A stretch of 64,000 nucleotides of DNA from Nitrospirota bacterium (GTDB lineage Bacteria; Nitrospirota; Thermodesulfovibrionia; Thermodesulfovibrionales; UBA9159), in the NCBI GenBank assembly GCA_023382175.1, contig JAMCQB010000049.1, positions 2,888-66,887 of the forward strand, in the 5' to 3' direction. The position numbers were made by a program, and so were the translations under genes. Positions within the stretch are counted from its first letter, which is position 1. Each line of letters begins with the position of its first letter. Shown here piece after piece: positions 1-64,000 of the stretch. Below the pieces are notes generated by a model. That model worked only from the letters and a program-made list of their open reading frames with translations, did no database searches and was not told where the DNA came from.

Positions 1-2
1 AA

Positions 3-695
3 GACCTGCTTAAAGATGGATGCATCAACCTCCTTTCGTTCATGGATCACACGCCAGGACAGGGGCAGTTCAATGAGGTCACTTCCTTTAAAAACTATTT
101 CGGCACGGTCTACAAAAAAAGCGATGCAGAACTTATAAAAATTATAGACAGGAAGTTGGCTGCAAAGGAGTCTGTAAAATCGCACATAGATTATGTTGTA
201 GCCCTGTGCAAATCCATGAACATTCCCATGGCTTCCCATGACGATGACTCCGAAGAAAAAATCCAGTGGCTCACCGAAACGGGGATTAGGATATCCGAAT
301 TCCCTGTGAACATGGAAGCAGTGAGGTCTGCAAAAGTCAGTGAAATTTATGTATGCCTCGGCTCCCCCAATGTCTTAAGGGGGAATTCACAGGCGAAGAA
401 TCTCAGTGCAAGGGATGCCATATCATCAGGTTATGCGGATATACTCTGCTCGGACTATTCGCCAATGACCATCCTCCATGCGGTATTCACCCTTGAAAGA
501 CTCGGAATCCTGCCACTTCACGAGGCAGTACATATGGTGAGTCTTAATCCCGCAAAGGCAGCGGGGATTTCGGAGCAAACAGGTTCTATTGAAGAAGGCA
601 AGGACGCTGATCTGGTTGTGGTGAACACCGGTGATGAGATTCCAAGAATAGCAAAGACATTTGTTTCGGGCAGGGAGGTGTTTTCCGTATGTTGA
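3..695 (+). CDS. phnM: PhnM-like metal-dependent amidohydrolase, C-terminal part (5' end outside window)
   Basis: The frame is open from the window edge. Motifs MDHTPGQGQF, SHDDDS, CSDYSP and GKDADLVVV resemble PhnM-type amidohydrolases. The stop overlaps the next start (ATGTTGA). Confidence 0.6.
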   Translation, partial: DLLKDGCINLLSFMDHTPGQGQFNEVTSFKNYFGTVYKKSDAELIKIIDRKLAAKESVKSHIDYVVALCKSMNIPMASHDDDSEEKIQWLTETGIRISEFPVNMEAVRSAKVSEIYVCLGSPNVLRGNSQAKNLSARDAISSGYADILCSDYSPMTILHAVFTLERLGILPLHEAVHMVSLNPAKAAGISEQTGSIEEGKDADLVVVNTGDEIPRIAKTFVSGREVFSVC

Positions 696-1615
696 AAATA
701 GGCGTAAAGATTGACGAAGTGAGGATTGATGGGGATCTGAAAAAACTGGCAAGTGATTTAACACACTATAAAAAAATCAACATAAATGCCACCGAGATAC
801 CTGTTCACGGCCTTGATGCCATTCAATACGGAAGGCTTGATAAAGGACAGGTAAAAAGGATAAAAGAGATTCTTAAAGACTTCGATTTTCAATATAGTGT
901 CCACTGCCCTAACCCGCTGAATCTGATGGATAGAGAAAATCCAGAACTCCACATCTCGGTTTTAAGGGCAACCCTTGAATTTGCATCGGAGATAGGTTCA
1001 AATATTATTGTCTATCATCCCGGAAGATATATTCCTGAAGAGGCATTTCCTGTCAATGGTAAGGTGAATATTTGCGATGATGAAAAAATAAGTCTTCTTG
1101 ATTTTGAAGCATCAGCAATTGAAAAGCTATCTACTGAATATCTTGACATCATTGTCTGCATGGAAAATGCAAGGCCATATCTCTTTCATTCGCCGTACTG
1201 CTATGCAGAACAGCCTGAGTTATTGAAAGAACAGGTATTGAAAATCAATAGAGGTAATGTGAAGATAAACCTCGATTTCGGCCATCTCTACATGGCGTCA
1301 AAGTTTTATAATTTTGACCATGTATCGGCAGTTAGTGAAATTAAAGATTTAATTGCCCATACCCACATCCATGACAACTTCGGCAATGCCGTTTATTACC
1401 ATGAAAAACAACAGACCCACCAGATACCCTTCGGCAAAGGCGACTCGCACATGCCTGTGGGATGGGGAGAGATACCCATAAAAGAATTACTCTCATCATT
1501 TGTTGCCTCTTACGAGGGGATGTTTATGATGGAGTTAAGAAGCAGGTATTTTGAGCATATCAGAGAGTCAAAAGAGAATCTTGAAGGACTCCTTTGGGGT
1601 TTAACCAAAACTTAA
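689..1615 (+). CDS. sugar phosphate isomerase/epimerase (xylose isomerase-like TIM barrel) family protein
   Basis: 308-aa ORF with metal-ligand-like spacing (HCP..., YHPG, MEN, DFGH, HIHDN) typical of AP-endonuclease-2/xylose-isomerase-like TIM barrels. It is translationally coupled to the upstream gene. Confidence 0.55.
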   Translation: MLKIGVKIDEVRIDGDLKKLASDLTHYKKININATEIPVHGLDAIQYGRLDKGQVKRIKEILKDFDFQYSVHCPNPLNLMDRENPELHISVLRATLEFASEIGSNIIVYHPGRYIPEEAFPVNGKVNICDDEKISLLDFEASAIEKLSTEYLDIIVCMENARPYLFHSPYCYAEQPELLKEQVLKINRGNVKINLDFGHLYMASKFYNFDHVSAVSEIKDLIAHTHIHDNFGNAVYYHEKQQTHQIPFGKGDSHMPVGWGEIPIKELLSSFVASYEGMFMMELRSRYFEHIRESKENLEGLLWGLTKT

Positions 1616-1654
1616 CCCTCCTTTAATAATCCTGTAACTAAAAAGACTTATCAT
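1610..1654 (+). promoter_or_regulatory. Pho-box-like promoter (three 7-bp boxes at 11-bp phase plus -10)
   Basis: ACTTAAC cctc CTTTAAT aatc CTGTAAC, then 10 bp, then TATCAT (1649-1654). The architecture matches the sites upstream of pstS, phoA and psiE in this window. Confidence 0.55.
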
Positions 1655-1695
1655 GTTAGCAACATGTCAGCAAATATGTTGGTAAATGGTTGGTA

Positions 1696-2385
1696 ATGCT
1701 ACTGTGTGACTTCCATATTCACACAAAATACTCTGACGGTTCCGTAGAGTTAAGAAGAACCATTGACCTCTTCGGACAGGCCGGCTTCGATGTAATCACC
1801 ATAACGGATCATGTGGTTAATGGGGATAGCTCCATCGGTAAAATTGCCCACAGATTCGGATTATCCGTGAAGGCTGATAACTTTGATGGATATATTTCCA
1901 ATATAAGACATGAGGCTCAAAGGGCATGGGATAAGTATGGAATGCTGGTAATTCCCGGAGTCGAAATAACCAAAAACTACGTCTCATCTGATAAATCTGC
2001 ACATATTCTTATCATTGACATAAAAGAATTCATCCCTGCCTGCTGGAGCTATGAAAAGATATTCCTTGAGGCAAAACAGCAGGATGCCCTGATAATAGCC
2101 TGTCATCCCCATCACATGTCCGACATGAGCAGAAGCACCTTGTATCTCTGGAATAACAGGGACAAGTACGCCAGGTACATCGACGCATGGGAAGTGGCGA
2201 ACAGGGATGATGTCTTTAACGTGATAAGCCTGAAGAAATATCCCTACATAGCAAACAGCGATTTTCACAGGACAAGACATCTTTACTCATGGAAAACCCT
2301 GCTGAACTGCGAAAAAAATACTGGATCGGTAAAACAATGTATAAGGCACAACAAAGGCGTCGCAATAACACTCTTTAGAAGTTAG
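1696..2385 (+). CDS. PHP-domain phosphoesterase
   Basis: The N-terminal CDFHIHTKYSDGS motif and later HPH and DFH histidine motifs are typical of the PHP family. ATG 1696 is preferred over TTG 1690. Confidence 0.7.
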   Translation: MLLCDFHIHTKYSDGSVELRRTIDLFGQAGFDVITITDHVVNGDSSIGKIAHRFGLSVKADNFDGYISNIRHEAQRAWDKYGMLVIPGVEITKNYVSSDKSAHILIIDIKEFIPACWSYEKIFLEAKQQDALIIACHPHHMSDMSRSTLYLWNNRDKYARYIDAWEVANRDDVFNVISLKKYPYIANSDFHRTRHLYSWKTLLNCEKNTGSVKQCIRHNKGVAITLFRS

Positions 2386-2395
2386 GAGGAAGGAA

Positions 2396-3610
2396 ATGGA
2401 AATATTCTGGATATTTACAGGCATAACAATTCTCGGACTTGTCGGATATGGACTTCAGATATTCGCGGTCCGTTCCTATATTTCTCATCCCTCCCTCAAC
2501 TCCGGGGAAGGGGATTCCCTTCCCCGATCTTTTCCGCCGATCTCTATCCTCAAACCTCTCAAAGGGCTTGATGACAATCTATTTGATAATCTTGAAAGCT
2601 TCTGCATGCTGGATTATCCTGAGTATGAAATTATATTCTCACTTCAGGATTTCAATGACCCTGCATATAAAGTAGCACGAAAAATCAAGGATAAATATCC
2701 CGATAGAGATATTGCTATCGTTGTCGAACATTGCGAGGACGGATTGAACCCAAAGGTGAACAACCTGATCCCTGCTTACAGAGTTGCCAAGCACCAGCAC
2801 ATACTCATCAGCGACAGCAATGTCATGGTCGATAAATATTACCTCAGGGAGATATCAATGCCTATGAATGAGCAAGGAGTCGGACTCGTGAGTAACCTCA
2901 TCAAGGGAGTGGGAGGAAGGTCCATCGGCTCCATACTTGAAAACCTCCACATGAACTCCTTTGTCATGGGAAGCGTCTGCTTCCTTGACAAATTCCTTAA
3001 AATGCCCTGCGTTATCGGGAAATCCATGCTGATGAAGAAGAGAGACATCGAAGCCATCGGCGGACTGAAGGCATACAAGGATGTGCTTGCCGAAGACTAT
3101 ATGATAGGCAAGATGATGCAAGAAAGCGGCAAAAAGGTGGTCCTGTCAAGTTATGTGATAAACAACGTGAACCATTATTGGGGTATCATAAAATTCATAA
3201 ACAGACACACCAGATGGGGAAAGCTCAGATGGAAAATCGGGGGTATAAAATATCTTTCTGAATTGATTGGGAACACCGTATTCATGTCTGTGCTTCCGAT
3301 AATGCTCTGGGAACCGTCAAAAATCACCGTCTCTTTTGCGCTGCTTGTCGCCCTGCTAAAAGCTTCCGGCGATTTTTATATCGGCAGACGCGCTGCTTCG
3401 GACCTGAATCCCTTTTTCTATTTTCTTTCGCCGCTAAAAGACATCGTCATAGGACTCATCTGGTTTGTCCCTCTTGTAAGCAACACCGTCTTGTGGAGAG
3501 GCCATCGCTTTATCATAGAGAAAGATTCAGTCTTATTCCCCTGTCCGGAAAACGGCTTCTGGTCATGGAGATACCGCATAGCGAATGCCATAAGAGAACA
3601 CCTTGCTTGA
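2396..3610 (+). CDS. membrane glycosyltransferase, ceramide glucosyltransferase-like (GT2/GT21)
   Basis: 404 aa with an N-terminal TM segment. ISILKPLKG, DSN and EDY (D/ED motifs) plus the RHTRWGKLRW (QxxRW-like) motif and C-terminal TM segments match this family. An RBS (GGAGGAAGG) lies upstream. Confidence 0.65.
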   Translation: MEIFWIFTGITILGLVGYGLQIFAVRSYISHPSLNSGEGDSLPRSFPPISILKPLKGLDDNLFDNLESFCMLDYPEYEIIFSLQDFNDPAYKVARKIKDKYPDRDIAIVVEHCEDGLNPKVNNLIPAYRVAKHQHILISDSNVMVDKYYLREISMPMNEQGVGLVSNLIKGVGGRSIGSILENLHMNSFVMGSVCFLDKFLKMPCVIGKSMLMKKRDIEAIGGLKAYKDVLAEDYMIGKMMQESGKKVVLSSYVINNVNHYWGIIKFINRHTRWGKLRWKIGGIKYLSELIGNTVFMSVLPIMLWEPSKITVSFALLVALLKASGDFYIGRRAASDLNPFFYFLSPLKDIVIGLIWFVPLVSNTVLWRGHRFIIEKDSVLFPCPENGFWSWRYRIANAIREHLA

Positions 3611-4001
3611 TGGTGCGCTGCATGAGTTTGCCCAGCGCGCCATAGGTGAAGGACCCTGGAGAACGGCGAACGAAACTCAAGTGGATATTACCGGACCGAA
3701 GGCCGGATACTGGAACGATACATGGGTAAAGAAGGGGCAAAGGCGTTTCTTGAATGTCACGGACAAAAAGTTTATCGGAACATGATGAGAGACATCGCAT
3801 AACTTAATGTTGCACCATTGCCATATAAAGAGGGGAAAGTAAGCGGATTGGCCAGCTCTCTTCCCTGCCCTGCCAACAAAAAGATTCTCGAGCTTCGATC
3901 TCTTTTCTTCTCAATATTCCTTTCCCTGGATTCAAGAACAATCGACAAATGCACGATATCGGCAGTTCGCTGTTTAATGACCATACAAAGGAGAGAAGCC
4001 C

Positions 4002-5285
4002 ATGAAGAAAGTCTTTGTCCTGGACACAAATGTATTGATCCATGACCCGGCGTCGATTTTCAAGTTCGAAAATAACGACATCGTAATACCGTTTACCGTC
4101 ATCGGGGAACTGGACAGGCACAAGAAAGGGCGCGGGGAAATTGCGGCTTCAGCGAGACAAGCCCTGAGGTCAATAGATGAACTGAGGGAAGCAGGCTCGC
4201 TTTCTTCGGGTATAAGAATGGCCACCGGTGGGATGATCTCGGTAAGTCTGCCTGCAACGAATTCATCAGGAAAGCTTCCGAGCAAAGGAGCAGAGGACAG
4301 TCAGATCATAAAGACTGCTCTCAGCATAGCAGCAAAGGAAGCCGAGGACCATAAAGGCAATTCTGTCCCTGTCGTTCTTGTCACGAAGGATACCGCGGTG
4401 AGAATAAAGGCGGAGTCGCTGGGCATCAGGGTTGAGGACTACATGAACGACAAGACTTCCCTCTTTCAGCAATATGGCAAGGTCCTTACCGATGGCGACA
4501 ACACTAACGGTATAGCGTCTCTCAGATATGTGAGCTCTGAAACGAACATCTACAAATTGGCAGGAACCGAAAGTGTAAGAGCTATAAAGAGATCGAGAGA
4601 AAGAATGGGTATCTCACCCAGGAATGTCGAACAGGAATGCGCTCTGGACGCCCTTTCAGATCCCGGAATCGAAATTGTTGCATTGACGGGCAACGCCGGG
4701 ACAGGCAAGACGCTCCTTGCGTTGGCAGCAGGTCTGCACCAAACTGCACAGGTCGTAAAGAAGACTTCACAGTATGAACAGGTGATCGTTTCGCGCCCGA
4801 TTGTGCCCATGGGCAACGACATAGGATATCTCCCCGGCAACATGGAGGAAAAGCTGACACCCTGGATGCAGCCGATTTTCGACAATCTGGAGGTCATCCT
4901 GAATACGCCCAAAGGAATCATGAAGGACAATACCAATGTCTCGAAGATGAAAAGCTATCAATACCTAATGGATGCCGGCCTGCTGCAGGTGGAGCCTCTC
5001 ACCTATATAAGGGGGAGGAGCCTTCCAAAGCGGTACTTTGTCATTGATGAGGCACAGAACCTGAGGCCCCTTGATATAAAAACCATTGTAACAAGGTGCG
5101 GAGAGGGAACGAAAATTGTTTTTACCGGCGATCTTGATCAGATTGACACACCGTATCTGGATAAAATGAGCAATGGCCTTGCATACTTGATAAGCCGGTT
5201 CATCAATGAAGAGAATTTCTGTTTTCTCAATCTCAGGAAAAGCGTGAGGTCACGGTTGGCAGAACAGGGAGCCAGATTATTATAG
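4002..5285 (+). CDS. phoH: PhoH-like ATPase with N-terminal PIN domain (PhoH2/YlaK type)
   Basis: N-terminal VLDTNVLIHD PIN motif and Walker A GNAGTGKT. VIDEAQN and FTGDLDQID motifs are typical of PhoH. Confidence 0.85.
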   Translation: MKKVFVLDTNVLIHDPASIFKFENNDIVIPFTVIGELDRHKKGRGEIAASARQALRSIDELREAGSLSSGIRMATGGMISVSLPATNSSGKLPSKGAEDSQIIKTALSIAAKEAEDHKGNSVPVVLVTKDTAVRIKAESLGIRVEDYMNDKTSLFQQYGKVLTDGDNTNGIASLRYVSSETNIYKLAGTESVRAIKRSRERMGISPRNVEQECALDALSDPGIEIVALTGNAGTGKTLLALAAGLHQTAQVVKKTSQYEQVIVSRPIVPMGNDIGYLPGNMEEKLTPWMQPIFDNLEVILNTPKGIMKDNTNVSKMKSYQYLMDAGLLQVEPLTYIRGRSLPKRYFVIDEAQNLRPLDIKTIVTRCGEGTKIVFTGDLDQIDTPYLDKMSNGLAYLISRFINEENFCFLNLRKSVRSRLAEQGARLL

Positions 5286-5509
5286 AAGCACTTGAATAGA
5301 GAATTGAGAAGTCCTTCCTTTCTCCGGGCACGCTGACCTAGAGGCTCCCTGGCGTACTTTGGCTTCTTCAATAATACCTGTGGCAGAACGGTCTTTATAT
5401 TCATTAAAGAACTAGAGACTACTGGACGGTGATAATCTACTGAATAAGGAAGTTCACAGTATTACAGATGCACCGCATCGGCAGACGGGTCTATCATGTT
5501 TTAATGCAA

Positions 5510-5554
5510 AATTAACGTTTCTTTCATATCCTTGTAACAATTTAAAGATAAGAT
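5510..5554 (+). promoter_or_regulatory. Pho-box-like promoter
   Basis: AATTAAC gttt CTTTCAT atcc TTGTAAC, then 10 bp, then TAAGAT (5549-5554). It lies 50 bp upstream of the ferredoxin/AOR operon. Confidence 0.5.
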
Positions 5555-5604
5555 AGCCTCGAATTCATAAAGTATTTCTCACCGAAAAAATAGGAGGAAC
5601 GAAT

Positions 5605-6357
5605 ATGAACTGCAAGAAGGAAGAACATTGTGAAGAAATTACTGAAAATAATGAAGAAGGCAGCAAAAGAGTTGCCCTGATGTCATCACGGCGAGAGTTT
5701 CTCAGGAACACATCTATAGGTGCTTTTATTTTGGCCTCCGGACTTGTGCCAGTGGAAGAAGCTGCCGCTGGCAAAAAAAGTGCTGATGTTCCCAAGGCAA
5801 TGAAATTCCTTGTCTTTGATCCAGCCCTCTGTACCGGGTGCGGAACCTGCCAAATGGCCTGTTCAACCCTGTGGAACAATGGTAAAGCCAGTCCGGCCCT
5901 ATCAAGGGTTACCGTATCGAGGAACCCATTCGGCACCTCGGATAACAATTATTCACCCAATCCCTGCCTTCAATGTGTAGACGCCCCATGTCTTAAGGCA
6001 TGCCCCCTTGGTGCAATAAAGGTAGAGAAAAAATCAGGAGCCAATGCAAGGGTCATTGATGAAAAGCTCTGCAAGGGAGTAAGGAAATGTATTGAAGCAT
6101 GTCCTTACGAAGAAAAGCGCATTACGTACGATGCAGAGAGGAATAAGGCATTGAAGTGTCACTTATGCAATGGAGACCCCCAGTGTGTGAAGTGGTGTCC
6201 CAATGGCGCCTTGAGGTTTAGCGGCCCCCCTGATTTTTCTCCCGTGGTTGAATACCTGCCTCAAGTGACTAAAAAACCGATGGTGGATAAAAGCTTTATG
6301 ATCGTCCTTGAAGAAGAGCGGAAAAAAGAACTGGGTTATCCAAGGGAGGAGAAATAA
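5605..6357 (+). CDS. Tat-signal 4Fe-4S polyferredoxin-like subunit
   Basis: Twin-arginine motif SRREFLRNTSIGAFILASG and multiple CxxCxxCxxxCP-type clusters. A strong RBS (AGGAGGA) precedes ATG 5605. Confidence 0.75.
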   Translation: MNCKKEEHCEEITENNEEGSKRVALMSSRREFLRNTSIGAFILASGLVPVEEAAAGKKSADVPKAMKFLVFDPALCTGCGTCQMACSTLWNNGKASPALSRVTVSRNPFGTSDNNYSPNPCLQCVDAPCLKACPLGAIKVEKKSGANARVIDEKLCKGVRKCIEACPYEEKRITYDAERNKALKCHLCNGDPQCVKWCPNGALRFSGPPDFSPVVEYLPQVTKKPMVDKSFMIVLEEERKKELGYPREEK

Positions 6358-6358
6358 C

Positions 6359-8347
6359 ATGCCAACGAAAAAGATATATGGATGGACAGGCAAGATATTG
6401 AAGATCGACCTTACAACAGGTTTGACTTCCATAATACCCACAATGGACTACGCAGAAAGGTTTGTCGGTGGAAGGGGAATTAATGCAAAACTCCACTTCG
6501 ATGAAGTCCCAGCGAGTGTCGGTGCCTTTGACCCTGAGAACAGGCTGACCGTAATGACCGGCCCGCTCACAGGAACGATTGCTCCTACGTCCGGCAGAGT
6601 GGAAGTCGGCGGAAAATCTCCCCAAACCTATCCTAACGAGAGCTATACGGTATCGTCCTTCGGCGGTTGGTGGGGACCAGAGCTGAAATATGCAGGCTTT
6701 GACGGCCTGATCATCTACGGGAAAGCGCCCAAACCTGTGTACCTCTATATACGCGATGGTAAGATCCAACTGCGCGATGCCGCACATCTATGGGGCAAAG
6801 ATATATTTACAACCCAGGAGATGCTCTGGAAAGAACTTGGCGACGGAAGAAAGCCTCAGGTACTCGCTATCGGTCCGGCGGGTGAAAACATGATCCGCTT
6901 TGCCATCATGATGCATGGCAGTTCATCGGCATCAGGTCAGGGAGGGTTTGGAGGGGTGTGCGGCTCGAAGAACCTCAAGGCGATTGTGGTAAGGGGGACT
7001 GGATATGTTGAAGCGGCAAAACCAAAGGAGTTGATGGACGTTTCCTATGCCATGAACAGGTGGATATACAGAGCAGACCAGAGGCCTGAACAATGGACCA
7101 ACATTGCCAGCTTCCATAGAATCGGGTGGTCATTTTTCCAGGGACAGAAGGTAAAAGGATGGAAGTGGCTCAAGAACTACACGAGAAAGGCCGAGGCATG
7201 CCATGCGTGCCCCCTCGGCTGCAGGGTCTTTTCGAACATAACGGATTCCCAAGGCAGACAGGGATCGGCAAAATGTAACCAGTTCTGGTACGAAAAATAC
7301 GATGTGCAGAGGCACAAGGATATAACAGAGGTTTTTTACAAAGCTGCCAAAATGGCGGATGCCATGGGCGTAAACGGCTTTGAATTGATCGGTATGATAC
7401 CGTGGCTCCAGAAATGTTTTGAAGAAAAGATATTTACTAGGGAAGATACCGGAATAGCCATAGAGGATGTAGGGACATTGGAGTTTGCTGAGAAGCTTCT
7501 CAAGATGATCACCTACAAAGAGGGATTCGGGAAAATTCTGTCGGAGGGTTCACCGAGGGCAGCTGATATCATAGGGAGAGGGAGTCAGAAACATTTACCC
7601 CATATGAATCGGGGTTTTGCCCATCACTGGGACCCCCAACTCTGGTCTCCGCAGGCTCTCTTCTGGGCCATGGAGACGCGGCATCCCGTCAGCAGTATCC
7701 ATGCCATGTACTGGGTATTCAGAATGTATGTGCAGGAACTCTGGCCTGCTGCGGGATTTGCATCTTCCGCTGATGTGGTCGCCTGGAGCAGGGAACTGTT
7801 CGGAACAGACAAGGCAATCGATTATAGTGATGAGAACTTCTATGATCCCGTTCATGCCACAGTCGCAAAGTGGATGCGTGAGTATGATGTGGCGCGGCGG
7901 AGCATGATAGTCTGTTCCTATGGTCCGACACCGCTTTTCTTCAGTTCCTATTCATCGGCGCCGCACTACACCATCCCCCTTCGCTCACCCGACCTTGAGA
8001 GTCGTCTCTTCAGCCTCGTCACGGGCAGCGATCTGGTGCCTGACGGCGCCGCCCTGATTGCGGCAGGACAGCGAATCATCAACGTGGAGCGTGTCATTGC
8101 AGCCCGAGAAGGGAGAACCAGGGAGCACGACACCCTTGCAGACTACCTTTTCACGAAGAAGAAGAAAGGCAAGGTCACCGGCCCCGGCGGAAAAGCAATT
8201 GCTGTAGAGCGAGCGATCGACAGGACAAAATTCGAATCTCTCAGGAATGAATACTACAGGATAAACGGGTGGGACGCCGCAAAAGGGCATCCCAGGCGGG
8301 AGACACTCGATGCACTGAATCTAAAAGACATTTCCGTGGCGGTATAA
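6359..8347 (+). CDS. aor: aldehyde:ferredoxin oxidoreductase (AOR) family tungsto/molybdopterin enzyme
   Basis: N-terminal GWTGKILKIDL...GGRG...TGPLTGT...GENMIRFA...GSKNLKAIVVRG and the CHACPLGC cluster motif are typical of AOR. The start was moved to ATG 6359, behind GGAGGA and after the upstream stop. Confidence 0.85.
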   Translation: MPTKKIYGWTGKILKIDLTTGLTSIIPTMDYAERFVGGRGINAKLHFDEVPASVGAFDPENRLTVMTGPLTGTIAPTSGRVEVGGKSPQTYPNESYTVSSFGGWWGPELKYAGFDGLIIYGKAPKPVYLYIRDGKIQLRDAAHLWGKDIFTTQEMLWKELGDGRKPQVLAIGPAGENMIRFAIMMHGSSSASGQGGFGGVCGSKNLKAIVVRGTGYVEAAKPKELMDVSYAMNRWIYRADQRPEQWTNIASFHRIGWSFFQGQKVKGWKWLKNYTRKAEACHACPLGCRVFSNITDSQGRQGSAKCNQFWYEKYDVQRHKDITEVFYKAAKMADAMGVNGFELIGMIPWLQKCFEEKIFTREDTGIAIEDVGTLEFAEKLLKMITYKEGFGKILSEGSPRAADIIGRGSQKHLPHMNRGFAHHWDPQLWSPQALFWAMETRHPVSSIHAMYWVFRMYVQELWPAAGFASSADVVAWSRELFGTDKAIDYSDENFYDPVHATVAKWMREYDVARRSMIVCSYGPTPLFFSSYSSAPHYTIPLRSPDLESRLFSLVTGSDLVPDGAALIAAGQRIINVERVIAAREGRTREHDTLADYLFTKKKKGKVTGPGGKAIAVERAIDRTKFESLRNEYYRINGWDAAKGHPRRETLDALNLKDISVAV

Positions 8348-8350
8348 AGG

Positions 8351-8722
8351 GTGAGTACGTGTCCATTTTGTTCCCTTCCGGCAGAAGACATCCTTGATGA
8401 GAACGAGTGTGCTGTTGCCGTAAGGGATAGTTATCCTGTGAGCGAGGGGCATACTCTTATCATTACTAAGCGTCATGTAGATGATTATTTCAAATTATCA
8501 GAAGAGGAAAAAAAACGGGCCCTCGATCTACTGGAAAGAAGGAAGAAGGCGATAGATAGTGAATTTAATCCGGACGGATATAATATCGGCATTAATATTG
8601 GTGCATTAGCCGGTCAGACAATTTTTCATGTGCATATTCATCTCATTCCAAGGATAAAGGGAGATATCGAAAACGGAGGAGGCGAGTTGAAGGGAGTCAT
8701 ACGCCGCAAGATGAGCTATTGA
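8351..8722 (+). CDS. HIT family (histidine triad) nucleotide hydrolase/transferase
   Basis: HVHIHLIPR histidine-triad motif. GTG start lies 4 nt after the AOR stop. Confidence 0.8.
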   Translation: MSTCPFCSLPAEDILDENECAVAVRDSYPVSEGHTLIITKRHVDDYFKLSEEEKKRALDLLERRKKAIDSEFNPDGYNIGINIGALAGQTIFHVHIHLIPRIKGDIENGGGELKGVIRRKMSY

Positions 8723-8807
8723 AAACTATGACTGTCGAGAAAACCGTCCTTACTCCGCACCTTGGCTCTGCGCACTGTGCTGCGGTTTTCTCTTTAGCTA
8801 AAGAATA

Positions 8808-9218
8808 TTACTGCCTCTTCATCATTCTCTCATATTCCCTGTGCATGAGCTCCGATGACGCCATGAAATCCGCTGTTGCGCGGTTACAGGCCACGGGAAT
8901 GTTGTATACGACAGCAATTCTCAGCAGGGCCTTCACATCTACGTCATGCGGGTGCGGTTCGAGGGGATCCCAGAAGAAAATGAGCACATCGATTTCCCCT
9001 TCTGTTATTTTTGCCCCAATCTGCTGGTCTCCTCCAAGAGGACCGCTCTTGAAACGGTGAATTGGAAGTGATAGCGCCTCGGACAACAACCCTCCCGTTG
9101 TCCCTGTTGCATACAGCTCATGTTCCTTAAGCACTTCGCGGTTGAACTTTGCCCATTCCACCAGATCCTTCTTCAAATTGTCGTGCGCTACCAATGCAAT
9201 TCTTTTTTTGTTTTTCAT
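8808..9218 (-). CDS. mgsA: methylglyoxal synthase
   Basis: [29 protein letters not shown] and [11 protein letters not shown] motifs span the full-length MgsA (136 aa). Confidence 0.9.
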
Positions 9219-9290
9219 TTTTCTCCCCTATTATTCGAAAACGATTCTCGTTTTTATCTCCTCAGAATTATAACATCCATTGAAACTTAA

Positions 9291-9327
9291 TAAAATCCCT
9301 GCCCCATGGATACCACAGGACAGGGAT
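9291..9327 (-). terminator. putative intrinsic terminator downstream of the DUF2934-like ORF
   Basis: On the minus strand, ATCCCTG...CAGGGAT stem followed by TTTTATT. Confidence 0.4.
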
Positions 9328-9404
9328 CTAATGGCAAGACACTTTCGCAGCCTCCGGATGGTTGGCCCATGCCTTCCAGCTATCAAAACTTTCAGAATCG
9401 AAAA

Positions 9405-9563
9405 TCAGTGAACTGTTTCCGCTATGCGCCTTTCCTGCAGGCCGTGCCGAGCTGATATGATATGTTCAGCTTCAAGCCAATTGTCGAGATCACGACCCTC
9501 AACTCTGCCATTGTTTTCATAGATTTCGTATGCCAGTCTTTCTACTTCATCGTGCAGATTCAT
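9405..9563 (-). CDS. small DUF2934-like protein (52 aa, below the ORF-track cutoff)
   Basis: Hand translation gives MNLHDEVERLAYEIYENNGRVEGRDLDNWLEAEHIISARHGLQERRIAETVH. The A.EIYE..GR..GRDL.DWL.AE pattern resembles DUF2934. A GGAGGTGAGAA RBS precedes it. Confidence 0.5.
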   Translation of the reverse strand: MNLHDEVERLAYEIYENNGRVEGRDLDNWLEAEHIISARHGLQERRIAETVH

Positions 9564-9690
9564 TTTCTCACCTCCTTTCCCTAAGGAATATTTACCTTAA
9601 TCATACACCGATATGATTACATCATTATTAAACTTCAATGAAACTTCCCGGTCTCTGATGTCAGTGAGGCTGTCGGAATTCTTAATCGAA

Positions 9691-9735
9691 ATTTCACAAC
9701 TTTGTCATAACGGATTAACAATGGTTTGATATCTT
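9691..9735 (+). promoter_or_regulatory. Pho-box-like promoter of phoA
   Basis: ATTTCAC aact TTGTCAT aacg GATTAAC, then 10 bp, then TATCTT (9730-9735). It is followed by a leader of about 165 nt before phoA. Confidence 0.6.
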
Positions 9736-9908
9736 TACTATGTAAGCCTATGTTCATGAAAGGGGGTGATATAACCAAAACCGAACAGCCAAAATCCTAA
9801 ACATGAGGGGGTGATCACAACAGACCATAATTGAGGTTGACTATATGTATGGTGAACTCAATTCACTGATCCAGCAGTAAGAGGGCAGAAAATGAAAGGA
9901 GATTCTAT

Positions 9909-11090
9909 ATGAAAAAAAGTATTTGGCAGGCGATGAGCAGCATAGCTATTTCATTAATAATATCACTTGTATCTGTGTCCCCCTCCTTTTCTGGAGAACG
10001 GTTGCTCGATAACCATAAGGAAGTCAAGAATATCATCTTCATGGTTCCTGACGGTATGGGCTTGGCCGATGTAACAGCGGCCCGCATCTATAAGAACGGT
10101 ATCGACGGCGCTCCTCTCTACTTCGAGACCCTGGAAGAGATCGGATACCAGAGAACATATTCAGCCGACAACACGATTACCGATTCAGCGGCTGCGGGCT
10201 CGGCTTGGGCTTGCGGAGAGAAGTTCGACAATGGTGAAATCTGCTACCACAGCGACGGGCGCCCTTACAACCCCAGCATTCTCGAATTGGCGAAGAGTCG
10301 AGGCAGGTCAACAGGGCTTGTGGCTACTTCCACAATCACACACGCCACTCCTGCGGTCTTTGGCGCCCATGTGAAGTCTCGTGGCTGCGAAAACGAAATA
10401 GCCTGTCAGTATATTGAGATGACAAGACCTGATGTGGTGCTCGGTGGCGGCGTATCAAAGTTCAATTCCACAAAACCAGACAAATGCGGCACCGCCGGCG
10501 ACTTCATCTCGGAAGCTTTGAATGAAGGGTATAAAGTTGTGTACACGAAAGAGGAAATGGAAAGCGCAGTATCGAGCGACACAACAAAACTCCTCGGACT
10601 TTTCAATAGCGGCGGCATGACCCCGGAATATCTCAGAACTCCCGGCCTTACTGAACCGAGACTGCCGGAGATGGCAAAAGCCGCTCTTAACATCCTCGAA
10701 AGAAATAAGCAAGGTTTCTTTGTAATGATCGAAGGTTCGCAGATTGACTGGGGCAATCACGCCAATAATCTGCAGTATCAAATCGGGGAAACCCTTGCCT
10801 TTGACGAGGCTGTGAAGGTCGTTCTCGATTGGATTAACGCAAGGCAGGAGAGGAAAGAGCACACTCTTCTCATTGTTGTCCCGGATCATGAAACCGGCGG
10901 CTTTGCCATCAACGGAAATGAAGACGTTCCTGCATTGGGACAATTTGTGCCGGGCTGGACCACAAGTGGTCATACAGGCACAGATACTGTCATATGGAGC
11001 CAGGGACCCGGCAGTCATACACTGGGCAGAGCCCTTGATAATACTAACCTTTATTGGATAATGAGGGAATCTTTAAAGGACAAAGAATAG
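9909..11090 (+). CDS. phoA: alkaline phosphatase (PhoA family), secreted
   Basis: Signal peptide, an active-site region DSAAAG(S/T) (here TDSAAAGSAWA), and DWGNHAN and DHETGG motifs. Confidence 0.85.
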   Translation: MKKSIWQAMSSIAISLIISLVSVSPSFSGERLLDNHKEVKNIIFMVPDGMGLADVTAARIYKNGIDGAPLYFETLEEIGYQRTYSADNTITDSAAAGSAWACGEKFDNGEICYHSDGRPYNPSILELAKSRGRSTGLVATSTITHATPAVFGAHVKSRGCENEIACQYIEMTRPDVVLGGGVSKFNSTKPDKCGTAGDFISEALNEGYKVVYTKEEMESAVSSDTTKLLGLFNSGGMTPEYLRTPGLTEPRLPEMAKAALNILERNKQGFFVMIEGSQIDWGNHANNLQYQIGETLAFDEAVKVVLDWINARQERKEHTLLIVVPDHETGGFAINGNEDVPALGQFVPGWTTSGHTGTDTVIWSQGPGSHTLGRALDNTNLYWIMRESLKDKE

Positions 11091-11199
11091 GACCGATAAA
11101 AGCAGAACTTTGACTGAGCAGAAGGGAGAGGGTCAGAAGACACCTCTCCCTTACCTTCTTGCTCATCGTCATCGAAGGGGAGGTTATTTTTGCGCATAA

Positions 11200-11244
11200 A
11201 CTTAACCCCTTATTCATCATGCTGTAATATCGCCGGAGTAAACT
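11200..11244 (+). promoter_or_regulatory. Pho-box-like promoter
   Basis: ACTTAAC ccct TATTCAT catg CTGTAAT, then 10 bp, then TAAACT (11239-11244). Confidence 0.5.
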
Positions 11245-11265
11245 TTAACTTCATGGGTATAGGCA

Positions 11266-11481
11266 ATGTGTCCTTTTTGTACTATTAAACATGAACTTTG
11301 CAAAGCCGCCCTGTCATCGTTGATGATAGATAAAGAGCACTGTTCCAGCGAAGCTTATGACAGGTGCGCGATCTTTTTAGTCATCAAAGCAAGGGAGGGA
11401 GGTGATCGAAATGTGTCCAAGTTTCAAGGTGCGGATTTGCGAGGTGGCAGGTATCGAGCCGGAAAGAATACACTGCGCTGA
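11266..11481 (+). CDS. small four-cysteine protein, paralog A1
   Basis: CPFCTIKHELCKAALSSLMIDKEHCSSEAYDRCAIFL aligns with ORF 24561 (CPYF..DVCNASLSSL...FCNSEDYDNCPIFL). It sits directly behind a Pho-box promoter. The RBS is weak and the 3' end is uncertain. Confidence 0.5.
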   Translation: MCPFCTIKHELCKAALSSLMIDKEHCSSEAYDRCAIFLVIKAREGGDRNVSKFQGADLRGGRYRAGKNTLR

Positions 11482-11578
11482 TAAAAATTCCTGTTTAGAA
11501 GAGAGTGGGAGAAATGCGCACCCTGTTTATGGGGGAAGACACCAGCATACAGGTGAACAATTTCTTGTGGACATATAG
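11411..11578 (+). pseudogene. small cysteine protein paralog C1, apparently frameshifted relative to paralog C2 (15297)
   Basis: The first 28 codons are near-identical to 15297 (MCPSF..ICEVAGIEPERIHC.DKN.C). The conserved WEKC(P/A) segment is readable only after a +2 shift near 11500, and that alternative frame stops at 11554-11556. Confidence 0.4.
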
Positions 11579-11732
11579 TGTGGATACCAGGAAATTGTCG
11601 CGCATACCGGCTTTGGCGGCGGCCCTTTAAAAATCGAAAATGGGAAGGCCTGTGGTAAAATGTTAGCGAAGATATAGTAATGGTTTGTGGCGCAATGTCC
11701 GGAATTCGGTTTGCAATACAAGGATGGGTTAG

Positions 11733-12518
11733 ATGGATATAGCAAAGGCATTCATATTGGGTATAGTGGAAGGTGTTACAGAGTTTTTACCGATATCTTC
11801 AACAGGCCATCTTATACTTGCCGGTGATATGCTTGGTTTCACAGGTGAGAAGGCAAAGGTCTTTGAAATCTTCATACAGCTGGGTGCAATCCTTGCGGTT
11901 GTATGGCTGTATCGGGAAAGGGTAGTATCATCCATAAAAGGCATCGGCACAGAAAAGGCAAATCAATTTTTGATGAATCTTTTAGTAGCATTTTTGCCTG
12001 CAGCATTTTCTGGTCTTCTCATGCACTCTTTTATAAAACATTATCTCTTCAGCCCCATAACAGTTGCCTTTGCACTGGTGCTGGGCGGTATTGTTATGCT
12101 CATCATTGAAAGGGCTGCTGGTATCCCAGAGGTTATGGATATTGATAGCGTATCGCTTAAAAAGGCATTCGGCATTGGATTGGCACAGGTCTTATCACTT
12201 TTTCCTGGTGTTTCAAGGGCAGGCGCAACAATAATGGGCGGCATGGTTATCGGGCTTGAGAGAAAAGTCGCCACTGAGTTTTCATTCTTCCTTGCTCTAC
12301 CGACCATGTTCGCTGCAACATCCTATGACTTATTAAAAAACCTGCACAGTTTGAGCGCAAATGATGCCCCTGTTTTTGCAGTTGGTTTCATAACATCATT
12401 CTTTGCAGCGCTCCTTGTTATAAAGGCATTTATCGGTTTTGTCACAAGGCACAACTTCAACTCGTTTGGGATCTACCGCATTGTCTTCGGTATAGTTGTT
12501 CTGGCGTATTACCTTTAG
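11733..12518 (+). CDS. uppP: undecaprenyl-diphosphate phosphatase
   Basis: GIVEGVTEFLPISSTGHL and PGVSRAG motifs, in a polytopic 261-aa membrane protein. Confidence 0.9.
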   Translation: MDIAKAFILGIVEGVTEFLPISSTGHLILAGDMLGFTGEKAKVFEIFIQLGAILAVVWLYRERVVSSIKGIGTEKANQFLMNLLVAFLPAAFSGLLMHSFIKHYLFSPITVAFALVLGGIVMLIIERAAGIPEVMDIDSVSLKKAFGIGLAQVLSLFPGVSRAGATIMGGMVIGLERKVATEFSFFLALPTMFAATSYDLLKNLHSLSANDAPVFAVGFITSFFAALLVIKAFIGFVTRHNFNSFGIYRIVFGIVVLAYYL

Positions 12519-12586
12519 TTGTATCAGACCCTTGTGATTTAACCTATATTTTGCAGAGAAGCTGCGGCTTGGTAGATGATACTAAT

Positions 12587-12632
12587 ATTTAACCCACCTT
12601 TCATAACCCTGTAACATCTATCAATCTATAAT
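12587..12632 (+). promoter_or_regulatory. Pho-box-like promoter of psiE-like gene
   Basis: ATTTAAC ccac CTTTCAT aacc CTGTAAC, then 11 bp, then TATAAT (12627-12632). The ATG lies only 5 nt after the -10. Confidence 0.6.
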
Positions 12633-12637
12633 CACAA

Positions 12638-13078
12638 ATGCGCTTATTCAAGAAAGTCATAGATATAATCGTCAAGCTGATGATTCCCCTTGTAATCCTC
12701 GCTCTGATGATAGGGATTGCAAGGATATTCCTTGATTTGAGAGAGGTTTTCAAGAGTTCGACCATAGCCGGCGGTTTTGACATCATGGTGACGAATATCC
12801 TGTCGATGTTCGTCATCATAGAACTTCTTAAAGGGATCATAGAATATTTTGAGATACACAGGGTGAAGATTACCTTTATTACGGATGCAACATTGGTTTT
12901 TCTTCTCAGGGAAGTCATGATCGGCATATATCAACATAAAATGGGCTGGACTGAAATAATTTCAATTGCAGCGCTGCTCATCGTCATCGGCGGTATAAGG
13001 ACCATGGCTATTGTCTATTCGCCGGACAAGAGCAAGGAGGTGGCTGTCCATGAGCAAGGAACTGATCGAGAGAATTGA
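12638..13078 (+). CDS. psiE: phosphate-starvation-inducible PsiE-like membrane protein
   Basis: 146 aa with four TM segments. The central FVIIELLKGIIEYF...ATLVFLLREVMI pattern is similar to PsiE. Confidence 0.6.
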   Translation: MRLFKKVIDIIVKLMIPLVILALMIGIARIFLDLREVFKSSTIAGGFDIMVTNILSMFVIIELLKGIIEYFEIHRVKITFITDATLVFLLREVMIGIYQHKMGWTEIISIAALLIVIGGIRTMAIVYSPDKSKEVAVHEQGTDREN

Positions 13079-13230
13079 GACCATAATCATAACGGTGGCG
13101 CTAATGGCGGGCGTTTTATTGATCGCTCTCCACTGGAGGTAGTTGCGGGCATTTATGAGGAGCACAAATGTTCATAATTTTCAGTTGATGAAATCATGAA
13201 GGGAGAAAATGGGTAGAAAGAGTTTTCAAA

Positions 13231-13275
13231 ACTTAACCTCTTTTTCATAACCATGTAACATCTTCTCCGTAGACT
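13231..13275 (+). promoter_or_regulatory. Pho-box-like promoter
   Basis: ACTTAAC ctct TTTTCAT aacc ATGTAAC, then 10 bp, then TAGACT (13270-13275). Confidence 0.5.
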
Positions 13276-13324
13276 ATCCCTCAAAGAGAGGAAAGTTTCG
13301 TCAGATGGAAAGGGAGGTGAGCGT

Positions 13325-13507
13325 ATGAAGGCCATTATCGATGCAACTGACAGCGCCTGCATCATTCGCATGTATGGGACAGACGGCGCTCTTTGCGATA
13401 TACATGTCGTGGAAGAGGTTGAATTGAGAGGTGAATATAGGGACGGAGCTGCAGAAATGCAAAGCAATGGACATGAAGATTGTGCAGCGTGCCGGATGTC
13501 CAAATAG
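13325..13507 (+). CDS. small four-cysteine protein, paralog B
   Basis: Preceded by a strong RBS (GGGAGGTGAGCGT). ACIIRMYGTDGALCD aligns with ICQFLKGGSDGAQCS of ORF 15617. The C-terminal CAAC pair is divergent. Confidence 0.5.
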   Translation: MKAIIDATDSACIIRMYGTDGALCDIHVVEEVELRGEYRDGAAEMQSNGHEDCAACRMSK

Positions 13508-13602
13508 GAAAGAAGATGAAAACATGGCAGCGTAACTCAGGCTCCCGGATCAAGACACCGAACCGTTGGAAGGCCGAATGAGTTAGGAAAGGAGGTAAGA
13601 CA

Positions 13603-14829
13603 ATGGATCAGCTTTGTGGCGAATCGCCTCAGGTTGGAAAACTGATTACATCCCGTGAACACCTGCAACCGGATGTTGTTGTCAGAGATGTGGCAGATCG
13701 CTTTTTCAAGTCTTCTGAACTTGATGCGCTGGCCCTTGTTGAGGGGAGAAATCCTCTTGGGCTTGTTACTAGGCCGAAGTTCTTCTTCACGGTGTTCAGG
13801 AGATACGGATTCGAACTCTATGGAAGGAAGCCGATCATTACTATCGCCGATACGGCGCCGCTTCTGATGCATGAGGACGAAAGACTTGATGTCGCGATAG
13901 ACAAGGCGCTGGAGCGGCCCCCTCAGGACGTCTACGACGATATTGTTGTGGTGAATGAGTCCGGCTCATACGCAGGGCTGCTCTCCGTAAAACAGATGGT
14001 AATTCAACAAAGCACTGTGCTCGCAAATAATATCATCCAAAAAGAAATGGTGCAGGCAAAGGCAAAAGAGATAGAGAGGATGAGTGAGTTAAGGTCCCGG
14101 TTTATAGCCCATGTCACCCATGAACTCAGATCGCCGGTGAATGCGATCATAGGACTGGCAGAACTCATACAGGTATCATCCCGGAAGGGTTATATGGAGC
14201 AGATGAAGGACCGCCTCGCGCTTCTCATGTCCAGTGCAACCAACCTCCGGGCTATTGTGACAAACATTCTTGACCTTTCAAAGATTGAGGCCGGAAAGAT
14301 GGAAGTGATAACGGAACAATTCAACGTGGTGACCCTCCTCAACGAGGCGGCGGAAACAACCCGCGTCCTGGTCGGAAATAAGCCGGTTAATGTGGAAGTG
14401 ATTGCGCATGAAGACCCGTTGTTTATGGTTTCCGATCCCGTTAAGATACGGCAGATACTGACCAACCTCCTAAGTAATGCGGCAAAATTTACAGAAAAAG
14501 GCAAGATTCTCATATCGCTCGGCCTTGAAGGAAGCAGGGTGAGAATTGTTGTGAGCGATACGGGGATAGGGATAAGAGAAAATGAGATGGACAAATTGTT
14601 CGTGGCCTTCAGTCAACTGGAAGATACGATGACCAAGAGACACGAGGGAACGGGACTTGGATTGACTATCACCAAGAACTTACTAACCATCTTAGGGGGT
14701 AAGATCACCGTGGCGAGCAATTTTGGGGAAGGAACGTCGTTTACGGTTTTTTTCCCTTTAAATCATATGACAAAGGAGGATAGTTCAGATGGAAGGCAAG
14801 AGAGACAAAAAGATGGTACTGATCATTGA
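13603..14829 (+). CDS. cytoplasmic sensor histidine kinase (CBS-like N-terminal module, HisKA, HATPase_c)
   Basis: H-box FIAHVTHELRSP, N-box LLSNAAKFT, and G-boxes DTGIGI and GTGLGL. No TM segments are present. Confidence 0.85.
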   Translation: MDQLCGESPQVGKLITSREHLQPDVVVRDVADRFFKSSELDALALVEGRNPLGLVTRPKFFFTVFRRYGFELYGRKPIITIADTAPLLMHEDERLDVAIDKALERPPQDVYDDIVVVNESGSYAGLLSVKQMVIQQSTVLANNIIQKEMVQAKAKEIERMSELRSRFIAHVTHELRSPVNAIIGLAELIQVSSRKGYMEQMKDRLALLMSSATNLRAIVTNILDLSKIEAGKMEVITEQFNVVTLLNEAAETTRVLVGNKPVNVEVIAHEDPLFMVSDPVKIRQILTNLLSNAAKFTEKGKILISLGLEGSRVRIVVSDTGIGIRENEMDKLFVAFSQLEDTMTKRHEGTGLGLTITKNLLTILGGKITVASNFGEGTSFTVFFPLNHMTKEDSSDGRQERQKDGTDH

Positions 14830-15178
14830 TGATGACGTGAAACATCTCCTCACTGCGAAGGGTCTTTTGGAGAATATGGGATATGAGGTACGCATACATC
14901 ATTTTGCATTCGGAGCTACTAATGCGGTGAGAGAGACAAAACCGGATCTTGTTTTGCTTGATATGAATATGCCCGGCCTCTCAGGTGAAAGGCTTTCGAA
15001 ACTGCTCCTTTCGAATGGCAAAACGAAGGACATTCCTATTGTATTCTATTCCTCCAATGATGAAGACAACTTGAGGAAGGCCGTGGTCGAATACGGCGTA
15101 AAGGGTTACATCGCCAAAGGAGATATCTTTGAGTTGCGAAAAAAAGTCGCGAGCTATTTGGAGTCGCCGATTGGTTGA
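14789..15178 (+). CDS. single-domain response regulator (receiver only)
   Basis: VLIIDDD, DLVLLDMNMPG and a C-terminal K (KGYIAK) are receiver motifs. An RBS (AAGGAGG) precedes it. It overlaps the kinase 3' end. Confidence 0.85.
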   Translation: MEGKRDKKMVLIIDDDVKHLLTAKGLLENMGYEVRIHHFAFGATNAVRETKPDLVLLDMNMPGLSGERLSKLLLSNGKTKDIPIVFYSSNDEDNLRKAVVEYGVKGYIAKGDIFELRKKVASYLESPIG

Positions 15179-15296
15179 CGGGCACTGCCCTGACGGAAAT
15201 ACTGGAAGTCGTTGTCTCCAGGTCTTACCCCGTGCAACGGCGCCTGCGAAGAACGCCTGAGAAGGAGAAAGCACATACCGGAAGGAGGTGAGCGAA

Positions 15297-15461
15297 ATGT
15301 GTCCAAGTTTTAATAGGCCGATTTGTGAAGTGGCGGGTATCGAACCGGAAAGAATACACTGCACCGATAAAAACGCCTGCATGGGAGAATGGGAAAAGTG
15401 CCCGGTCTTCATAGCCCAATTTTTTGTGGAGGCAGGCATAGCATTTGACAGAGTTGCATAG
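15297..15461 (+). CDS. small cysteine protein, paralog C2 (54 aa, below the ORF-track cutoff)
   Basis: Hand translation gives MCPSFNRPICEVAGIEPERIHCTDKNACMGEWEKCPVFIAQFFVEAGIAFDRVA. A GGAGGTGAGCGAA RBS precedes it. The C-terminal C-x6-CPVF matches the family. Confidence 0.55.
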   Translation: MCPSFNRPICEVAGIEPERIHCTDKNACMGEWEKCPVFIAQFFVEAGIAFDRVA

Positions 15462-15500
15462 GTATTTGTGGAGGTGAAGAAGTTGTAGGGACCTTCTCTA

Positions 15501-15535
15501 AAGAGACCCGGGAAGATTTTCGGGTCTCTTTATTA
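15501..15535 (+). terminator. intrinsic terminator
   Basis: AGAGACCCG / CGGGTCTCT stem followed by TTATT. Confidence 0.55.
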
Positions 15536-15551
15536 CAATTCTGTTACAAAA

Positions 15552-15596
15552 AATTAACCTGGCTGTAATAATCCTGTAACAAAATAGTTGTATCCT
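15552..15596 (+). promoter_or_regulatory. Pho-box-like promoter
   Basis: AATTAAC ctgg CTGTAAT aatc CTGTAAC, then 10 bp, then TATCCT (15591-15596). The geometry and -10 hexamer are the same as at pstS. Confidence 0.6.
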
Positions 15597-15616
15597 TGAT
15601 ACTAAGGAGGATAAGA

Positions 15617-15832
15617 ATGCATCTAAAAAGTGGAGCGATCTGTCAATTTCTGAAAGGGGGTTCTGACGGAGCTCAGTGCAGCGTGGTCGGCAGGTTCATC
15701 AGGCTCATGGAAGACGCCGACATCCGGCTCTGTATGGGCAGACACCATGAGGCATGCTCATACTATGTGCTCTCATTACGGGGACTGGCTCTTAGGGCTG
15801 CGGATCCTGATACTGCATTAGGCACGCGGTAG
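15617..15832 (+). CDS. small four-cysteine protein, paralog D
   Basis: ATG 15617 follows AAGGAGG. The Cys pattern is C-x11-C-x17-C-x7-C (ICQF...AQCS...RLCMGRHHEACSYY). Confidence 0.5.
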   Translation: MHLKSGAICQFLKGGSDGAQCSVVGRFIRLMEDADIRLCMGRHHEACSYYVLSLRGLALRAADPDTALGTR

Positions 15833-15870
15833 AATGTTCCGTCTTTCCTATAAAAGGTGCCCCACCGTGT

Positions 15871-16197
15871 ATGCTTAACGAATTGACGACACAATCTGCA
15901 ACAGGAATTGAGGAGATGAGATGTCCCTCTTGCGATTCCGATGCTATCTATAAGTATGGAAGGGCATGGACAGGAAAACAGAGGTTTCTCTGCATGATGT
16001 GCGGGATGCAATTTACCGGCAATGCCGGGAAGGCAACGGTGAAAGGCAAACCGGCTTGTCCGGAATGCGGGAAGCCCATGAACCTCTATAAGATAGAGGG
16101 TATTGTTGTGCGGTTCAGATGTTCGGGCTATCCAAAATGTAGAACATTCAAAAAATATAGGATGAAGGAGGAGCCAGATGAGCCATTACATCCATAA
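15871..16197 (+). CDS. double zinc-ribbon protein (InsA-like CxxC ribbon plus topoisomerase-type C4 finger), putative DNA binding
   Basis: CPSCDS...GKQRFLCMMCGMQF resembles transposase/InsA-type ribbons. CPECGKPM...FRCSGYPKC resembles the Topo I C4 finger. ATG 15916 is an alternative start. Confidence 0.5.
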   Translation: MLNELTTQSATGIEEMRCPSCDSDAIYKYGRAWTGKQRFLCMMCGMQFTGNAGKATVKGKPACPECGKPMNLYKIEGIVVRFRCSGYPKCRTFKKYRMKEEPDEPLHP

Positions 16198-16549
16198 CGT
16201 CCCGGGAAGATTGAGAGTTAAAAGTCCGGCAGTTAAGAAGAACACGGATGCCGCGGTTGAAATCCGAAAGATTTTGAGCGCCATGAACGGTATTGCAACG
16301 GTCGACATTAACCTCATCACCGGCAGTGTTCTCATTAACTACAATCCGGCGACCGTACAATACAAAGACATTGTAGGCACGCTCCAAAGGAAGGGCTACT
16401 TTGATACGTCAAAGGCGATAACAAATGATCAATACATCCAGAGAGCCGCTTCGAAAGCAGGCAATATCGTCGGAAAGGCTATCTTCGGTACATTTGTGGA
16501 AAAGGCATTCGAAGGGTCGGCTTTGTCATTAATAACATTCTTGATCTAA
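16178..16549 (+). CDS. HMA2-type (cysteine-less heavy-metal-associated-like) domain protein with hydrophobic C-terminal tail
   Basis: H..PGRLRVK...N.ITGSVLINY is the motif shared by three other proteins in this window. It overlaps the upstream ORF. Confidence 0.6.
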   Translation: MSHYIHNVPGRLRVKSPAVKKNTDAAVEIRKILSAMNGIATVDINLITGSVLINYNPATVQYKDIVGTLQRKGYFDTSKAITNDQYIQRAASKAGNIVGKAIFGTFVEKAFEGSALSLITFLI

Positions 16550-16569
16550 TTCTAGATGTCTTCACTCGC

Positions 16570-16890
16570 TCACTTTTCTGCTTCAAGATTTTCTGCCTTG
16601 AGTTTTAGTTCGCTAATTTGACAAAGTATTTTTTCAGAAAACTCAGACTCGCCGAGATCTTTATACTCGGGCATTAATTTCCGCACATCCGGATAGTCTT
16701 TAAATAAAAGTTCCAACATGTTGGATTGTGACCTTGCCAGATCAATATAGGACTTCTTTAGCGCAATATATTTTCCTTTATACGTTGCTAAGTCATTCTG
16801 CGGTTTTTTTTGAAGAGCAATACTCACTATACTTACGATCACGATCAATAGAGCAAAGAATAAATGCGTCCAAACACTTTTGTTTATCAT
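16570..16890 (-). CDS. hypothetical N-terminally membrane-anchored coiled-coil protein
   Basis: One N-terminal TM segment followed by a charged helical region. No family was recognised. Confidence 0.4.
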   Translation of the reverse strand: MINKSVWTHLFFALLIVIVSIVSIALQKKPQNDLATYKGKYIALKKSYIDLARSQSNMLELLFKDYPDVRKLMPEYKDLGESEFSEKILCQISELKLKAENLEAEK

Positions 16891-17004
16891 GTTGCCCTTT
16901 CTTTATTGAAGGTCATATTATCCATGTTTTCAGAGAGTTCAAGCGATTCTTTCTTTTTCTTGTACAGCTCAAGGTATACATCAATCGATATGCCGTCTCG
17001 ATTG

Positions 17005-17721
17005 TCATTTTCCTTCACGAACTCTTTCTGCAAAATAGACGGGCAAACCGGATTCTCCAATGGCCGAAGCCACTCTTTCTAAGTCGTAGGGCGCCCTTAT
17101 AAAATCGGTTTTCACGCCTTCGGGCAGACATTCGACGAGGGTCAGGCATGCCCGTGTATCCCCATCCTTCGGCTTTCCGACGCTGCCGGCATTGATGAAT
17201 ACCTTGCCGTCCACATCCCTCCTGTATGGAATATGGGTATGCCCGTAAATCAAGATACCCGCCTTTGCCTTGTCCGCCATTTCGAGAAAAAATTTATCTT
17301 TCCGGTCCTGGTGCCAATAGAGGTTATTCTTCAGAGGCGTAGCATGGAATATCTTGACCGTTCTTCCATGACAGGAGAAAGCGATCTCGAACGGGAGGCT
17401 TCTCATATATTCCTTACTTTTCCCCGAGGCATGTTTTTTTGTCCACTCAAAGGCCAGCGCCGCCATCTCCTCCTGAAGGGGATTCTCATATCTGCACCCG
17501 CAATGCTCCTTATTATTGCCTACGGCTTCATCATAGTTGCCCTGTACTCCCTCGATTTTATGTTCCACAAGGAAATCGACTACCTCATTCACAAATGGCG
17601 CATAGCCTCCGACGTCGCCGAGGTGATACAGCTTATCCACTTTCTGCAAAACGGCTGTCTCACATACCGCCTTTAATGCCTCGATATTGCCGTGAATGTC
17701 TCCTAGTATTCCGAGTTTCAT
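17005..17721 (-). CDS. metallophosphoesterase (calcineurin-like, YfcE/MJ0936-like)
   Basis: GDIHGN, GDVGGY, GNYD and GHTH motifs. Confidence 0.85.
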   Translation of the reverse strand: MKLGILGDIHGNIEALKAVCETAVLQKVDKLYHLGDVGGYAPFVNEVVDFLVEHKIEGVQGNYDEAVGNNKEHCGCRYENPLQEEMAALAFEWTKKHASGKSKEYMRSLPFEIAFSCHGRTVKIFHATPLKNNLYWHQDRKDKFFLEMADKAKAGILIYGHTHIPYRRDVDGKVFINAGSVGKPKDGDTRACLTLVECLPEGVKTDFIRAPYDLERVASAIGESGLPVYFAERVREGK

Positions 17722-17790
17722 CCGCCGATCTCCTTATACCAACAAAGTAATTGCATCGCAGCTCGCGTTCTTTACTATGATTGCTCATCA

Positions 17791-18054
17791 TCAGGTGCGA
17801 GACTTGCCTCTTCTGACGCTCAACACGTATTCAACCTTTCTGCTTACCAATATAGGCAAGAAATCTTTGACCCTTGCATTTCTTTTGAAACCCTTCAGCA
17901 CTAACTCATAAAGCTTCCCCACTTCTTCGAGTGACGCGCCGATACGCCCTGCAACTGTCTGCATGGCGTTTAGATGGCGCAGTCTTTCGGGTTCATCTTC
18001 ATAAAGCGCATGAAGATGAACATTCTCATCCTGCGAGGTACCCTTTACAGCCAT
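17791..18054 (-). CDS. small hypothetical protein, possibly DUF3562-like
   Basis: 87 aa. The C-terminal LYE...ARVKDFLPILVSRKV pattern is reminiscent of DUF3562, recalled from memory only. Confidence 0.35.
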   Translation of the reverse strand: MAVKGTSQDENVHLHALYEDEPERLRHLNAMQTVAGRIGASLEEVGKLYELVLKGFKRNARVKDFLPILVSRKVEYVLSVRRGKSRT

Positions 18055-18115
18055 GGCAATTTCTTAAGAACGGTATTCATTAAGATCACGGTGACCAATT
18101 TCCATACTCGTGTCT

Positions 18116-19315
18116 TCAACCTTTCAACTCCCGTATTCTGTCTGTCAATTCCCAGGGCAGCCCTATATCCATTCTGCCCACATGTCCATATACTGCAAGC
18201 CTTCTGTAAAAACCGCCCTTAACAATGGAGGGCAGGTACCGCAGATTGAACTGTTTTATTATTCCCGCAAGTCGAAAGTCAAAATGCCTCTCAATGAGTT
18301 CTGCAATCTTCTCATCAGAGGTCTTCCCTGTGCCAAAGGTCTCTACCTGAACACTCACCGGCCTTGAAAGACCTATAGAATAGCTGAGATGTATCTCGCA
18401 TTCCTCTGCAAGCCCTGCTGCTACCACATTCTTTGCCGCATATCTGGCGGCATATGCGCCTATCCTGTCTATACGCATGGGGTCTTTTCCGCTCAGGGCA
18501 GAGCCGCTGTGCCGGGAATATTCTCCATAGGTGTCTATGGCATTCTTTCTCCCTGTTAAGCCTGAATGGACAGAAGGACCACCAACTATGAACGGCCCGT
18601 CGGGATTTATGAATATCCTCGTGTTTGTATCAGGTTTGATCTCCTCATCGGCGAATACAGGGTTTACAACAGCAGCCCTTATATCGTCATGCAGTTTCTT
18701 TAAATCAGGACCGCCTGATGCTAACGGTTTGTTCTGGCTCGCGATCACTGTAACACTGTGAATACTGTAAGGCCTGCCATCCCTGTATTCCACTCCTACC
18801 TGTGTTTTCCCGTCAGGTGCAAGATAGGGGAGTATCTTCTGGAGCCTGACAGAGGTCAGTTTTCTTGCAAGCCTGTGAGCGAGCCAGATGGGAAGGGGCA
18901 TAAAAGATGCGGTCTGGTTGCAGGCAAAGCCGAAGACAGTGACCTGATTCCTGACAGGGATATTATCCATCTCCTCCTCCGATAGCTCTCTCTCATCAAG
19001 GCAGCAATGCTCATCTGAAGGCAATTCCTTGAGGCTTGTTACAATGCTGCAGGTCTTGCCGTTAAAGGCATGCTGGTCATAGCCGATCTGGTTTATAACC
19101 TGTCTTGCTATATACGGGAAATCTACAATGGCATTGGATTCAAACCTTGCTGCTATAAAAACTATGGCTGTGGATACAGCACACTCAGCAATGACCCTTG
19201 AAAATGGGTCCTGCTGAAGGAAATGATCTACAAGGGCATCGCTTATCTGGTCACAGAGCTTGTCAGGGTGTCCTTCTGTTACAGATTCTGATATAAAAAT
19301 AAAGTCCTTTTTCAT
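18116..19315 (-). CDS. S-adenosylmethionine synthetase-like protein (divergent MetK paralog)
   Basis: The N-terminal SESVTEGHPDKLCDQISDA and GLTGRK..DTYG...SGKDP..DR.GAYAARY are clearly MetK-like. The GAGDQG signature region is replaced. Confidence 0.8.
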   Translation of the reverse strand: MKKDFIFISESVTEGHPDKLCDQISDALVDHFLQQDPFSRVIAECAVSTAIVFIAARFESNAIVDFPYIARQVINQIGYDQHAFNGKTCSIVTSLKELPSDEHCCLDERELSEEEMDNIPVRNQVTVFGFACNQTASFMPLPIWLAHRLARKLTSVRLQKILPYLAPDGKTQVGVEYRDGRPYSIHSVTVIASQNKPLASGGPDLKKLHDDIRAAVVNPVFADEEIKPDTNTRIFINPDGPFIVGGPSVHSGLTGRKNAIDTYGEYSRHSGSALSGKDPMRIDRIGAYAARYAAKNVVAAGLAEECEIHLSYSIGLSRPVSVQVETFGTGKTSDEKIAELIERHFDFRLAGIIKQFNLRYLPSIVKGGFYRRLAVYGHVGRMDIGLPWELTDRIRELKG

Positions 19316-19329
19316 TTAGCACCTCATTG

Positions 19330-19407
19330 CTTAAGGTTAAGGTTGAGGCTAAGGTTAAGAATTACAAATTTTTAATCTCTCTTAACCTAAACCTTAACCT
19401 CAACCTG
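19330..19407. repeat. hexamer-based palindrome (TTRAGG)n / (CCTYAA)n between the ATPase stop and the metK-like start
   Basis: ttaagg ttaagg ttgagg ctaagg ttaaga, then a loop, then tcttaacc taaacc ttaacc tcaacc. The right arm includes the ATPase stop codon. Confidence 0.6.
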
Positions 19408-22400
19408 TTCTTTTTGTGCCTTCATTCACTAACAATGGCATCACCGCACTGCCTCCAATCACAATACCATCGAGGATACCTATGGGAGCCAATCCCAAAA
19501 GATTTCGGAGCCCTGGTAGCGCCATGGCAAGAAGCTGTACGGCAAAGGAACCTCCGAGGGCGATATTGAGATATTTATTGGGCAGTAGTTTTTCCTTATC
19601 AAATATAGAATGCTTCTCGGAGCGGCAACTTATGGCGTGGAGAAGCTGACCTGCGGTAAGGCTCATAAAAGCCATGGCGCTTGCCTTCTGTCCCATACCG
19701 TATCTCATCACGCCATATCCATAGGCCCCCAGGGTCCCCGCGGAAATCACTGCGGATTCAAATGTGATTCTTTTGAAATCCGACGTCTTGACGATCAGTT
19801 CTTCAGGATCCCGTGGAGGCTGGCTCAGCACATCAGGTTCAGGGGGTTCGAGGGCAAGGGCAAGACCCGGCGCTATATCGGACATAAGGTTGATCCACAG
19901 CAGCTGTATCGCACTGAGAGGTTGACCGAGCCCCCCTGCAATAGCAGTGAACATAACCATGATCTCGCTCAGATTTGTCGACAGCAGGAAATGGACGGAT
20001 TTCCTGATGTTGTTATAGATGGTCCTTCCCTGGCTTATGGCGATGATCATCGTTGCGAGTTCATCGTCTTCGATGACAACGTCTGCGACTTCCCGGGCAA
20101 CATCGGTGCCCACATGTCCCATTGCGATGCCTATATCCGCTGCTTTGAGGGCAGGGCCGTCATTAATACCATCTCCCGTCATGGCCACAATCTTTCCCGC
20201 ACCCTGGAGCGCCTGAACTATCTGGAGCTTATGGGCAGGACTCACGCGCGAAAAAACATGCACCCTCTCGCAGAGCGCCTTCATCACTTCAGGGTCGATA
20301 CTGGCAAGGTGAGCGGAATCAAGGATCTCGAGTTGTTCGCCATTGCTGAGGTTCAATTCCTTTCCTATGGCATAGGCGGTCGGGCTCTGGTCGCCGGTTA
20401 TCATGACCGTCTCAATCCCTGCCCTGTGAAATTCCCCTATCAACCCCTTCACGCCTCCTCTGACCGGATCAGCCATTCCTACAAGACCCAGCCACACAAG
20501 ATTATCGCTGAAATCGACATCATTATTAAGAAACGCGCCCGGTTCACCATCACTGAGAGAGTACGCCACCCCAAGGACACGGAGAGCCTCCCCGGCCATA
20601 CGCTCATTTTCCGTCTCTATGGCGAGCCGGTCCTCATCGGTCAAGGGAATCTTCCTGCCATCCTTCATATGCCACCTGCACATCGACAGGACCTCGTTCG
20701 GGCTCCCCTTTACGGCAACAAGCGCGGAATGGTTGCCTGCGCGGTGAAGTGTATACATGTAGTTGCGGTTTTCAGAACGATGTTGAATGTTCACCAGGAG
20801 AAATTTTTCCCTGAGTCTTACCACATCGACCCCCGAACTCAATGCTATGTGGATCAGCGCATTCTCCGTAGGAGAACCGTTGACCGCATATTCACCATGC
20901 TGTCCGATCACTTCACTTTCATTGCAGAGAGCCGCTATGTGAATGAGTCTCAGGAGTTCATCGAAGAGATATACACTCGCCGGTTCACCGGACGCAAAAA
21001 ACTGCCCGTCGGATACAGTGAAGCGCCTCATCCCACTAAATGCCGTGACAACAGACATCCTGTTCAGGGTGATCGTTCCTGTTTTGTCGAGGCATATGGT
21101 GTGGATAGAGCCGAGGGTTTCGACCGCTTCGAGTCGCCGTATGAGGACGTTGTGCCTCCGCATATTTCTGATGCCCAGGGCTAAGGTTGTGGTCGCCACT
21201 GTCGGAAGTCCTTCGGGGACGGCGGCGATGGCAAGGGATATGGAGGTTTTGAGCATCTGTAAAAAACCGTATCCACGAAGAAGTCCCGTAACAAAGACCA
21301 GGCCGCAGACAGCGCCGCAGATCAATACCAGTTGGCTGCCCATCATGTCCAGTTGGCGCTCCATAGGGGTTTCAGGAGGTCTTGCTTCACCGACGAGGAT
21401 TTGTATCCTTCCGATCTCGGTAAACCTCCCTGTCGCAACGGCAACAGCAATCCCCTGTCCTCCGACAACAAGTGTCCCCATGTATACCATGTTCGTCCTG
21501 TCAGCGAGGGGGATGTTGTCCCTCTCACCCTCTCCCGCCAGGGGAGAGGGTTTATAAATTTGTTTCCCTCCCCCTTGATGGGGGAGGGTGAGGGAGGGGG
21601 TGGCTGTTGTTTTAACCACAGGCATACTCTCGCCGGTGAGTGCTGACTCATCGATGCTCAGGTGATTGGCTTCAATGAGCCTTGCGTCTGCCGCAACATA
21701 GCTGCCGGGCCTGAGCAGAAGGAGGTCTCCGGGCACTACGTTTTCTGCGCCTATCTCTTTCAGACGACCATCCCGCAGCACTATAGCAGAGGGTCTCACA
21801 AGATTCTTCAGCGAATGGATCGTTTTTTCGGTCTGGCTCTCGGTTGTGTAACCGATGGCGGCATTGATGAGGACTACGCCCATGATCACCACCGCATCTG
21901 CAAGACCGCCGGTGAGGAGCGAAATGCCCGCAGCAGCTCCCAGGAGGGCGACAGGAAGGGATTTGAACTGGTTGATGAACATACTCAGCCCTGAACGCGG
22001 AACAGATTCAGGAAGGACATTCGGACCGTATTTTTTGAGATGTGCCCCGGCGAGGTCGCCGGATAAGCCCGAATCTTTCGACGTGCCGAGAGATTGGAGA
22101 ACCTCGGTCGCCTCAGCAAGATGCCACGGCTCGACTCTCTGGTCCTCGGACCGGATAATGCTTTTCCTTAATTTTCTCCTGCTTCTGAGCTCTCCGCGTT
22201 CCGGGGTCAGGACTTCGCCTGGCCTTGCTTTTTCCGGAAGCGGGTTGTGGACCTTTGCATGTCGAACTTCTTTCCCGGAGCCTGCTGCCACCCCTGGAAC
22301 GGGTAATGAAAAACAAGATGACTGCCTTCCGGCATTTTTTTTGTGAGCTTCGACAACGTCCGCAATGAGCAGGGCTATTGAATGGTGGGGGTTGTCTGAA

Positions 22401-22570
22401 TTAAAGAAAACAAGCACACTCCCGGTCAAAGAGTTTACCGAGAATTTCAGTATCTCTTTATGAGACGACAGACCCCCCTCTATCTCTCTCTTGAGCCTCT
22501 CAGAGCGGTATAGCCCATCTACCTTAAATCGCGCCCTGCCTTTTACAGCAGCATGTATGGGCCGAACCAC
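19400..22570 (-). CDS. P2-type cation-translocating P-type ATPase with N-terminal HMA2-type domain
   Basis: TGES, PEGLP, DKTGTIT, MITGDQ and GDGINDGPALK motifs. The TM5/TM6 motifs STNLSEI and INLMSD resemble SERCA-like Ca-site residues. The N-terminal KGRARFKV...N.LTGSVLVFF is an HMA2-type domain. Confidence 0.9.
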   Translation of the reverse strand: MVRPIHAAVKGRARFKVDGLYRSERLKREIEGGLSSHKEILKFSVNSLTGSVLVFFNSDNPHHSIALLIADVVEAHKKNAGRQSSCFSLPVPGVAAGSGKEVRHAKVHNPLPEKARPGEVLTPERGELRSRRKLRKSIIRSEDQRVEPWHLAEATEVLQSLGTSKDSGLSGDLAGAHLKKYGPNVLPESVPRSGLSMFINQFKSLPVALLGAAAGISLLTGGLADAVVIMGVVLINAAIGYTTESQTEKTIHSLKNLVRPSAIVLRDGRLKEIGAENVVPGDLLLLRPGSYVAADARLIEANHLSIDESALTGESMPVVKTTATPSLTLPHQGGGKQIYKPSPLAGEGERDNIPLADRTNMVYMGTLVVGGQGIAVAVATGRFTEIGRIQILVGEARPPETPMERQLDMMGSQLVLICGAVCGLVFVTGLLRGYGFLQMLKTSISLAIAAVPEGLPTVATTTLALGIRNMRRHNVLIRRLEAVETLGSIHTICLDKTGTITLNRMSVVTAFSGMRRFTVSDGQFFASGEPASVYLFDELLRLIHIAALCNESEVIGQHGEYAVNGSPTENALIHIALSSGVDVVRLREKFLLVNIQHRSENRNYMYTLHRAGNHSALVAVKGSPNEVLSMCRWHMKDGRKIPLTDEDRLAIETENERMAGEALRVLGVAYSLSDGEPGAFLNNDVDFSDNLVWLGLVGMADPVRGGVKGLIGEFHRAGIETVMITGDQSPTAYAIGKELNLSNGEQLEILDSAHLASIDPEVMKALCERVHVFSRVSPAHKLQIVQALQGAGKIVAMTGDGINDGPALKAADIGIAMGHVGTDVAREVADVVIEDDELATMIIAISQGRTIYNNIRKSVHFLLSTNLSEIMVMFTAIAGGLGQPLSAIQLLWINLMSDIAPGLALALEPPEPDVLSQPPRDPEELIVKTSDFKRITFESAVISAGTLGAYGYGVMRYGMGQKASAMAFMSLTAGQLLHAISCRSEKHSIFDKEKLLPNKYLNIALGGSFAVQLLAMALPGLRNLLGLAPIGILDGIVIGGSAVMPLLVNEGTKRTG
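21519..21600. repeat. double-hairpin GC-rich palindromic element inserted in frame in the ATPase gene
   Basis: CCCTCTCCC-gccag-GGGAGAGGG (21528-21550) and CCCTCCCCC-ttgat-GGGGGAGGG (21566-21588). It is translated as ...LTLPHQGGGKQIYKPSPLAGEGERD... Confidence 0.65.
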
Positions 22571-22585
22571 ACCTTTTATCCCTTT

Positions 22586-23266
22586 TTACCCTTCGTTCTC
22601 GGGGTTTTTTTCTGATACGCCTGCTTTCGGAGCCGTTGCTTCTTTTCGAGCGCCTGTAACGGCTGGTCTCGGTTTCGGCAGGGCGGCGCCTGCAACCTCC
22701 TTCACTCCTTCAACAACCCCAACAAGCATATCCTTGACAGCCTTTACCGCGGTATTCCCTATAGTTCCGGCAGCCTCGATCGCCCCTCCCACAGCCACCT
22801 TTGCCACATCTTCCACATTCCCGCCGACTTCCTTGGTTGCTTCGATGACCCCGTCAACCGCCCTCCGCGCAACCATGGCAACATCAGCGCCTACCTCAGC
22901 AGCACCTTTGACTGCGCCCTTTACCGTCTGGCTGGCAACGGTCACGACATCTCCGCCGACATCGCTCACTCCCATGACGACACCCTTCGCAACGCTCTTT
23001 GTGCTTAAAATGAGGCCTGTGCCGACCTCTTCCGTCGCCTGAATCGCACCCTTTACCACGTCTCTTGTAATGGTAACTGCTTCATTGGCCACTGAACCAG
23101 TGGCTCTCAGAGTGTTGGAAACGGTATTCCTCACCAGGCTGACGATTTCAGCCTCGATCTCGTTGATGCCCTTGAGGCTGCTCACGACACCTTCTTTTAC
23201 TGCTGTTCCTGCCTTGCCGATTCCTTCGCCCATCGGGCTTTCCTCTATGACATGCTCATTAGACAT
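22586..23266 (-). CDS. tandem 22-residue repeat protein (about 7-8 repeats), unknown function
   Basis: The start is set at ATG 23266, behind GAGGAGG. The repeats are TRDVVKGAIQATEEVGTGLILS / TKSVAKGVVMGVSDVGGDVVTV / ASQTVKGAVKGAAEVGADVAMV / ARRAVDGVIEATKEVGGNVEDV / AKVAVGGAIEAAGTIGNTAVKA, and so on. Confidence 0.6.
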   Translation of the reverse strand: MSNEHVIEESPMGEGIGKAGTAVKEGVVSSLKGINEIEAEIVSLVRNTVSNTLRATGSVANEAVTITRDVVKGAIQATEEVGTGLILSTKSVAKGVVMGVSDVGGDVVTVASQTVKGAVKGAAEVGADVAMVARRAVDGVIEATKEVGGNVEDVAKVAVGGAIEAAGTIGNTAVKAVKDMLVGVVEGVKEVAGAALPKPRPAVTGARKEATAPKAGVSEKNPENEG

Positions 23267-23310
23267 GGGTAACCTCCTCTTTTTCACAAACGTGGGTAGC
23301 TGTTTATCAT

Positions 23311-23333
23311 AAAAACGGAAGGGAAATCCCTTC
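23311..23333 (-). terminator. possible weak terminator/attenuator between the HMA2-TM gene and the repeat-protein gene
   Basis: On the minus strand, GAAGGG-atTT-CCCTTC followed by CGTTTTTAT. Confidence 0.35.
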
Positions 23334-23346
23334 TTCCTCCAGACCG

Positions 23347-23829
23347 TTATGCTGCGACCCCGGCGCCTTGCCCTGACTTGAGGAATATGTTAAATGCGTA
23401 CCAGAAGGCGGCATACCATGGGAGCGCAGTAAGATTTCCTACGCTCATTTGGTATATTCCGGCGCCGAGGAGCAGGAGAAAAGCCAGCCCTCCGATGTCT
23501 ATCTCGCCCCCGGTAAGCGCCACAAGCTGAGTATTCATCCCTTTAAAGGTTTCCGATACCCGCTGCTGCAACCTTCTCGGAGAGGCGTTCAGTCCTTGAA
23601 GGCTGAAAAGATTACCGGCCATGGCGTATCCCGCAATTCTTTCACTATCCAGATCGTGCATCACGAGCAAACTGCCGGTTAAGGCATTGACTTCAACGGT
23701 CTTGATGCCTTCAAAACCGGAAAATCGTTCCTTCAAGCCTCCAAAAAATGCACGATCACCCTTTTTTGAAGGTATCCTGATCCTCAACCTTCCTCTGGTC
23801 CGATGGCTTATATAAGCGCGCGGGAGCAT
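23347..23829 (-). CDS. HMA2-type domain protein with C-terminal transmembrane segments
   Basis: The N-terminal H.TRGRLRIRIP...N.LTGSLLVMH motif and the C-terminal GGLAFLLLLGAGIY...ALPWYAAFWYAFNIFL. Its start overlaps the upstream stop (TAATG). Confidence 0.6.
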   Translation of the reverse strand: MLPRAYISHRTRGRLRIRIPSKKGDRAFFGGLKERFSGFEGIKTVEVNALTGSLLVMHDLDSERIAGYAMAGNLFSLQGLNASPRRLQQRVSETFKGMNTQLVALTGGEIDIGGLAFLLLLGAGIYQMSVGNLTALPWYAAFWYAFNIFLKSGQGAGVAA

Positions 23830-24119
23830 TAAGCGTTTGGTTCGCCTTCCGGCGCAACCGGGGCAGATGCGGCTTTTTCCGCCTCCGAGATCTCAGCTTT
23901 TACCTCGGCTACCAGGTCCTCAACCACCTCACCTACTTCAGCAAAAGTCTCCTTGCCTTTTTCAAAGAGGATAAGTCCTCCCTTTATCGCTGCCTTTGCC
24001 ACCGGTTTTGCCACACCTGCAATAACGGGGAGCACGGCAGGAGCAAGGACAGCCGCCCCTATGCCAATAGCAAGCCCTGTCACAACATTTCCCTTCAGGA
24101 CATCATCAAAAAGTCCCAT
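23829..24119 (-). CDS. DUF5132-like small membrane protein
   Basis: MGLFDDVLKGNVVTGLAIGIGAAVLAPAVLPVIAGVAKPVAKAAIKGGLILFEKG followed by an acidic tail. This matches my recollection of DUF5132 proteins, which are often adjacent to HMA2/P-type ATPase genes. Confidence 0.55.
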   Translation of the reverse strand: MGLFDDVLKGNVVTGLAIGIGAAVLAPAVLPVIAGVAKPVAKAAIKGGLILFEKGKETFAEVGEVVEDLVAEVKAEISEAEKAASAPVAPEGEPNA

Positions 24120-24211
24120 TCCGAGCCTCCTTTCTTTTGTATATCTTTACCATATCACTTTCATCATTTAGCGTCCATGAGTTCTTTCATTACTTGCCTA
24201 CAAGAAGACAA

Positions 24212-24267
24212 ATTTCATTGAAATTTAACGGTAGCTTCATAAGGACGTAACAGTACTGTGGTTTACT
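24212..24267 (+). promoter_or_regulatory. Pho-box-like promoter (four phased boxes)
   Basis: ATTTCAT tgaa ATTTAAC ggta GCTTCAT aagg ACGTAAC, then 10 bp, then TTTACT (24262-24267). Confidence 0.55.
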
Positions 24268-24300
24268 ATGCCCAGGATCAGACGAAAGAGGATGACTGCT

Positions 24301-24564
24301 ATGATGCAGTACAAGATTTTACATCATGTCCCAGGCCGTATCAGGATTGAGGTGCCCTCCATTAAGGGACGTTCCCTGAAGGCTCTAAAGCGATTATCAG
24401 ATATTCCCGTTCCGTGCGGTATAGAGGACATTCGCCCTAATCCCTTGACAGGAAGCCTCTTGATAAAGTATGACCCAGGCCGGATAAATATCGTTTCCTA
24501 TCTGAGGGACATGGCATCCAGGGACGTGATAAACAATGTACTCGACAAAGGAGGTTTGTTATGA
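24301..24564 (+). CDS. stand-alone HMA2-type domain protein
   Basis: HHVPGRIRIEVP...NPLTGSLLIKYDP. The start was moved to ATG 24301 because ATG 24268 abuts the predicted -10. The RBS is AAGAGGA. Confidence 0.6.
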   Translation: MMQYKILHHVPGRIRIEVPSIKGRSLKALKRLSDIPVPCGIEDIRPNPLTGSLLIKYDPGRINIVSYLRDMASRDVINNVLDKGGLL

Positions 24565-24770
24565 ACAGCACCCATAACATTGCATCTATGATACACCTCA
24601 CCAATGAATTGGAATTGCAGTGCCCCTACTTTGATGCATCCGACGTCTGCAATGCCTCGCTCTCCTCATTATTGCCATCGCCGACTATGAGGGTGAATTT
24701 CTGTAACAGCGAAGACTATGACAATTGCCCCATATTCCTGGCTAAGGTCTTAAGAAGGAGGCGGAAATGA
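24561..24770 (+). CDS. small four-cysteine protein, paralog E
   Basis: ATGA start/stop overlap with the upstream gene and an AAGGAGG RBS. The Cys pattern is C-x8-C-x17-C-x7-CPIF. Confidence 0.55.
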   Translation: MNSTHNIASMIHLTNELELQCPYFDASDVCNASLSSLLPSPTMRVNFCNSEDYDNCPIFLAKVLRRRRK

Positions 24771-24958
24771 CATGTCTCGACTATGTGTCCGAAGATTTGA
24801 GATGTCTCAGGGGTATCCCCGTTACTCCAAGGTTCAGCAGCTTCTTCTGTAAAGGAAAACATGAGAAATGTCCTTTGATCATATGGGAGAAATCTCAGAC
24901 AAAGAACCCGGAGATGTTACGGCCGAAATCATTTATCAATATATGGAGGGAACCATGA
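24767..24958 (+). CDS. small four-cysteine protein, paralog F
   Basis: ATGA overlap and an AAGGAGG RBS. The Cys pattern is C-x9-C-x14-C-x6-CPLI. Confidence 0.5.
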   Translation: MTCLDYVSEDLRCLRGIPVTPRFSSFFCKGKHEKCPLIIWEKSQTKNPEMLRPKSFINIWREP

Positions 24959-25134
24959 AATGTCCGCATCTGGCAAAATGGGTCGTGTCTGTCTGTAAGG
25001 CTGTGAGTAATACTTATGTCCCCAGTAACTTTGAGCTTCAAGAGTACTGTAAGACAAAAAGCCATAAGAAATGCCCTTTCTTTTTAAAGAATACAGCCGT
25101 GAAAAGAGAAGCGGATGGCCTGATCTCAGCATAG
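24955..25134 (+). CDS. small four-cysteine protein, paralog G
   Basis: ATGA overlap with F and a GGAGGG RBS. MKCPHLAKWVVSVCKAV...YCKTKSHKKCPFFL gives the pattern C-x10-C-x17-C-x7-CPFF. Confidence 0.55.
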   Translation: MKCPHLAKWVVSVCKAVSNTYVPSNFELQEYCKTKSHKKCPFFLKNTAVKREADGLISA

Positions 25135-25168
25135 GATAAACCCATGCTCATGGGATGCAGTCTTTATA

Positions 25169-25213
25169 ATTTAACATCTCCTTAATATTGCTGTAACATT
25201 ACCCTGTTATTCT
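25169..25213 (+). promoter_or_regulatory. Pho-box-like promoter
   Basis: ATTTAAC atct CCTTAAT attg CTGTAAC, then 10 bp, then TATTCT (25208-25213). Confidence 0.5.
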
Positions 25214-25218
25214 ATTTC

Positions 25219-25353
25219 ATGGTAATTATCTTTTTGAGTCTCATCGTTTGCGTAGTCGCCGTGATTATTTTGTTTAAAGCAAGCCCGAATCTTTTTATAT
25301 TCCAGCTTATGGAAAGGGTTTTTGGAGAAATACATTTCAACAAAAGGAAGTAG
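25219..25353 (+). CDS. possible 44-aa single-TM peptide, candidate leaderless ORF
   Basis: The ATG lies 5 nt after the predicted -10. The product MVIIFLSLIVCVVAVIILFKASPNLFIFQLMERVFGEIHFNKRK has a hydrophobic N-terminus. No homology was recognised. Confidence 0.3.
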   Translation: MVIIFLSLIVCVVAVIILFKASPNLFIFQLMERVFGEIHFNKRK

Positions 25354-25410
25354 CGTAAGCATTTTTTTGGCGTGACGAACTAAGAACCGGAAAGGAGGTG
25401 AGATTTCGGG

Positions 25411-25466
25411 ATGTAACAGAAAATTAATCTTCTTGTAACATAATTGTAACAATCAAAATGTATCCT
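25411..25466 (+). promoter_or_regulatory. Pho-box promoter of pstS (four phased boxes)
   Basis: ATGTAAC agaa AATTAAT cttc TTGTAAC ataa TTGTAAC, then 10 bp, then TATCCT (25461-25466). Confidence 0.7.
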
Positions 25467-25487
25467 AAAAAAAAGGAGGAGTAAAAT

Positions 25488-26498
25488 ATGAAAAATGTAA
25501 TAAGTTTAGTTCTCGCAATCGCCGTTATTCTCTCGTTCACGGTGGCAGGAGCAGAAGAAACATTGAACGGCGCAGGTGCAACATTCCCCTATCCTGTTTA
25601 TTCTGCATGGGCATATGACTATCATAAGACAACAGGTGTAAAACTTAATTACCAGTCAATAGGCTCAGGGGGAGGCATCAGACAGATCGTAAACAGAACA
25701 GTGGATTTTGGAGGCTCCGACAATGTTCTTACCCCGCAGGACCTCAATAAAGACAATCTGCTTCAATTCCCGGCAGTAATGGGCGGTGTTGTCCCTGTGG
25801 TCAATATACCAGGCGTTAAGGAGGGCGAGCTAAGGCTTGATTCCGAGGCTGTATGCAAAATATTCCTCGGAGATATCAAACAGTGGAATGACAAGAAAAT
25901 AAAAGACTTAAATCCGAAAATAAATCTCCCTGATAAAGAGATAACCGTTGTGCACAGGTCAGACGGCTCAGGAACAACAGCCATCTATACCCATTATCTC
26001 AGCGGCGCATGCGCTGCATGGAAAGATAAGGTCGGCTATGGAACATCAGTCAAGTGGCCGGTTGGCATAGGCGGCAAAGGGAATGAAGGTGTTGCCAACT
26101 ATGTTAAGCGGACACCGAATTCCATCGGATATGTGGAATTCGCCTATGCAAAGCAGAATAAGCTTGCACACACACTCCTGAAGAATCCGGCAGGAAACTT
26201 TGTTGAACCGTCCTTTGATACCTTTGAAGATGCTGCTGCCACAGCGGATTTTGATGCCAAAAACCATTTTGCCACATGGCTTACCAACGCACCGGGCAAG
26301 AATTCATGGCCTATAGCTGGCGCTACCTTTATACTCCTCGCAAAGGAAAAAAAGGACTCTAATGTAAAGACCGTAAAATTCTTTGACTGGGCGTTCAAAA
26401 ATGGTGATGCAAAGGCAAAGGAACTCATCTATATCCCGATGCCAAAGTCTCTAAAGGATAAAATCAGGGCATACTGGAAGGCAAACGGAATATATTAG
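25488..26498 (+). CDS. pstS: phosphate ABC transporter substrate-binding protein
   Basis: Signal peptide, GAGATFPYPVY, SIGSGGG and RSDGSGTT motifs. Confidence 0.95.
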   Translation: MKNVISLVLAIAVILSFTVAGAEETLNGAGATFPYPVYSAWAYDYHKTTGVKLNYQSIGSGGGIRQIVNRTVDFGGSDNVLTPQDLNKDNLLQFPAVMGGVVPVVNIPGVKEGELRLDSEAVCKIFLGDIKQWNDKKIKDLNPKINLPDKEITVVHRSDGSGTTAIYTHYLSGACAAWKDKVGYGTSVKWPVGIGGKGNEGVANYVKRTPNSIGYVEFAYAKQNKLAHTLLKNPAGNFVEPSFDTFEDAAATADFDAKNHFATWLTNAPGKNSWPIAGATFILLAKEKKDSNVKTVKFFDWAFKNGDAKAKELIYIPMPKSLKDKIRAYWKANGIY

Positions 26499-26520
26499 GT
26501 ACCACAGGCTAAAGGCGAAT

Positions 26521-26570
26521 AGGCTGAAGGCAAAAGGTTAAAACTGCCTTATTCCTTCAGCCTTTTTTTT
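26521..26570 (+). terminator. intrinsic terminator after pstS
   Basis: AGGCTGAAGG ... CCTTCAGCCT stem followed by T8. Confidence 0.7.
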
Positions 26571-26650
26571 GACCTTAAATTTAATCAAGAGAATTCAGGG
26601 AGGGGAGATATGAGATGCCTCGCGGCTCCGCTGCGGGGTAATTCATTAAA

Positions 26651-26679
26651 TTGCAATAGACAATTCCGATATGTATTAT
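26651..26679 (+). promoter_or_regulatory. possible sigma70-type internal promoter for pstCAB-phoU
   Basis: TTGCAA-N17-TATTAT. Confidence 0.35.
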
Positions 26680-26713
26680 ATATTGACCACTGACTGTAAG
26701 GAGCATTATCGCT

Positions 26714-27655
26714 GTGATTTTTTCAAAAAAGAAAAATCCTGTTGATTTAACTTTCTCATTTATTACCGGTATCGCATCCGTCTCTGTTATTTTAATTACC
26801 GCAGGCATTTTATATGTGCTTTTTAAGGAATCTTCCCTTTCTATAGAAAGGTTTGGTTTTTTTAAATTCCTTACACTGGTTGATTGGGATCCTGTGAAGG
26901 AATCTTTTGGAGCCGCCGCAGCCCTTTATGGAACATTAATCACCACAGTTTTGGCCCTTATTATTGCCATACCGGTTGCCGTTGGAATTGCCATATATGT
27001 TACAGAGGTCGCCCCCAATTTCCTGAAGGGTCCCGTCGGGATTGCCATAGAGCTTTTAGCGGCCATACCCAGCATCATTTACGGCATGTGGGGTCTCTTC
27101 ACCCTTTCCCCGATTATGGCCAAGTACATCGAACCCTTTTTGCAAAGGACTGTCGGGAAACTACCCCTCGTTGGAATTCTGTTTGAAGGCACTCCCCTGG
27201 GCATAGACTTCTTAACGGCGAGCATGATACTCGGCATAATGATAATTCCGTTTACAGCGAGCATATCGAGGGATGCCTTTAACCTTACGCCGGCAGTAGT
27301 CAAGGAGTCAGCCTATGCAGTGGGCGCTACAAAATGGGAAGTGGTAAAGGATATAGTGCTGCCCTATTCAAAACTGGGCGTCTTTGGAGGTGTTGCCATC
27401 TCCCTCGGAAGGGCGCTGGGTGAAACAATGGCCGTGGCCTTTGTCCTCGGAAACAACAACCAGATAACCACATCCCTCTTCGGCGCAGCAGCCACCGTTA
27501 CGGTAAAACTCGCAAACGAGTTTACAGAAGCGGACAAGGACATCTATCTTTCATCATTATATTATTTGGCGCTCTTGCTCTTTGTTATGAGCTTTATTGT
27601 CCTGGCTATCGCAAAGTTCCTTTTATTAAAGGCCGAAAGGAGATACAGCAGGTGA
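26714..27655 (+). CDS. pstC: phosphate ABC transporter permease PstC
   Basis: Polytopic permease with an EAA-like loop (ESAYAVGATKWEV). GTG start. Its position in the pst operon supports the call. Confidence 0.9.
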   Translation: MIFSKKKNPVDLTFSFITGIASVSVILITAGILYVLFKESSLSIERFGFFKFLTLVDWDPVKESFGAAAALYGTLITTVLALIIAIPVAVGIAIYVTEVAPNFLKGPVGIAIELLAAIPSIIYGMWGLFTLSPIMAKYIEPFLQRTVGKLPLVGILFEGTPLGIDFLTASMILGIMIIPFTASISRDAFNLTPAVVKESAYAVGATKWEVVKDIVLPYSKLGVFGGVAISLGRALGETMAVAFVLGNNNQITTSLFGAAATVTVKLANEFTEADKDIYLSSLYYLALLLFVMSFIVLAIAKFLLLKAERRYSR

Positions 27656-28494
27656 GGCGTGAAAGATTAAGGGTTATACAGAGCCATGCTGCTTTTGTCG
27701 TAAGCACCCTTACCGCCCTGTTCGGTATTTTCTGGCTCGTATTCATTATCGGTGACATCCTTATTCACGGCATAGGTGCGCTGAACATAGACCTGTTCAT
27801 AAAGGACCCGGCCCCGGCAGGTGTGGAGGGAGGCGGCTTGAGGAACGCATTTGTAGGGCATCTGATGATAACCCTGTTTGCAACATTGATAGGCGTCCCT
27901 GTGGGCGTGCTCGGCGGCACATTCCTCGCAGAATACGCAAGGGGCAAAAAAATCGCCCGTTTTATAAGCATCCTCTCGGACATAATGGTAAGTGTTCCAG
28001 CCATTGTGGTCGGCACGTTCGTATATGCCATAATCGTAAAACCCCTCGGTCATTTCAGCGGCTGGGCAGGGGCGGTTGCCCTGGCAATAATAATGATCCC
28101 CGTTGTCCTGAGGACAACAGAGGACATGCTTTCCCTTGTATCATGGACGGTCAGAGAAGCTGCCTTTGCCCTCGGCGCTCCCTATTATAAAGTCATTCTA
28201 CAGGTGGTTTACAGGGGAGCGGCCACCGGCATCTTAACGGGGATCCTCCTTTCCATTGCAAGGGTTACAGGGGAAGCAGCGCCCCTTTTATTTACATCAT
28301 TTAACAACTCCTTCTTCTCCACAAACATGAATGAACCGATAGCTTCCCTTACGGTATCCATATTCCAGTATGCCATGGGGCCTTATGACAGCTGGCATGC
28401 GCAGGCATGGGCTGCAGCGCTGATGATTACGGTATTCATTCTCATTATTACAGTACTCGGAAGGCTCATCATAAAATGGAGGTACAAGAAGTGA
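27652..28494 (+). CDS. pstA: phosphate ABC transporter permease PstA
   Basis: Permease with [10 protein letters not shown] motif. Its start overlaps the pstC stop. Confidence 0.9.
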
Positions 28495-29255
28495 CAGGAC
28501 AAATAGAGCTCGAGGCCAAAAATCTTAACTTTTATTACTCAGGCAACATACATGCCCTGAAGCAGGTAAGCTTCTTCGCCTATAAGCACAATGTTACGGC
28601 GTTGATAGGACCCTCCGGCTGCGGCAAAACCACGCTCCTCAGGTGTTTCAACAGAATGCATGACCTGTATCCTAAAAATAGGTACGAAGGCGAGATAGTC
28701 TTTCAGGGTAAAAATATTCTTTCTAAGGACGTAGATGTCATTAACCTCAGGAGCCGTATCGGCATGGTATTTCAGAAACCGACCCCATTCCCCATGACCA
28801 TATTCGACAATGTCGCATACGGTCTGAAGTTAAAGGGAATCAACAAAAGGACAGAACTCTCGGAAAGGGTTGAAAAGGCCCTTAAAAATTCAGCCATCTG
28901 GGATGAGGTTAAAGATAAGCTCAATGTCAGCGCTTACGAGCTTTCCGGAGGACAGCAGCAGAGGCTCGTTATCGCAAGGGCATTGGCCGTCGAGCCGGAG
29001 GTCTTGCTTTTTGACGAGCCCACATCCGCTCTCGACCCCATATCCACAAGCAAGATAGAGGAGCTTCTTGTCCAGTTAAAAAGCAAGATCACCATAATTA
29101 TCGTTACCCACAATATGCAGCAGGCAGCGAGGATCTCTGACTTTACCGGGTTTGTAATGCTCGGGGAGTTGATTGAGTTCGATAAAACTGATAAAATGTT
29201 CACCGCTCCCTCTGAAAAACTCACAGAGGAATATATAACAGGGAGGTTCGGCTGA
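28476..29255 (+). CDS. pstB: phosphate ABC transporter ATP-binding protein PstB
   Basis: Walker [10 protein letters not shown], signature LSGGQQQR and Walker [12 protein letters not shown]. The start is ATG 28476 or GTG 28491 (GTGA overlap with the pstA stop). Confidence 0.95.
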
Positions 29256-29923
29256 TGACTGTCTTTGATGAAGAGTTGCAGCATTTAAAAGAAAAGCTTC
29301 TCAAGATGGGATCCCTGGTGGAAGATGCGATTAAGAATTCCATACATGCCCTTGTGGACAGGGACAATGCCCTTGCAGCAAAGGTCATTGAAAATGACCG
29401 GATAATAAACACGTTCGATGTTGAGATTGATGAAGAATCCATCCGGCTCATCGCATTGAAACAGCCGAGGGCAGGTGATCTGCGATTGATAACAACTGCG
29501 ATGAAGATAACCACTGACCTCGAAAGGATGGGAGATATGGCTGTCAATATAGCCGAAAGGGCGTTGGAGCTGAATGAAGAGCCTATTCTCAAGCCATATA
29601 TTGACATACCGAAGATGAGCCAAATTGCACAAGGCATGACGAGGGATGCCCTCGACGCCTTTGTGAGAAAAGACAAAAAGCTCGCAACAGACGTGATTAT
29701 GAGAGATGATGAAGTTGATGACCTCAAGCATGACGTATTGCAGGAACTTGCCTTTTTTATGGCCCAGGATCCCACAACAGTTTTCCGTGCCATGAAGATA
29801 AGCTTTGTGGCAACGTATCTCGAACGCATTGCAGACCATGCTACCAATATCGCTGAGATGGTGATCTATCTGGTTGAAGGAAAAATAATCAGACATATGC
29901 TGCCTCCGGCTGAAGACAAATAA
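29255..29923 (+). CDS. phoU: phosphate signalling complex protein PhoU
   Basis: Duplicated PhoU repeats with E..D..ID and DLERIGD-like motifs (DLERMGDMAVNIAE, YLERIADHATNIAE). Confidence 0.9.
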   Translation: MTVFDEELQHLKEKLLKMGSLVEDAIKNSIHALVDRDNALAAKVIENDRIINTFDVEIDEESIRLIALKQPRAGDLRLITTAMKITTDLERMGDMAVNIAERALELNEEPILKPYIDIPKMSQIAQGMTRDALDAFVRKDKKLATDVIMRDDEVDDLKHDVLQELAFFMAQDPTTVFRAMKISFVATYLERIADHATNIAEMVIYLVEGKIIRHMLPPAEDK

Positions 29924-29955
29924 TAACGTCTCAGGGAATGGAGCGGTAATGGTCG

Positions 29956-30420
29956 TTATTCTTTTATCTCAAAAATGAAATCGATCTCGAGGGGAGCGTT
30001 TAAAGGAAGAACGGGCACCCCCGCAGCGACCCTTGCGTGTCTTCCGTGGTCGCCGAAGATATCCCGCAGGAGTTCTGATGCGGCGTTCAGGACTTTTGGC
30101 TGGTCAATAAAATCCGGTGCCGATGCCACATAGCCGCTCAGTTTGACGCACCGGGTGACTTTATCCAGGCTCCCGAGATGCGCCCTTACGATGCTCAGGG
30201 CGTTCTTCACCACCTGTTTTGCATCCTCCTGGGCATCGCTGACTGAGACCGATTCACCGAGCCTCCCTGTACGGATGAGTTTTCCTTCCCTTAACGGGAG
30301 CATGCCGCTGAGAAAGAGAAGGTTGCCGGTCTGCACGCAGGGAACGTAAGAGCCCAGGGCAGCCGGAGCCTCGGGAAGGGTGATGCCGAGCTCTCTTAAT
30401 CTTTCTTCAGGTGGAACCAT
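29956..30420 (-). CDS. RidA/YjgF-like family protein
   Basis: The C-terminal 155 aa of the ORF match the RidA-like fold pattern (GNLLFLSGMLP...ARVAAGV..LPLNAPLEID). The start is set at ATG 30420. Confidence 0.65.
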   Translation of the reverse strand: MVPPEERLRELGITLPEAPAALGSYVPCVQTGNLLFLSGMLPLREGKLIRTGRLGESVSVSDAQEDAKQVVKNALSIVRAHLGSLDKVTRCVKLSGYVASAPDFIDQPKVLNAASELLRDIFGDHGRHARVAAGVPVLPLNAPLEIDFIFEIKE

Positions 30421-30509
30421 AGGATTGTTTCTATTATAGCGGTCTTCATCGACACCCGCAACTGCTGTTTCTCGTACTGAAGGACCTGGAATGACAGAAA
30501 ATGAGGCGG

Positions 30510-30689
30510 TTAAAGTATTTTCCCTCTCCGTGAGAAAAACTCGCTCAGCGCAACCCGTATCACCGCTCCCCTGGACCACTTCTGGCCGGTCTCTTTTGAA
30601 TACTCCCGGGCAAGTTCTTCCAGGGCCTCCATCACCTCTTCTTCGAGATACACAGAGGTTTTTACCAACTTCTCATGTTCTTCTGCCAT
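30510..30689 (-). CDS. ribbon-helix-helix (CopG-like) small DNA-binding protein (59 aa, below the ORF-track cutoff)
   Basis: Hand translation gives MAEEHEKLVKTSVYLEEEVMEALEELAREYSKETGQKWSRGAVIRVALSEFFSRRGKIL, which has the beta-strand/helix/helix RHH pattern. The RBS is weak. Confidence 0.45.
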   Translation of the reverse strand: MAEEHEKLVKTSVYLEEEVMEALEELAREYSKETGQKWSRGAVIRVALSEFFSRRGKIL

Positions 30690-30847
30690 GGATTTCAGGA
30701 AATGCGATGATACTGAGATCTATAGGGATTCTATCAGAAAGTGACGGTCATGGGAAGCGGAAGAAGGGGGTCTGATGATCGCACAGTTGATATCTTTCAA
30801 AACCCCTCCACTGCTCTCAGGGGGTAAACGTCTGTTATTATAGAGAG

Positions 30848-32884
30848 ATGGAATTTAAACTCTCGACGAATTTCATCCCCCGGGGTGACCAACCGAAGGC
30901 TATTGAAGGGCTGACCGGGGGAATCGGGAAAGGACTGAAACATCAGGTCCTCCTCGGGGTCACCGGCTCCGGCAAAACGTTTACTGTCGCCAATGTGATC
31001 GCACATATGCAAAAGCCTGCCCTTGTCATAGCCCATAATAAAACCCTTGCCGCGCAATTGTACGGTGAGTTCAAAGAATTGTTTCCTGAAAATGCCGTGG
31101 AGTTCTTTGTGAGTTACTATGACTATTACCAGCCCGAGGCATACATCCCCACCACCGACACGTATATCGAAAAAGATGCCATGATCAATGACGACATTGA
31201 CAGGCTGCGCCATTCTGCCACAAGGGCTGTTCTGGAGCGGAGGGATGCCATTGTCGTCGCATCGGTTTCCTGCATCTACGGCATCGGCTCACCCCGGGAT
31301 TATATGGATATGCACCTCTTTCTCGAAGAGGGGATGCATACCGAACGGGATGAGATACTCAAAAGACTTGTGGAGATGCAGTATAACCGTTCTGATGCCG
31401 AGTTCAGGAGGGGAGCCTTCAGGGTGAGGGGAGACAGTGTGGAGGTGTACCCGTCCTTTTCGCTGAATAAAGCGGTACGCCTGGAATTTTTCGGGGATGA
31501 CATTGATGCGCTCTTTGAATTTGATCCCCTGACCGGCGAGAAACTCAGGAGGTTCCAAAGGTTTGCCCTTTTCCCCAACAGCCATTGGATCACCCCGAGG
31601 GAACGCATGGAGCCGGCGCTGAAGCGGATAGAGGAGGAGATGAAGGAGAGGGTTGACTCTTTCCTGAAGGAGGGGAAGGTGGTGGAGGCGCAGAGGATCG
31701 AGCAGAGGACGAGGTTCGATCTCGAGATGCTCAAGGAGTTCGGCTACTGCCATGGCATCGAGAACTACTCGAGACATCTGAGCGGCAGGGCGCCCGGAGA
31801 GCCGCCGTACACACTCATCGATTACTTCCCTGAGGATTTTCTCATCGTGGTGGACGAATCTCACGCAACCGTACCCCAGATCGGCGGCATGTATGAAGGC
31901 GACAGGTCAAGAAAGCAGACCCTCGTGGATTTCGGCTTCAGACTCCCCTCTGCCCTGGACAACAGGCCTTTAACCTTCAAAGAGTTTGAACACAGGGTGA
32001 ATCAGGCCATCTATGTCTCGGCAACTCCAGGCCCCTATGAAATCGAAAAGGGAAAGGGGAGGGTCGTGGAACAGATCATCAGGCCTACGGGATTGATTGA
32101 CCCTGAAATGAAGGTAAAATCTGCCTCGGGTCAGGTGGATGACCTTCTCCGCGAGATCAGAGAGAGAGCAGAAAAGGGGGAGCGGGTTCTCGTCACTACG
32201 CTGACAAAGAAGATGGCGGAGGACCTCGCCGACTATTACATAGAACTGGGGGTGAGAGCCCGGTATCTCCATTCAGACATCGACACCCTGGAAAGGGTGG
32301 AGTTGTTGCGGGACTTGAGGCAAGGCAAGTTTGATGTCCTCATCGGCGTGAACCTTTTGCGGGAGGGGCTCGACCTTCCCGAGGTTTCCCTGGTGGCGAT
32401 ACTGGACGCGGACAAGGAAGGGTTTCTCCGGTCCGAGCGCTCCCTGATCCAGACCGCGGGAAGGGCGGCGCGGAATGTGAACGGAGAGGTGATCCTCTAT
32501 GCGGATACCATTACAGGTTCCATGAAAAGGGCCCTGGACGAGACCGAGAGAAGAAGAAGAATCCAGAAACGGTATAACGAAGAGATGGGGATTACGCCGG
32601 AAACGGTGAAATCCAGCATTAAGGACATCCTGAGTTCCATCTACGAATCGGATTACTGGACAGTCCCGGTTGCAGAAGAAACCCCTGCCTATGGCTATGA
32701 CGAGGAGACCTTGAAGAGGCTTGAAGAGGAGATGAGGGAAGCGGCGAAGAAGCTGGACTTTGAGCGGGCCATCGAGTTCAGGGACAAGATTAAAGAAGTG
32801 AGGAAGAAGCTTATTGAGGTCGGAATAGGGGCAGCCGGTGAACCCGTTGCGCAGAAGGGGAAGAAAAGGGGCAGGAGGAGGTAA
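30848..32884 (+). CDS. uvrB: excinuclease ABC subunit B
   Basis: [19 protein letters not shown] and YADTIT motifs, plus the C-terminal UVR domain [11 protein letters not shown]. Confidence 0.97.
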
Positions 32885-33063
32885 AGGGTCCGGTGTTTTT
32901 TGGGAAACGTTTCTATGCGATTTCTGTGGACGACGGCGAGTATGAGCACGTTAGATGAACATATCCTGCGGGATAAGAACTTGCACCGCAAAATGAGCAC
33001 GCCGAAAAGAGGGAGAATTAGCGTATCCACCGCTCAGCGGTGGTCTTGAGGGCTGGTGGAGTG

Positions 33064-33143
33064 GTCATTGCGAGCCCGGCCTTATGGGGCGCGGCAATCC
33101 CCAGGCTTGAACAATGAGATTGCTTCACTTCGTTCGCAATGAC
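33064..33143. repeat. nested palindromic repeat, GTCATTGCGAGC...G(C/T)TCGCAATGAC family, copy 1
   Basis: The outer arms are GTCATTGCGAGC / GTTCGCAATGAC and the inner arms GCAATC / GATTGC. The same element occurs at 39853. Confidence 0.7.
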
Positions 33144-33434
33144 GGGAGAAGGGGCGTACAATGCCTTATCGTCGTGATTGCCACTTCTACTCCTTATCGT
33201 TTATGAGGATATCACTCTTGCGGACTTCAGTCATGCATACGCCGAATGGGCCAATTTCCAATGTGACCTCGGGCCGGTTTTCAGCGATCATTAATCCGCT
33301 TTTTGTTCTAAGAAGATCGGGTCTATTCCCAGGGACGTTTTGCAATGGCCGAAAGACCTTCTTATGCTATACTTTGTCTGACACTGGTATTGGTGCCTGC
33401 AGCTCTGCCGGCAGGTGAAAAGGAGGTAAAAGCG

Positions 33435-34049
33435 ATGATAAAAGACATCCATTGGCTCGGACATGACACGTTCAAAATTATTGGAGAAAAGGTGATCTAC
33501 ACCGATCCCTTCAAGATCAAGAAGAATGACAAGGCTGACATCATCCTCATTACCCATGAACACTATGACCACTGCTCTCCTGAAGACGTGAAGAAGATCC
33601 AGGGGCCTGAAACGGTCATTGTTGCCCCGGCTGACTGCGCAAAGAAATTAAGGGGGAATATCAAGGTTATCAAAGTGGGAGAAAAGATAAATGTGGGCGG
33701 AATAGAGGTCGAAGCGGTACCCTCTTACAACACCAACAAGCAGTTTCACACAAAGGACAAGGGATGGGTCGGGTATATCTTCACGGTGAAAGGCCAGAGG
33801 ATATACATTGCGGGGGATACGGACCATATCCCCGAGATGAAGACCTTCCGGACGGATATCGCACTCCTGCCTGTTTCCGGCACCTATGTCATGACTGCGG
33901 AAGAGGCGATCCGGGCAGCGCTGGACATCAAACCGAAGATAGCGATTCCCATGCATTATGGTTCAATCGTGGGATCAGTAAGTGATGCCCGGAAATTTGC
34001 CGATGGCCTGAAGGGGAAGATCGAAGTGGTGATTCTCCCTGAGGAATAG
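33435..34049 (+). CDS. MBL-fold metallo-hydrolase
   Basis: The THEHYDHC (HxHxDH) motif. The start is set at ATG 33435, behind AAGGAGG. Confidence 0.75.
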   Translation: MIKDIHWLGHDTFKIIGEKVIYTDPFKIKKNDKADIILITHEHYDHCSPEDVKKIQGPETVIVAPADCAKKLRGNIKVIKVGEKINVGGIEVEAVPSYNTNKQFHTKDKGWVGYIFTVKGQRIYIAGDTDHIPEMKTFRTDIALLPVSGTYVMTAEEAIRAALDIKPKIAIPMHYGSIVGSVSDARKFADGLKGKIEVVILPEE

Positions 34050-34097
34050 TCCCGCATCCAGGTGGAACGGCATTTCCCACGGGAATAAGGAGATTAC

Positions 34098-34868
34098 ATG
34101 GGTCGGATAAAGACACCTGGGGACGTACCTGCCGGTTGGAGTGTGATCTCCATGGACACGGTGGATTCCACAAATACCGTTGCCATGGAACTGGGAGAAA
34201 AGGACGCACCCCACGGGACCGTTGTGTTGGCAGACCGTCAGACGAAGGGGCGGGGGAGGCTCGGACGGGAGTGGGTATCTCCGACCGGAAATATTTACAT
34301 GAGCATTCTGCTCAGACCGACTGTCACGCCGGCAGATGCAGCGCTGCTGACCATTACAGCAGCCGTTGCCTGCGTGCGGGCGCTGAGGGAGGCGACCGGT
34401 CTTCAGGTAGAGATCAAGTGGCCCAATGACCTTATGGTGTCGGGCAAGAAACTGGGTGGTATCCTTACCGAAATGAAGTCCAGGGGACCGAGAGTATTCT
34501 TTGCGGTGGTGGGTATCGGGATTAACCTGAATTCCAGGGCCGCTGACTTTTCCCCCGAACTGAGCGCTACTGCAACTTCTCTGCGGGTTGAGACCGGGGA
34601 AAAAATCCCGAAAACCGCTCTTATCTCCCGTATCCTTAGTGAAATAAGGTTCTGGTATGACGAACTGACTCAGGGGGACAGGGATCGGATTCTTGATGAA
34701 TGGAGACGTCTTTCTTCCACTCTGGGGAGAGATGTCAGGATTACCTCAGTCAATGAGACGTTTGAAGGTGTTGCAGAGACCCTTGATAAAGAGGGAAGAT
34801 TGATCGTGAGACTGTCCTCGGGCATTCGGAAGGTGGTCAGCGCCGGGGATGTGGCGATGGTCCGGTAG
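34098..34868 (+). CDS. birA: biotin--[acetyl-CoA-carboxylase] ligase
   Basis: The GRGRLGREW motif and the KWPND motif. Confidence 0.85.
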   Translation: MGRIKTPGDVPAGWSVISMDTVDSTNTVAMELGEKDAPHGTVVLADRQTKGRGRLGREWVSPTGNIYMSILLRPTVTPADAALLTITAAVACVRALREATGLQVEIKWPNDLMVSGKKLGGILTEMKSRGPRVFFAVVGIGINLNSRAADFSPELSATATSLRVETGEKIPKTALISRILSEIRFWYDELTQGDRDRILDEWRRLSSTLGRDVRITSVNETFEGVAETLDKEGRLIVRLSSGIRKVVSAGDVAMVR

Positions 34869-34873
34869 AACAT

Positions 34874-35656
34874 ATGGGGATGCTTCTTGTCATAGATATT
34901 GGGAATTCTTCAATAACTACAGGCATTTTTACCGATGACCGTCTTTTGGGCCGGTTTGAAATTCCGACCCGTTCCCCGCGTGATGTCGGCTACTACAGGG
35001 GCAAAATGGAGGCGTTCCTGGCGAAAAAAAGCGGAGAAAAACCCCTTGACGGAGTTATAATATCCTCGGTTGTGCCGGAGCTTACAGATACCCTTGCTCG
35101 CTCTGTGAGGGGTGTGAGCACCGGGGAACCCGTGACTGTGGATTCTTTGAACTCAGGGCTTATCTTTGATTTGGAAAGGCCCGAAGAGATCGGCTCCGAC
35201 AGGGTCGCCAATGCTGTGGCTGCTCTGGATGCTATGGGATCTCCGGTGGCAGTGGTTGACTTTGGCACTGCAACAACCATCAGCGTTGTCAGAGACGGCT
35301 GTTTCCTCGGAGGAGCCATATTACCGGGAGTAAGGCTTATGGGTGAAGCCCTTCACAGGGGCACAGCGAAGCTTCCTGCCGTGGACCTGGTGGGGGAAAC
35401 AGAGGGTCTGGTTTCTCCTGTGGCAGCCCTGGGGAAAAGCACGACGATGTGCATTATTTCTGGTATGATATATGGGACCGCGGGGGCGGTGGAGAGGATT
35501 ATGAGAGGGATTGAAAGAGAGGAAGGGTGTGTTTTCAAGGTTGCGGCCACAGGGGGATATTCATCCATGGCAGTGCGTTATATGGAAAGGGAGTATTTCC
35601 TGGATCCTGACCTGACCCTCAAGGGATTGCGATTAATTTACGAGAGGAATGCCTGA
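34874..35656 (+). CDS. coaX: type III pantothenate kinase
   Basis: LLVIDIGNS, GSDR and DFGTATT motifs. Confidence 0.85.
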   Translation: MGMLLVIDIGNSSITTGIFTDDRLLGRFEIPTRSPRDVGYYRGKMEAFLAKKSGEKPLDGVIISSVVPELTDTLARSVRGVSTGEPVTVDSLNSGLIFDLERPEEIGSDRVANAVAALDAMGSPVAVVDFGTATTISVVRDGCFLGGAILPGVRLMGEALHRGTAKLPAVDLVGETEGLVSPVAALGKSTTMCIISGMIYGTAGAVERIMRGIEREEGCVFKVAATGGYSSMAVRYMEREYFLDPDLTLKGLRLIYERNA

Positions 35657-36648
35657 TGCATGAGTTGAGGAAAGACCCTTTATTAGGCAGGTGGGTTGCG
35701 GTGGTGAGCGATTCAAAGTCACCTGATGACTACCGCTTTCCCACTGAGGAGACAAAAGAGACTTCATGCGTCCTCTGTCCCGGAAGGGAAGAGGAGACGC
35801 CTCCCGAGATCGTTGCCGTAAGGGAGGGGGACAAGTGGTGGACGAGGGTCATTCCCAATTTCAGGCCGATCTTGCACGTGGAGGGCGATCTCGGCAGAAA
35901 AGGCCTGGGAATGTATGACAAGATGAACAGCGTCGGCGCCAATGAGATAATCATCGACAGCCCTGAGCACAATAGGCAGCCGGAAGATATGGGGGTTGAA
36001 CAGGTGCTGCGTATCATAAGGTTATACAGGGACAGGGTTGCGGATCTCGAAAAGGACCAGAGGTTGCGCTATATCCTCATATTCAAGAATTCGGGGAAGG
36101 GCGCAGGCGCGGCATACAGCCATCCCCATTCAGAGGTCATGGCTACGCCCATAATCCCCAAGCTCATCAAAGAAGAACTGGACGGCGCAAAACAGTATTA
36201 CGCATACAAAGAACGGTGTATCTTCTGCGATATCATGAGGGAGGAGTTAAGGGTGGGCGAGAGGGTGATATTCGAGACCAGGGATTTCTTTATCTTCAGT
36301 CCCTTTGCCCCAAAGTTTCCCTTTGAGTCCTGGATAGTGCCGAAGAGACACGGGTGCGCCTTCCAGGACATCACTGACAGCGAGATGGAGGACCTCAGTC
36401 TCATGCTTTTCACTGTTCTGAAGAAGATGAGGCGCGTTCTTGGAGATTCTCCGTACAATTATGTCATCCACACGGCGCCCAACAGGATCCCGAGACGTAA
36501 CCACTGGCATACTCTGGGAGACGATTTCCACTGGCATATAGAGATAATGCCCCGGCTTGTTATGATGAGCGGGTTTGAATGGGGTTCGGATTTTTATGTC
36601 TTGACAACATCCCCTGAGGATGCAGCAAAATATTTAAGGGAGGCTTAA
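35656..36648 (+). CDS. galT: galactose-1-phosphate uridylyltransferase (HIT superfamily)
   Basis: CVLCPG zinc motif and the HPHSE(V) active-site histidine pair. Confidence 0.8.
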   Translation: MHELRKDPLLGRWVAVVSDSKSPDDYRFPTEETKETSCVLCPGREEETPPEIVAVREGDKWWTRVIPNFRPILHVEGDLGRKGLGMYDKMNSVGANEIIIDSPEHNRQPEDMGVEQVLRIIRLYRDRVADLEKDQRLRYILIFKNSGKGAGAAYSHPHSEVMATPIIPKLIKEELDGAKQYYAYKERCIFCDIMREELRVGERVIFETRDFFIFSPFAPKFPFESWIVPKRHGCAFQDITDSEMEDLSLMLFTVLKKMRRVLGDSPYNYVIHTAPNRIPRRNHWHTLGDDFHWHIEIMPRLVMMSGFEWGSDFYVLTTSPEDAAKYLREA

Positions 36649-36649
36649 T

Positions 36650-37114
36650 ATGGAGATCAAAAGGATTCTTTTCCCCACGGACATTTCTGAAGGTTCTGCG
36701 CATGCAGTTCCCTTTGTGGCGGACCTGACAAAGCACTATGGAGCAAAACTGTACATTGTCCATGTCATGTACGATGTGGCCCGTGCTACGGGATGGTATG
36801 TTCCCCACATAAGCATGGACGAACTTTACAGGGATATCGCTTCCAATGCCATGAAAGAAATAGAGAAATGTTGCGTCGAGGAACTCAGAGGATACAAGGA
36901 TATAGAGTATACGATCTTAAAGGGAGTGCCTCACGAAGAGATATTGAAGTTTGCCGAGGAAAACAAGATCGACATGATCATCATGGGAACCCACAGCAGG
37001 AAGGGACTGGACAGGGTGATATTCGGCAGCACAGCAGAAAGGGTGGTAAGACACGCCCCCTGCGCCGTTCTCACCGTGGGGTTTCCTGTGCAGAAGAAGG
37101 AGAAGGGGCAATAG
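36650..37114 (+). CDS. universal stress protein (UspA family)
   Basis: ILFPTD...IVHV...MGTHSRKGLDRVIFGSTAERVVRHAPCAVLTV. Confidence 0.85.
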   Translation: MEIKRILFPTDISEGSAHAVPFVADLTKHYGAKLYIVHVMYDVARATGWYVPHISMDELYRDIASNAMKEIEKCCVEELRGYKDIEYTILKGVPHEEILKFAEENKIDMIIMGTHSRKGLDRVIFGSTAERVVRHAPCAVLTVGFPVQKKEKGQ

Positions 37115-37143
37115 AGAACAATGGACGTTTGCCGTAGAATACG

Positions 37144-37656
37144 ATGAGGGTCTATCTGTCTGAAAATGCATTTATCGATATCCTCCTCAGCTCCGCCGAA
37201 GTCTACCGGAGGGAATGCCTTGGATATTTGCTTGGTTACCGGCTGGAGGACAGGTTCATTGTGGAGCACGCCTTCAGTTTCCAGACCGCAAACAGGCGGC
37301 ATAAAGGTGTTGTGGTCCACGAAAAGAACCACAAGAAGATAGAGCCTATCCTTGGCAAGTTCGAAAAGCTGCAGATCATCGGCGACTTTCATTCCCACAC
37401 CCAGTTTGGCCCCACCAAGGGACTCCCGTTCCCCAGTGAGGAGGACATCGCAGGGATGAAACAGGGTCTCATTTATCTGATTATCGCCATTAATAATAAT
37501 GAAAAGACCGTAGGGTGGGGCGAGAACAGAGACGGCACCATTTCCGGATCAGCGGGAGATTTCTTCTTTAAGATCTCAGCTTATTTCATCAATAAGAATA
37601 CCTCAAAGCGAGCAAGAATTCACTGTCCCTTTCCCCCGGGTTTCCTCAACTCGTGA
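37144..37656 (+). CDS. JAB/MPN (JAMM) domain metalloprotease-like protein
   Basis: The JAMM-like pattern E...HSH-x(n)-SEED (GDFHSHTQFG...PSEEDI). Confidence 0.6.
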   Translation: MRVYLSENAFIDILLSSAEVYRRECLGYLLGYRLEDRFIVEHAFSFQTANRRHKGVVVHEKNHKKIEPILGKFEKLQIIGDFHSHTQFGPTKGLPFPSEEDIAGMKQGLIYLIIAINNNEKTVGWGENRDGTISGSAGDFFFKISAYFINKNTSKRARIHCPFPPGFLNS

Positions 37657-37760
37657 TGAGTAATGTGTAAAGCGTAATGAGTAAATCTCCAGAATATCAG
37701 ACGGTTCGGCTTACATATTATTGTCCTTTAACTCATTACGTATTACGCATAACTCGTTAC
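37655..37760. repeat. inverted repeat of the CGTAATG-type family (variant)
   Basis: The arms gtgatgagtaatgtgtaaagcgtaatgagtaaa and tttaactcattacgtattacgcataactcgttac are about 80 percent complementary and separated by about 40 bp. Confidence 0.55.
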
Positions 37761-37768
37761 GGCCTTTA

Positions 37769-38869
37769 ATGATACTCAGGACGCAGGTATTGGTTGTGGG
37801 AGGCGGGCCCGCGGGTTCTACTGCGGCACGGCTTCTTGCCGCACACGGCATGGATACCCTCCTGGTAGAGAGAGATTTCTCCTTCGTAAAGCCGTGTGGG
37901 GGAGGAATCCCGTCAACCGTCTTCCCAGAGGTGGGAATACCTGAAAAGCCGGTGAGGAAACATGTTCACGCGTTGAGGGTTGTCTCTCCCAAGGGAGATA
38001 CCCTGAATGTAAAACTCGATGGAGGCTCCATCGCCATTGTAGAGAGGGGCGATTTTGACCATGTCCTCAGGACGGAGGCGGAAAGATCAGGAGCGCGTCT
38101 TCTTGAAGCGGAATTCAGCCGCTTTAATGATGTCGGAAGGACGGTGACGGCACAATTGGCGCTGAATCAGCCTCCCCATCTCATGACGGTGCAGGCAGAT
38201 TATGTGATCGCCGCGGACGGGGTCAACTCAAGGGTGAAGACTGCACTGAACATCAGGCCTTCTCCCTCGGTCCTTACCGTTTCTGAAAAGATAAAGGACG
38301 AGGAAAGCGATGCCTGTGAATTCTGGTTTGGTTCATCCCACGCCCCTCGGTGTTATTCGTGGGTATTTCCGCAAAAGGAAGGCGTCTCGGCGGGTACAGG
38401 GGCCTTTGGATATGCCGAAATAAAGAGCCTGTGGCAGAGGTTTCTTGTGAGGAGAGGGCTGAAATCAGGGGGGCTCTTAAGGGGATACAGAATACCGTTA
38501 TGGCAGGGAGATCTGTATCATTCAGGGAGGATTCTCTTTGTGGGGGATGCAGCAGGCCAGGTAATGCCCTTCACGTGTGAGGGCATCTATTATGCCATGA
38601 AGTCAGGGGAGTTTGCGGCAATGGCGGTGCTCGCGGGCAAGGCAGAAGACTATAAAAGGCTGTGGGAAAAGAGGTTTCAGAAACGATTCTCGCTCATGAA
38701 AAAACTCTGGGCGTATTTTCTGAAGGGCGACCGCCGGGCAGAAAAAATCGTCCAGGTGCATAAGAGGCCGGAAGTACGGGAAATGTCCCTGGCCCTCTGG
38801 TTAAGAAAGGATTTAAGTAAGGAAAGCCTTCTTCCCTATATCAGCATCTTCAGGAGATTCCTGGGCTAA
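37769..38869 (+). CDS. geranylgeranyl reductase family FAD-dependent oxidoreductase
   Basis: The VVGGGPAGSTAA dinucleotide-binding motif and the GDAAG motif. The start is set at ATG 37769. Confidence 0.75.
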   Translation: MILRTQVLVVGGGPAGSTAARLLAAHGMDTLLVERDFSFVKPCGGGIPSTVFPEVGIPEKPVRKHVHALRVVSPKGDTLNVKLDGGSIAIVERGDFDHVLRTEAERSGARLLEAEFSRFNDVGRTVTAQLALNQPPHLMTVQADYVIAADGVNSRVKTALNIRPSPSVLTVSEKIKDEESDACEFWFGSSHAPRCYSWVFPQKEGVSAGTGAFGYAEIKSLWQRFLVRRGLKSGGLLRGYRIPLWQGDLYHSGRILFVGDAAGQVMPFTCEGIYYAMKSGEFAAMAVLAGKAEDYKRLWEKRFQKRFSLMKKLWAYFLKGDRRAEKIVQVHKRPEVREMSLALWLRKDLSKESLLPYISIFRRFLG

Positions 38870-38898
38870 GCGCTCTCACCAATAAGCCAGTTCCGAAA

Positions 38899-39801
38899 AT
38901 GAAACTCTTCTTTTTAGAGAAGGAAAGTTACAAAGCCCCCCAATGGAAACTGTCGCTGACATTTTCCCTGATGATACACGTCCTGGCGGTGGTATTGATC
39001 TTTTATGTTCCCCACGCCAGGAAGGAAACCGGGGCTCCTTTTGTGACCAGGCTTGTCAGCCCGGAGGAACTGAGCAGAGTGTTCCCGCCTGAGCCTTCCG
39101 TAAGGAGGCTTCCGGAAGAGGGATTGAGATCACGGCCGTCTCAGCCTGTGCCTGTGGTCCCTCGCGCAGCGAAGCCTGTCATGCCCCGGAGAGAGGTCCC
39201 TGCCATTCCTTCCCCTTCCGTGAAACCGCGGCAGAGGGAAGCCGAAAAGGGATTGGCCTCGGAGAGCGGCGCCAGGGGGATGAGGGATAAGGAAGTGCCG
39301 GGGCAGGAAGCTTCCCCAGGCGCACCTGGAGCGAGCGTACCGAGGGGGAGCGGTACATCCAATGCACAGAGGGGTCCCGCAACAGCGCCTTCTCCGTCCC
39401 TTAGGGAGAAGTTGTTCGACAGGGAGATCGTGGAGAAATATGCAAAGAGGGAGGAGAGCAGGCAGGACAACAGTATCACATTCGACACGGGGGAGTTCAA
39501 ATATGAAACCTATATGATGCGACTAAAGGATCGGATCGAAGGGATATGGCATTACCCCTCAGAGGCGGCAATGAGGGGGATATACGGCGATCTCTATATA
39601 CGGTTTACCATAAAGAAGAATGGCAGGCTGAGTGATGTGGAACTGGTACGGACCTCAGGCCATAGAAGTCTTGATCAGGCAGCAATGCAGGCGCTTAAGG
39701 ATGGTGAACCCTACTGGCCATTACCCGGTGAGTGGGGCAAGGATGCCCTGACCATCACAGGACATTTTGTTTATTCCATTTACGGGACATACATAAGATA
39801 G
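38899..39801 (+). CDS. TonB-family energy transducer (N-terminal TM, Pro-rich linker, TonB C-terminal domain)
   Basis: A TM anchor, a proline-rich region, and a C-terminal YP..A...G..G.V.V.F.I...G pattern. Confidence 0.7.
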   Translation: MKLFFLEKESYKAPQWKLSLTFSLMIHVLAVVLIFYVPHARKETGAPFVTRLVSPEELSRVFPPEPSVRRLPEEGLRSRPSQPVPVVPRAAKPVMPRREVPAIPSPSVKPRQREAEKGLASESGARGMRDKEVPGQEASPGAPGASVPRGSGTSNAQRGPATAPSPSLREKLFDREIVEKYAKREESRQDNSITFDTGEFKYETYMMRLKDRIEGIWHYPSEAAMRGIYGDLYIRFTIKKNGRLSDVELVRTSGHRSLDQAAMQALKDGEPYWPLPGEWGKDALTITGHFVYSIYGTYIR

Positions 39802-39852
39802 AGACCACAGTCCCTATGCATCCGTTCCGCCGGAAAATAGACATAGAAAGTT

Positions 39853-39928
39853 GTCATTGCGAGCAAAGCGAAGCAATCTCGTCTTTTGTGATAAGATTGC
39901 CACGCACCCTGCGGGTGCTCGCAATGAC
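39853..39928. repeat. nested palindromic repeat, GTCATTGCGAGC...GCTCGCAATGAC family, copy 2
   Basis: The outer arms are a perfect 12-bp complement. The inner arms are GCAATCT / AGATTGC. Confidence 0.7.
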
Positions 39929-40038
39929 GGTTATTCAGGGCTTTTAGTATTCTATGTCTATTGCTCTTTTCTTGTAAAGGGCTTGTGCTTTATGGTATTT
40001 TTCAGATATTTTCTGTCCGCGAATCGTAGAGAAGGAGA

Positions 40039-42636
40039 GTGACCTTGGAAGAGAGATACAACCCGCAGAGTGTTGAACTGAAGTGGCAGAAATACTGGGC
40101 TGAGAAGGGACTTTACCGGACCGATATGGATGCTGCCAGGGAAAAATTCTATTGTCTCGAGATGTTTCCCTATCCCTCCGGAAAGATCCATATGGGACAT
40201 GTGCGCAATTATGCCATCGGGGATGTCATCGCGAGGTGGAAGAGCATGCGCGGATACAACGTGCTCCATCCCATGGGGTGGGATGCCTTCGGCCTTCCTG
40301 CGGAAAACGCGGCCATAAAACAGGGAGTGCACCCCGCCCAATGGACGTACGAGAATATCGGCTACATGAAACAGCAGTTACAGCGTATGGGGCTCAGCTA
40401 TGACTGGGACAGGGAGGTAGCCACCTGCAGCCCTGAGTATTACCGGTGGAACCAGTGGTTTTTCCTGAAGATGCTCGAAAGGAACCTGGCGTACAAAAGA
40501 TCGTCATTTGTGAACTGGTGCCAATCGTGCACAACGGTCCTGGCCAATGAACAGGTAATTAACGGAAAATGCTGGAGGTGTGACAGCGAGGTGATCCAGA
40601 AGGAGCTGGAACAGTGGTTCTTCAGGATCACCCATTATGCCGAGGAACTCCTTGAAGGATGTGAAAAGCTCACCGGATGGCCTGAGAATGTGGTGGCAAT
40701 GCAGAAAAACTGGATCGGCAAGAGTGAGGGGGTGGAGATGGATTTCTCCGTTGACGGACAGGAGGAAAAGATACGGATCTTCACCACACGGCCTGATACC
40801 CTCTGGGGCGCAACCTTTGTCTGCATTGCGCCGGGACATTTCCTTTCAGAAAAGCTCGTCGCCGACAAGGAAAAACTGAATGCAGTGAAGGCGAAATATG
40901 GGGAAATGGAAGAGAAAGAGGGTTTGTTTACCGGTCATTATGCCGTTAACCCCATGAATAACGAAAAGATTCCGATCTATGTGGCGAATTTTGTCCTGAT
41001 GGAATACGGTACCGGCGCCATCATGTCCGTCCCTGCCCATGACCAGCGGGACTTCGAGTTTGCAAAAAAATATAACCTTCCTATTCGGGTTGTGATCGCG
41101 CCGGAGAATGACGCTGGGAATGGGAGAAGCGGTGAAACGGTGAAGTCTCCGGGTCTCCGGGTCTCCGGGTCTCCGGGTCATTCTCTCACCGAGGCATATG
41201 AAGGAGAGGGCATTCTCGTGAATTCCGGGAAATTCAACGGCATGAGGAGCGAAGTGGCGAAGAAAGAGATCGGAATATTCATTGAAGAGAAGGGGCTCGG
41301 CAGGAGGGTGATCAATTACAAGCTTCGGGACTGGGGCATCTCTCGCCAGAGGTACTGGGGAACGCCGATTCCCGTAGTTTATTGCAGGAAATGCGGCATC
41401 GTCCCTGTGGATGATAAAGACCTTCCCGTGGTACTTCCTGAAGATGTGAAGTTCACCGGCAAGGGAGGTTCCCCCCTCCTTGATTCAGAAGACTTTCTGA
41501 GAACCGGATGTCCCCGGTGCGGCGGAGAAGCGAGGCGTGAGACCGATACCATGGACACCTTTGTGGATTCCTCCTGGTATTTTTTGCGGTACTGTTCGAA
41601 AAAAGACGAAGATGCCCTGGACAAAGACAATATCGCATACTGGATGCCGGTGGATCAGTACATAGGGGGCGTTGAACACGCAGTTCTCCACCTCCTCTAC
41701 TCCCGGTTCTTCACCCGGGTGATACGGGATATCGGCATTCTTGATTTCGATGAGCCCTTCACGAATCTTCTCACCCAGGGGATGGTATGCATGGAGACCC
41801 TCAAATGCCCCGAGCACGGATGGCTTTTCCCGGAGGAGGCGAAGGATGAAAAGTGTGTGCAGTGTGGCAGGGAGATAGCCAGGGGCAGGGTCGAAAAGAT
41901 GTCGAAATCGAAAAAAAATGTGGTGGACCCGGACCATCTCATCGACCGATACGGAGCTGACACATCCCGGCTGTTTTCCCTTTTTGCGGCGCCCCCTGAA
42001 AAGGACCTGGAATGGGCGGATAAGGGAGTTGAGGGGGCTTACAGGTTCCTGAACAGGATGTGGGGTATTGTGTATAAAAACCGTGACGTGTTACGCGTAA
42101 TGCGTGACAGGTTGGAATACACGGACTCATCACGTGTCACGGATCACGCATTACGGTTGTTACGGAAGACCCATCAAACCATAAAGCGGGTGAGCACGGA
42201 TATCGAAAGGGAGTATCATTTCAATACCGCCATTGCTGGCCTCATGGAGCTGGTGAATGAACTCTCGGCCTTTCAACCCCAGAGTGATGAGGATCGTGCA
42301 GTCTTGAAGCATTCCATCGAGACGGCCCTTTTGCTCCTCTCTCCTTTTTCCCCTCACATCGCAGAAGAGTTATGGGAGGCTATGGGCAATGAACCGAGCA
42401 TATTCGGTCAGAAGTGGCCGCAATGGGATGAAGAGACCGCGAGGGAAGAGGAGATAGAGCTTGTTATTCAGGTAAACGGAAAGGTGAGGTCAAAGGTGAT
42501 GGTCCCTCATGGCCTCGCGGATGAGGAGATAAAGCAGAGGACCATGAACGAGCCGAGGATTAAAGAGATCCTCGGGGACAAAACCATCAGGAAGATTTTT
42601 GTCGTCAAAGGCAAACTCGTAAATATCGTAATGTAG
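40039..42636 (+). CDS. leuS: leucine--tRNA ligase
   Basis: The HMGH (HIGH-class) and KMSKS motifs in a full-length 865-aa protein. GTG start lies behind GAAGGAG. Confidence 0.97.
41145..41179. repeat. 8-bp tandem repeat (GTCTCCGG x 4.4) inside the leuS coding sequence
   Basis: Four perfect tandem units at 41145-41176 plus a partial unit. They are translated as [13 protein letters not shown]. Confidence 0.8.
42081..42165. repeat. CGTAATGCGTGA-type palindromic element inside the leuS coding sequence
   Basis: The arms ccgtgacgtgttacgcgtaatgcgtgaca and tgtcacggatcacgcattacggttgttacgg share cgtaatgcgtga. It is related to the intergenic copy at 61103-61195. Confidence 0.6.
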
Positions 42637-42669
42637 CTTAGGTAATATTTGTGGCAATGACAGGAATAT

Positions 42670-43209
42670 ATGATTTTAAAATATTATAAACGATGGTTAT
42701 TCGTTTCCCTCTGTTGCCTCCTGTTGACCGGTTGCGGTTATACCTTCTACGGTAAATCCAACCTCCCTTTTCAATCCATAGCAGTGAGCAAAATCGTGAA
42801 TAAGACCTTTGAACCCAGCCTGGAAGACAGGATGCAGATAGCCCTCACCGATGAGTTAATGCGGAGCGGTTTTCTCATCGACAGCGGTGCGGGCTACAGG
42901 ATAACCGGGAACCTCACTACCTTTGAATTGAAAACCCTTTCGGAAAAGGGAGGGGGCGCAGTGGAATATGAGGTAACCATCAAGGGAGATTTCAGGCTTG
43001 TTGACCCGTTCGGCAGGGCCAGGGGACTGAGGAATCAAGGGGTCTTTATCGTCTCCTTCCCCAGTACCGATAGTCTCCAGACTGTTATTGCCCTGAAAGA
43101 AAGGGCTACGGAGAAAGCGTTGAAGGATTTTTCCTCGGAAATTGTGGCTTCCATCATTTACGACAGACCCGAGGTACAGAGTGGGGTTCCTCCCAGGGGC
43201 ACTCAATGA
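42670..43209 (+). CDS. lptE: LPS-assembly lipoprotein LptE
   Basis: The lipobox LLLTGC, the size, and the conserved leuS-lptE-holA synteny. Confidence 0.7.
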   Translation: MILKYYKRWLFVSLCCLLLTGCGYTFYGKSNLPFQSIAVSKIVNKTFEPSLEDRMQIALTDELMRSGFLIDSGAGYRITGNLTTFELKTLSEKGGGAVEYEVTIKGDFRLVDPFGRARGLRNQGVFIVSFPSTDSLQTVIALKERATEKALKDFSSEIVASIIYDRPEVQSGVPPRGTQ

Positions 43210-44090
43210 GCATTAAGCATTTTATCCAGGAGATTGAGAAAGGGTTAAAGGCACGCGTATATTTTCTCTATGCCGAGGACCCGTATCTCCTCAAGGAAGC
43301 CTCCATAATGGCCGAAGGGATAGTACCTGAAGGGGAACGGGACTTTTCGGTCAATCTCTTTGACCTTGATGGCATTGATGATGTGCCGCCCTTTGAACAG
43401 ATTATGGACGCGGTGAACACGATCCCTTTTATGGGGCAGCAGAAGGTTGTCATCATCGAAAACATCCAGGAACTTGCAAAAAAGGATATGGAACATCTTG
43501 AACGCTATACCGCGAACCCTTCCCCTTATTCCATTCTCATACTTCTGCACAGGGGCAGCCCGAAAGCCCAGTTTAAAGAACTGATGAAAAAAGCCAAAGC
43601 CACACCCCTGGACGTCAGGCCCCAGGAACTTCCCCTGTGGATTAAGGAAAAGGCCCTGCGCAAAGGGTTTGAAATAACCAATGAAGCGGTTGAATATCTC
43701 CTGGGCATTATCGGTCCGGATATCGGGCTGCTCTCATCTGAACTGGAAAAGGTCACCCTTATGGGGAAGAGCCGCATAGATACTGTGGACATCATGGACA
43801 TTGTCAGGGGAAGCAATGATTACGATGTCTTTGACCTTGTGAACGCCCTGAGGGACAGGGATACCCAGAAGGTTTTCAAGGTGGCAAAGACACTTCAGGA
43901 AACTCAGGAGTCATACGGCCTTCTGGGCGCCATCAACTGGCATTACAGCCGCATGTCTTTCAGAGACAAGGGGAGAACGGCTTACTACGACAAAGTATTT
44001 GAACTGCTCAATGAGGCAGATGTCCGGATAAAGACTTCAGGGGGAACTTTCCCCCTGGAATATTTGCTTGTTAGGCTGCTTCGGATCTGA
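43206..44090 (+). CDS. holA: DNA polymerase III subunit delta
   Basis: Synteny after lptE. The N-terminal YFLYAEDPYL pattern and the clamp-loader delta-like length (294 aa). Confidence 0.7.
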   Translation: MSIKHFIQEIEKGLKARVYFLYAEDPYLLKEASIMAEGIVPEGERDFSVNLFDLDGIDDVPPFEQIMDAVNTIPFMGQQKVVIIENIQELAKKDMEHLERYTANPSPYSILILLHRGSPKAQFKELMKKAKATPLDVRPQELPLWIKEKALRKGFEITNEAVEYLLGIIGPDIGLLSSELEKVTLMGKSRIDTVDIMDIVRGSNDYDVFDLVNALRDRDTQKVFKVAKTLQETQESYGLLGAINWHYSRMSFRDKGRTAYYDKVFELLNEADVRIKTSGGTFPLEYLLVRLLRI

Positions 44091-44367
44091 GAACGGTATT
44101 GGCCAGTTTCGCGAGACGGGATATCTTTCGGGAAGCAGTGTTTCTGTGTATCACGCCCTTTGATGCGGCCTTGCTGATGACCACAGCGGCTTCCATAAAC
44201 GCCTTATGGGCTTCTTCCTCGTTCTTCTCGCTCACCGCGGCCTCAACTTTCTTCGTGACCGTCTTAATCGCCGTTCTTACCGCTCTGTTATGAAGCCTGT
44301 GTTTTTCTGCCTGACGGGTTCTTTTGATGGCTGAAGGATTCTTCTTCGGTGCTGACTTACCTGCCAA
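44071..44367 (-). CDS. rpsT: 30S ribosomal protein S20
   Basis: SAIKRTRQAEKHRLHN... is the typical S20 N-terminus. Confidence 0.9.
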   Translation of the reverse strand: MAGKSAPKKNPSAIKRTRQAEKHRLHNRAVRTAIKTVTKKVEAAVSEKNEEEAHKAFMEAAVVISKAASKGVIHRNTASRKISRLAKLANTVLRSEAA

Positions 44368-44531
44368 TTTTCCCTCCTGTATTCGTGTTTTGAATAATGA
44401 CTTCTCGTTCTTTGAGGTAACTAAAATAGCATAACCTCTTAGGGAAAATCAATCACTGCCTCTGATTATGAGCACCTGCAGACATTCTAAAGCACCACCA
44501 TTTTCAGCGGCGGTATGGTAAAATCACGGGT

Positions 44532-45476
44532 ATGAAGCGATACAAACCAGTCTCCCTGAAAAAGATCAGGACGTATCCCCTCGGCACGAGAAAAAGCAAA
44601 GTCGAGATTGGGCGCGCGGCTCTGCCCCACGAGCGGGGTGCATCATTCAGAAAATTTCTCAGCAATCTTCCGTCCTTTCTTGCTGCTTCTGACTTCAAGG
44701 CAGTAGTGGAGGCAGTGGTTAGGGCACGGAAAAATGACAGGCCTGTTGTCCTTGGCATGGGAGCTCATCCCATTAAAGTGGGGCTCTCCCCCGTTATCAT
44801 TGATCTCATGAAGAGGGGAATGATCACTGCTGTTGCTACTAACGGCGCCTGCATAATTCACGACTTCGAGATCTTCCTCTCGGGCAGGACATCAGAAGAT
44901 GTGGCCGCTGAACTTTGCACTGGCAAGTTCGGCATGGCGAGGGAGACGGGAAATGAAGTGAATAAGGCAATCAACGCGGGTGTCAGAAAAGGATACGGCA
45001 TCGGCCGGTCAGTGGGCGAATACATATTCAAGGGCAAGAACCGGCTCAGGGACAAGAGCATATTTTCCGAAGGTTTCAGGCTGGGGATCCCTGTGACCGC
45101 TCATATCGCATTAGGTACGGACATAATCCATATGCATCCCCAGGCAGACGGGGCAATGATAGGCCGGGGGAGCCTCAGGGATTTCAGGCTGCTGGCATCG
45201 GTCATCGCTGACCTTGAAGGAGGCGTTTATATCAATCTCGGTTCCGCAGTTATTATGCCTGAGGTATTCCTCAAGGCATTGACCGTAGCAAGGAATCTGG
45301 GCAACAAGGTGGAAGATATTACCACGGTGAACATGGATTTCATTCAGCATTACCGGCCAAGGGAGAACGTGCTTTGCAGACCCACCATGATGAAGGGCAG
45401 GTCGTATGCCCTCACGGGACATCACGAGATAATGTTCCCCCTTCTTGCAGCAGCGATTATTGAGGAGACAGGATGA
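44532..45476 (+). CDS. deoxyhypusine synthase-like family protein
   Basis: GMGAHPIKVGL.PVIIDLMKRGMITAVATNGACIIHD resembles the DHS-like G.AGA..P.G...II..LI..G.ID.LVTTGAN..HD pattern, recalled from memory only. Confidence 0.45.
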   Translation: MKRYKPVSLKKIRTYPLGTRKSKVEIGRAALPHERGASFRKFLSNLPSFLAASDFKAVVEAVVRARKNDRPVVLGMGAHPIKVGLSPVIIDLMKRGMITAVATNGACIIHDFEIFLSGRTSEDVAAELCTGKFGMARETGNEVNKAINAGVRKGYGIGRSVGEYIFKGKNRLRDKSIFSEGFRLGIPVTAHIALGTDIIHMHPQADGAMIGRGSLRDFRLLASVIADLEGGVYINLGSAVIMPEVFLKALTVARNLGNKVEDITTVNMDFIQHYRPRENVLCRPTMMKGRSYALTGHHEIMFPLLAAAIIEETG

Positions 45477-45667
45477 AGGTCATCGTGGATGTGGACAAGT
45501 GTATCGGCTGTGGCACCTGTCAGGAGATATGCCCGGCAGTATTTCACCTCAATGAGGTGATCGGCAAGGCAGAGGTGATCGACGCGGACGCGTGTGAATA
45601 TGTGGGCTGTTGCGAGGCTGCGGAAGAGAACTGCCCTGTCGAGGCGATCACTGCTGAAGAGGAGTAA
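45473..45667 (+). CDS. small 4Fe-4S ferredoxin
   Basis: CIGCGTCQEICP plus a distal C...CP. 64 aa. Confidence 0.8.
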   Translation: MKVIVDVDKCIGCGTCQEICPAVFHLNEVIGKAEVIDADACEYVGCCEAAEENCPVEAITAEEE

Positions 45668-45785
45668 TAGTAGCGTTTCCCCAGGTTTTCTGGCGGCTGT
45701 AGGGATAGGGAATCCGAAGAAATACCTGCACAGTCAGTGACTTGAGTCAGGTCAAAAAACTCTTTATTTTCCAGCGGGATTGTCC

Positions 45786-45815
45786 TTGACATGCCCTATT
45801 GGTAATTGCTAAAGT
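45786..45815 (+). promoter_or_regulatory. putative sigma70 promoter of rpsU
   Basis: TTGACA-N18-TAAAGT. Confidence 0.4.
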
Positions 45816-45882
45816 ATCTTACCTCCTGCGTTTGCAGGCAGAAAGAAGACAAAATCAAAAAGAGAGAGGAGGGGGTATATGG

Positions 45883-46080
45883 ATGCCCTCTATCAGGGTA
45901 CGGGAGAGTGACTCCTTCGAAAACGCGCTCAGGAAGTTTAAAAAGCAGTGTGAACGGGAAGGAATTCTCTCTGAGATAAAAAAGAGGGAGCATTACGAAA
46001 AGCCGAGCGTGAAGAAGAAAAAGAAGGCGCTTGCGGCGCGTAAGAAGGCTCTGAAAAAAGTCCGAACGATTGCGAGATAG
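45883..46080 (+). CDS. rpsU: 30S ribosomal protein S21
   Basis: [28 protein letters not shown]... is canonical S21. The start is set at ATG 45883. Confidence 0.9.
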
Positions 46081-46081
46081 G

Positions 46082-46546
46082 ATGTCCCTGCTCAAGAGAT
46101 TCGACGATGATCTCAAGGAAGCGTTGAAGGCTTCTGAAAGCGCGAAGGTCTCTGTCCTGAGAATGGTGAAAGCTGCGGCGAAAAACAAGCAGATCGAAAA
46201 GGGCAGGGAACTGACGGATGATGAAATCGTTTCAGTCCTCTCCTCCATGGTGAAACAGGGGAGGGAATCCATAGAGCAATTCACAAAGGCCGGCAGAATG
46301 GACCTGGCCCGGAATGAAGAGCGGGAAGTCGCTATTCTTCAATCCTACATGCCTCAGCAGCTCAGCCATGAAGATCTTGACAGGATTATTTCCGATGCGA
46401 TACAAGAGGCGTCTGCAAGAACCCCTCAGGATATGGGGAAGGTGATGCGTATCCTGATGCCCAGGGTAAAGGGTGTGGCGGACGGGAAATATGTCAATCA
46501 GCGCGTAAAGGAGTTGCTGGAGTCCGGGGGCTCAACCCAGTCATAA
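46082..46546 (+). CDS. GatB/YqeY domain protein
   Basis: LKEALKA......LR......K........L.D.E....L....KQR..S pattern. The rpsU-yqeY linkage is conserved. Confidence 0.8.
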   Translation: MSLLKRFDDDLKEALKASESAKVSVLRMVKAAAKNKQIEKGRELTDDEIVSVLSSMVKQGRESIEQFTKAGRMDLARNEEREVAILQSYMPQQLSHEDLDRIISDAIQEASARTPQDMGKVMRILMPRVKGVADGKYVNQRVKELLESGGSTQS

Positions 46547-47511
46547 TGAAGCTGAGAGATTTCTTCGATACAGCCATCGCAATCGGCACAGAAAACGATC
46601 CGAGGGGAAAAGAGATTGTTGTCAAGGACCTTGAGGCGAGGAAAAAGGAGTTCAATGCCCTCAAGGAGGGCGAGGGGGAATTCTTTGACCAGGAGTCCCT
46701 GAAAAACCCTTACTCCGACTCGAGGATCCTGTACGGGACCGGTGAAGAGGAGGTCGGGAGTATCCTTGTGGGCATCGATGTCGAGGTGGGCGAGGTCCTC
46801 CTCTGCGAGAAGCTCAGAGAGAGGGGACTGAAGATCGACCTGCTTGTCTCTCATCATCCTGGGGGAAGGGCATACGCAAACCTGTACGACGTTATGAGGA
46901 TACAGTCAGATATCCTCCACAGATTCGGGGTGCCCATCAGCGTTGCCGAAGACCTCATGGACGGCAGGATAAGGGAAGTGGAGAGGAAGCTCATGCCGGT
47001 CAACCATACGAGGGCGGTGGATGCCGCGAAACTCCTCGGCATGCCCTTCATCTGTCTCCATACACCCTCCGACAATATGGTTGCTACCTACCTCCAGGGG
47101 ACCTTTGATGGAAAAGGCCCTTACACCGTGGCTGACGTGATGGATATCCTTAAGGCGATTCCGGAATACAGGGAAGCCTCCCGCATCGGCGCAGGACCGA
47201 AGGTCCTTCTGGGCTCCGGCACAAGGAAGGCGGGCAAGATATTTGTGGATATGACGGGCGGCACGGAGGGCTCGAAGGAGATATTCCAGAGCATGGCGTC
47301 CGGTGGGGTAAATACCATCGTGGCGATGCACCTGAGCGAAGAGCATCGCAAGGAAGCCGAAAAGAACCATCTCAACGTGGTGATCGCGGGACATATCTCC
47401 AGCGACAACCTTGGGATGAATCTCCTCCTGGATGAGCTCGGTAAGGCGGCCGGATCACCCCTTACCGTTTATGAGTGTTCTGGATTCAGACGCATCAGCA
47501 GAGCAGCGTAG
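46546..47511 (+). CDS. NIF3 (DUF34)-like metal-binding protein
   Basis: The HHPG motif, later conserved His and Asp residues, and the size. The assignment is tentative. Confidence 0.45.
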   Translation: MKLRDFFDTAIAIGTENDPRGKEIVVKDLEARKKEFNALKEGEGEFFDQESLKNPYSDSRILYGTGEEEVGSILVGIDVEVGEVLLCEKLRERGLKIDLLVSHHPGGRAYANLYDVMRIQSDILHRFGVPISVAEDLMDGRIREVERKLMPVNHTRAVDAAKLLGMPFICLHTPSDNMVATYLQGTFDGKGPYTVADVMDILKAIPEYREASRIGAGPKVLLGSGTRKAGKIFVDMTGGTEGSKEIFQSMASGGVNTIVAMHLSEEHRKEAEKNHLNVVIAGHISSDNLGMNLLLDELGKAAGSPLTVYECSGFRRISRAA

Positions 47512-47546
47512 TTACTACATATTCCGGTAGAGTCCCCTTTTTTTTT

Positions 47547-49256
47547 ATGAAGGATGAAAGGCTTCTTGAAGAGTTAAAGACAAGGCTCGATATAGTGGAT
47601 GTGATATCCGACTATGTTGAACTCAAGCGAGCAGGCCAGAACTACAAAGGCCTCTGTCCCTTCCATTCAGAGAAAACGCCTTCCTTTATGGTGAGCCCGG
47701 ACAAGCAGATTTTCCATTGTTTCGGTTGCGGTGTCGGCGGCAACGTTATCCATTTTGTGATAAAATACGAGAACCTGTCCTTCCCGGAGTCCCTGCGGTT
47801 TCTCGCCAAGAAGGCCGGTATCGACCTGAAGGAGTACCGCGTTCAGTCCGGAGATGACGGGCTGAGGGAAAAGCTCCTGGAGATACACGCGGTGGCTGCG
47901 CAGGTGTTTGCGGAAAACCTCAAGAAGTCAAAGACCGCATCTTCCTATCTCAAAAAAAGAGGATTGACGGAAGAAACGATTCATTCATTTTCCCTTGGAT
48001 ATGCATTAAAGGAGTGGCATCATCTTTCGAACTATCTGAAGGAGAAGGGGTTTCCCAGGGCCGCCCTTTCCCAGTCAGGCATTGTTTCCTCCGGCGAGAA
48101 AGGGATATACGATACCTTCAGAGACAGGATAATGTTCCCCATCGTTGACCTGCAGGGCGGTATTATTGCATTCGGAGGAAGGGTGATGGATGAGTCCCAG
48201 CCCAAGTATCTGAATTCGCCGGATACTCCGCTCTTTAAGAAAGGAGAAACCCTTTATGGTCTTGCCCACGCAAAGGACGGGGTGAGAAAGAAAGGGTACG
48301 CTGTTATTGTGGAGGGATATTTTGATGTCATTGTCTGCCATCACTATGGGTTTACAAATGCCATAGCTCCTCTCGGTACGGCGCTGACACCCGGACATCT
48401 TCAGCGGCTGAAGAGGTTCACCAAGAAGGCGGTCCTGGTCTTTGACGGAGATGAGGCGGGAAAGGCTGCGGCGAAGAGGTCCGTCCCCATTCTCCTTGAA
48501 CAGGGATTCACATCGAAGATACTCCTTCTGCCCACGGACGATGATCCTGATAGTTTTCTCAGGAAAAATGGCGAAAAACGGTTTGCCGACCTGGTCTCCG
48601 GAGCAGTGTCTCCCATAGATTTTGTGATGGCTGTTTCAAAGGGAGACCGAACCGAGATGGTTCATGAAGCCCTTCGGATAATCTCGTCCGCCGGGGATGT
48701 GATCATGAAGGAGGAGCTCGTCAGGGAACTCTCCGAAAAGACCGGCCTGAGGGAAACGATATTAAGGGAAGAGATGGAAGGGAGGGGGAAAAGGCCAAAA
48801 GGAAAAGCAGCGATCACCTCATCTCCCACTCCTTCTCCCCGCGGGTTCTGTTACGATGACGAACTCCTGTTATTAAGCGCCGTTATCGCATTTCCCGAAA
48901 AACTGGACCATATTTTGCAGACGGTAGCCATGGAGGAATTCAGTAATCCGACGGTCAGGCGTATATTGGAAAAACTCGGCACGGGAGGTCACGGGGAGAG
49001 CTTTGAATCCATACTTTCATCCCTTGGCGACGAAGAAAAGGCCCTGGTGACAAAGCTGACCTTCCATCCGGGATTCGATCATGAAGTGGTGGAAAGGAAT
49101 ATAGAGGACTGTGTGCGAAGTATGGCGGAGAGGAGATCTGCTGAACAGCGTAAGCAGCTCCATGAGCGGATCAGACAGGCCGAAAAAAAGGGGGATCAGG
49201 ATCTGCTTTACGCGCTGTTGAAGGAAAGACAGAGGTTGATAAAGGAGGCGCGGTGA
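47547..49256 (+). CDS. dnaG: DNA primase
   Basis: The zinc finger [11 protein letters not shown]...CFGCG and a TOPRIM domain (VEGYFD, FDGDEAG). The start is set at ATG 47547. Confidence 0.9.
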
Positions 49257-50869
49257 GGGAAGGGTTTGATTATTTTGAAGAACGGAACGACAAAGATGAT
49301 CTGGAATTCTTGAGAGAAGAGCCGCCGGAAGATGAGAAGATATTCCTGGATGGTGATGACGTCTATGAAGAGGTGGTGAAAGAGGAGCAGAAGGTTTCCC
49401 TTGCTGAGGGGGAATATGAACCGGTGAAGATGTACCTCAAGGAGATGGGCACGATTCCCCTCTTGACCAAGGAGGGAGAGATTGAGCTTGCCAAACGGAT
49501 AGAAAGGGGGAGAGAGAAGATGACCCGGGCGATCTTTTCTCCCCCCTTTGCGATAAAGAAGCTCATAGACCTCGGTGATCTGGTAAAAAAAGGAGAGGCT
49601 CCCATTGCAGAGATCGTGCAGGACGAAGGGGACTCTGACGAATCCCTTACAGATGAAGGGGCAAGGATTTGTGCAATCACTGATGAGATAAGGGCGCTCT
49701 ACGAGAAGTGGATCAGGAATAAGAACAAATTATCGAAAGCGATGGAAGAAGAAATTCGCCCTGGCAAGCTGGGAAAAACGAAGGGGGCGAGAACAAAGGC
49801 AAAGAATAAGAAAGATGGCAGGGCAGGCAAACGTCAGGCCACAGAGAAATCAGGAAAAAGCGAAGCAGAGGAATCCGAGAAGGCGCGATATATGAAATTG
49901 ATTGAAAATTATAGGGAGAAGATCCTGGAGAAGGTCAGGGACCTGAGGCTGAGAGATGATGTAATGTATGCCTTTTCTGAGCAATGGGAAAGAGCGATAC
50001 AGAAGGGGGAAGAGATTAAGAGGAAGACAACGAAGGACGCTGATTCCTTAACAAAGAGAAAGGAATGTGAACGCTCCATCGGCACGTACGCCGAGATGAA
50101 AAAACGCCTGAAAATTTTTACTGAAGGCAGGGCGGAAATATCGGAGGCGAAGCGCGGGATGATCGAGGCCAATCTCAGGCTTGTGATCAGCATCGCAAAG
50201 CGGTATATCGGGAAGGGTCTCAGTTTCCCTGACCTCATTCAGGAGGGGAACATCGGGTTGATGAAGGCGGTGGACAAGTTCGAGTACCGGAGAGGATACA
50301 AGTTCAGCACCTATGCCACGTGGTGGATCAGGCAGTCCATTACCAGGGCCCTTGCCGATCAGTCGCGGACCATCCGGATTCCGGTGCACATGGTGGAAAT
50401 CATCAGCCGCATCTCAAAGGCCACAAGAGAACTTGTCCAGGAGCTGGGGGATGAACCGTCAGCAGAGGATATCGCTTCCCGGGTGAGCATGCCCGTGGAT
50501 AAGGTGAAGGCGATTCTGAAGATCACCAAGGAGCCCATATCCCTCGAGACCCCCATAGGAGAGGAGGAGGACAGTCATCTCCAGGATTTCATTGAAGACA
50601 AGGCCACTCTGTCCCCCCTTGATATCGCCATCAACGATGACCTCAAGATGCAGATCGAAAAGGTACTCTGCACCCTGAACCCCAAGGAAGCGAAGATCAT
50701 CAAGAGGAGGTTCGGCATCGGTGAAGATGCCCCCCACACCCTTGAGGAGCTGGGCCAGGAATTTGATGTCACACGGGAGAGAATCAGGCAGATAGAGGTC
50801 AAGGCGATCAGGAAACTGAAACACCCTGCCCGCAGTAAGTGGCTGAGGACGTTTATCGAAAGTCCTTGA
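49253..50869 (+). CDS. rpoD: RNA polymerase sigma factor RpoD
   Basis: Region 2 is [12 protein letters not shown]...[33 protein letters not shown]. Region 4 is [17 protein letters not shown]. Confidence 0.95.
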
Positions 50870-50987
50870 CCGAGAGAGCGTAACAAGTTTATAGTAACAG
50901 GCTACGAGAGAGAAACATGAGGGAGTAACAAGGCCCATTCTCCGCGCTTCGCGCAATACGCGTCGCTTGTTCTTGTTACTGCATGAA

Positions 50988-51060
50988 GGGCCCATAGCTC
51001 AGCTGGTAGAGCTACCGGCTCATAACCGGTTGGTCCCAGGTTCGAGTCCTGGTGGGCCCA
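50988..51060 (+). tRNA. tRNA-Met (anticodon CAT; elongator Met versus Ile2-lysidine not distinguishable here), no encoded CCA
   Basis: A cloverleaf is readable by eye: acceptor GGGCCCA/TGGGCCC, D arm GCTC-AGCTGGTA-GAGC, anticodon arm ACCGG-CTCATAA-CCGGT, and T arm CCAGG-TTCGAGT-CCTGG. Confidence 0.9.
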
Positions 51061-51079
51061 CTCACAAAGGGGAGGGTAT

Positions 51080-51793
51080 GTGATAGAAGACCTGAAACTT
51101 CTCATAGAACTGCAAGGAACAGATACGGTCATCATCGAGAAATCCGACATTATCGAAACCATTCCGGGCAGGGTCACCTCTGTTGAGCAGCCGCTGAAAG
51201 ATGCCCGGGGAGTGTATGACAGGGCGAAACAGAAGCTTGACGGCCTTGTAAGGAAGAAGAAGGACAGGGAACAGCACCTGGAAGATATCAACGAAAAAAT
51301 AAAGAAGCTCAAGGCGCGTATATCGGATATAAAGACCAACAAGGAATACCAGGCACATCTGAAAGAGATCGAGTCGGCGGAAAAGGACCAGCGTGCGGTG
51401 GAGGATGAGGTTCTCGCGGTGATGGAGGCGCTCGATACCACACAAAAAGAGGTGAAAGCCCTTGAGGTGAAGGTGAAGGCTGAAGAGGAGAAGATCAATG
51501 CCTTCAAGAAGAAACTCCAGGAAGACGTTGCGGCCATAGAGAAGGAGATCGATGATCTCAGACTTCGGAGAGAGGGCTATGTAAGAGCCCTGGACAGGGA
51601 AGTTTACAGTATGTATACCAAGCTCTTTGAAGCAAGAAGGGGTCTCGCCGTAGTGGAAACCAGGGGCGAGGTGTGTCGGGGATGCAATATGAACATCCCT
51701 CCGCAGCTCTTTGTGGAGATAAAGAAGAACGAAAAGATTATTCAGTGCCCTCAGTGTAACAGGATTCTCTACTGGAAAGCGGAGACAGTCTAA
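51080..51793 (+). CDS. coiled-coil protein with C-terminal C4 zinc ribbon (zf-RING_7/DUF164-like)
   Basis: A long coiled coil followed by CRGC...CPQC at the C-terminus. Confidence 0.6.
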   Translation: MIEDLKLLIELQGTDTVIIEKSDIIETIPGRVTSVEQPLKDARGVYDRAKQKLDGLVRKKKDREQHLEDINEKIKKLKARISDIKTNKEYQAHLKEIESAEKDQRAVEDEVLAVMEALDTTQKEVKALEVKVKAEEEKINAFKKKLQEDVAAIEKEIDDLRLRREGYVRALDREVYSMYTKLFEARRGLAVVETRGEVCRGCNMNIPPQLFVEIKKNEKIIQCPQCNRILYWKAETV

Positions 51794-51912
51794 GGGGGCG
51801 GTAAGCCTTCTGCACGCCCAACAATAAGAGGGGAGGAAAGCACATCCACGCTGTGGGGACACTGCGGGTAGTTGACTTATTAAAATTATAATTATTAAAA
51901 TAAGAAAAACTA

Positions 51913-52827
51913 ATGGTTATGGAAGATCACAAACTTAAAGTCTTCTGCACAGTCGCTGATACAAAGAGCTTCTCAAAAGCATCGGAGATCATTCATCTCA
52001 CTCAGCCTGCAGTCAGTTTGCAGATACAGGCCCTTGAGGAGTTGTACGAGACGAAACTCTTCGACAGGTCGTCAAGCACGGTAGCCCTTACCCCCGCGGG
52101 TGAAATCCTCTACAAATATGCAAAGGAGATACTTGCCCTCTATTCGGCCGCAGAGAAGAATATCGGAGAGCTGACGGGTCTCGTGAAGGGAAGCATCAGC
52201 GTGGGCGCCAGCACCACCATCGGGAATCATCTCATACCCACGGTCATTGCCGACTTTCGGAAAACCCATCCCAAGATAAAAATCCATCTGTCGGTAGGGA
52301 ATACGAAACGGATTGTGGAGCTCCTGAATTCCGGAAATATCGACATCGGTCTAGTGGAGGGTGACGTGGCGCGTCAGAAACTCATTGTGGAAAAACTCAT
52401 CTCTGATGAGCTTGTGGTCATTGTTCCGCCCCTCCACCCCTGGGCAAAGAAAAAAGAGATTTCCATTTATGACGTAACAAAGGAACCGTTTGTCCTGAGG
52501 GAAGAGGGTTCAGGGACTCGCCAGATCCTGGAGAAGTATCTCAACAAGCACGGCATAAGCACCCATGACATGAAGGCCTCCATGATGCTGGGAAGCACAG
52601 AGGCGATCAAAGAGGCCGTGGAGAGCGGCATCGGCATCTCCATTGTATCACGATGGGCAGCGAGGAAGGAGAACAAGTACGGAAGTCTCAAGCTCGTGAG
52701 CCTCAAAGAGGAAAAATTCGTTCGGGACTTCTCCCTGATATTCCATAAAAACGCCATCGCTTCCCATGCGGTGGATGAGTTCCTTACCTATCTTAAGAGT
52801 TACCCCTTCGAGAAGCTCATCTCATAA
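51913..52827 (+). CDS. LysR family transcriptional regulator
   Basis: N-terminal wHTH (FSKASEIIHLTQPAVSLQIQALE) and a LysR substrate-binding domain. Confidence 0.85.
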   Translation: MVMEDHKLKVFCTVADTKSFSKASEIIHLTQPAVSLQIQALEELYETKLFDRSSSTVALTPAGEILYKYAKEILALYSAAEKNIGELTGLVKGSISVGASTTIGNHLIPTVIADFRKTHPKIKIHLSVGNTKRIVELLNSGNIDIGLVEGDVARQKLIVEKLISDELVVIVPPLHPWAKKKEISIYDVTKEPFVLREEGSGTRQILEKYLNKHGISTHDMKASMMLGSTEAIKEAVESGIGISIVSRWAARKENKYGSLKLVSLKEEKFVRDFSLIFHKNAIASHAVDEFLTYLKSYPFEKLIS

Positions 52828-52842
52828 CGAACTGATTCTGCG

Positions 52843-53838
52843 CTAGCCTGCAACCAGATAGAGCAGTTTGCATATTGCCCATGCGAGGAGAGCGCATGCA
52901 GGCAAGGTGAGAATCCATGCCATGATGATATTTCCCCCGATCCCCCACCGGACTGCTGAAAGCCTCTTGGAAGCGCCTACCCCCATGATGGTGGATGAAA
53001 TGATATGGGTGGTGGAAAGGGGGAGGCCGATCCTGGACGCGATCTCTATAATGGTGGCCGCGGAGGTCTCGGCCGCGAATCCGTTAATAGGCCTGAGGTG
53101 GACGAGACGCACCCCAAGGGTCTTTATGATCCTCCATCCTCCTGCTGCTGTGCCGAAGGCCATTGCTGTGGCGCAGAGGACGATTACCCATGTGGGGACA
53201 TGGAAGTCGGGCAGTGCGCCATAACTCACGAGCGCCATGGTGATAATGCCCATGGTTTTCTGGGCGTCGTTGTTGCCGTGGCTGAAGGCCATATAGGCTG
53301 CAGAGACGATCTGGAGTCTTCCAAATAAATTACTCACCAGGGAAGGCGCTGCCCTCCTGAACAACCAGATGAGAAAGAGCATGAGGAGAAATCCGAGGAT
53401 TATCCCGAGAACAGGGGAAACGATCAGTCCGATGAGCACCTTGTAAACCCCTTTCTGGAGAATGACGCCGGTGCCGGCGGTGGCGATCGCAGCGCCCACA
53501 ATGCTTGAGAGAATTGCATGACTTGAAGAGGTGGGAAGACCGAAGTACCACGTAATGATATCCCATGTAATGGCAGAGATGAGGGCGGCAACCACGGTTA
53601 CCTGCGTGACGGAGGCAGCATCTACAAGGCCAACCCCCACTGTTTTGGCAACTGCAGTCCCCGAGAGGGCTCCCACCATGTTCAGTATCGCCGCCATAAG
53701 CACCGCTATCTTTGGAGTCAGTACCCGGGTGGATACGGACGTGGCAATGGCGTTGGCGGTATCGTGAAAACCGTTGATAAAATCGAAAAGCGTTGCCAGG
53801 ATTATAACGCAGACGAGCAAAAAAAAGGTGTCATGCAT
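52843..53838 (-). CDS. pit: inorganic phosphate transporter, PiT family
   Basis: Duplicated GFHDTANAIATSV / GNNDAQKTMG motifs in a polytopic protein. Confidence 0.9.
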   Translation of the reverse strand: MHDTFFLLVCVIILATLFDFINGFHDTANAIATSVSTRVLTPKIAVLMAAILNMVGALSGTAVAKTVGVGLVDAASVTQVTVVAALISAITWDIITWYFGLPTSSSHAILSSIVGAAIATAGTGVILQKGVYKVLIGLIVSPVLGIILGFLLMLFLIWLFRRAAPSLVSNLFGRLQIVSAAYMAFSHGNNDAQKTMGIITMALVSYGALPDFHVPTWVIVLCATAMAFGTAAGGWRIIKTLGVRLVHLRPINGFAAETSAATIIEIASRIGLPLSTTHIISSTIMGVGASKRLSAVRWGIGGNIIMAWILTLPACALLAWAICKLLYLVAG

Positions 53839-54448
53839 TTTTGAGGACTATGCCTTCTAGGACATTTGCGACATCCTCGCATCTGTCCGATGCATCTTCG
53901 AGGTGCTCGTAGATTTCTTTCCACTTGATGATCAGCAGGGGGTCTTTTATATCATCGAAGAGCTTTCCCAGGGCATCCCTGAAGGTCCTGTCAATCCTGT
54001 TTTCGAGGCGGTTTATCTCGATGCAGTGTTCCTGGACATGGGAGTAATTTTTTGCCCGCAGCTCCTTAATGGTCTTCTGGAGGACTTCGGTTGTCCGGTG
54101 AAGGTCCTTTGCCAGTTCCACCGCCTCCTGCGTGGGCTCAGCTATCCTAAAGACGATCATCCTGTCCACACCGCCCCAGACAAGGTCAAGGATATCGTCC
54201 ATCCGCGATGCAAGGGCATGGATATCCTCCCTGTCAATGGGAGTGATAAAGGTCCTGTTCAGCTTTTTCATGATGTCGTGGGTGAGCATGTCACCGTCCT
54301 GTTCAACTTCATAGATCTCCTTTGCCCGTGCTTCAAGGTTGTCAAAGTTTTCCATGAGGGAAACGAGAAGGGAGGTGGCCTTTGTAAGATTGGAAGCCGC
54401 CTTGTCGAATATTTCGAAAAAATCGATCTCTTTGGGAAAGATTCTCAT
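53831..54448 (-). CDS. DUF47 (PhoU-like) Pit accessory protein
   Basis: FF..F...A.N pattern, the E..GD.....I..L...FITPIDRED motif, and its overlap with the pit gene. Confidence 0.8.
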   Translation of the reverse strand: MRIFPKEIDFFEIFDKAASNLTKATSLLVSLMENFDNLEARAKEIYEVEQDGDMLTHDIMKKLNRTFITPIDREDIHALASRMDDILDLVWGGVDRMIVFRIAEPTQEAVELAKDLHRTTEVLQKTIKELRAKNYSHVQEHCIEINRLENRIDRTFRDALGKLFDDIKDPLLIIKWKEIYEHLEDASDRCEDVANVLEGIVLKNA

Positions 54449-54518
54449 TCCGAATGTCTAAGATATACGAAACTCGGGATAAAGTCAATTGAACTCTTTT
54501 CATGGTATAATTTCTCCC

Positions 54519-55409
54519 ATGCAGGTATATCTGAACAATAAACTCGTCCCGCGGGCCGAGGCGCTGGTCTCCGTTTTCGATCACGGCTTCTTATATGGCG
54601 ATGGCGTCTATGAAACCATGAGGGCATACGACGGCGTGGTCTTCATGCTGGACGAGCACCTTATGAGACTTTATCGCTCTGCTTCTCTTATAGGCCTCAC
54701 GGTCCCGCCGGATATGAACCAGCTTAAGAATGCGGTGTATGAAACCATGGGCGCAAATTCCCTGAAGAACGCCTATGTGAGACTGACTGTCTCCCGGGGG
54801 TACGGACCCATCGGGCTCGACCCGGATCTCTGCGAGGTTCCGACCTTTGTTATTATCGTTGAGGAGATGAAGGATTATCCGAAAACTTATTATGAGCAGG
54901 GGATATCTGCGATCATATCCGGGACGAAGCGGAACCTGAGAGATGCCATAAACCCACAGATCAAATCCCTGAATTTTCTGAACAATATCCTCGCGAAGAT
55001 CGAGGCGAAGAAAGCGGGCGCCTATGAGGCTATCATGATGAATGCTGCCGGTCACGTCACTGAAGGTACCATCAGCAATGTATTCTTCTGCACTGACGAC
55101 GTTCTCTGCACACCATCTGTCGGATGCGGGATCCTTGACGGCATCACGAGGAATATCGTTCTTGGCCTTGCGGTGAGGGAGGGGTTGACGGTGCGGGAGG
55201 GCGAGTTCACGAAGGATGACCTCTATGGAGCGAAGGAGGTTTTTATCACCAACACCACCATGGAGGTGATGCCGGTGAGGCAGGTTGACGCGGTCCGGTA
55301 CGGTGTGGGAGAGGTGGCAAAAATCCTGCATAAGGTCTACCGGGGGGAAGTCAGGGCGTATGTAACGAATGTGAAAGGCAGTGGCCCCTCGCTCTGGGGA
55401 TACGAATGA
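54519..55409 (+). CDS. ilvE: class IV aminotransferase (branched-chain amino acid aminotransferase / ADC lyase family)
   Basis: DHGFLYGDGVYE, a K-containing IKSLNFLNN and EGT.SNVF motifs. The start is ATG 54519 (7 nt after a TATAAT) or TTG 54489. Confidence 0.75.
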   Translation: MQVYLNNKLVPRAEALVSVFDHGFLYGDGVYETMRAYDGVVFMLDEHLMRLYRSASLIGLTVPPDMNQLKNAVYETMGANSLKNAYVRLTVSRGYGPIGLDPDLCEVPTFVIIVEEMKDYPKTYYEQGISAIISGTKRNLRDAINPQIKSLNFLNNILAKIEAKKAGAYEAIMMNAAGHVTEGTISNVFFCTDDVLCTPSVGCGILDGITRNIVLGLAVREGLTVREGEFTKDDLYGAKEVFITNTTMEVMPVRQVDAVRYGVGEVAKILHKVYRGEVRAYVTNVKGSGPSLWGYE

Positions 55410-55480
55410 GAATTCAGAGTGACTGGGAAGGATTCAAGGGGTCAAGAATTCAAGTGAACCTGCTTGAATCCCGGGACTCG

Positions 55481-56572
55481 TTACTCCGGTATATTCCTAA
55501 ACAGATAAACTGCTATGCCTCCAAAAATGGCCGGCATGAGCCACGCTGCGACAAAGGGTGGCAAGATGCCTGCATATCCCATGGACAGGGTTCCTGTATA
55601 CCCCACCCAATAGAGAAGACTGACAAATATCCCGATGGCTGCGGTGATAAGGCCGCTCCCCATGTGTCCTTTCGACGCCAACGCAATGCCGAGGACAAGC
55701 ATAATGAGATTGATAAGGGGATATGAGATTCTCGAATGGATGTCCACAGTGAGCTTGGTGTTTCTGAAGCCCGCCTTTTTTAATCGTTTCGTATATGCCG
55801 TGAGCTCCCTCACATTCATCTCTTCAGGCTTCTGCATATCCTCCCTGAAGACGTCGGGGGAATCGATGACATCGGATTGAAGCTCCTTGTACGTTGCCAC
55901 CGTGCCGTCCTTAATCTTATATTCAGTCACCCCCCTGAGATACCAGATTCCTTTTTTCGGATTTTCCGCTGCTTCCCGCGCAGGCTTCCACTGGGCGGAA
56001 TCCGCTTCGATCCGTTCTGTCAGCATGTAATCGTCCATTTTCATGATGCTCACCCCCTGGACGACACCCTTGTCCGGGAGGAACAGGTCGATCTTGACGA
56101 TGGCGCCCTTTGCCCTCAGCCAGACGGTTCCCTCCTTAAAGGTGAGGACATTCTCTCTCTTGGAGAGGGAATCCCTCAACTGATGAGCCTTTCTCGAAAA
56201 ATCAGGGACAACAAACTCACCTATTAAGAAACCGGCTATGCTCAGCAATACCCCTGAATAAACAAAGGGCATGAGGAGGGCCTTAATGCTGCCGCCGGAT
56301 GCCTTAACCGCCGTGGTCTCCTTCTTCCTCCCTGCCTGGCCAAAGACGAACAGACCGCTTATAAGCGCTGCCATGGGCATGAGGTAGAGCAGGTATTGCG
56401 GCAGATTCAGACCGGAATACAGGAGGAGGTCACCCATGGACGGCCTGTTGGGAATGAAGTCATTGATCTTGTTGATGAGCTCCATCAGACTGAAGGTGAG
56501 GCCGAGACCGCAGGCGATAATGGCGAACAGTTTCAGAAATTCCTTGAGATAGTACCGCTGGATTATTTTCAT
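55481..56572 (-). CDS. lptG: LPS export ABC permease LptG
   Basis: MKIIQRYYLKEFLK is an LptF/G-type N-terminus, with 6 TM segments. Its start overlaps the lptF stop (TAATG). Confidence 0.8.
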   Translation of the reverse strand: MKIIQRYYLKEFLKLFAIIACGLGLTFSLMELINKINDFIPNRPSMGDLLLYSGLNLPQYLLYLMPMAALISGLFVFGQAGRKKETTAVKASGGSIKALLMPFVYSGVLLSIAGFLIGEFVVPDFSRKAHQLRDSLSKRENVLTFKEGTVWLRAKGAIVKIDLFLPDKGVVQGVSIMKMDDYMLTERIEADSAQWKPAREAAENPKKGIWYLRGVTEYKIKDGTVATYKELQSDVIDSPDVFREDMQKPEEMNVRELTAYTKRLKKAGFRNTKLTVDIHSRISYPLINLIMLVLGIALASKGHMGSGLITAAIGIFVSLLYWVGYTGTLSMGYAGILPPFVAAWLMPAIFGGIAVYLFRNIPE

Positions 56573-57651
56573 TACCGGGCGCCCGCCTTCCTGAATGCCA
56601 GGAGGGAAGAGATGCCGATGATGAGCGTGGGGAGCCATGCACCCACGTAATGGGGAATCTTTCCGGTTCGGGCCATATTCTCACCGTACACCAGCATTAT
56701 GTAAAAAACAGTAAAAACCCCGAGGCCGATGGTGAGCCCCCCGAGCCTTCCCGACTTGCCGGAGAGCAGGGAGAGGGGCGGCCCGAGGAACATGAGGAGC
56801 AGACAGAGTGACGGCAGCGACAATCTCCTGTGCAGCTCCAAAAGGAAGGGTATCTTCCCCTTCGGCTCTTTCCCTTGGGCCTCTTTGAGGAGTTCCCGGG
56901 GCGTCATCTCGCTGTTCTTCCTTGTGGGTCCTTCCGTGGAGAGGTTCAGTGAAAGGTTATAGCCGCTGAAGAATATCTCGGTTGAGCCCCCGGGCCTTAC
57001 GATATGGATAAAGCCGTCCTTCATGTACAGGGAAAGATTGTATTCCCTGTCAGCGTAAACCCTCCCTTCCTTTGCCGAAAGAACCTTCGGCTCTTTCGGG
57101 TTCCTGCTGTCATAGATGAAGATTCCCCGCATCTCATCAGGCGCCGGTTTATTTCGAACGAGGATGACGATGTCCCTGAACGACGTATTGAATATACCGG
57201 CCTCAATAGCCATGGGCGCCTTCTGCGTAACAATGCGCGCTATGGTATCTCTCACCTTGCCCGCGCCGAACGGTCCGAGAGAGAAACTCACGAGGAGTCC
57301 CATAACAAAACAGAGAGACCCGAACAAAAGCACGGGCAAAGAAATTCCCCCGAAGGACATCCCCGCGGTCTTAAGGATGGTCAATTCATTGTCAGCGTTC
57401 AACCTGCCGTAGGTCAGCAGCGTTGCCAGGAGAAGTGACATGGGTATGGTGAGAATCATGATCTGCGGCTGCAGATAAAAAATGATTCTTGCCATGTCGG
57501 ACACGGACGCTCCGACTCCTGAAAGTATACGGCTCAACCGCAACACTTTTTCCATCATCAGAATGAAGTTGAGAAATATGAGGCTCAAGGAAAAAGTGAC
57601 CGCCAGTTCTTTCAGGATGGCCCTGTGGACGATTTTCAGAGGGGAGCGCAT
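56572..57651 (-). CDS. lptF: LPS export ABC permease LptF
   Basis: LptF/G (YjgP/YjgQ) family topology. The start is set at ATG 57651, overlapping the TPR gene stop (TAATG). Confidence 0.75.
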   Translation of the reverse strand: MRSPLKIVHRAILKELAVTFSLSLIFLNFILMMEKVLRLSRILSGVGASVSDMARIIFYLQPQIMILTIPMSLLLATLLTYGRLNADNELTILKTAGMSFGGISLPVLLFGSLCFVMGLLVSFSLGPFGAGKVRDTIARIVTQKAPMAIEAGIFNTSFRDIVILVRNKPAPDEMRGIFIYDSRNPKEPKVLSAKEGRVYADREYNLSLYMKDGFIHIVRPGGSTEIFFSGYNLSLNLSTEGPTRKNSEMTPRELLKEAQGKEPKGKIPFLLELHRRLSLPSLCLLLMFLGPPLSLLSGKSGRLGGLTIGLGVFTVFYIMLVYGENMARTGKIPHYVGAWLPTLIIGISSLLAFRKAGAR

Positions 57652-58211
57652 TACTTTCCGTATATCAATTTCTTGAAGCACGGAGAATTACGGATATTGT
57701 CATAGGTCTTCGAGGTCTTTATATACGACCAGTTATTGTACCCTTTTTCCATGGCTAAATGGAGCCATTTGCACGCCTCAAGAGCGTTGTTCCTTGCAGC
57801 ATGGAGTTCGGCCATGCTGTTCAATGCATAAATATTGTTCGGACTGATTTCGAGGGACTTGCGGATATCCCTCTCAGCCTCCTCATATTTTCCCATGAGG
57901 ATAAAGGTGAACCCTCGGTTGTTATACGCCATGCTGTTCCCCAAGTCCAACTCTATCGCCTTGTTAAGGTCGGAGATGGAATGTTCATACTGCCCCATTT
58001 CCTGATACGCATTTCCCCTGTTGATGTAAGCCTGAACAAAGAAGGGATTTAACTCGATCGCCCTGTTGAAGTCGTCAATGGAGAGATGATAGAGACCTTT
58101 TCTTTGATAGGCGATGCCCCTGTTGTTATAGGCGCGGTGATTATCAGGGCGCTCTTCTATTGCCCTGCTGTATTTGGCAATGTCAAAATCATATTTCCAT
58201 GTCTTTCCCAT
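57651..58211 (-). CDS. tetratricopeptide repeat protein
   Basis: At least four TPR units (AYNNRG.AY...G.Y..AI.D..KAIEL.P). Confidence 0.8.
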   Translation of the reverse strand: MGKTWKYDFDIAKYSRAIEERPDNHRAYNNRGIAYQRKGLYHLSIDDFNRAIELNPFFVQAYINRGNAYQEMGQYEHSISDLNKAIELDLGNSMAYNNRGFTFILMGKYEEAERDIRKSLEISPNNIYALNSMAELHAARNNALEACKWLHLAMEKGYNNWSYIKTSKTYDNIRNSPCFKKLIYGK

Positions 58212-58429
58212 AATGAAAAGATGAATTCATTTTACCTTGTTACAATACTATATTACAACATTACACCATGACGCACCACGAAGGTGCAGCGAACTGTCTT
58301 TTTATTCCACACCGTGTTGTAAAATAAACACAGGTTATATGCTCTCTTTCCTCTGAAATTCCTGCTTTTTCACTTGGTTTGTGATGGCATGTTTATTGCT
58401 CAAGAATGAGAGCGTGCAGCGCTTTTTGC

Positions 58430-58458
58430 TTGACAAAGGGTATATGAAATGCTATATA
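58430..58458 (+). promoter_or_regulatory. near-consensus sigma70 promoter upstream of the porin gene
   Basis: TTGACA-N17-TATATA, implying a purine-rich leader of about 180 nt. Confidence 0.45.
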
Positions 58459-58645
58459 GTTATAAGCTTTATTGGGCGCAGCTTTCTCATGAAGAGAGCT
58501 GCAGGCAATTAAAACAGCAGAGACTGTTGCAGAAGGGGGGGTGATAGCGAGAGAAAAAAGACGAGAAAGCAGAAAAACAGTGAGTGTGAAGATCACAGTC
58601 CGTCCTTGACGGAAAAATACTGAACTAACCAAGGAGGGTTAGGAA

Positions 58646-60004
58646 GTGAAAAAATATTTGGCATTGATTTTAGGCGCGGTTTTTGTACTCGGCTTTGCAG
58701 CCAGCGCCTTTGCCATCCACGCTGAGATTCCGGCAGAGACTCAGGCGATCGTGGCAAAGGGCCAGACCCAGATAACAATAGGTGGGGATCTCAGGGTGAG
58801 GGGTGAGTTCCAGCAGAACACATCCGATCTCAGTGATGATAAGGCAGATCATAATTCATACTATGATCAGAGGATAAGGCTCTCGATAACAGCAGATGTG
58901 ACCAAGAATACACAGGGATATATCCTGATCGAGGGAGGCGGAGGAAAGACATCCGCCAATTGGAACTGGGGTACAGATAGTGGTTCTAAGGGTATCTATC
59001 CCTTTGGTGATGCCAAAAGGGGTGACCTGAATCTATTAGAGGCATGGATTCTGCACAAAGGCTCAGGACTCCTTGGAATCCCTGCGGGTATTAAGATCGG
59101 CCATATGCCACTTGCCCTCGGCAACAAGCTCTTCTTTGATCACACCCTTTATGGTGATGATGCCATCGTCCTCTTTGCAGACCCCACAAAGGAGCTTCAT
59201 ATCGGTCTTCTCACTGCAAAGTTTGTAGAGGGTGTTGTAACGAAGAACGACGATTCGAATGGATATGTCGGCCTGTTTGCTTACAAAACAAAAGACTGGG
59301 GCATCAGCGGTGATGTGACCTTCGTTGATCACCAGAATACCTTCTTGGTTCCCCCAGCTCCAGCTGGACAGGATGCCCATCTCTGGAACTTCGGTCTCAG
59401 GGGCAATGCAAACATCTCAGGCCTCGGCATAATGCTTGATGGGGAAATGCAGACGGGAAAGATTACCGACACAGGTGCTTCAGATAAAAAATTCCGTGGC
59501 TATGCATTTGTGGGAGGACTTAACTATACCTTAAGCGGTGTAAAACTCGCCGCAGCATACGGCTATGGAAGCGGTGACAATGACTCAGACAACAAATTCG
59601 AGACCTTTGTCACATCCCTCTCGAATTACCAGACCGGAACTCCGGATACCTATGTCTACGACTATCGGGTAACGAGTGCTGCAGGCGCATTTAAGACCGG
59701 TATCGCAAACACCCAGTATATAAAGGTAGATGCCTCAGCATCTCTGGCAAAGGACCTCAGCGGCTATCTCGCCTATTTCTGGCTCAGGGCCAACAAGATA
59801 ACGACAGCACAAGAAGCTCTGGGTGCAAACAAGAGCGTCGGCTCTGAAATAGACGCCAAGGTGACCTATAAGATCGACAGGAACCTGACCTACTTTGTTG
59901 AAGGTGGCTACCTCTTTGCAGGGGATTTCTATAAGACAAAGACTGGTGGTGCAGAGCCTGACAATGCCTATGCAATTAGGCACGGAATCCAGCTCACGTT
60001 CTAA
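58646..60004 (+). CDS. outer-membrane beta-barrel porin (family not assigned)
   Basis: The signal peptide ends AFA. The sequence has an alternating beta-strand pattern and a C-terminal ...GIQLTF. GTG start lies behind AAGGAGGG. Confidence 0.6.
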   Translation: MKKYLALILGAVFVLGFAASAFAIHAEIPAETQAIVAKGQTQITIGGDLRVRGEFQQNTSDLSDDKADHNSYYDQRIRLSITADVTKNTQGYILIEGGGGKTSANWNWGTDSGSKGIYPFGDAKRGDLNLLEAWILHKGSGLLGIPAGIKIGHMPLALGNKLFFDHTLYGDDAIVLFADPTKELHIGLLTAKFVEGVVTKNDDSNGYVGLFAYKTKDWGISGDVTFVDHQNTFLVPPAPAGQDAHLWNFGLRGNANISGLGIMLDGEMQTGKITDTGASDKKFRGYAFVGGLNYTLSGVKLAAAYGYGSGDNDSDNKFETFVTSLSNYQTGTPDTYVYDYRVTSAAGAFKTGIANTQYIKVDASASLAKDLSGYLAYFWLRANKITTAQEALGANKSVGSEIDAKVTYKIDRNLTYFVEGGYLFAGDFYKTKTGGAEPDNAYAIRHGIQLTF

Positions 60005-60030
60005 GGATCAACACGCAAAAGCGTGATATG

Positions 60031-60059
60031 AAGGCGGGTCGCATGACCCGCCTTTTTTT
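60031..60059 (+). terminator. intrinsic terminator after the porin gene
   Basis: AAGGCGGGTC-gcat-GACCCGCCTT followed by T-run. Confidence 0.75.
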
Positions 60060-60138
60060 CGCTCCGGGGATGGCCGTTCACTGAAGGATCCGCTTGCGAG
60101 TCATCGTGAGTCGTTCTGTTCCCGGGGACTCCCATCCG

Positions 60139-60167
60139 TTGAATTTCTTTCCCGTCCACACTATAAT
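60139..60167 (+). promoter_or_regulatory. putative sigma70 promoter of znuA
   Basis: TTGAAT-N17-TATAAT. Confidence 0.45.
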
Positions 60168-60183
60168 GGAGTACCGAAAAAGC

Positions 60184-61101
60184 ATGAAAAAGCTTATTCC
60201 TCTCATCACATGCATCTTTTTTTCCCTTTCTCTCGGGATCTCTTTTGCTCATGGAAAACCGGCTGATACGGAAAAGATCCCCGTTGTGGTGAGCATTTAT
60301 CCTTTAAAGGACATGGTTCAGCAAGTGGGCGGCGACAGGGTTCAGGTGGACTTTATGGTACCGCCGGGGGCATCGCCTCATACCTTTGAGCCAAAGCCGT
60401 CGGATATGATGAGAGTGCACAATGCGAGGATGTTTGTGATTGTCGGCGCCGGCCTTGAGTTCTGGGCTGAGAAGGCCATCAGGTCGGCCGGGGGAAAGGA
60501 TTTGAAGGTCCTCATCCTCTCCGACGGTCTTCCCCTTATCTATGGCGCAGACTCTCACGATGAGCACAGAGGGCTTCAGGGACAGAAGAGAGCGGACCCT
60601 CACGTGTGGCTCGATCCCGTGTTAGCGAAGGAAATGGTGAATGCGATCGCAACAGCGCTCGTTGCTGTGGATTCATCACACGGACGATATTTCAGGGAGA
60701 ACGCAGAAAGATTCAAGAAAGAAATCGACAGCCTGGATGCTTTCATCGCGGAAAAAGTAAAGACCTTCAGAACAAAGGAGTATGTCACCTTTCACCCCGC
60801 GTGGAACTACTTTTCGCGGAGATATGGGTTGAGAGTTGTGGGAGTTATCGAAGAGTCGCCGGGAAAAGAGCCGAGTCCGAAACATATTGCGCGGCTCGTA
60901 AATGAGGTGAAACGTATCAGGGCCAGGGTGGTCTTTGCAGAGCCGCAGTTCAGTCCGAAGGTTGCCGGGGTTATTGCGAAAGAGGCGGGCGCGAAGGTTC
61001 TGTTTCTTGATCCCAATGGAGGACCCGGGCTGCAAGGCAGGGACACGTATATCGGCCTCATGCGGTATAATCTCTCTGTGCTGGAAGGAGCGATGAGGTG
61101 A
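60184..61101 (+). CDS. znuA: metal (zinc/manganese) ABC transporter substrate-binding protein
   Basis: Signal peptide, the SPHTFEP and DPHVWLDP motifs, and a His-rich loop (HDEH). The start is set at ATG 60184. Confidence 0.85.
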   Translation: MKKLIPLITCIFFSLSLGISFAHGKPADTEKIPVVVSIYPLKDMVQQVGGDRVQVDFMVPPGASPHTFEPKPSDMMRVHNARMFVIVGAGLEFWAEKAIRSAGGKDLKVLILSDGLPLIYGADSHDEHRGLQGQKRADPHVWLDPVLAKEMVNAIATALVAVDSSHGRYFRENAERFKKEIDSLDAFIAEKVKTFRTKEYVTFHPAWNYFSRRYGLRVVGVIEESPGKEPSPKHIARLVNEVKRIRARVVFAEPQFSPKVAGVIAKEAGAKVLFLDPNGGPGLQGRDTYIGLMRYNLSVLEGAMR

Positions 61102-61102
61102 T

Positions 61103-61195
61103 CCGTTACTCGTAATGCGTGACACGTGACACGTCCGGAGTTTAAGGCGCAGTCCAAAACATATGCCCGTCACGCGTAACGCGTTACGTGTTACG
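61103..61195. repeat. CGTAATGCGTGACACGTGAC-type palindromic element, intergenic copy
   Basis: The arms ccgttactcgtaatgcgtgacacgtgacacg and ccgtcacgcgtaacgcgttacgtgttacg are separated by about 33 bp. Confidence 0.65.
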
Positions 61196-61203
61196 ATATT
61201 GGT

Positions 61204-61995
61204 ATGTCAAAGGCTATCGAACTCAAGAACTTATCTGTCATCTTGAACGGCAGGGAGATACTCTCGGAGATCAATCTCGATCTCGATGAAGGGAAGTTTC
61301 TTGGAATCGTTGGTCCCAACGGCGGAGGGAAAACCACCTTCCTGAGGGTGATCCTCGGGCTTGTCAAACCTTCTGCAGGCGAGGTTCTTGTCATAGGGGA
61401 AGAGCCGAAGGAGATGGTGAAGAGAGGGGCCTTTGGTTACCTCCCCCAGCATCTGAACGTGGATCCTGATTTTCCTGCCACGGCAAGAGACGTGGCGCTG
61501 ATGGGGTTGGCAGGAAGGGGTGGCCTGTTCAGAAGGCCCTCAGAAAAGGATATACAAAAGGCGGAGGAGATGCTGGTGACCATGGGGATGTCGGGATATG
61601 AAAACCATACCTTCGGCTCTCTTTCAGGCGGTCAGCAGCAGAGGGTCTCTATCGCGCGGGCGCTCATCAGCGACCCGAAGGTGCTCATCCTGGATGAACC
61701 GAGCACCGGTATTGATGTTGTGGGACAGGAGGACTTTTATCATCTCCTGAAAGGAATACAGAAGAGACTTCATCTCTCCATCATCATGGCATCCCATGAC
61801 ATCGGGGTCATCTCAACCTATGTGGACGAGATCGCATGTCTGAACAGGACCCTTCACTATCACGGCAACCCCCTGGGCGCGTTCAACGACGAAGTGCTCA
61901 GGGAACTCTACGGAAAGAGCATGGAGATACTCATGCACAGCACTCTCTGCGACCGGTGTGAACGCCTGAAACCCGGATCGTCAAACCCTGCCTGA
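61204..61995 (+). CDS. znuC: metal ABC transporter ATP-binding protein
   Basis: Walker A GPNGGGKTT, signature LSGGQQQR and Walker B LILDEPS. Confidence 0.9.
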   Translation: MSKAIELKNLSVILNGREILSEINLDLDEGKFLGIVGPNGGGKTTFLRVILGLVKPSAGEVLVIGEEPKEMVKRGAFGYLPQHLNVDPDFPATARDVALMGLAGRGGLFRRPSEKDIQKAEEMLVTMGMSGYENHTFGSLSGGQQQRVSIARALISDPKVLILDEPSTGIDVVGQEDFYHLLKGIQKRLHLSIIMASHDIGVISTYVDEIACLNRTLHYHGNPLGAFNDEVLRELYGKSMEILMHSTLCDRCERLKPGSSNPA

Positions 61996-62019
61996 CCGCT
62001 CATTGGAGGAAGAACAGGA

Positions 62020-62820
62020 ATGCTCGAAATCTTGTCATACGGCTTCATGCAGAGGGCTTTTGTTGCAGGGATCGCCATGGCGCTCTTTGCAGGAATCATC
62101 TCTGTCTTTGTGGTCCTGCGTCGGGTTTCCTTTCTCGGTTCCGGTATCTCCCACGCTGCCTTCGGCGGAGTCGCCATAGGCTTCTTCGCAGGGATCAATC
62201 CGCTCCTCACCGCTTTTCTCTATTGTATCGCTGTCTCCTTTGCCATCGAGATCATCAGCACCAGGGGGAGGCTGGCGGAAGACACCGCCATCGGGATATT
62301 CTTTTCAGCTTCCATGGCAATGGGCGTGATGCTCATCAGCCTTTCGAAGAGTTATACGGTCGATCTGTTCGGCTACCTCTTCGGAAGCATTCTCGCCATT
62401 AGCAGCGAGGAGGCATACATGGCGGTTGTCCTGGCAGCGGTGGTCGTGGGGATCTTTCTCATCATCATGAGAGATCTGCTGTTCATCACCTTTAACGAGG
62501 AACTGGCCGTTGTGAACGGCCTCCCTGTTCGGCTGATAAAGTCTGTGTTCCTTGTATCCATTGCCATCGCCATAGTCATAGGAATAAAAATTGTCGGTAT
62601 CATACTCATTTCCGCTCTTTTTGTGATCCCGGGGGCTGCGGCAAAACTGCTCACGCAGCGCTTCTACAGCATGATTGCCATATCGTCCGTCATTGCGGTC
62701 GCCGCCACCGCATCGGGTCTCATTCTCTCCTATATTTACGACCTCACACCGGGGGGGACCATCGTGATGCTTCTGGCGGGGTTTTTTGCGGTTGCATTTC
62801 TTATGCGCAAGGTTCGATAA
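62020..62820 (+). CDS. znuB: metal ABC transporter permease
   Basis: Topology and motifs of the ZnuB/ABC-3 family, and its operon position. Confidence 0.9.
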   Translation: MLEILSYGFMQRAFVAGIAMALFAGIISVFVVLRRVSFLGSGISHAAFGGVAIGFFAGINPLLTAFLYCIAVSFAIEIISTRGRLAEDTAIGIFFSASMAMGVMLISLSKSYTVDLFGYLFGSILAISSEEAYMAVVLAAVVVGIFLIIMRDLLFITFNEELAVVNGLPVRLIKSVFLVSIAIAIVIGIKIVGIILISALFVIPGAAAKLLTQRFYSMIAISSVIAVAATASGLILSYIYDLTPGGTIVMLLAGFFAVAFLMRKVR

Positions 62821-62873
62821 GTTTCCCGCATCTGTAGTTGGAGAAGATTCCCGGGAATCAGGTATAATAACAA

Positions 62874-63281
62874 ATGGCTGAAAAGATACGACCGAACCTG
62901 AACTTCACCCTCCTCTGCGATGACGTGAGGCAGGAAACCGGAGGAAAAATAAGTCTGATGGGCATCTTCGAGAATGTCTACGCTACCCAGTTCCCTGCGG
63001 TGCACCCGAGGCTTGCGACAGTGAATGAATGGGCTGAGGGAAGGGGGGAGTTCGACACAACGCTCAGGATCCTTTCCCCTGACAGAAAGAGCATCCTGAG
63101 GGAGACGATGGCAAGGCTGAAGCTCGGTGATGCACGGTACAAGCACAGGGATATCTCCATTCATCTCAATGTGGAATTCAGGGAGCCGGGGGTATACTGG
63201 ATCGAGAATTACCTCGATGGTGTTCTGGTGAACTCGGTTCCGTTACAGGTGATCCTGGTTAAGGAAAAATCCTTTCACTAA
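62874..63281 (+). CDS. hypothetical protein
   Basis: 135-aa ORF with coding-like composition. No family was confidently recognised. Confidence 0.45.
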   Translation: MAEKIRPNLNFTLLCDDVRQETGGKISLMGIFENVYATQFPAVHPRLATVNEWAEGRGEFDTTLRILSPDRKSILRETMARLKLGDARYKHRDISIHLNVEFREPGVYWIENYLDGVLVNSVPLQVILVKEKSFH

Positions 63282-63287
63282 AGTTCT

Positions 63288-63833
63288 ATGATGCAGGAAA
63301 GCGTGGACCGTAAGAAACTCGTCGAAGAAAAGATCAGGAACGCTGAGGCTGAAGCCCTCACGAGTCTTACCCTTATCAGACGGGTGGTGAAGGACTATCT
63401 GATTCACGAAAAGGGTTACGGTGACGAGGACATTGAGGTTGATGCGGAATTCGGGATTATCGTGGACAACAGGGAAACGCCGGTATCGGTTGACTATATT
63501 CTCAAGATCCGGGGCAGGAGATTCATGGTCATAAAGTGCTCTCCCGGGGCGGTGGAATCCAGGGAGAGGCATCTTGTCTCTTTTGCGCGGGTGGTGGATG
63601 CATACCAGATCCCCTTTGCCGTGGTGACGGACGGCGTCCATGCACGGATACTGGATACCCTGAAAGGGAAGGTTATGGCAGAAGGGTTGGATTCCCTCCC
63701 TGAGAGGCGGCAGGCTGTAGAAATGCTGAACTCGACGGAGTTCAGCCCTTATCCTGCAGAAAGGATGGAAAAGGAAAAGAGGATCCTCCTGGCCTTTGAG
63801 GCGATTAAGTGCACGGAAGAATCCTGCGAATAG
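63288..63833 (+). CDS. hypothetical protein, possibly HsdR-N/PD-(D/E)xK-like nuclease fold
   Basis: The pattern D(Y)...V(I)KC with preceding acidic residues is reminiscent of type I restriction HsdR N-terminal domain proteins. The assignment is weak. Confidence 0.35.
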   Translation: MMQESVDRKKLVEEKIRNAEAEALTSLTLIRRVVKDYLIHEKGYGDEDIEVDAEFGIIVDNRETPVSVDYILKIRGRRFMVIKCSPGAVESRERHLVSFARVVDAYQIPFAVVTDGVHARILDTLKGKVMAEGLDSLPERRQAVEMLNSTEFSPYPAERMEKEKRILLAFEAIKCTEESCE

Positions 63834-63871
63834 CTACGGATATTCATTTCCTTCGAGGTGAGGCGTAAGGA

Positions 63872-64000
63872 TATGAGAATGCTCCTGGTTGAAGATGAGA
63901 AGAATGTTGCAGCCTTTATCAAGAAGGGGCTGGAAGAGGAATTTTACGCGGTGGATGTTGCGGAGGACGGCGGGGAGGGGCTCCTGATGGCGACTTCAAA
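63872..64000 (+). CDS. response regulator, N-terminal receiver fragment (3' end outside window)
   Basis: MRMLLVEDEKNVAAFIKKGLEEEFYAVDVAEDGGEGL is a typical OmpR-family receiver N-terminus. Confidence 0.75.

Follow-up and report, generated by a model that had tools for sequence, protein, structure and literature searches.

The MetK scaffold, that of S-adenosylmethionine (SAM) synthetase, is among the most conserved in biology, and hydrolysis of tripolyphosphate (PPPi), referred to as PPPase activity, is a half-reaction of MetK. Canonical MetK, exemplified by the E. coli enzyme (PDB 1FUG/1RG9), is the closest described system to the protein reported here, the product of a MetK-like gene in the window, by which we mean the whole 64-kb stretch of DNA that was analysed. 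The two share a three-domain fold over their full length at ~40–48% identity, the motifs GHPDK, GLTGRK, DTYG and SGKD...DR, and the ligands of Mg2+, K+ and the triphosphate. Unlike canonical MetK, however, the MetK-like protein has lost the signatures of the enzyme, shows E55, Q98, I102, D118, D238 and K269 (E. coli numbering) replaced or relaxed, carries a 7-residue C-terminal insertion, is always encoded behind a P-type ATPase and, in Chlorogloeopsis fritschii PCC 6912, coexists with a true metK.

Mutants of the E. coli enzyme offer a functional comparison. Taylor and Markham (J Biol Chem 1999 and 2000) are reported to have found that D118N and D238N lower SAM synthesis ~1000-fold and PPPi hydrolysis much less, and K165A reportedly raises PPPase activity, so that these mutants have crippled SAM synthesis with tripolyphosphate hydrolysis left or enhanced. 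Similar changes occur in the family to which the window protein belongs (D118N in the window protein itself, D238H, and a variable K165). Whereas the E. coli mutants are laboratory point changes, those of the family are fixed, are joined by E55R and K269R and have been conserved from phylum to phylum, a pattern suggestive of a new function under selection rather than of a defect.

Proteins dedicated to a single P-type ATPase form a further point of reference. The β and FXYD subunits of Na,K-ATPase, KdpC/KdpF, CDC50 and phospholamban/sarcolipin are each the product of an additional gene and serve a single pump, which is the likeness to the arrangement described herein, and the bacterial Kdp accessory is co-transcribed and translationally coupled with its pump gene. 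These known accessories are membrane or small regulatory proteins, whereas the MetK-like partner has a soluble enzyme fold. To our knowledge, no P-type ATPase accessory described so far combines a soluble enzyme fold with an intact nucleotide/polyphosphate site. Within the SAM pathway, the trypanosome AdoMetDC ‘prozyme’ is a catalytically dead paralog that pairs with its own parent enzyme (PMC6221367). The resemblance to the present case is that a SAM-pathway enzyme has given rise to a paralog whose active site is altered and which works through protein partnership; the MetK-like protein differs in that the metal/phosphate site for catalysis is conserved in full and the putative partner is an unrelated membrane pump.

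The gene neighbourhoods of calcyanin (ccyA) in Ca-carbonate-forming cyanobacteria combine small CoBaHMA (HMA_2) proteins, DUF5132 proteins and a Ca2+ transporter, as does the cassette around the MetK-like gene. C. fritschii PCC 6912, which carries the cassette, figures in the calcyanin literature as a ccyA-bearing strain. The Ca transporter of the ccyA neighbourhoods is a Ca2+/H+ exchanger, whereas the predicted one of the cassette is a P-type ATPase, and the accessible ccyA papers make no mention of a MetK-like gene. None of the annotated cassette neighbours suggests a calcyanin gene, the product of which has a C-terminal (GlyZip)3 domain, and what is shared with the ccyA system is the accessory CoBaHMA and DUF5132 proteins only. 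Furthermore, the calcyanin system, which concerns intracellular amorphous Ca-carbonate, is cyanobacterial, whereas most cassette carriers are anaerobic Nitrospirota and Desulfobacterota. In the searchable literature, we found no relevant description of a MetK paralog or MetK pseudoenzyme and no paper linking MetK to P-type ATPases, DUF5132 or CoBaHMA; Gaschignard 2024 (Proteins) could mention such a neighbour. The features of the locus are collected in Table 1.

Table 1 Features of the MetK-like gene and its surroundings, with positions counted from the first nucleotide of the window.
Feature	Coordinates	Strand	Supporting observations
Zinc-ribbon protein, 108 aa	15871..16197	+	tblastn homologs in 14 loci; corresponding genes with Zn_ribbon Pfam matches
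CoBaHMA/HMA protein, 123 aa	16178..16549	+	Pfam HMA_2 1e-12, HMA 2e-6; cassette-flanking homologs in many loci
YfcE-type metallophosphoesterase, 238 aa	17005..17721	-	Pfam Metallophos_2, TIGR00040
DUF3562 protein, 87 aa, directly downstream of the MetK-like gene	17791..18054	-	Pfam DUF3562 3.9e-7
MetK-like protein, 399 aa, ATG start	18116..19315	-	Pfam N/M/C domains; TIGR01034 381.9 bits; hallmark residues R57, N123, H250, L274, R281; neither signature matched
Intercistronic region, ATPase stop to MetK-like start, 84 nt	19316..19399	-	Long hairpin, then GAGGTG, then ATG
P2A-type (Ca2+-ATPase-like) P-type ATPase, 1056 aa, N-terminal CoBaHMA (HMA_2)	19400..22570	-	Pfam E1-E2_ATPase, Cation_ATPase_N/C, Hydrolase, HMA_2
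V/K/G/E/A-rich, amphipathic-looking repeat protein, 233 aa	22586..23287	-	Pfam search: no match
CoBaHMA (HMA_2) protein, 160 aa, hydrophobic C-terminus	23347..23829	-	Pfam HMA_2 E = 1.6e-15; homologs in most cassettes
DUF5132-type small membrane protein, 96 aa	23829..24119	-	79% / 71% identity to PF17195 DUF5132 ORFs of loci L001 / L002
CoBaHMA-like small protein, 98 aa, divergently transcribed	24268..24564	+	Homolog of an HMA_2-annotated 84-aa gene in locus L002
pstS-pstC-pstA-pstB-phoU phosphate uptake operon adjoining the cassette	25488..29923	+	Pfam PBP_like_2, BPD_transp_1

Three MetK Pfam domains (PF00438/PF02772/PF02773) span residues 5–389 of the MetK-like protein with E-values of 4e-34 to 3e-55, and its TIGR01034 score passes the equivalog threshold (cut-off 309.4 bits). 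Canonical proteins reach ~542–544 bits with this profile, compared with 307–404 in the ATPase-linked family, one member of which lies below the cut-off. Every family member seen carries the database name methionine adenosyltransferase or SAM synthetase. The closest solved structure, 7r3b, aligns with residues 3–398 (E = 4e-98); in this alignment P-V-R-N-Q-V occupies the GAGDQG position, and HSGSALSGKD pairs with HGGGAFSGKD. A structure model of the MetK-like protein, for which the alignment comprised 121 close relatives, was too poor for use (mean pLDDT 49, pTM 0.40).

Three sequence strings on which the preliminary description had drawn were located at residues 9–27 (SESVTEGHPDKLCDQISDA), 121–131 (VRNQVTVFGFA) and 270–278 (SGSALSGKD). 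We take the two MetK signatures, in PROSITE style, to be G-A-G-D-Q-G-x3-G-[FYH] and G-[GA]-G-[ASC]-F-S-x-K-[DE]. Used as regular expressions, these patterns matched 87/96 (signature 1) and 83/96 (signature 2) canonical MetKs, and neither matched any of the 67 members of the divergent family (0/67) or of the 121 close relatives (0/121). At the corresponding sites the window protein reads P-V-R-N-Q-V-T-V-F-G-F and S-G-S-A-L-S-G-K-D. The complete lack of matches in family and relatives indicates that the loss is genuine and family-wide rather than a product of chance. The preliminary description had called the product a MetK-fold protein with both SAM-synthetase signatures degenerated; the former is borne out by the full-length Pfam, TIGR01034 and 7r3b matches, the latter by the signature test on the window protein and its family.

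In the E. coli enzyme, SAM/methionine is contacted by E55, Q98, I102, R229, F230 and D238, plus H14 and D163 (PMC8727953). The window protein carries E55R, Q98E, I102D/E, R229P and D238H at these positions, with H14, D163 and F230 unchanged, and further has D118N and K269R. The ligands of the triphosphate, Mg2+ and K+, which we take to be H14, D16, K17, E42, K165, R244, K245, K265 and D271, are all retained in the window protein and, except for K165, are at least 90% conserved across the divergent family. Indeed, the positions that hold the same residue at 90% conservation or more in both the divergent and the canonical group include H14, D16, K17, E42, R244, K245, K265, D271 and R272. Positions relaxed in the divergent family are Q98, S99, I102, G115, G117, D118, F230 and G260. 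The equivalents of the ATP-binding residues D163, K165 and F230 are retained in the subclade of the window protein, F230 and K165 vary in deeper branches of the family, and the basal member L050 retains D238 and the GGG motif.

New residues have become fixed at several of the altered positions. Across the family, H replaces D238 in 94% and R replaces K269 in 91%; in the 121 close relatives, R57, at the position of E55, is at least 90% conserved, and H250, R281 and L274 are invariant. The hallmarks of the clade (D238 replaced by H, K269 by R and F262 by L, a basic residue in place of E55, and a C-terminal insertion of 7 residues) are all found in the window protein, as H250, R281, L274, R57 and an insertion segment of 19 residues versus 12. 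Judged from residue conservation, the divergent family is one in which the triphosphate/metal site is kept and the methionine site is lost or rebuilt. The alignment and residue mapping that the preliminary description had proposed lead to the same picture, with the substitutions falling on methionine/SAM contacts and the triphosphate/metal ligands conserved.

Carriers of the family were found in Nitrospirota, Thermodesulfobacteriota, Binatia, Cyanobacteria, Proteobacteria and Acidobacteriota, among them C. fritschii, a Methylocystis isolate and a Desulfovibrio isolate, and the mean identity within the family is only ~53%. Divergent and canonical sequences fall on either side of one split in a neighbour-joining tree of 167 sequences, and this split has a bootstrap value of 99/100 on a 35+35 subsample; the window protein lies inside the divergent clade, separate from canonical MetK. 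The family may have arisen from a metK of cyanobacterial type. One Nitrospirota copy and one cyanobacterial copy are 72% identical, which points to cassette transfer rather than housekeeping descent. The MetK-like proteins thus form a monophyletic, multi-phylum and apparently undescribed family. The alternative offered in the preliminary description, a divergent lineage-specific MetK, is hard to reconcile with this monophyly, with an occurrence in at least six phyla and with movement as a cassette.

Paralogy was established through a walk that started at a canonical MetK of cyanobacteria. The chromosome of C. fritschii PCC 6912 (CP170746.1) encodes a canonical MetK (P0456) at ~1.77 Mb (about 1,771,068–1,772,327), with a TIGR01034 score of 541.7 bits and both signatures, and a MetK-like gene at ~5.92 Mb (about 5,915,663–5,916,847), whose product scores 404.5 bits and is 51% identical to P0456. 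This agrees with the earlier proposal of a paralog with a non-canonical active site. No second metK was found within the window, and a tblastn search of PLSDB with the MetK-like protein returned solely canonical metK copies, none of them more than 48% identical. On the sequence evidence, the MetK-like gene is probably not the housekeeping SAM synthetase.

The decisive context of the MetK-like gene, overlooked in the preliminary description, is the P-type ATPase upstream of it. Counted from the MetK-like side, a P2A ATPase of ~1000–1100 aa with an N-terminal CoBaHMA (HMA_2) domain lies directly upstream on the same strand in 49/49 divergent loci, compared with a CoBaHMA ATPase beside canonical metK in 0/37 loci. 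The two genes overlap by 4 nt in ~23 of the 49, and the pairwise identities of the MetK-like proteins correlate with those of the ATPases (r = 0.89, 903 pairs). The best NCBIfam matches of the window ATPase, PMR1-type (607.7 bits, cut-off 798.3) and SERCA-type (521.2 bits, cut-off 703.4), both lie below the equivalog threshold, so its ion specificity stays a prediction; the closest structures are SPCA1, LMCA1 and SERCA. Among 43 partner ATPases, TGES, DKTGT, TGDQ and GDGxND are invariant, as are the nucleotide-site residues and the SERCA-type ion-site residues, which are the E of PEGLP, N/E in TM5 and N..S/T-D in TM6. Judged by its motifs, the partner seems to be a functional cation pump powered by ATP.

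Other views of the pairing were considered and set aside. A pump that has lost ATP binding and is powered by the MetK-like protein through another phosphoryl donor was rejected, as the nucleotide residues of the N-domain are invariant. Kinship with ferrosome (fez) systems was dropped since the ATPase is P2A, not P1B, and its HMA_2 match is a CoBaHMA domain. Candidate MetK–ATPase fusions of the Rosetta-stone kind came to nothing, as the long matches of the representative search were intein-containing or chimeric canonical MetKs.

Among 150 neighbour ORFs, HMA_2 (27) and DUF5132 (10) recur, along with zinc ribbons. Homologs of the 96-aa DUF5132-type protein were found by tblastn in 26 loci, and homologs of the 233-aa protein, at 45–85% identity, immediately precede the ATPase gene in most of the Nitrospirota loci and in several from Desulfobacterota. 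The small CoBaHMA proteins, DUF5132, the ATPase and the MetK-like gene appear to be inherited and transferred as a unit. DUF3562, whose ORF lies between the metallophosphoesterase and the MetK-like gene in the window, is an occasional partner, with homologs downstream of the MetK-like gene only in loci L008, L009, L012, L014 and L022. As for the two contextual claims of the preliminary description, a metallophosphoesterase is indeed nearby but is no conserved partner, since tblastn found a homolog only in L014 (69%) and the contig annotation of L001 adds only a weak Metallophos gene. The phosphate-starvation setting holds for part of the family: pst/phoU genes recur in Nitrospirota and in two Desulfobacterota loci, those of the window being 72–80% identical to the pstSCAB-phoU genes beside the L002/L003 cassettes, but are missing from most loci.

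Taken together, we favour, with a probability of roughly 0.55, a neofunctionalised MetK paralog that acts as a dedicated cytoplasmic partner of the upstream CoBaHMA P2A-type pump and is probably a triphosphate-chain hydrolase rather than a SAM maker. In broader terms, the MetK-like protein is most likely a pump accessory that binds or hydrolyses triphosphate and does not make SAM. It has kept the fold of MetK along with the site at the dimer interface for Mg2+/K+ and the triphosphate chain, the residues that hold methionine have been replaced, and SAM production would have ceased. The protein would bind ATP or tripolyphosphate and probably hydrolyse the phosphate chain, that is, perform the PPPase half-reaction, in step with cation pumping by the ATPase or so as to regulate it. 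Gene order suggests that the two proteins may be in physical contact, and in this organism the cassette lies within a phosphate-starvation neighbourhood. The phosphate-releasing role raised in the preliminary description is compatible with substitutions that hit methionine/SAM contacts and with invariant triphosphate/metal ligands, which amounts to a fit rather than a proof.

The obligate pairing with the ATPase, together with the translational coupling of the two genes, would also suit a pseudoenzyme subunit, a non-catalytic sensor that binds Mg-ATP, PPPi or polyP and signals to the pump, for example via the basic CoBaHMA domain, with no turnover. Such a sensor could dispense with the second-substrate site, which is lost, and could tolerate the variation of the adenine-stacking F230 and of K165 in deeper branches; the CoBaHMA domain is also proposed to bind anionic partners (Gaschignard 2024). 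However, the complete catalytic/metal set, with H14, K245, K265 and the two Mg ligands (D16, D271) among its members, does not vary despite the ~53% mean identity of the family, which exceeds the usual needs of binding alone, and we regard the sensor as unlikely. The equivalents of D163, K165 and F230, all kept in the window subclade together with every triphosphate ligand, make adenosyl transfer to some nucleophile, even to methionine in a new binding mode, conceivable. An adenosyltransferase with another nucleophile would catalyse ATP + X -> 5'-X-5'-deoxyadenosine + PPPi, its basic pocket (R57, H250, R281) taking an acidic or anionic substrate and the pump system making use of, sensing or transporting its product. 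The methionine contacts have been swapped for a conserved new set (R57, H250, R281, L274) instead of having decayed at random. Yet no biosynthetic or tailoring enzymes or other product consumers recur nearby, and the variation of F230, K165 and D118 in the wider family argues against a single conserved nucleoside chemistry. Furthermore, we know of no organic-cation transport by P2A pumps with intact Ca-type sites, and overall this chemistry seems less likely again than the sensor.

An ordinary though divergent SAM synthetase, whose place beside the pump has an unrelated or regulatory cause, for instance a local SAM supply, would account for the full-length MetK fold, the TIGR01034 score above the cut-off and the database name, and the D238 and GGG motif of basal L050 lean the same way. 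It sits poorly with four altered methionine/SAM contacts, with signatures matched by 0/67 family members, with a canonical enzyme on the same C. fritschii chromosome, with the cassette transfer indicated by the 72% identity between phyla, and with the ~1000-fold impairment reported for the D118N and D238N mutants of the E. coli enzyme. Among the 150 neighbour ORFs of the MetK-like gene there is no recurrent SAM-using enzyme, and local SAM supply to an adjoining SAM-dependent enzyme was rejected for this reason. We consider an ordinary synthetase improbable, the least likely of these readings.

Returning to the pump accessory, the strict and often translationally coupled pairing of a soluble protein bearing a nucleotide/polyphosphate site with a P2A pump suggests that such pumps are regulated or coupled in a new way. 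A bolder and distinctly more tentative proposal is that the MetK-fold enzyme and the Ca2+-type P-type ATPase may form a new two-component machine. At the membrane, its soluble partner would consume ATP, tripolyphosphate or polyphosphate, or alternatively would synthesise a new adenosylated compound, and could in this way control the pump or the chemistry of the pumped ion. Along with the CoBaHMA and DUF5132 proteins of the membrane, the machine might thus tie Ca2+ handling to phosphate status or to intracellular Ca-mineral/polyphosphate stores. PPPi and PPi chelate Ca2+ strongly and are potent inhibitors of mineralisation; in such a machine the soluble partner could, for example, make or destroy PPPi/PPi and thereby affect the chemistry of what is pumped. 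If true, the MetK-like protein would be without precedent as an enzyme-fold subunit accessory to a P-type ATPase and would put the MetK scaffold to a new catalytic use. The CoBaHMA/DUF5132 proteins shared with the calcyanin neighbourhood, along with the pst/phoU adjacency in several lineages, provide a testable handle on Ca2+, phosphate and intracellular inclusions.

The family also bears on enzymology and annotation. A multi-phylum lineage with the tripolyphosphate site kept and the methionine site rebuilt would offer a natural system for uncoupling or repurposing the half-reactions of MetK. Since its members are named SAM synthetase and score around the TIGR01034 cut-off, metabolic models of Nitrospirota, Desulfobacterota and some cyanobacteria may include a SAM synthetase that probably is none.

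A minor feature of the locus is the hairpin between the ATPase and MetK-like genes. No second copy of its sequence was found within the window, and its RNA fold of -35.5 kcal/mol corresponds to z = -6.2 versus shuffles.

All three Pfam MetK domains match the MetK-like protein, together spanning its full length. The NCBIfam equivalog TIGR01034 (cut-off 309.4 bits) scores 381.9 bits, and the best solved-structure match, 7r3b, covers residues 3–398 (E = 4e-98), which bears out the MetK fold proposed in the preliminary description. The sequence strings quoted there were located at residues 9–27, 121–131 and 270–278. In PDB alignments, P-V-R-N-Q-V lies opposite the canonical GAGDQG and HSGSALSGKD opposite HGGGAFSGKD. 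Two PROSITE-style MetK signature patterns were run as regular expressions; patterns 1 and 2 matched 87/96 and 83/96 canonical MetKs, respectively, whereas neither matched any of the 67 members of the divergent family (MetK-like proteins of the window type) or the 121 close relatives. The reported degeneration of both classical signatures therefore holds across the family, and their loss is not chance.

The protein was aligned to E. coli MetK (mature-protein numbering; the reference letters agree at all literature-numbered positions). Kept residues, with window numbers in parentheses, are H14 (H16), D16 (D18), K17 (K19), E42 (E44), D163 (D168), K165 (K170), F230 (F242), R244 (R256), K245 (K257), K265 (K277) and D271 (D283). 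We take D16 and D271 to be Mg2+ ligands, E42 a K+ ligand, and the kept lysines, arginine and histidine the triphosphate ligands, following E. coli structures and the mutants of Taylor and Markham. The changes are E55 to R57, Q98 to E97, R229 to P241, D238 to H250, F262 to L274, K269 to R281, G258 and G260 each to Ser, and G115-A-G-D118-Q-G to P-V-R-N123-Q-V. SAM contacts of the E. coli enzyme are E55, Q98, I102, H14, D163, R229, F230 and D238 (PMC8727953). As the changes fall on SAM/methionine contacts while the triphosphate and metal ligands are all kept, the substitution pattern is specific, with the methionine side of the pocket rebuilt and the triphosphate/metal side untouched.

Column statistics comparing the divergent and canonical groups (conserved, at least 90%) gave 47 positions identical in both, including H14, D16, K17, E42, R244, K245, K265, D271 and R272. 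Within the divergent family, D238 has switched to His in 94% and K269 to Arg in 91%, and Q98, S99, I102, G115, G117, D118, F230, G253 and G260 are relaxed. In the Taylor and Markham work on E. coli MetK, D118N and D238N reportedly lowered SAM synthesis ~1000-fold and PPPi hydrolysis far less, while K165A is said to have raised PPPase activity; the divergent family has natural versions of these changes. R57, H250 and R281 make its former methionine pocket more basic, which would suit an anionic group.

Nitrospirota metagenome-assembled genomes (MAGs) yielded more than 120 clusters with 77–87% identity to the MetK-like protein; N123, H250, L274 and R281 do not vary among them, and R57 reaches at least 90% conservation. 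A wider search (1.84 billion representatives plus one genome per GTDB species) recovered these hallmark residues in Thermodesulfobacteriota (Desulfomonile, Syntrophobacteraceae, Syntrophus, Geobacteraceae, Desulfovibrio), Binatia, Cyanobacteria (Chlorogloeopsis fritschii PCC 6912, Rivularia sp. UHCC 0363, several MAGs), Gammaproteobacteria/Chromatiaceae, Rhodospirillales, Methylocystis sp. L43, Acidobacteriota and Terriglobia. In a neighbour-joining tree of 167 sequences, one branch parts all 67 divergent from all 96 canonical proteins (bootstrap 99/100 in a 35+35 subsample). Mean identity is ~53% inside the divergent family, the same as among the sampled canonical MetKs. Such a single branch, spread over many phyla on a mobile cassette, speaks against the earlier alternative of a merely lineage-specific MetK.

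No second metK copy lies within the 64-kb window. Paralogy was examined in C. fritschii PCC 6912, the one complete genome with the cassette. Two protein searches from the canonical cyanobacterial MetK of locus L047 led to P0456, recorded as ‘methionine adenosyltransferase [Chlorogloeopsis fritschii PCC 9212]’, whose gene lies at ~1.77 Mb on the PCC 6912 chromosome (CP170746.1), beside phosphoribulokinase; the ATPase/MetK-like pair is at ~5.92 Mb. P0456 carries both signatures and scores 541.7 bits with TIGR01034, and the C. fritschii MetK-like protein, 51% identical to it, scores 404.5 bits. The search for a second, canonical metK that the preliminary description had proposed thus succeeded in this one carrier, and other cassette carriers probably have one too. 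Since the window and C. fritschii MetK-like proteins share 72% identity, far above the 51% between the C. fritschii paralogs, the ATPase/MetK-like pair appears to move horizontally as a cassette.

A seven-residue C-terminal insertion (LRxLP..GGFY / LRxLP..GGRFY) occurs in at least 54 of the 67 divergent members and in one of 96 canonical MetKs sampled, the cyanobacterial one; the other 95 are without it. It is present in P0456 (locus L088, 5001–6260; compare L047, 8001–9260). Because the insertion is common to the divergent family and canonical cyanobacterial MetKs, it suggests a duplication of a cyanobacterial-type metK, then horizontal spread. The basal ATPase-linked member, from a Terriglobia MAG (L050, 7986–9209; JAIQFQ010000041.1), has Asn at E55, His at K269 and Leu at F262, and its gene is already coupled to the ATPase by an 8-nt overlap. 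It is basal yet retains D238 and the GGG of HGGGA, and so resembles a transitional form linking canonical MetK with the divergent family.

Features of the MetK-like cassette and its flanks in the window
Feature	Position	Strand	Remark
DUF5132-type protein	23829-24119	-	first in minus-strand run
CoBaHMA + membrane hairpin protein	23347-23829	-	after DUF5132-type gene
233-aa repeat-rich protein	22586-23287	-	no Pfam match; directly before ATPase gene
P-type ATPase, 1056 aa	19400-22570	-	N-terminal HMA_2 (CoBaHMA); directly upstream of MetK-like gene
Spacer, 84 nt, ATPase stop to MetK-like start	19316-19399	-	hairpin, then GAGGTG, ATG
MetK-like gene	18116-19315	-	399-aa ORF
CoBaHMA gene	24268-24564	+	flanks minus-strand run
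CoBaHMA gene	16178-16549	+	flanks minus-strand run
Zinc-ribbon gene	15871-16197	+	flanks minus-strand run

We examined 49 divergent-type loci (7 metagenome contigs and 42 GTDB genomes), and all 49 carry a homologous ATPase directly upstream on the same strand; in ~23, the two genes overlap by 4 nt (ATGA), as translationally coupled genes typically do. The 37 canonical metK loci from the same scan all lack a CoBaHMA-type ATPase. Pairwise identities of ATPase and MetK-like proteins correlate at r = 0.89 (43 loci), so the two travel together. In the window the usual overlap gives way to the 84-nt spacer, whose long and almost perfect hairpin (-35.5 kcal/mol, z = -6.2) may adjust the relative output of the two genes or lend stability to the mRNA upstream of it.

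Across the partner pumps compared, the motifs TGES, DKTGT, TGDQ and GDGxND, the nucleotide-site residues (KGxP lysine, conserved arginines, TE motif) and the ion-site residues matching SERCA E309, N768/E771 and N796/T799/D800 are invariant, and the ATPase has the features of a functional pump. The solved structures nearest to the window ATPase are SPCA1, the Listeria Ca2+-ATPase LMCA1 and SERCA; because it scores below NCBIfam equivalog cut-offs, Ca2+ (or Ca2+/Mn2+) is only the predicted ion. A second P-type ATPase lies near some cassettes (L006, 9652–12336; L023, 9503–12244, -; L037, 7034–10009), and as these nearby pumps have neither CoBaHMA nor a MetK-like partner, the pairing appears specific to the CoBaHMA-type pump.

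The minus-strand order is DUF5132, CoBaHMA, 233-aa protein, ATPase, MetK-like, DUF3562 and metallophosphoesterase. HMA_2 is the domain named CoBaHMA, originally recognised in calcyanin. Of 150 neighbouring ORFs from 27 non-redundant divergent-type loci, 27 carry HMA_2, 10 DUF5132 and 4–5 a zinc ribbon, with no recurrent SAM user (methyltransferase, radical-SAM enzyme or other); the DUF3562 gene recurs in five divergent-type loci. Cassettes of Nitrospirota, and several of Desulfobacterota, encode homologs of the 233-aa protein (45–85% identity) immediately before the ATPase gene. The repeated V/K/G/E/A-rich segments of the window protein (e.g., AVKEGV, TVKGAVKGAAEVG, ATKEVGG) recall the amphipathic repeats of proteins that coat lipids or inclusions. 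Small cysteine-rich ORFs also flank the cassette (24561–25134, 15288–15461 and 15596–15832, all +), and for two of them (69 and 88 aa) tblastn finds counterparts next to the cassette in further Nitrospirota loci (L001–L003, L009, L012 and L014).

The emphasis previously placed on the metallophosphoesterase neighbour is not sustained, as tblastn found a homolog in only one other locus, with a weak Metallophos gene annotated in L001. A phosphate-starvation context for the window organism is supported by plus-strand genes for a PIN-PhoH protein, an alkaline phosphatase, a PsiE-family protein and a histidine kinase/response regulator pair (4002–5285, 9909–11090, 12638–13078 and 13603–15178). Genes of pstSCAB/phoU adjoin the cassette in the window and four more Nitrospirota loci (L002, L003, L009, L012), a Syntrophus MAG and a Desulfobacteraceae MAG, and a PsiE gene does so in a fifth Nitrospirota locus; the phosphate link thus recurs but is far from universal. 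Near the cassette and pstSCAB-phoU, the window encodes a family 21 glycosyltransferase and a PHP-domain protein (1690–3610, +), and L002/L003 (Dissulfurispiraceae; 11355–12934, 16024–17974) also have an Acetyltransf_5 and Acyltransferase pair resembling OlsB/OlsA. These lipid genes are suggestive of phosphorus-free membrane lipid synthesis and fit a phosphate-limitation island.

Taken together, the fold is kept, as is the complete Mg/K/triphosphate site, which purifying selection maintains across phyla, the methionine contacts are systematically lost, and the gene is obligately linked, often by overlap, to a functional-looking cation pump; in C. fritschii a true MetK coexists. We infer that the MetK-like protein no longer makes SAM and would instead act on, or sense, a triphosphate-bearing ligand (ATP, PPPi or possibly longer polyphosphate chains) on behalf of the upstream pump. 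The putative non-canonical, phosphate-directed role suggested earlier is compatible with the evidence. On fold and curated HMM the protein is a MetK homolog; its defining signatures and substrate contacts place it outside the functional family. Less probable alternatives, in falling order, are a pure sensor or pseudoenzyme, a reading that must be set beside the conserved metal and triphosphate ligands; an adenosyltransferase with a new nucleophile, which the rebuilt methionine side could accommodate; and a still-active SAM synthetase. The partnership with the ATPase is unusually strict, which opens the protein's function to direct testing.

We know of no P-type ATPase accessory subunit with an enzyme fold of this kind. 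The CoBaHMA/DUF5132 pairing of the cassette has a precedent in Microcystis, in the neighbourhood of calcyanin; the transporter there is a Ca2+/H+ exchanger. In the literature searched, whose coverage stopped short of the CoBaHMA description paper, we found no paper connecting P-type ATPases, CoBaHMA or DUF5132 with genes of the MetK-like kind. The family is real and well delimited and, although it belongs to a very well known group of enzymes, is an apparently undescribed variant. All named divergent members (P0002–P0120, P0125, P0313) bear the name ‘methionine adenosyltransferase’ or ‘S-adenosylmethionine synthetase’, so that databases systematically mis-name them. As they score 307–404 bits with TIGR01034, around its cut-off, against ~542 for canonical enzymes, that cut-off admits a probably non-equivalent paralog. 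The representative search also returned three long canonical MetK homologs (P0178, P0214, P0222; 691–833 aa) with large insertions directly after GAGDQG or within the GGGxF/SGKD motif, which look like inteins.

Follow-up and report, generated by a model that had tools for sequence, protein, structure and literature searches.

A P-type cation ATPase gene in the 64,000-nucleotide Nitrospirota sequence analysed here (the window) contains, within its reading frame, a palindromic element which, judged from its sequence, is an inverted pair of BoxC/PIT/TMECO intrastrand-triplex motifs, each made up of a hairpin and a mirror G-strand. The pair is probably a tolerated in-frame passenger of the ATPase that was copied in by recombination and is now eroding. 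According to this explanation, in each half a 9-bp hairpin is followed, after a loop of 3 nt, by a G-rich strand of mirror-image sequence, which on single-stranded DNA would be able to fold back and supply the third strand of a purine-motif triplex. The pair would be translated as a 27-residue Pro/Gly-rich, presumably disordered loop that the pump tolerates. A tract of ca. 200 nt including the element would have been copied into the window gene from another ATPase allele by homologous recombination (gene conversion), the element and a 36-nt flank would likewise have been copied into an ATPase with only 70% identity, and the DNA structure itself may be the cause of local instability. The gene and the parts of the element are as follows (positions are those of the window).

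19400..22570, (-) strand: gene for a P-type (P2, SPCA/SERCA-like) cation ATPase of 1056 aa whose N terminus carries an HMA_2 domain (open reading frame and translation)
21521..21601, (-) strand: in-frame inserted segment, codons T324-R350, 27 aa (codon alignments with orthologues)
21518..21550, (-) strand, coding strand: second, inverted motif with C stem, loop CTGGC, and G stem GGGAGAGGG
21528-21550: hairpin 1, CCCTCTCCC-GCCAG-GGGAGAGGG, perfect 9-bp stem and 5-nt loop
21551..21565, no strand: AT-rich linker TTTATAAATTTGTTT between the two inverted motifs, 15 nt
21566-21588: hairpin 2, CCCTCCCCC-TTGAT-GGGGGAGGG, perfect 9-bp stem and 5-nt loop
21566..21600, (+) strand, template strand: complete triplex motif fitting the TMECO layout

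The ATPase product was a 100% match to the protein MCL4475342.1 of a Nitrospirota MAG, and its translation contains the TGES, DKTGT, and TGDGIND motifs, the catalytic motifs being intact. These three motifs, together with the Pfam domains E1-E2_ATPase, Hydrolase, and Cation_ATPase_N/C, place the protein among the P2-type (SPCA/SERCA-like) pumps, and its best solved relative was human SPCA1 (E = 1e-39). An earlier reading made from the letters of this DNA (the sequence-only reading) had proposed that the frame stays open through the element between TGES and NMVYMGT, and that the segment adds ca. 20-25 residues as a true in-frame insertion. The minus-strand frame of 1056 codons is indeed open, with the insert peptide TPSLTLPHQGGGKQIYKPSPLAGEGER between these two motifs. 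Codon alignments around the insert (window gene against L005, L006, L003, L001, L211, and L219) showed that it stands where insert-free orthologues have four codons (P-I-S-E), the window gene being longer than the nearest of them by a net 69 nt (23 aa), and the loop of human SPCA1 is 22 residues shorter than that of the window protein. The insert was missing from orthologues 85-88% identical to the window ATPase and from 40 of 120 relatives, the closest clade included; orthologues without the repeat do not carry a segment of the same length, theirs being 22-23 residues shorter, and the proposed insertion was thus borne out. Among the matches listed (mostly ≤70% identity), nearly all of at least 80 more distant metagenomic relatives were also without the insert. 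The insert lies in a loop of the actuator (A) domain, nine residues past TGES and directly ahead of the conserved IPLADR motif, a position which we take to correspond to the SERCA A-domain loop around Arg198/Val200. Residues 325-357 were coil with pLDDT < 50 in the AlphaFold2 (AF2) model, and the segment is predicted to be a disordered Pro/Gly-rich surface loop; TTATPSLTLPHQGGGK and QIYKPSPLAGEGER are tryptic peptides expected from this region.

The proximity of the insert to IPLADR, and the presence of some extra segment at the site in many relatives, could suggest that the Pro/Gly-rich loop was selected for changed A-domain movement or pump interactions. We consider such an adaptive insertion highly unlikely: the segments found there show no sequence relationship, vary in length between 3 and 30 residues, and are absent altogether from the 40 relatives mentioned above; conservation resides in the DNA palindromes and not in peptide motifs; disorder is predicted for the insert; and part of the element is being lost in the window copy. 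The insert is most likely a tolerated passenger rather than a functional part of the pump, and it is presumably neutral.

The two adjacent perfect hairpins and the AT-rich linker described by the sequence-only reading were found as claimed, although the stem of hairpin 1 is actually 10 bp (21527-21551). That reading had overlooked a mirror third strand, GGGAGGGGG, at 21592-21600, which follows hairpin 2 and TGA. On the + strand, the motif (5'-CCCTCCCCCTTGATGGGGGAGGGTGAGGGAGGGGG-3') consists of the C stem (21566-21574), the loop TTGAT, the G stem (21580-21588), the loop TGA (21589-21591), and this third strand, which mirrors the G stem at 9 of 9 positions (vs. 1% for random genomic 20-mers). 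The TMECO layout is given as CCCTCNCCC-N3-6-GGGNGAGGG-N3 plus a second 9-nt G stem (PMC4666352); both window hairpins fit the stems and the 3-6 nt loop exactly, and the + strand half additionally has the ca. 3-nt second loop and the mirroring second G stem. The inverted motif has a degraded third strand at 21518-21527, in which 6 nt are missing and one G has changed to A relative to the L219 allele, whose mirror third strand is intact (GGGAGAGGG-CAA-GGGTGAGGG); its mirror score is 5/9 in the window and 9/9 in L001, and the protein P0123 has the peptide GEGKGEGD at the place of GEGERD in the window. The window copy is already decaying, through a 6-nt in-frame deletion and one substitution in one third strand, which is consistent with the local instability and the small deletions inside palindromic pairs discussed for the family (PMC4666352). 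The pattern CCCTCYCCC-N5-GGGRGAGGG (≤2 mismatches) had only two matches in the 64 kb, both in the element, with 0.01 matches expected from shuffled sequences and two matches in 0 of 100 shuffles. When only Watson-Crick folding was considered, the folding energy was -26.5 kcal/mol (z = -5.4) for a 96-nt stretch of DNA and -57 kcal/mol (z = -5.4) for the mRNA strand of the element.

This very stable mRNA structure, along with a T-rich stretch after hairpin 1 on the antisense strand, might be taken to mean that the hairpins tune ATPase expression at the nucleic acid level, either in mRNA (translation pause, stability) or in DNA (antisense terminator, barrier to replication or transcription). The chance of such a role is very slim. 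PIT/TMECO elements showed neither promoter nor terminator activity in E. coli (PMC4666352), the terminator and promoter scan called nothing at the window element, and the Rfam search at gathering thresholds returned only a single tRNA and no family there. In addition, the element is absent from the nearest orthologues.

To our knowledge, BoxC/PIT/TMECO motifs are among the most widely conserved small bacterial repeats, and we know of no function or mechanism of spread established for them since the 1990s. The intrastrand triplex motif has been described by Bachellier et al. (1990s), Hoyne and Maher (2000), and Holder et al. (2015; PMC4666352); the published list covers 262 proteobacterial genomes, related G/C-rich motifs occur in cyanobacteria, and inverted pairs are known (PMC4666352). 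All 23 copies in E. coli K-12 are intergenic, and in vivo no triplexes were detected in E. coli (PMC4666352). The window element shares with this family the stems, the 5-nt and then 3-nt loops, and the third G strand mirroring the G stem, and its two motifs lie on opposite strands, inverted with a short spacer between them. The E. coli wcaA-wzc spacer is built in the same way, as are 131 pairs from GTDB loci. The right half of the L001 element was 84% identical over 44 nt to the wcaA-wzc spacer, in 1696 E. coli genomes, and an Enterobacter pair retrieved with the same pattern had matches in 5393 of 5426 E. coli genomes, with a median of 15 sites per genome. The pair pattern was matched by more than 120 GTDB loci from many phyla; mirror third strands were present on both sides in 66 of the 131 pairs (vs. 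1% by random expectation), and the linkers spanned the whole searched range of 8-25 nt. Only 7 matches to the general pair pattern were obtained among 2.9 million viral contigs, and neither an exact metagenome scan with a linker-specific 25-mer nor a viral scan with a degenerate linker-containing 33-mer gave any match. No second copy of the element was found in the 64-kb window, 20 kb of the genome of L001, or about 433 kb of related loci; the further genomic copies asked for by the sequence-only reading thus did not turn up within the 64 kb plus 20 kb sampled from the two host genomes. This absence, like the lack of detected triplexes in E. coli, weighs against the explanation favoured here.

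The window element also resembles the known family in its small deletions within pairs and in that neither target-site duplication nor linked transposase was found: 60 of 63 complete pairs had no flush direct repeat, nor did the ATPase site, and a crude search for the Y1-transposase motif (HxH ... Y..NP) over 1.1 Mb of the window and loci, which come from incomplete genomes, was empty. It differs in lying in frame inside a gene, unlike the E. coli K-12 copies, intergenic location being a typical and not a structural feature of the family. Furthermore, its host is a Nitrospirota MAG while those of the published catalogue are proteobacterial (PMC4666352), it is apparently single in the sampled 64 kb with one third strand degraded, and its spread at this locus seems to have occurred by allelic recombination. 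At least six further in-frame copies were found in unrelated genes (CobN, phytochrome, and helicase among them), at linkers or loops. An E. coli match annotated as 'wzc' was rejected as an in-frame copy because it overlaps the gene by only 1 nt and is located in the wcaA-wzc spacer.

REP, BIME, and REPIN elements are mobilised by RAYT (Y1) transposases. Like them, the window element consists of two short inverted GC-rich palindromic units able to form one long hairpin, and its family is without target-site duplication; unlike them, it has no GTAG/CTAC end motif, its mirror strand is foreign to REP, and no RAYT-like gene was seen near the copies in the examined sequence by a crude test. The ERIC/RU, RUP, and NEMIS/Correia repeats, intragenic copies of which were treated by Delihas (2007; PMC2759123), are likewise small intergenic repeats with open frames and occasional in-frame gene fusions, but they are MITE-like, with terminal inverted repeats and mostly target duplications, and represent other families in other hosts (PMC2759123). 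A MITE identity of the window element was ruled out by the lack of flush direct repeats described above. The sequence-only reading had likened the insertion to the palindromic elements of Rickettsia (RPEs; Ogata et al. 2000, as summarised in PMC10969869). As a behaviour, this comparison is valid because the element belongs to a dispersed palindromic family that also occurs in frame in other genes: as RPEs are portrayed in that summary, in both cases a palindromic repeat has entered a housekeeping gene in frame where the fold can accommodate it, adding a surface peptide without destroying the protein. Membership of the RPEs, in contrast, was rejected, as the architecture assigns the element to BoxC/PIT/TMECO and the host is a Nitrospirota. 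So far as the summary describes RPEs, the two are unrelated sequence families, judged by architecture, from different host phyla; the window element is ca. 80 nt with triplex-type mirror arms while RPEs are about 100-150 nt, and dozens of coding insertions per genome are not evidenced for the window element.

The element was present in only 2 of about 136 ATPase clusters, and a full-length search with P0016 revealed no further ATPase carrying it. In the tree, the window allele and P0002 were nested in an insert-free clade, and P0016 was nested in the B-type clade. A protein search with a 68-aa query yielded only 6 candidates and was uninformative; a representative search with the 33-aa insert peptide matched nothing but small ORFs (e.g. 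P0141, ATPSLSLPHQGGG...SPSPLAGEGWGGG), which are probably spurious, being read across repeat arrays. The hypervariability of the site and the occurrence of indels between GAGGG repeats might point to a local origin of the palindromes by slippage or template switching in place, or to an assembly chimera. The probability of this is close to nil, and both a local template-switch origin and an assembly artefact are effectively refuted: the same 73 nt occur in a distant orthologue, five independent assemblies contain the element (three for the window-type allele, two for L001), and its architecture, mirror third strands included, is shared with a family known from E. coli and from many phyla. We regard the element as real sequence.

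Comparison of alleles revealed a mosaic pattern involving two further features.

21434..21646, (-) strand: approximate putative recombinant tract, codons about 309-379, diverging from the ca. 96%-identical sister allele L003
21599..21634, (-) strand: 5' flank that appears to travel with the element between divergent ATPase backbones, 36 nt, codons G313-T324

The 73-nt core is 100% identical between the window gene and the L001 ATPase, which is 69.6% identical overall. The window gene diverged from L003 by 18.8% over 144 flanking nt and by 3.8% in the remaining gene (Fisher p = 6e-11). Window and L001 differed at 3 of 36 positions in the 36-nt flank and at 61 of 189 just upstream, whereas L001 and its sister L211 differed at 12 of 36 and 23 of 189, respectively. 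The element in L001 sits where L211 still has a remnant of another palindrome, i.e. it replaced it, and L003, too, has another palindrome there. Two unrelated palindrome families (BoxC-type and heptamer-palindrome) share this ATPase site, empty alleles also being present. This ATPase family has two permissive, hypervariable loops, of which the site is one, and both have repeatedly gathered structure-forming palindromes. Based on the 73-nt identity, the co-transferred 36-nt flank, and the different palindrome in the sister allele, the loop appears to be a hot spot for recombination and insertion. The element most likely entered the window lineage by allelic recombination with a co-converted flank and not by fresh transposition. 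Against this route counts the shortness of the flanking homology on which recombination between 70%-identical genes could draw, and selection or very recent spread could alternatively have caused the perfect core identity across lineages 30% apart.

A site-directed, homing-like insertion would account for several of these observations. A trans-acting enzyme, or a break at a hairpin already present, would install BoxC-type and other palindromes specifically at the site, and the flank would be the co-conversion tract of break repair. The occurrence of the identical element at the very same codon of two ca. 30% divergent backbones, the short co-converted flank on one side only, the displacement of one palindrome family by the other in L001, and the general lack of target-site duplication all agree with this mechanism. 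Nevertheless, we consider it unlikely, as no nuclease or transposase candidate was seen (the crude Y1 search included), copies elsewhere have no common flanking target beyond 1-2 nt, only two of the ca. 136 ATPase clusters have the element, and the data are explained by ordinary recombination with selection for permissive loops. A passenger copied in by recombination is, thus, the reading we prefer.

These observations suggest that the BoxC/PIT/TMECO motif, described as intergenic, can reside inside genes and be translated, and that such intragenic copies recur in unrelated proteins and phyla, in every case at linkers or loops. An element-bearing allele seems able to pass between divergent lineages with a short flank. 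It is a doubtful, though conceivable, extension that BoxC/TMECO palindromes spread by homing-like break-and-copy that drags a short flank along, that the ATPase loop is a landing pad where they displace one another across ca. 30% divergent lineages, and that the family is a cross-phylum source of Pro/Gly-rich loop insertions. For annotation, peptides such as PSPLAGEG or LPHQGGG within otherwise conserved proteins are repeat-derived. With empty, BoxC-type, heptamer-palindrome, and fresh 6-nt-deletion alleles, the locus offers polymorphic material on repeat movement and DNA destabilisation.

Reading of the sequence and a pattern scan confirmed two hairpins with 9-bp stems within a minus-strand P-type ATPase gene, laid out as follows.

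Elements of the window ATPase gene
21528-21550, + strand reading, hairpin 1, CCCTCTCCC-GCCAG-GGGAGAGGG
21551-21565, + strand reading, linker between the hairpins, TTTATAAATTTGTTT
21566-21588, + strand reading, hairpin 2, CCCTCCCCC-TTGAT-GGGGGAGGG
21589-21600, + strand reading, TGA and GGGAGGGGG, directly after hairpin 2
21521-21601, minus strand, insert codons T324-R350, peptide TPSLTLPHQGGGKQIYKPSPLAGEGER
19400-22570, minus strand, P-type ATPase ORF hosting the hairpins, 1056 aa, with TGES, DKTGT and TGDGIND intact

With up to two mismatches allowed, the hairpin pattern was found at only 2 sites in the 64 kb (0.01 expected from shuffles), and the hairpin region gave folding energies of -26.5 kcal/mol as DNA and -57 kcal/mol as mRNA (z = -5.4 vs shuffles in both cases). 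The window ATPase is identical to a protein from a Nitrospirota MAG; it also contains an HMA_2 domain at its N-terminus, and residues 81-128 form a disordered linker. Its neighbourhood (window 22586-24119 and 18116-19315) is conserved at the orthologous loci L001, L005, L006 and L219, in the order small HMA_2-domain proteins, DUF5132, a ca. 230-aa protein without a Pfam match, the ATPase and S-adenosylmethionine synthetase. The sole tandem array of the window lies at 41145-41179 and consists of perfect copies of an 8-nt unit (GTCTCCGG x 4.4).

When the window ATPase was aligned with its best 120 relatives, its linker between TGES and NMVYMGT measured base length plus 23 residues, base length itself being found in 40 of the 120. 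The closest insert-free relatives (P0003-P0006, 85-88% identity) have the base-length linker, and codon alignments set the boundaries of the insert at T324-R350, which stand in place of four codons (P-I-S-E) of L005 and L006. Among the matches listed, a 235-residue query stretch corresponded to 211-212 codons in nearly all of 80 remoter metagenomic relatives. The best solved homologue, human SPCA1 (E = 1e-39), showed a 22-residue gap exactly at the insert. In an AlphaFold2 model of the window ATPase (mean pLDDT 73), residues 325-357 were coil with pLDDT <50 between two A-domain strands; the insert loop presumably matches, by position, the exposed loop of the SERCA A domain that precedes Arg198/Val200. 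The sequence-only reading, which had proposed a double-hairpin palindrome inserted in frame in the manner of an RPE, was essentially right.

A double-hairpin scan of one genome per species yielded at least 120 loci. The hosts among the loci listed were Alpha-, Beta- and Gammaproteobacteria (several Enterobacter species), Cyanobacteria, Chloroflexota, Planctomycetota, Acidobacteriota, Bacteroidota, Nitrospirota and others, and the listed copies shared the wider architecture CCCCTCACCC-nnn-[hairpin]-linker-[hairpin]-nnn-GGGTGAGGGG. The BoxC / PIT / 'TMECO' intrastrand triplex motif, 5'-CCCTCNCCC-N3-6-GGGNGAGGG-N3-GGGNGAGGG, folds into a purine-motif triplex in vitro and has 3610 occurrences across 262 proteobacterial genomes; it is frequently arranged in inverted pairs and is intergenic without exception in E. 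coli K-12 (PMC4666352). It is without promoter or terminator activity and without a link to known mobile elements, and is associated with local sequence instability (PMC4666352). The genome paper of Enterobacter sp. 638 gives 100 copies of the hairpin. The architecture shared by the listed copies is identified as this motif by the literature.

The defining third strand, a G-rich 9-mer mirroring the G stem, was scored at a mirror match of at least 8/9 in 131 GTDB pairs among the matches listed. Mirror strands were present on both sides in 66 of these pairs and on one side only in 38, while random genomic 20-mers reached this match in 1% of cases. The L001 allele scored 9/9 on both sides; in the window, the + strand half scored 9/9 and its partner half 5/9. 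The right half of the L001 element is 84% identical over 44 nt to the E. coli wcaA-wzc spacer, a textbook inverted TMECO pair, and an Enterobacter pair from the same pattern had matches in 5393 of 5426 E. coli genomes (median, 15 places per genome). Among the complete pairs listed, no target-site duplication was found, and conservation ended 1-2 nt past the third strands. Head-to-tail tandem arrays of the triplex motif with a 46-nt period, not inverted pairs, were also seen (L093 4305-4500, L044 3195-3332, L011 and L013), one of the genomes being a Planctomycetota MAG; gene callers render such arrays as small spurious proteins (P0138-P0142).

The 131 listed GTDB pairs were screened for coding copies, with an open frame and Pfam domains on either side required. 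At least six lay inside real genes.

Inverted pairs of the TMECO type within coding sequences
L067 5832-5892, Magnetospirillum sp. UT-4, CobN, clean 28-residue insertion between residues 769 and 771 of PDB 9uk9
L091 1197-1255, Methylococcaceae MAG, bacteriophytochrome, inside a 79-residue insertion
L021 5080-5137, Caldilinea, DEAD/MrfA-type helicase
L115 3533-3588, Gallionellales, Type ISP restriction enzyme
L090 1846-1915, Gammaproteobacteria MAG, two-domain ABC ATPase, between both domains
L052 6929-6994, Arenimonas, lipoyl-E3 protein, linker

The six genes are unrelated and belong to other phyla, and in all of them the pair occupies a linker or loop position. No earlier report of coding BoxC/TMECO copies was found in the open-access papers searched.

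The element is genuine sequence; three assemblies carry the window-type allele (MCL4475342.1, MCL5423104.1 and Logan SRR28401836). In L219, the Logan allele, which is ca. 99% identical to the window gene, the right third strand is intact (GGGAGAGGG-CAA-GGGTGAGGG). Compared with L219, 6 nt (GGCAAG) are missing from the window and one G-to-A substitution is present, and therefore GEGKGEGD became GEGERD; L001 has a third variant, GEGEGEGD. The window copy is decaying, and its 6-nt deletion matches the small internal deletions described for palindromic TMECO pairs of E. coli (PMC4666352). Elsewhere in the protein, residues 381-388 of P0122 (MCL5423104.1, from a sister MAG) read GPRSGSPL vs GRFTEIGR in the window with both flanks identical, suggesting either a compensated frameshift or an assembly error.

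The element was carried by only two lineages among ca. 136 ATPase clusters. In L001/L002, whose ATPase (P0016) gene has 69.6% DNA identity to the window gene, it occupies the same codon position, with 73 nt 100% identical. The 36-nt upstream flank (codons G313-T324) travels with it: window and L001 differ at 3/36 positions in this flank and 61/189 just upstream, the corresponding values for L001 and its sister L211 being 12/36 and 23/189. The element in L001 has supplanted the remnant of a different palindrome, still present in L211. The window gene and L003 (encoding P0002), which has a different insert at the site, diverge by 3.8% outside the insert site vs 18.8% in the 144 nt flanking it (Fisher p = 6e-11). 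Neighbour joining placed the window allele and P0002 inside an insert-free clade, and P0016 inside a clade in which the other insert type is ancestral. From this mosaic and co-transfer, we infer gene conversion, by which a short tract bearing the element would have been copied into the window ATPase; a homing-like process with co-conversion may instead have delivered it. A second mosaic tract lies at the 3' end of the ATPase gene (window ca. 19400-19650, codons ca. 975-1056), where identity to L003 and L219 falls from 96-99% elsewhere to 63-85%.

Another insert or its trimmed remnant (e.g. LELRV...TPNSEL) occupies the same site in 55 of the best 120 relatives. Its DNA is a long interrupted hairpin of heptamer repeats, (NAGAGTT)4-5 ... 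(AACTCNN)4-5, and its left arm survives as a remnant in shorter forms such as LEFRVMS. A second hypervariable loop, of 34 to 63 residues among the best 120 relatives, adjoins L(I/V)WLGLVGMADP upstream, and in P0023 it contains another GC-rich hairpin.

Palindromes at the two ATPase loops
L003 2168-2245, L004, L207 1886-1985 and L208 1937-2020, heptamer palindrome at the codon position of the window insert, in frame
L207 ca. 2954-3050 and L208 ca. 3000-3080, heptamer palindrome in the second loop, in frame
L221 3574-3687, GC-rich hairpin in the second loop, in frame, CCTCCCAGCCCCCCTTT-GGA-AAAGGGGGGTGAGGGGGG

The ATPase family therefore offers two permissive loops in which structure-forming repeats accumulate. 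No other copy of the element was found in the 64-kb window, 20 kb of the L001 genome or ca. 433 kb of related loci. In kind the repeat is known, but its setting is new: a coding sequence of Nitrospirota, at a hypervariable loop to which recombination would have brought it.

What the first reader, a model, noticed from the sequence alone, without database searches (positions are those of the whole stretch)
22586..23266. Protein built almost entirely of tandem 22-residue (2 x 11) repeats
From about residue 40 to 205 the product can be cut into consecutive 22-mers with the conserved pattern x3-V-x-G-x-[IV]-x-[AG]-x2-[ED]-V-G-x2-[VL]-x2-V. Examples are TRDVVKGAIQATEEVGTGLILS, TKSVAKGVVMGVSDVGGDVVTV, ASQTVKGAVKGAAEVGADVAMV, ARRAVDGVIEATKEVGGNVEDV, AKVAVGGAIEAAGTIGNTAVKA and VKDMLVGVVEGVKEVAGAALPK.

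11/22-residue periodicity is characteristic of amphipathic-helix membrane or lipid-surface coats such as apolipoproteins, perilipins, synucleins and some LEA proteins. The gene sits between the HMA2-TM gene and the P-type ATPase, which suggests a scaffold or coat role in that system. The composition is Gly/Val/Ala-rich rather than Lys/Glu-rich, so the analogy is loose.
Basis: seen in the sequence. Interest (0 to 1): 0.6.

Follow-up and report, generated by a model that had tools for sequence, protein, structure and literature searches.

The report
Helical 22-residue repeat protein beside calcium-type pump
A real, strongly conserved gene encodes a new kind of helical-repeat protein (one short amphipathic helix per 22 residues) that is almost always co-encoded with a calcium-type ion pump and small membrane proteins, and probably acts as their cytoplasmic scaffold or coat.

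Summary
The minus-strand ORF 22586-23266 (226 aa) has six canonical and two degenerate 22-residue repeats. Autocorrelation z is 10.8 at lag 22.

It is a real gene: dN/dS is 0.04-0.09. It belongs to a family with no Pfam model, about 1,140 clusters at 50% identity.

AlphaFold2 (pLDDT 85, pTM 0.73) predicts one 19-residue helix per repeat, ended by a Gly C-cap and Asp/Asn N-cap turn. The helices stack as a compact alpha-solenoid. The best PDB matches are designed helical repeat proteins. It is neither a beta-solenoid nor disordered.

Hydrophobicity has 11/3 periodicity. The apolar face is weak (Val/Ala/Ile/Thr) with no aromatic residues. Lys lies on one flank and Glu/Asp on the other, as reported for perilipin 4.

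In 62 of 63 evaluable genome loci, mostly Nitrospirota, the order is DUF5132, CoBaHMA(HMA_2)-TM, this gene, CoBaHMA-fused SPCA/LMCA1-like P-type ATPase, then usually MetK.

Distant homologs lie elsewhere:
- fused to receiver domains inside GlgE alpha-glucan operons;
- next to WS/DGAT neutral-lipid synthases;
- fused to MucR zinc fingers;
- next to ECF sigma factors.

Best reading: a peripheral scaffold or coat subunit of the pump module. This function is inferred, not shown. It is not a member of the apolipoprotein, perilipin, synuclein, LEA or calcyanin families.

The parts
22586..23266 (-). Gene for the 226-aa helical-repeat protein (ATG at 23266, stop codon at 22586-22588)
   Evidence: ORF and RBS. 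dN/dS is 0.04-0.09 against orthologs. Relatives at 67-89% identity occur in 268 GTDB genome stretches.
22691..23086 (-). Six canonical 22-residue repeats (residues 61-192). Each is one helix of about 19 residues plus a 3-residue [E/D]-V-G-x-[D/N] turn
   Evidence: Autocorrelation z = 10.8 at lag 22. Register and conservation. AF2 helices 61-81, 85-102, 107-125, 129-147, 151-169 and 171-195, with pLDDT above 90.
23087..23218 (-). Two degenerate repeats (residues 17-60) that lack the Gly breaks. They are predicted as one long N-terminal helix (12-56) with the invariant INEIEAEI motif
22589..22690 (-). End of the last helix and a Pro/Lys/Ala-rich C-terminal tail (residues 193-226). It has low confidence and is variable among homologs. 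MucR, receiver or other extensions attach here in other family members
   Evidence: pLDDT 56-65. Alignment A2.
23318..23333 (-). GC-rich hairpin followed by a T-run, in the 80-nt gap between the HMA_2-TM gene and this gene. It may be an attenuator or an mRNA-stabilising element
   Evidence: Consensus scan only. Function not tested.
23347..23829 (-). CoBaHMA (Pfam HMA_2) domain plus a C-terminal transmembrane hairpin, 160 aa. Conserved upstream partner
   Evidence: Pfam HMA_2 E = 1.6e-15. Found upstream in 64 of 67 evaluable loci. One natural fusion to the repeat domain, P0155.
23829..24119 (-). DUF5132 protein (N-terminal TM segment plus a soluble helix), 96 aa. It is the first gene of the operon, and its stop overlaps the next start
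   Evidence: Pfam DUF5132 E = 4e-14. Found upstream in 63 of 67 evaluable loci.
19400..22570 (-). P2-type (SPCA1/LMCA1/SERCA-like) cation ATPase with an N-terminal CoBaHMA domain, 1056 aa. It starts 15 nt after the repeat gene
   Evidence: Pfam. NCBIfam best hit is the PMR1-type Ca ATPase, 608 bits, below its cut-off. Best PDB relatives are SPCA1 (1e-140) and LMCA1 (5e-138). Found downstream in 66 of 76 evaluable loci.
18116..19315 (-). S-adenosylmethionine synthetase (MetK), which follows the ATPase
   Evidence: Follows the ATPase in 59 of 62 evaluable loci, including loci titled Desulfobulbaceae, Deltaproteobacteria, Deferrimicrobium and Pseudomonadota.
17791..18054 (-). DUF3562-like small protein. 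It recurs after MetK and also next to solo paralogs of the repeat gene
   Evidence: phmmer on loci. The Pfam label DUF3562 comes from homologous loci.
24268..24564 (+). Divergently transcribed single-domain CoBaHMA protein, 98 aa
   Evidence: Pfam HMA_2 E = 5e-8. A divergent copy is present in 34 of 80 loci.
24561..25134 (+). Three small overlapping ORFs, each with four Cys (C-P...C...C...C-P pattern). They have no family match and follow the CoBaHMA gene
   Evidence: Homologs lie upstream in 33 of 80 loci.

Best explanation
The gene encodes a cytoplasmic helical-repeat protein from a previously undescribed family. Each 22-residue unit is one short amphipathic helix closed by a Gly C-cap and an Asp/Asn N-cap turn. 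Six such helices follow a long N-terminal helix.

The helices have a broad but weakly hydrophobic Val/Ala/Ile/Thr face. A GxxxG/A pair sits on one edge. Lys lies on one flank and Glu/Asp on the other, so neighbouring helices can zip together laterally.

In this lineage the protein is a dedicated, co-transcribed accessory subunit of a membrane module made of three parts: DUF5132, a CoBaHMA-TM hairpin protein, and a CoBaHMA-fused Ca2+(/Mn2+)-type P-type ATPase.

Most likely it forms a peripheral scaffold or coat on the cytoplasmic face of the membrane, or of an inclusion, where the pump sits. It would dock through its conserved acidic surface onto the basic CoBaHMA domains, or through its apolar face onto the lipid surface, or both. 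This would resemble an exchangeable apolipoprotein or perilipin that is folded when free.

What is shown: the repeat anatomy, the helical character, the purifying selection, the synteny and the family breadth.
What is predicted: the solenoid fold.
What is inferred: binding partners, membrane or inclusion association, and the transported ion.
For: Repeat periodicity and register.

Fold prediction:
- AF2 of the target gives pLDDT 85 and pTM 0.73, with one helix per repeat.
- An independent AF2 run on a subfamily with about 33% identity gives the same helix-turn repeat. Homology between the two is hhalign probability 99.5%, E = 3e-22.
- Foldseek best matches are designed helical repeat proteins: DHR4, TM 0.58/0.65, rmsd 2.8 A over 168 columns.

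Helix chemistry:
- The hydrophobicity spectrum peaks at 98 degrees, which is 11/3 periodicity. The protein has no aromatic residues and no Cys, and residues 12-196 contain no Pro.
- On the helical wheel, the apolar sector spans about 165 degrees. Lys/Arg lie at +118 to +150 degrees and Glu/Asp at -112 to -177 degrees.
- The same one-sided positive charge and lack of bulky residues underlie the published lateral coat model of perilipin 4 (PMC8064757).

Synteny:
- DUF5132, HMA_2-TM, target and ATPase occur together in 62 of 63 loci evaluable on both sides.
- The same arrangement is seen in metagenomic relatives with 44-77% identity.
- P0155 is a single ORF that joins HMA_2-TM to the repeat domain.

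Surface-protein leads:
- Family members about 50% identical to each other both neighbour WS/DGAT genes.
- Scattered sub-threshold hits go only to surface proteins of lipidic inclusions: Senescence 8/57, Phasin_2, Apolipoprotein and Chlorosome_CsmC.

Literature: DUF5132, CoBaHMA-TM and a Ca transporter also flank and co-express with calcyanin in Microcystis.
Against: - AF2 predicts a closed, compact fold with its apolar faces buried. No lipid contact is needed to explain the sequence.
- The core is acidic (pI 5.0; 22 Asp/Glu against 18 Lys/Arg), which is unfavourable for binding anionic bacterial membranes.
- Helix hydrophobic moments are only moderate, 0.25-0.42.
- Many polar residues are nearly invariant, which suggests specific protein contacts.
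- Homologs fused to receiver domains or MucR zinc fingers, or placed next to ECF sigma factors, point to a generic protein-interaction or regulatory module.
- No experiment or complex prediction links the protein to CoBaHMA.
- Most synteny comes from one class of bacteria, so part of it reflects shared descent.
Confidence: 0.4

Rival explanations
1. It is a purely soluble alpha-solenoid adaptor or regulator. The repeat domain is a generic protein-protein interaction or self-association module, like HEAT or TPR repeats. Here it would bind and regulate the pump, for example through its CoBaHMA domain, without touching lipid or any inclusion.
For: - High-confidence compact fold resembling designed helical repeats.
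- Near-invariant charged surface residues.
- Fusions to receiver domains at either end and to MucR zinc fingers, where it takes the place of MucR's N-terminal region.
- Neighbourhood with ECF sigma factors.
- Acidic pI that complements the basic CoBaHMA domains.
Against: - The 11/3 periodicity, weak aromatic-free apolar face and one-sided Lys pattern are those of lipid-surface coats.
- WS/DGAT adjacency in a sister subgroup.
- Every other product of the DUF5132-to-ATPase core of the operon is a membrane protein, and one homolog is fused to the TM hairpin protein.
Confidence: 0.3
2. It is a cytosolic Ca2+(/Mn2+) buffer, a metallochaperone feeding the pump, or a mineral-nucleating template. The ladders of [E/D]-V-G-x-[D/N] turns at both ends of the helix stack would bind cations or a nascent Ca-phosphate or Ca-carbonate surface.
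For: - Conserved acidic residues flank every turn (E79/E80, D102/D106, E124/D128, E146/N150).
- The operon partner is an SPCA/LMCA1-like ATPase.
- The same accessory genes flank calcyanin, the marker of intracellular CaCO3 biomineralisation.
- Some solo paralog loci carry a ChaA/CAX-like membrane ORF or an MntP-like one within a few kb. These assignments rest on motifs read by eye, not on a family search.
- The cluster is embedded among phosphate-uptake genes.
Against: - No known Ca-binding motif (EF-hand, RTX, Dx-repeat) is matched.
- Net charge is only about -4 to -5.
- The Asp/Asn at repeat position 2 is fully explained as a helix N-cap.
- Homologs in glycogen, lipid and sigma-factor contexts have no link to cations.
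Confidence: 0.1
3. It is an LEA-like or hydrophilin-type stress protectant with 11-mer repeats. It would be disordered in solution and its operon position would be incidental.
For: - The 11-residue sub-periodicity and the Ala/Gly/Glu/Lys/Thr-rich composition.
- One homolog is fused to CsbD, and a separate CsbD gene lies about 3 kb away in the Nitrosovibrio locus.
Against: - GRAVY is positive (+0.15 overall, +0.43 in the core), whereas hydrophilins are strongly negative.
- 18% of residues are Val.
- The fold is predicted with confidence.
- There is no LEA Pfam match.
- Synteny with the pump module is tight.
Confidence: 0.03

Closest known systems
Perilipin 4 and perilipin 11-mer/33-mer repeat amphipathic helices (PMC5889406, PMC8064757)
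   Same: - Tandem repeats in multiples of 11.
- A weakly hydrophobic face built from Val/Ala/Thr with no bulky or aromatic residues.
- Many Gly residues.
[quoted passage not shown]
- A sister subgroup of the family neighbours the bacterial neutral-lipid synthase WS/DGAT.
   Different: - No sequence homology; no Perilipin Pfam hit.
- Only 6-8 repeats.
- Each repeat is a discrete helix with conserved cap residues.
- It is predicted to be folded without lipid, whereas Plin4 is unfolded in solution.
- The protein is acidic.
- It uses Glu as well as Asp, and Arg as well as Lys.
Exchangeable apolipoproteins (apoA-I/apoE 22-mers; apolipophorin III helix bundle)
   Same: - 22-residue amphipathic helical units with an 11-mer sub-period.
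- A possible folded helical bundle when lipid-free.
- Inter-helix salt bridges.
   Different: - Helices are punctuated by Gly/Asp turns rather than Pro.
- Charges are not in the class-A arrangement; basic residues lie on one flank only.
- The Pfam Apolipoprotein model is hit by 2 of 57 members, at E = 0.008 or weaker.
Alpha-synuclein (KTKEGV 11-mer repeats)
   Same: - Val/Ala/Gly/Thr/Lys/Glu-rich 11-mer repeats with 11/3 periodicity.
- Local look-alikes, for example DVGGDVVTVASQTVKGA against [21 protein letters not shown].
   Different: Not homologous: hhalign probability 2% and PDB phmmer E = 1.7. Synuclein is basic in its repeat region and disordered when free.
Calcyanin (GlyZip)3 domain and its gene neighbourhood (PMC8890360; bioRxiv 10.1101/2024.07.07.602159)
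   Same: - The same accessory gene set is present: DUF5132, a CoBaHMA-TM hairpin protein and a Ca2+ transporter.
- This gene sits among these accessory genes as ccyA does in Microcystis, although the gene order differs.
- It is a Gly- and small-residue-rich helical repeat with three helix-hairpin units.
   Different: - Calcyanin's GlyZip is about 50 aa and largely apolar. It has about 12 consecutive G-x3-G units and a central Gly-Pro.
- Here the longest run of Gly at spacing 4 is 2, residues 12-196 contain no Pro, and the period is 22.
- No Gly-zipper Pfam model is hit.
De novo designed helical repeat proteins (DHR4, PDB 5cwb; DHR7, 5cwd)
   Same: The predicted three-dimensional architecture is a two-layer solenoid of short helices joined by tight turns.
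   Different: These are artificial proteins with 13-20% identity. No natural solved structure matches at E <= 1e-3.
Phasins, chlorosome envelope protein CsmC and the spartin Senescence domain (surface proteins of hydrophobic inclusions)
   Same: These are the only Pfam families that recur as weak hits across the family.
   Different: All hits fall below the curated thresholds. For the window protein, Senescence scores 15.6 bits against a cut-off of 24.6. The best E-values anywhere are 1.8e-4 (Senescence) and 5e-5 (CsmC, 2 of 73 members). Shared composition could explain them.
Ferrosome (fez) clusters: a P1B-6 ATPase plus small membrane proteins that build a lipid-bounded iron store (bioRxiv 10.1101/2020.01.10.902569)
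   Same: System-level analogy: a P-type ATPase is co-encoded with small hairpin membrane proteins.
   Different: The ATPase class differs (P2, Ca-type) and there is no fez homology. No compartment has been observed for this cluster.

Membership tests
Exchangeable apolipoprotein (Pfam PF01442) | Match to the family model above the gathering score | tested here: not met
   The window protein has no hit. 2 of 57 family members hit, with best E = 0.008.
Exchangeable apolipoprotein (Pfam PF01442) | Tandem 22/11-residue amphipathic helices | tested here: met
   Lag-22 z = 10.8 and lag-11 z = 5.5. Hydrophobicity peaks at 98 degrees.
Exchangeable apolipoprotein (Pfam PF01442) | Pro-punctuated helices with class-A charge distribution (basic residues at both interfaces) | tested here: not met
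   Residues 12-196 contain no Pro. Turns are Gly/Asp. Basic residues lie on one flank only.
Perilipin / PAT 11-mer repeat region (Pfam PF03036) | Match to the family model | tested here: not met
   No hit at E <= 1 for the window protein. No hit at E <= 0.1 for the 57 members of A1, or at E <= 0.01 for the 73 members of A4.
Perilipin / PAT 11-mer repeat region (Pfam PF03036) | Binds lipid droplets or oil and folds only on the lipid surface | not testable with these tools
   AF2 predicts a fold without lipid. The only indirect support is WS/DGAT adjacency in a sister subgroup.
Synuclein (Pfam PF01387) | Sequence homology to the KTKEGV repeat region | tested here: not met
   hhalign probability 2%. 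PDB phmmer E = 1.7.
LEA group 3 / hydrophilins | Highly hydrophilic (negative GRAVY), Gly-rich and disordered, with 11-mer repeats | tested here: not met
   GRAVY is +0.15 overall and +0.43 in the core. The fold is confidently helical. No LEA_4 hit.
Calcyanin (GlyZip)3 | Motifs of about 50 aa with about 12 consecutive G-x3-G units around a central Gly-Pro, largely apolar | tested here: not met
   The longest run of Gly at spacing 4 is 2. There is no Gly-Pro. The period is 22, and 21% of residues are charged. The definition is from PMC8890360. A direct profile comparison was not possible because no calcyanin sequence was available.
Calcyanin (GlyZip)3 | Gene neighbourhood with DUF5132, CoBaHMA proteins and a Ca2+ transporter (reported for Microcystis) | tested here: met
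   DUF5132, HMA_2-TM and an SPCA-like ATPase flank the gene.
Beta-solenoid (bactofilin-like or pentapeptide-like) | Strand periodicity and a beta-helical fold | tested here: not met
   Lag-2 autocorrelation z = -3.7. The AF2 model has no strand.
Alpha-solenoid / helical repeat protein (structural class) | Stacked helix-turn-helix units forming an elongated superhelix | tested here: met
   Prediction only: pTM 0.73 and Foldseek TM 0.58/0.65 to DHR4. A distant subfamily gives the same result.
Phasin_2 / Senescence / Chlorosome_CsmC (inclusion-surface proteins) | Match above the gathering score | tested here: not met
   The window protein scores 15.6 bits on Senescence (cut-off 24.6) and 12.8 bits on Phasin_2 (cut-off 24.9). 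Across the family the hits are weak and few: Senescence 8/57, Phasin_2 4/57 in A1 plus 1/73 in A4, CsmC 2/73.

The most novel reading that the evidence does not exclude
The operon DUF5132, CoBaHMA-TM, repeat protein, CoBaHMA-Ca-ATPase, MetK may specify an unrecognised cation-storage compartment or membrane domain. The stored material would probably be Ca-phosphate or Ca-carbonate. The hosts would be anaerobic Nitrospirota and Desulfobacterota, which have no ccyA-dependent route described. In this reading the repeat protein is the coat of that compartment. It would be a bacterial, pre-folded counterpart of perilipin-type coats, and the functional stand-in for calcyanin. More broadly, the whole family would be a general class of storage-inclusion surface proteins, given the paralogous subfamilies at WS/DGAT and GlgE loci.
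Probability: 0.12. Interest if true: 0.85.

Novelty: new variant of a known kind. Interest (0 to 1): 0.6.

Why it matters
CoBaHMA domains and DUF5132 proteins are currently known only as unexplained neighbours of calcyanin, the marker of intracellular carbonate biomineralisation in cyanobacteria.

This locus shows the same accessory set in a different and very tightly conserved operon. That operon contains a Ca-type P-ATPase and a new helical-repeat protein, and it occurs in many uncultured Nitrospirota and Desulfobacterota. It gives a defined four-gene module that can be tested directly for cation sequestration or for compartment formation.

The repeat protein also defines a sizeable family with no annotation, about 1,100 clusters at 50% identity. 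Its subfamilies sit at neutral-lipid, alpha-glucan and cation-pump loci. If these are surface proteins of storage inclusions, they would be a bacterial analogue of perilipins and phasins, with a fold so far seen only in designed proteins.

Tried and rejected
- DNA-level tandem repeat: none found.
- Beta-solenoid or disorder: rejected by autocorrelation and by AF2.
- Homology to solved structures by sequence: the profile gave 0 hits and the single sequence gave only noise.
- Synuclein homology: rejected.
- GlyZip/calcyanin membership: rejected on its published defining features. I could not obtain a calcyanin sequence. The supplements are not held and the CoBaHMA paper by Gaschignard et al. is not held.
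- First attempt at a genome scan with the broad alignment failed because it had no sufficiently conserved stretch. The narrower alignment worked.
- Apparent repeat-ATPase fusions P0013, P0099 and P0101: judged to be frameshift or read-through artefacts, because the linker sequences look like out-of-frame CoBaHMA.
- Pho box in the operon's own promoter region: not found. The motif occurs only upstream of pstS and of a second CoBaHMA operon.
- Rfam scan of 15-26 kb: only sub-threshold miRNA-type hits on a palindrome.
- Literature: no paper mentions DUF3562, and none describes this cluster.
- WS/DGAT association: found for 2 of 5 members of that subgroup that I examined. The other three had ECF-sigma or unrelated lipid contexts. 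It is therefore a lead and not a rule.
Full report
**1. The observation**

The ORF lies on the minus strand at 22586-23266. A GGAGG sequence sits 8 nt upstream of the ATG at 23266, and the product is 226 aa.

BLOSUM62 autocorrelation against shuffles gives z = 10.8 at lag 22, 9.3 at lag 44, 8.5 at lag 66 and 5.5 at lag 11. Lag 2 is negative and lag 4 positive, which is the signature of helix and not of strand.

No tandem repeat remains at the DNA level.

In 86 aligned orthologs the register is 61-82, 83-104, 105-126, 127-148, 149-170 and 171-192. Two degenerate units cover 17-60. Gly at repeat position 13 is 97-100% conserved in each repeat. Position 17 is Gly or Ala, position 22 is Gly, position 2 is mostly Asp or Asn and position 20 is mostly Glu or Asp.

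The protein has no aromatic residues and no Cys, and residues 12-196 contain no Pro.

**2. It is a real gene in a real family**

Pairwise dN/dS against orthologs is 0.04-0.09, with synonymous sites near saturation.

A scan of one genome per GTDB species found 268 relatives. The best 80 are 67-89% identical and come almost entirely from Nitrospirota (Thermodesulfovibrionales, Dissulfurispiraceae, Manganitrophus). A few records are titled Desulfobulbaceae, Deltaproteobacteria, Deferrimicrobium or Pseudomonadota. The window is therefore most likely from a Thermodesulfovibrionia-type genome.

An exhaustive HMMER search of 1.84 billion cluster representatives found 1,144 clusters at E <= 1e-3 and 111 at E <= 1e-30.

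No Pfam or NCBIfam model reaches its threshold. No PDB sequence matches.

**3. Structure**

AlphaFold2 with a 57-sequence alignment gives mean pLDDT 85 (above 90 through the repeats) and pTM 0.73. The model is entirely helical: a long helix 12-56, then helices 61-81, 85-102, 107-125, 129-147, 151-169 and 171-195.

Each 22-mer is thus one helix of about 19 residues plus a three-residue turn at [E/D]-V-G-x-[D/N]. I read the invariant Gly as a C-cap and the Asp/Asn/Thr as the N-cap of the next helix. That reading is an inference from the sequence.

Foldseek against the PDB finds only de novo designed helical repeat proteins at significance. DHR4 (5cwb) matches at E = 9e-4, TM 0.58/0.65 and rmsd 2.8 A over 168 columns. 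No natural structure matches.

A distant subfamily with about 33% identity is truly homologous (hhalign probability 99.5%, E = 3e-22). Modelled independently, it gives the same helices of about 17-21 residues separated by 4-5-residue turns.

**4. Helix chemistry**

The hydrophobicity power spectrum of residues 61-195 has one dominant peak at 98 degrees, which equals 360 x 3/11.

I placed the consensus 22-mer on an 11/3 wheel:
- The apolar sector spans about 165 degrees and is built from Val, Ala, Ile, Leu and Thr.
- The conserved Gly13 and Gly/Ala17 pair, a GxxxG/A motif, lies on one edge.
- Lys/Arg (positions 8, 12, 19) lie on one flank.
- Glu/Asp (positions 2, 9, 16, 20) lie on the other flank and at the centre of the polar face.

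In a two-layer solenoid, neighbours in the same layer are parallel, so a Lys flank would face a Glu flank. The charge asymmetry therefore fits the predicted fold. This is an inference.

The same two features, no bulky hydrophobic residues and positive charges confined to one side, are reported for the perilipin 4 repeat helix. There they are proposed to drive lateral helix-helix contacts in a stable coat on lipid droplets (PMC8064757).

Against simple membrane binding:
- The core has pI 5.0.
- GRAVY of the core is +0.43.
- Helix hydrophobic moments are only 0.25-0.42.

**5. Genomic context of the orthologs**

In the window the minus-strand order is:
- DUF5132 (23829-24119), whose stop overlaps the next start;
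- CoBaHMA/HMA_2 plus TM hairpin (23347-23829);
- an 80-nt gap containing a hairpin and a T-run;
- the repeat gene;
- a 15-nt gap;
- the ATPase with an N-terminal HMA_2 domain (19400-22570);
- MetK (18116-19315);
- a DUF3562-like gene (17791-18054).

A single-domain CoBaHMA gene and three small four-Cys ORFs are transcribed divergently. The pstSCAB genes follow them.

Synteny across the 80 genome loci:

| Feature | Loci with feature | Evaluable loci |
|---|---|---|
| ATPase directly downstream | 66 | 76 |
| HMA_2-TM upstream | 64 | 67 |
| DUF5132 upstream | 63 | 67 |
| All of the above together | 62 | 63 |
| MetK after the ATPase | 59 | 62 |

Twelve loci are solo paralogs. Five of these have a DUF3562 gene alongside.

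Metagenomic relatives at 44-77% identity keep the same operon. They carry PhoU, PHO4, PhoBR-like, Porin_O_P, PstS or TerC genes nearby.

One homolog, P0155, is a single ORF that joins the HMA_2-TM protein to the repeat domain.

The ATPase is closest to human SPCA1 (1e-140), Listeria LMCA1 (5e-138) and SERCA. Its best NCBIfam model is the PMR1-type Ca ATPase, below the cut-off. The PEGL motif and the TM5/TM6 Asn, Glu and Asp ligands can be read in the sequence, while by eye the SERCA E908 position in TM8 appears to be Gln. Ca2+ or Mn2+ is therefore an inference, not a demonstration.

**6. Literature**

Pfam HMA_2 corresponds to the CoBaHMA domain. In Microcystis, the calcyanin gene ccyA marks intracellular amorphous CaCO3. 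It is flanked by DUF5132 genes, a CoBaHMA-DUF454 TM-hairpin gene, another CoBaHMA gene and a Ca2+/H+ exchanger, and is co-expressed with several of them (bioRxiv 10.1101/2024.07.07.602159).

The repeat gene here sits among the same accessory set, though in a different gene order. It is not a calcyanin, however. The GlyZip motif is defined as about 12 consecutive G-x3-G units around a central Gly-Pro in a largely apolar stretch of about 50 aa (PMC8890360). Here the longest run of Gly at spacing 4 is 2, and there is no Gly-Pro.

No paper in the library describes this cluster.

**7. Distant homologs live elsewhere**

- A large 303-aa subfamily carries a C-terminal receiver domain. Named members are from Dehalococcoidia. 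Its gene sits inside GlgE alpha-glucan operons, in the order GlgE, repeat-REC, TreS/Mak, MalQ or GlgB, amylase.
- One member has the receiver at the N-terminus and more repeats.
- Other members end in a MucR zinc finger and lie beside DUF5132.
- A betaproteobacterial subgroup member, P0158 (the cluster includes a Telluria sp. protein), lies 9 nt upstream of a WS/DGAT wax-ester/triacylglycerol synthase. P0160, about 50% identical to it, lies between an acyl-activating enzyme and another WS/DGAT.
- Two further members lie between a beta-helix protein and an ECF sigma factor. One is near fatty-acid synthesis and Mla genes.

The weak Pfam hits across 130 members fall on Senescence (8), Phasin_2 (5), Apolipoprotein (2) and Chlorosome_CsmC (2). 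All four are surface proteins of hydrophobic inclusions, and all hits are below threshold. Shared composition may explain them.

**8. Interpretation**

What is shown:
- a new helical 22-residue repeat family;
- strong purifying selection;
- near-obligate synteny of this orthologous group with two CoBaHMA proteins, DUF5132 and a Ca-type pump.

What is predicted: a compact two-layer helical solenoid.

What is inferred: the protein is the soluble, peripheral partner of an otherwise membrane-embedded module. It would act as a scaffold or coat that docks on the basic CoBaHMA domains, the lipid surface, or both. It might open in the manner of an exchangeable apolipoprotein. I give this 0.4.

A purely soluble adaptor or regulator role is nearly as likely (0.3) and explains the signalling-domain fusions better. 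A cation-buffer or nucleator role (0.1) rests on the acidic turn ladders and the Ca context, but those residues are also ordinary helix caps. An LEA-like role is unlikely (0.03).

It is wrong in detail, because the helices are discrete, the protein is predicted to be folded and acidic, and it belongs to none of the named families.

**9. Novelty and score**

The family is sequence-novel and has no annotation, and the operon is uncharacterised. The kind of protein, a helical-repeat scaffold or coat, is known. I rate it a new variant of a known kind, with interest 0.6.

The most novel reading that the evidence does not exclude has probability about 0.12. In that reading the operon builds a Ca-rich storage compartment or domain with this protein as its coat, and the wider family is a general class of storage-inclusion surface proteins.

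Noticed in passing
window 21524-21592 (inside the ATPase gene, minus strand): A 27-nt-arm palindrome (81% complementary) lies in frame within the ATPase. It encodes roughly PSLTLPHQGGGKQIYKPSPLAGEGE. Among about 27 orthologs inspected, only L008 has the same insertion. Others have short or different inserts at this loop after the LTGES motif. It looks like a small palindromic mobile element tolerated in a hypervariable loop. It also produced sub-threshold Rfam miRNA-type hits on both strands.
   Followed up: partly
window 25412-25455 and 15531-15581: There are Pho-box-like arrays of TGTAACA-type heptamers at 11-bp phasing. One lies just upstream of pstS (exact TGTAACAtaatTGTAACA at 25434). The other lies upstream of a second small operon at 15617-16549, which encodes a Cys-rich protein, a zinc-ribbon protein and another CoBaHMA protein. 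The pattern matched 7 times against 0.85 expected by chance. None lies in the promoter region of the repeat-protein operon itself.
   Followed up: partly
window 18116-19315; loci L001, L006-L091: A MetK gene (S-adenosylmethionine synthetase) follows the ATPase in 59 of 62 evaluable loci. These include loci titled Desulfobulbaceae, Deltaproteobacteria, Deferrimicrobium and Pseudomonadota. It is unclear whether this is the housekeeping metK or a dedicated paralog, and why it is linked.
   Followed up: partly
window 24561-25134 (+), also 11263-11478 and 15617-15832: These are small overlapping ORFs of 63-88 aa, each with four Cys in a C-P ... C ... C ... C-P[L/I/F]F pattern. They match no Pfam or NCBIfam model. 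They recur next to single-domain CoBaHMA genes in 33 of 80 related loci.
   Followed up: partly
window 23318-23333 (minus strand): A terminator-like hairpin (GAAGGGATTTCCCTTC plus a T-run) sits between the HMA_2-TM gene and the repeat gene, inside what otherwise looks like one operon. It might set different expression levels for the two genes.
   Followed up: no
window 22491-23042 (+ strand): A 183-aa ORF lies antisense to the repeat gene and is rich in Pro, Thr, Ser and Ala. It recurs in all related loci only because it mirrors the conserved sense gene. It is almost certainly not a gene.
   Followed up: partly
L086 8001-8912; L087 2230-3141: The receiver-domain-fused homologs (303 aa, Dehalococcoidia) are embedded in GlgE-pathway alpha-glucan operons, between GlgE and TreS/Mak. 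This is an unexplained link between the repeat domain, phosphorelay signalling and glycogen-like storage.
   Followed up: partly
L090 7001-7645 and L092 783-1460: Two family members about 50% identical to each other each neighbour a WS/DGAT neutral-lipid synthase gene. One lies 9 nt upstream. The other is convergent and has an acyl-activating enzyme on its other side. They are candidate bacterial lipid-droplet surface proteins.
   Followed up: partly
L035, L075 (+4 to +6.5 kb); L055, L069, L085: Solo paralogs of the repeat gene, which lack the pump, are often next to DUF3562 genes. Some loci have a ChaA/CAX-like membrane ORF or an MntP-like one within a few kb. These two assignments rest on motifs read by eye and were not confirmed by a family search.
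   Followed up: no
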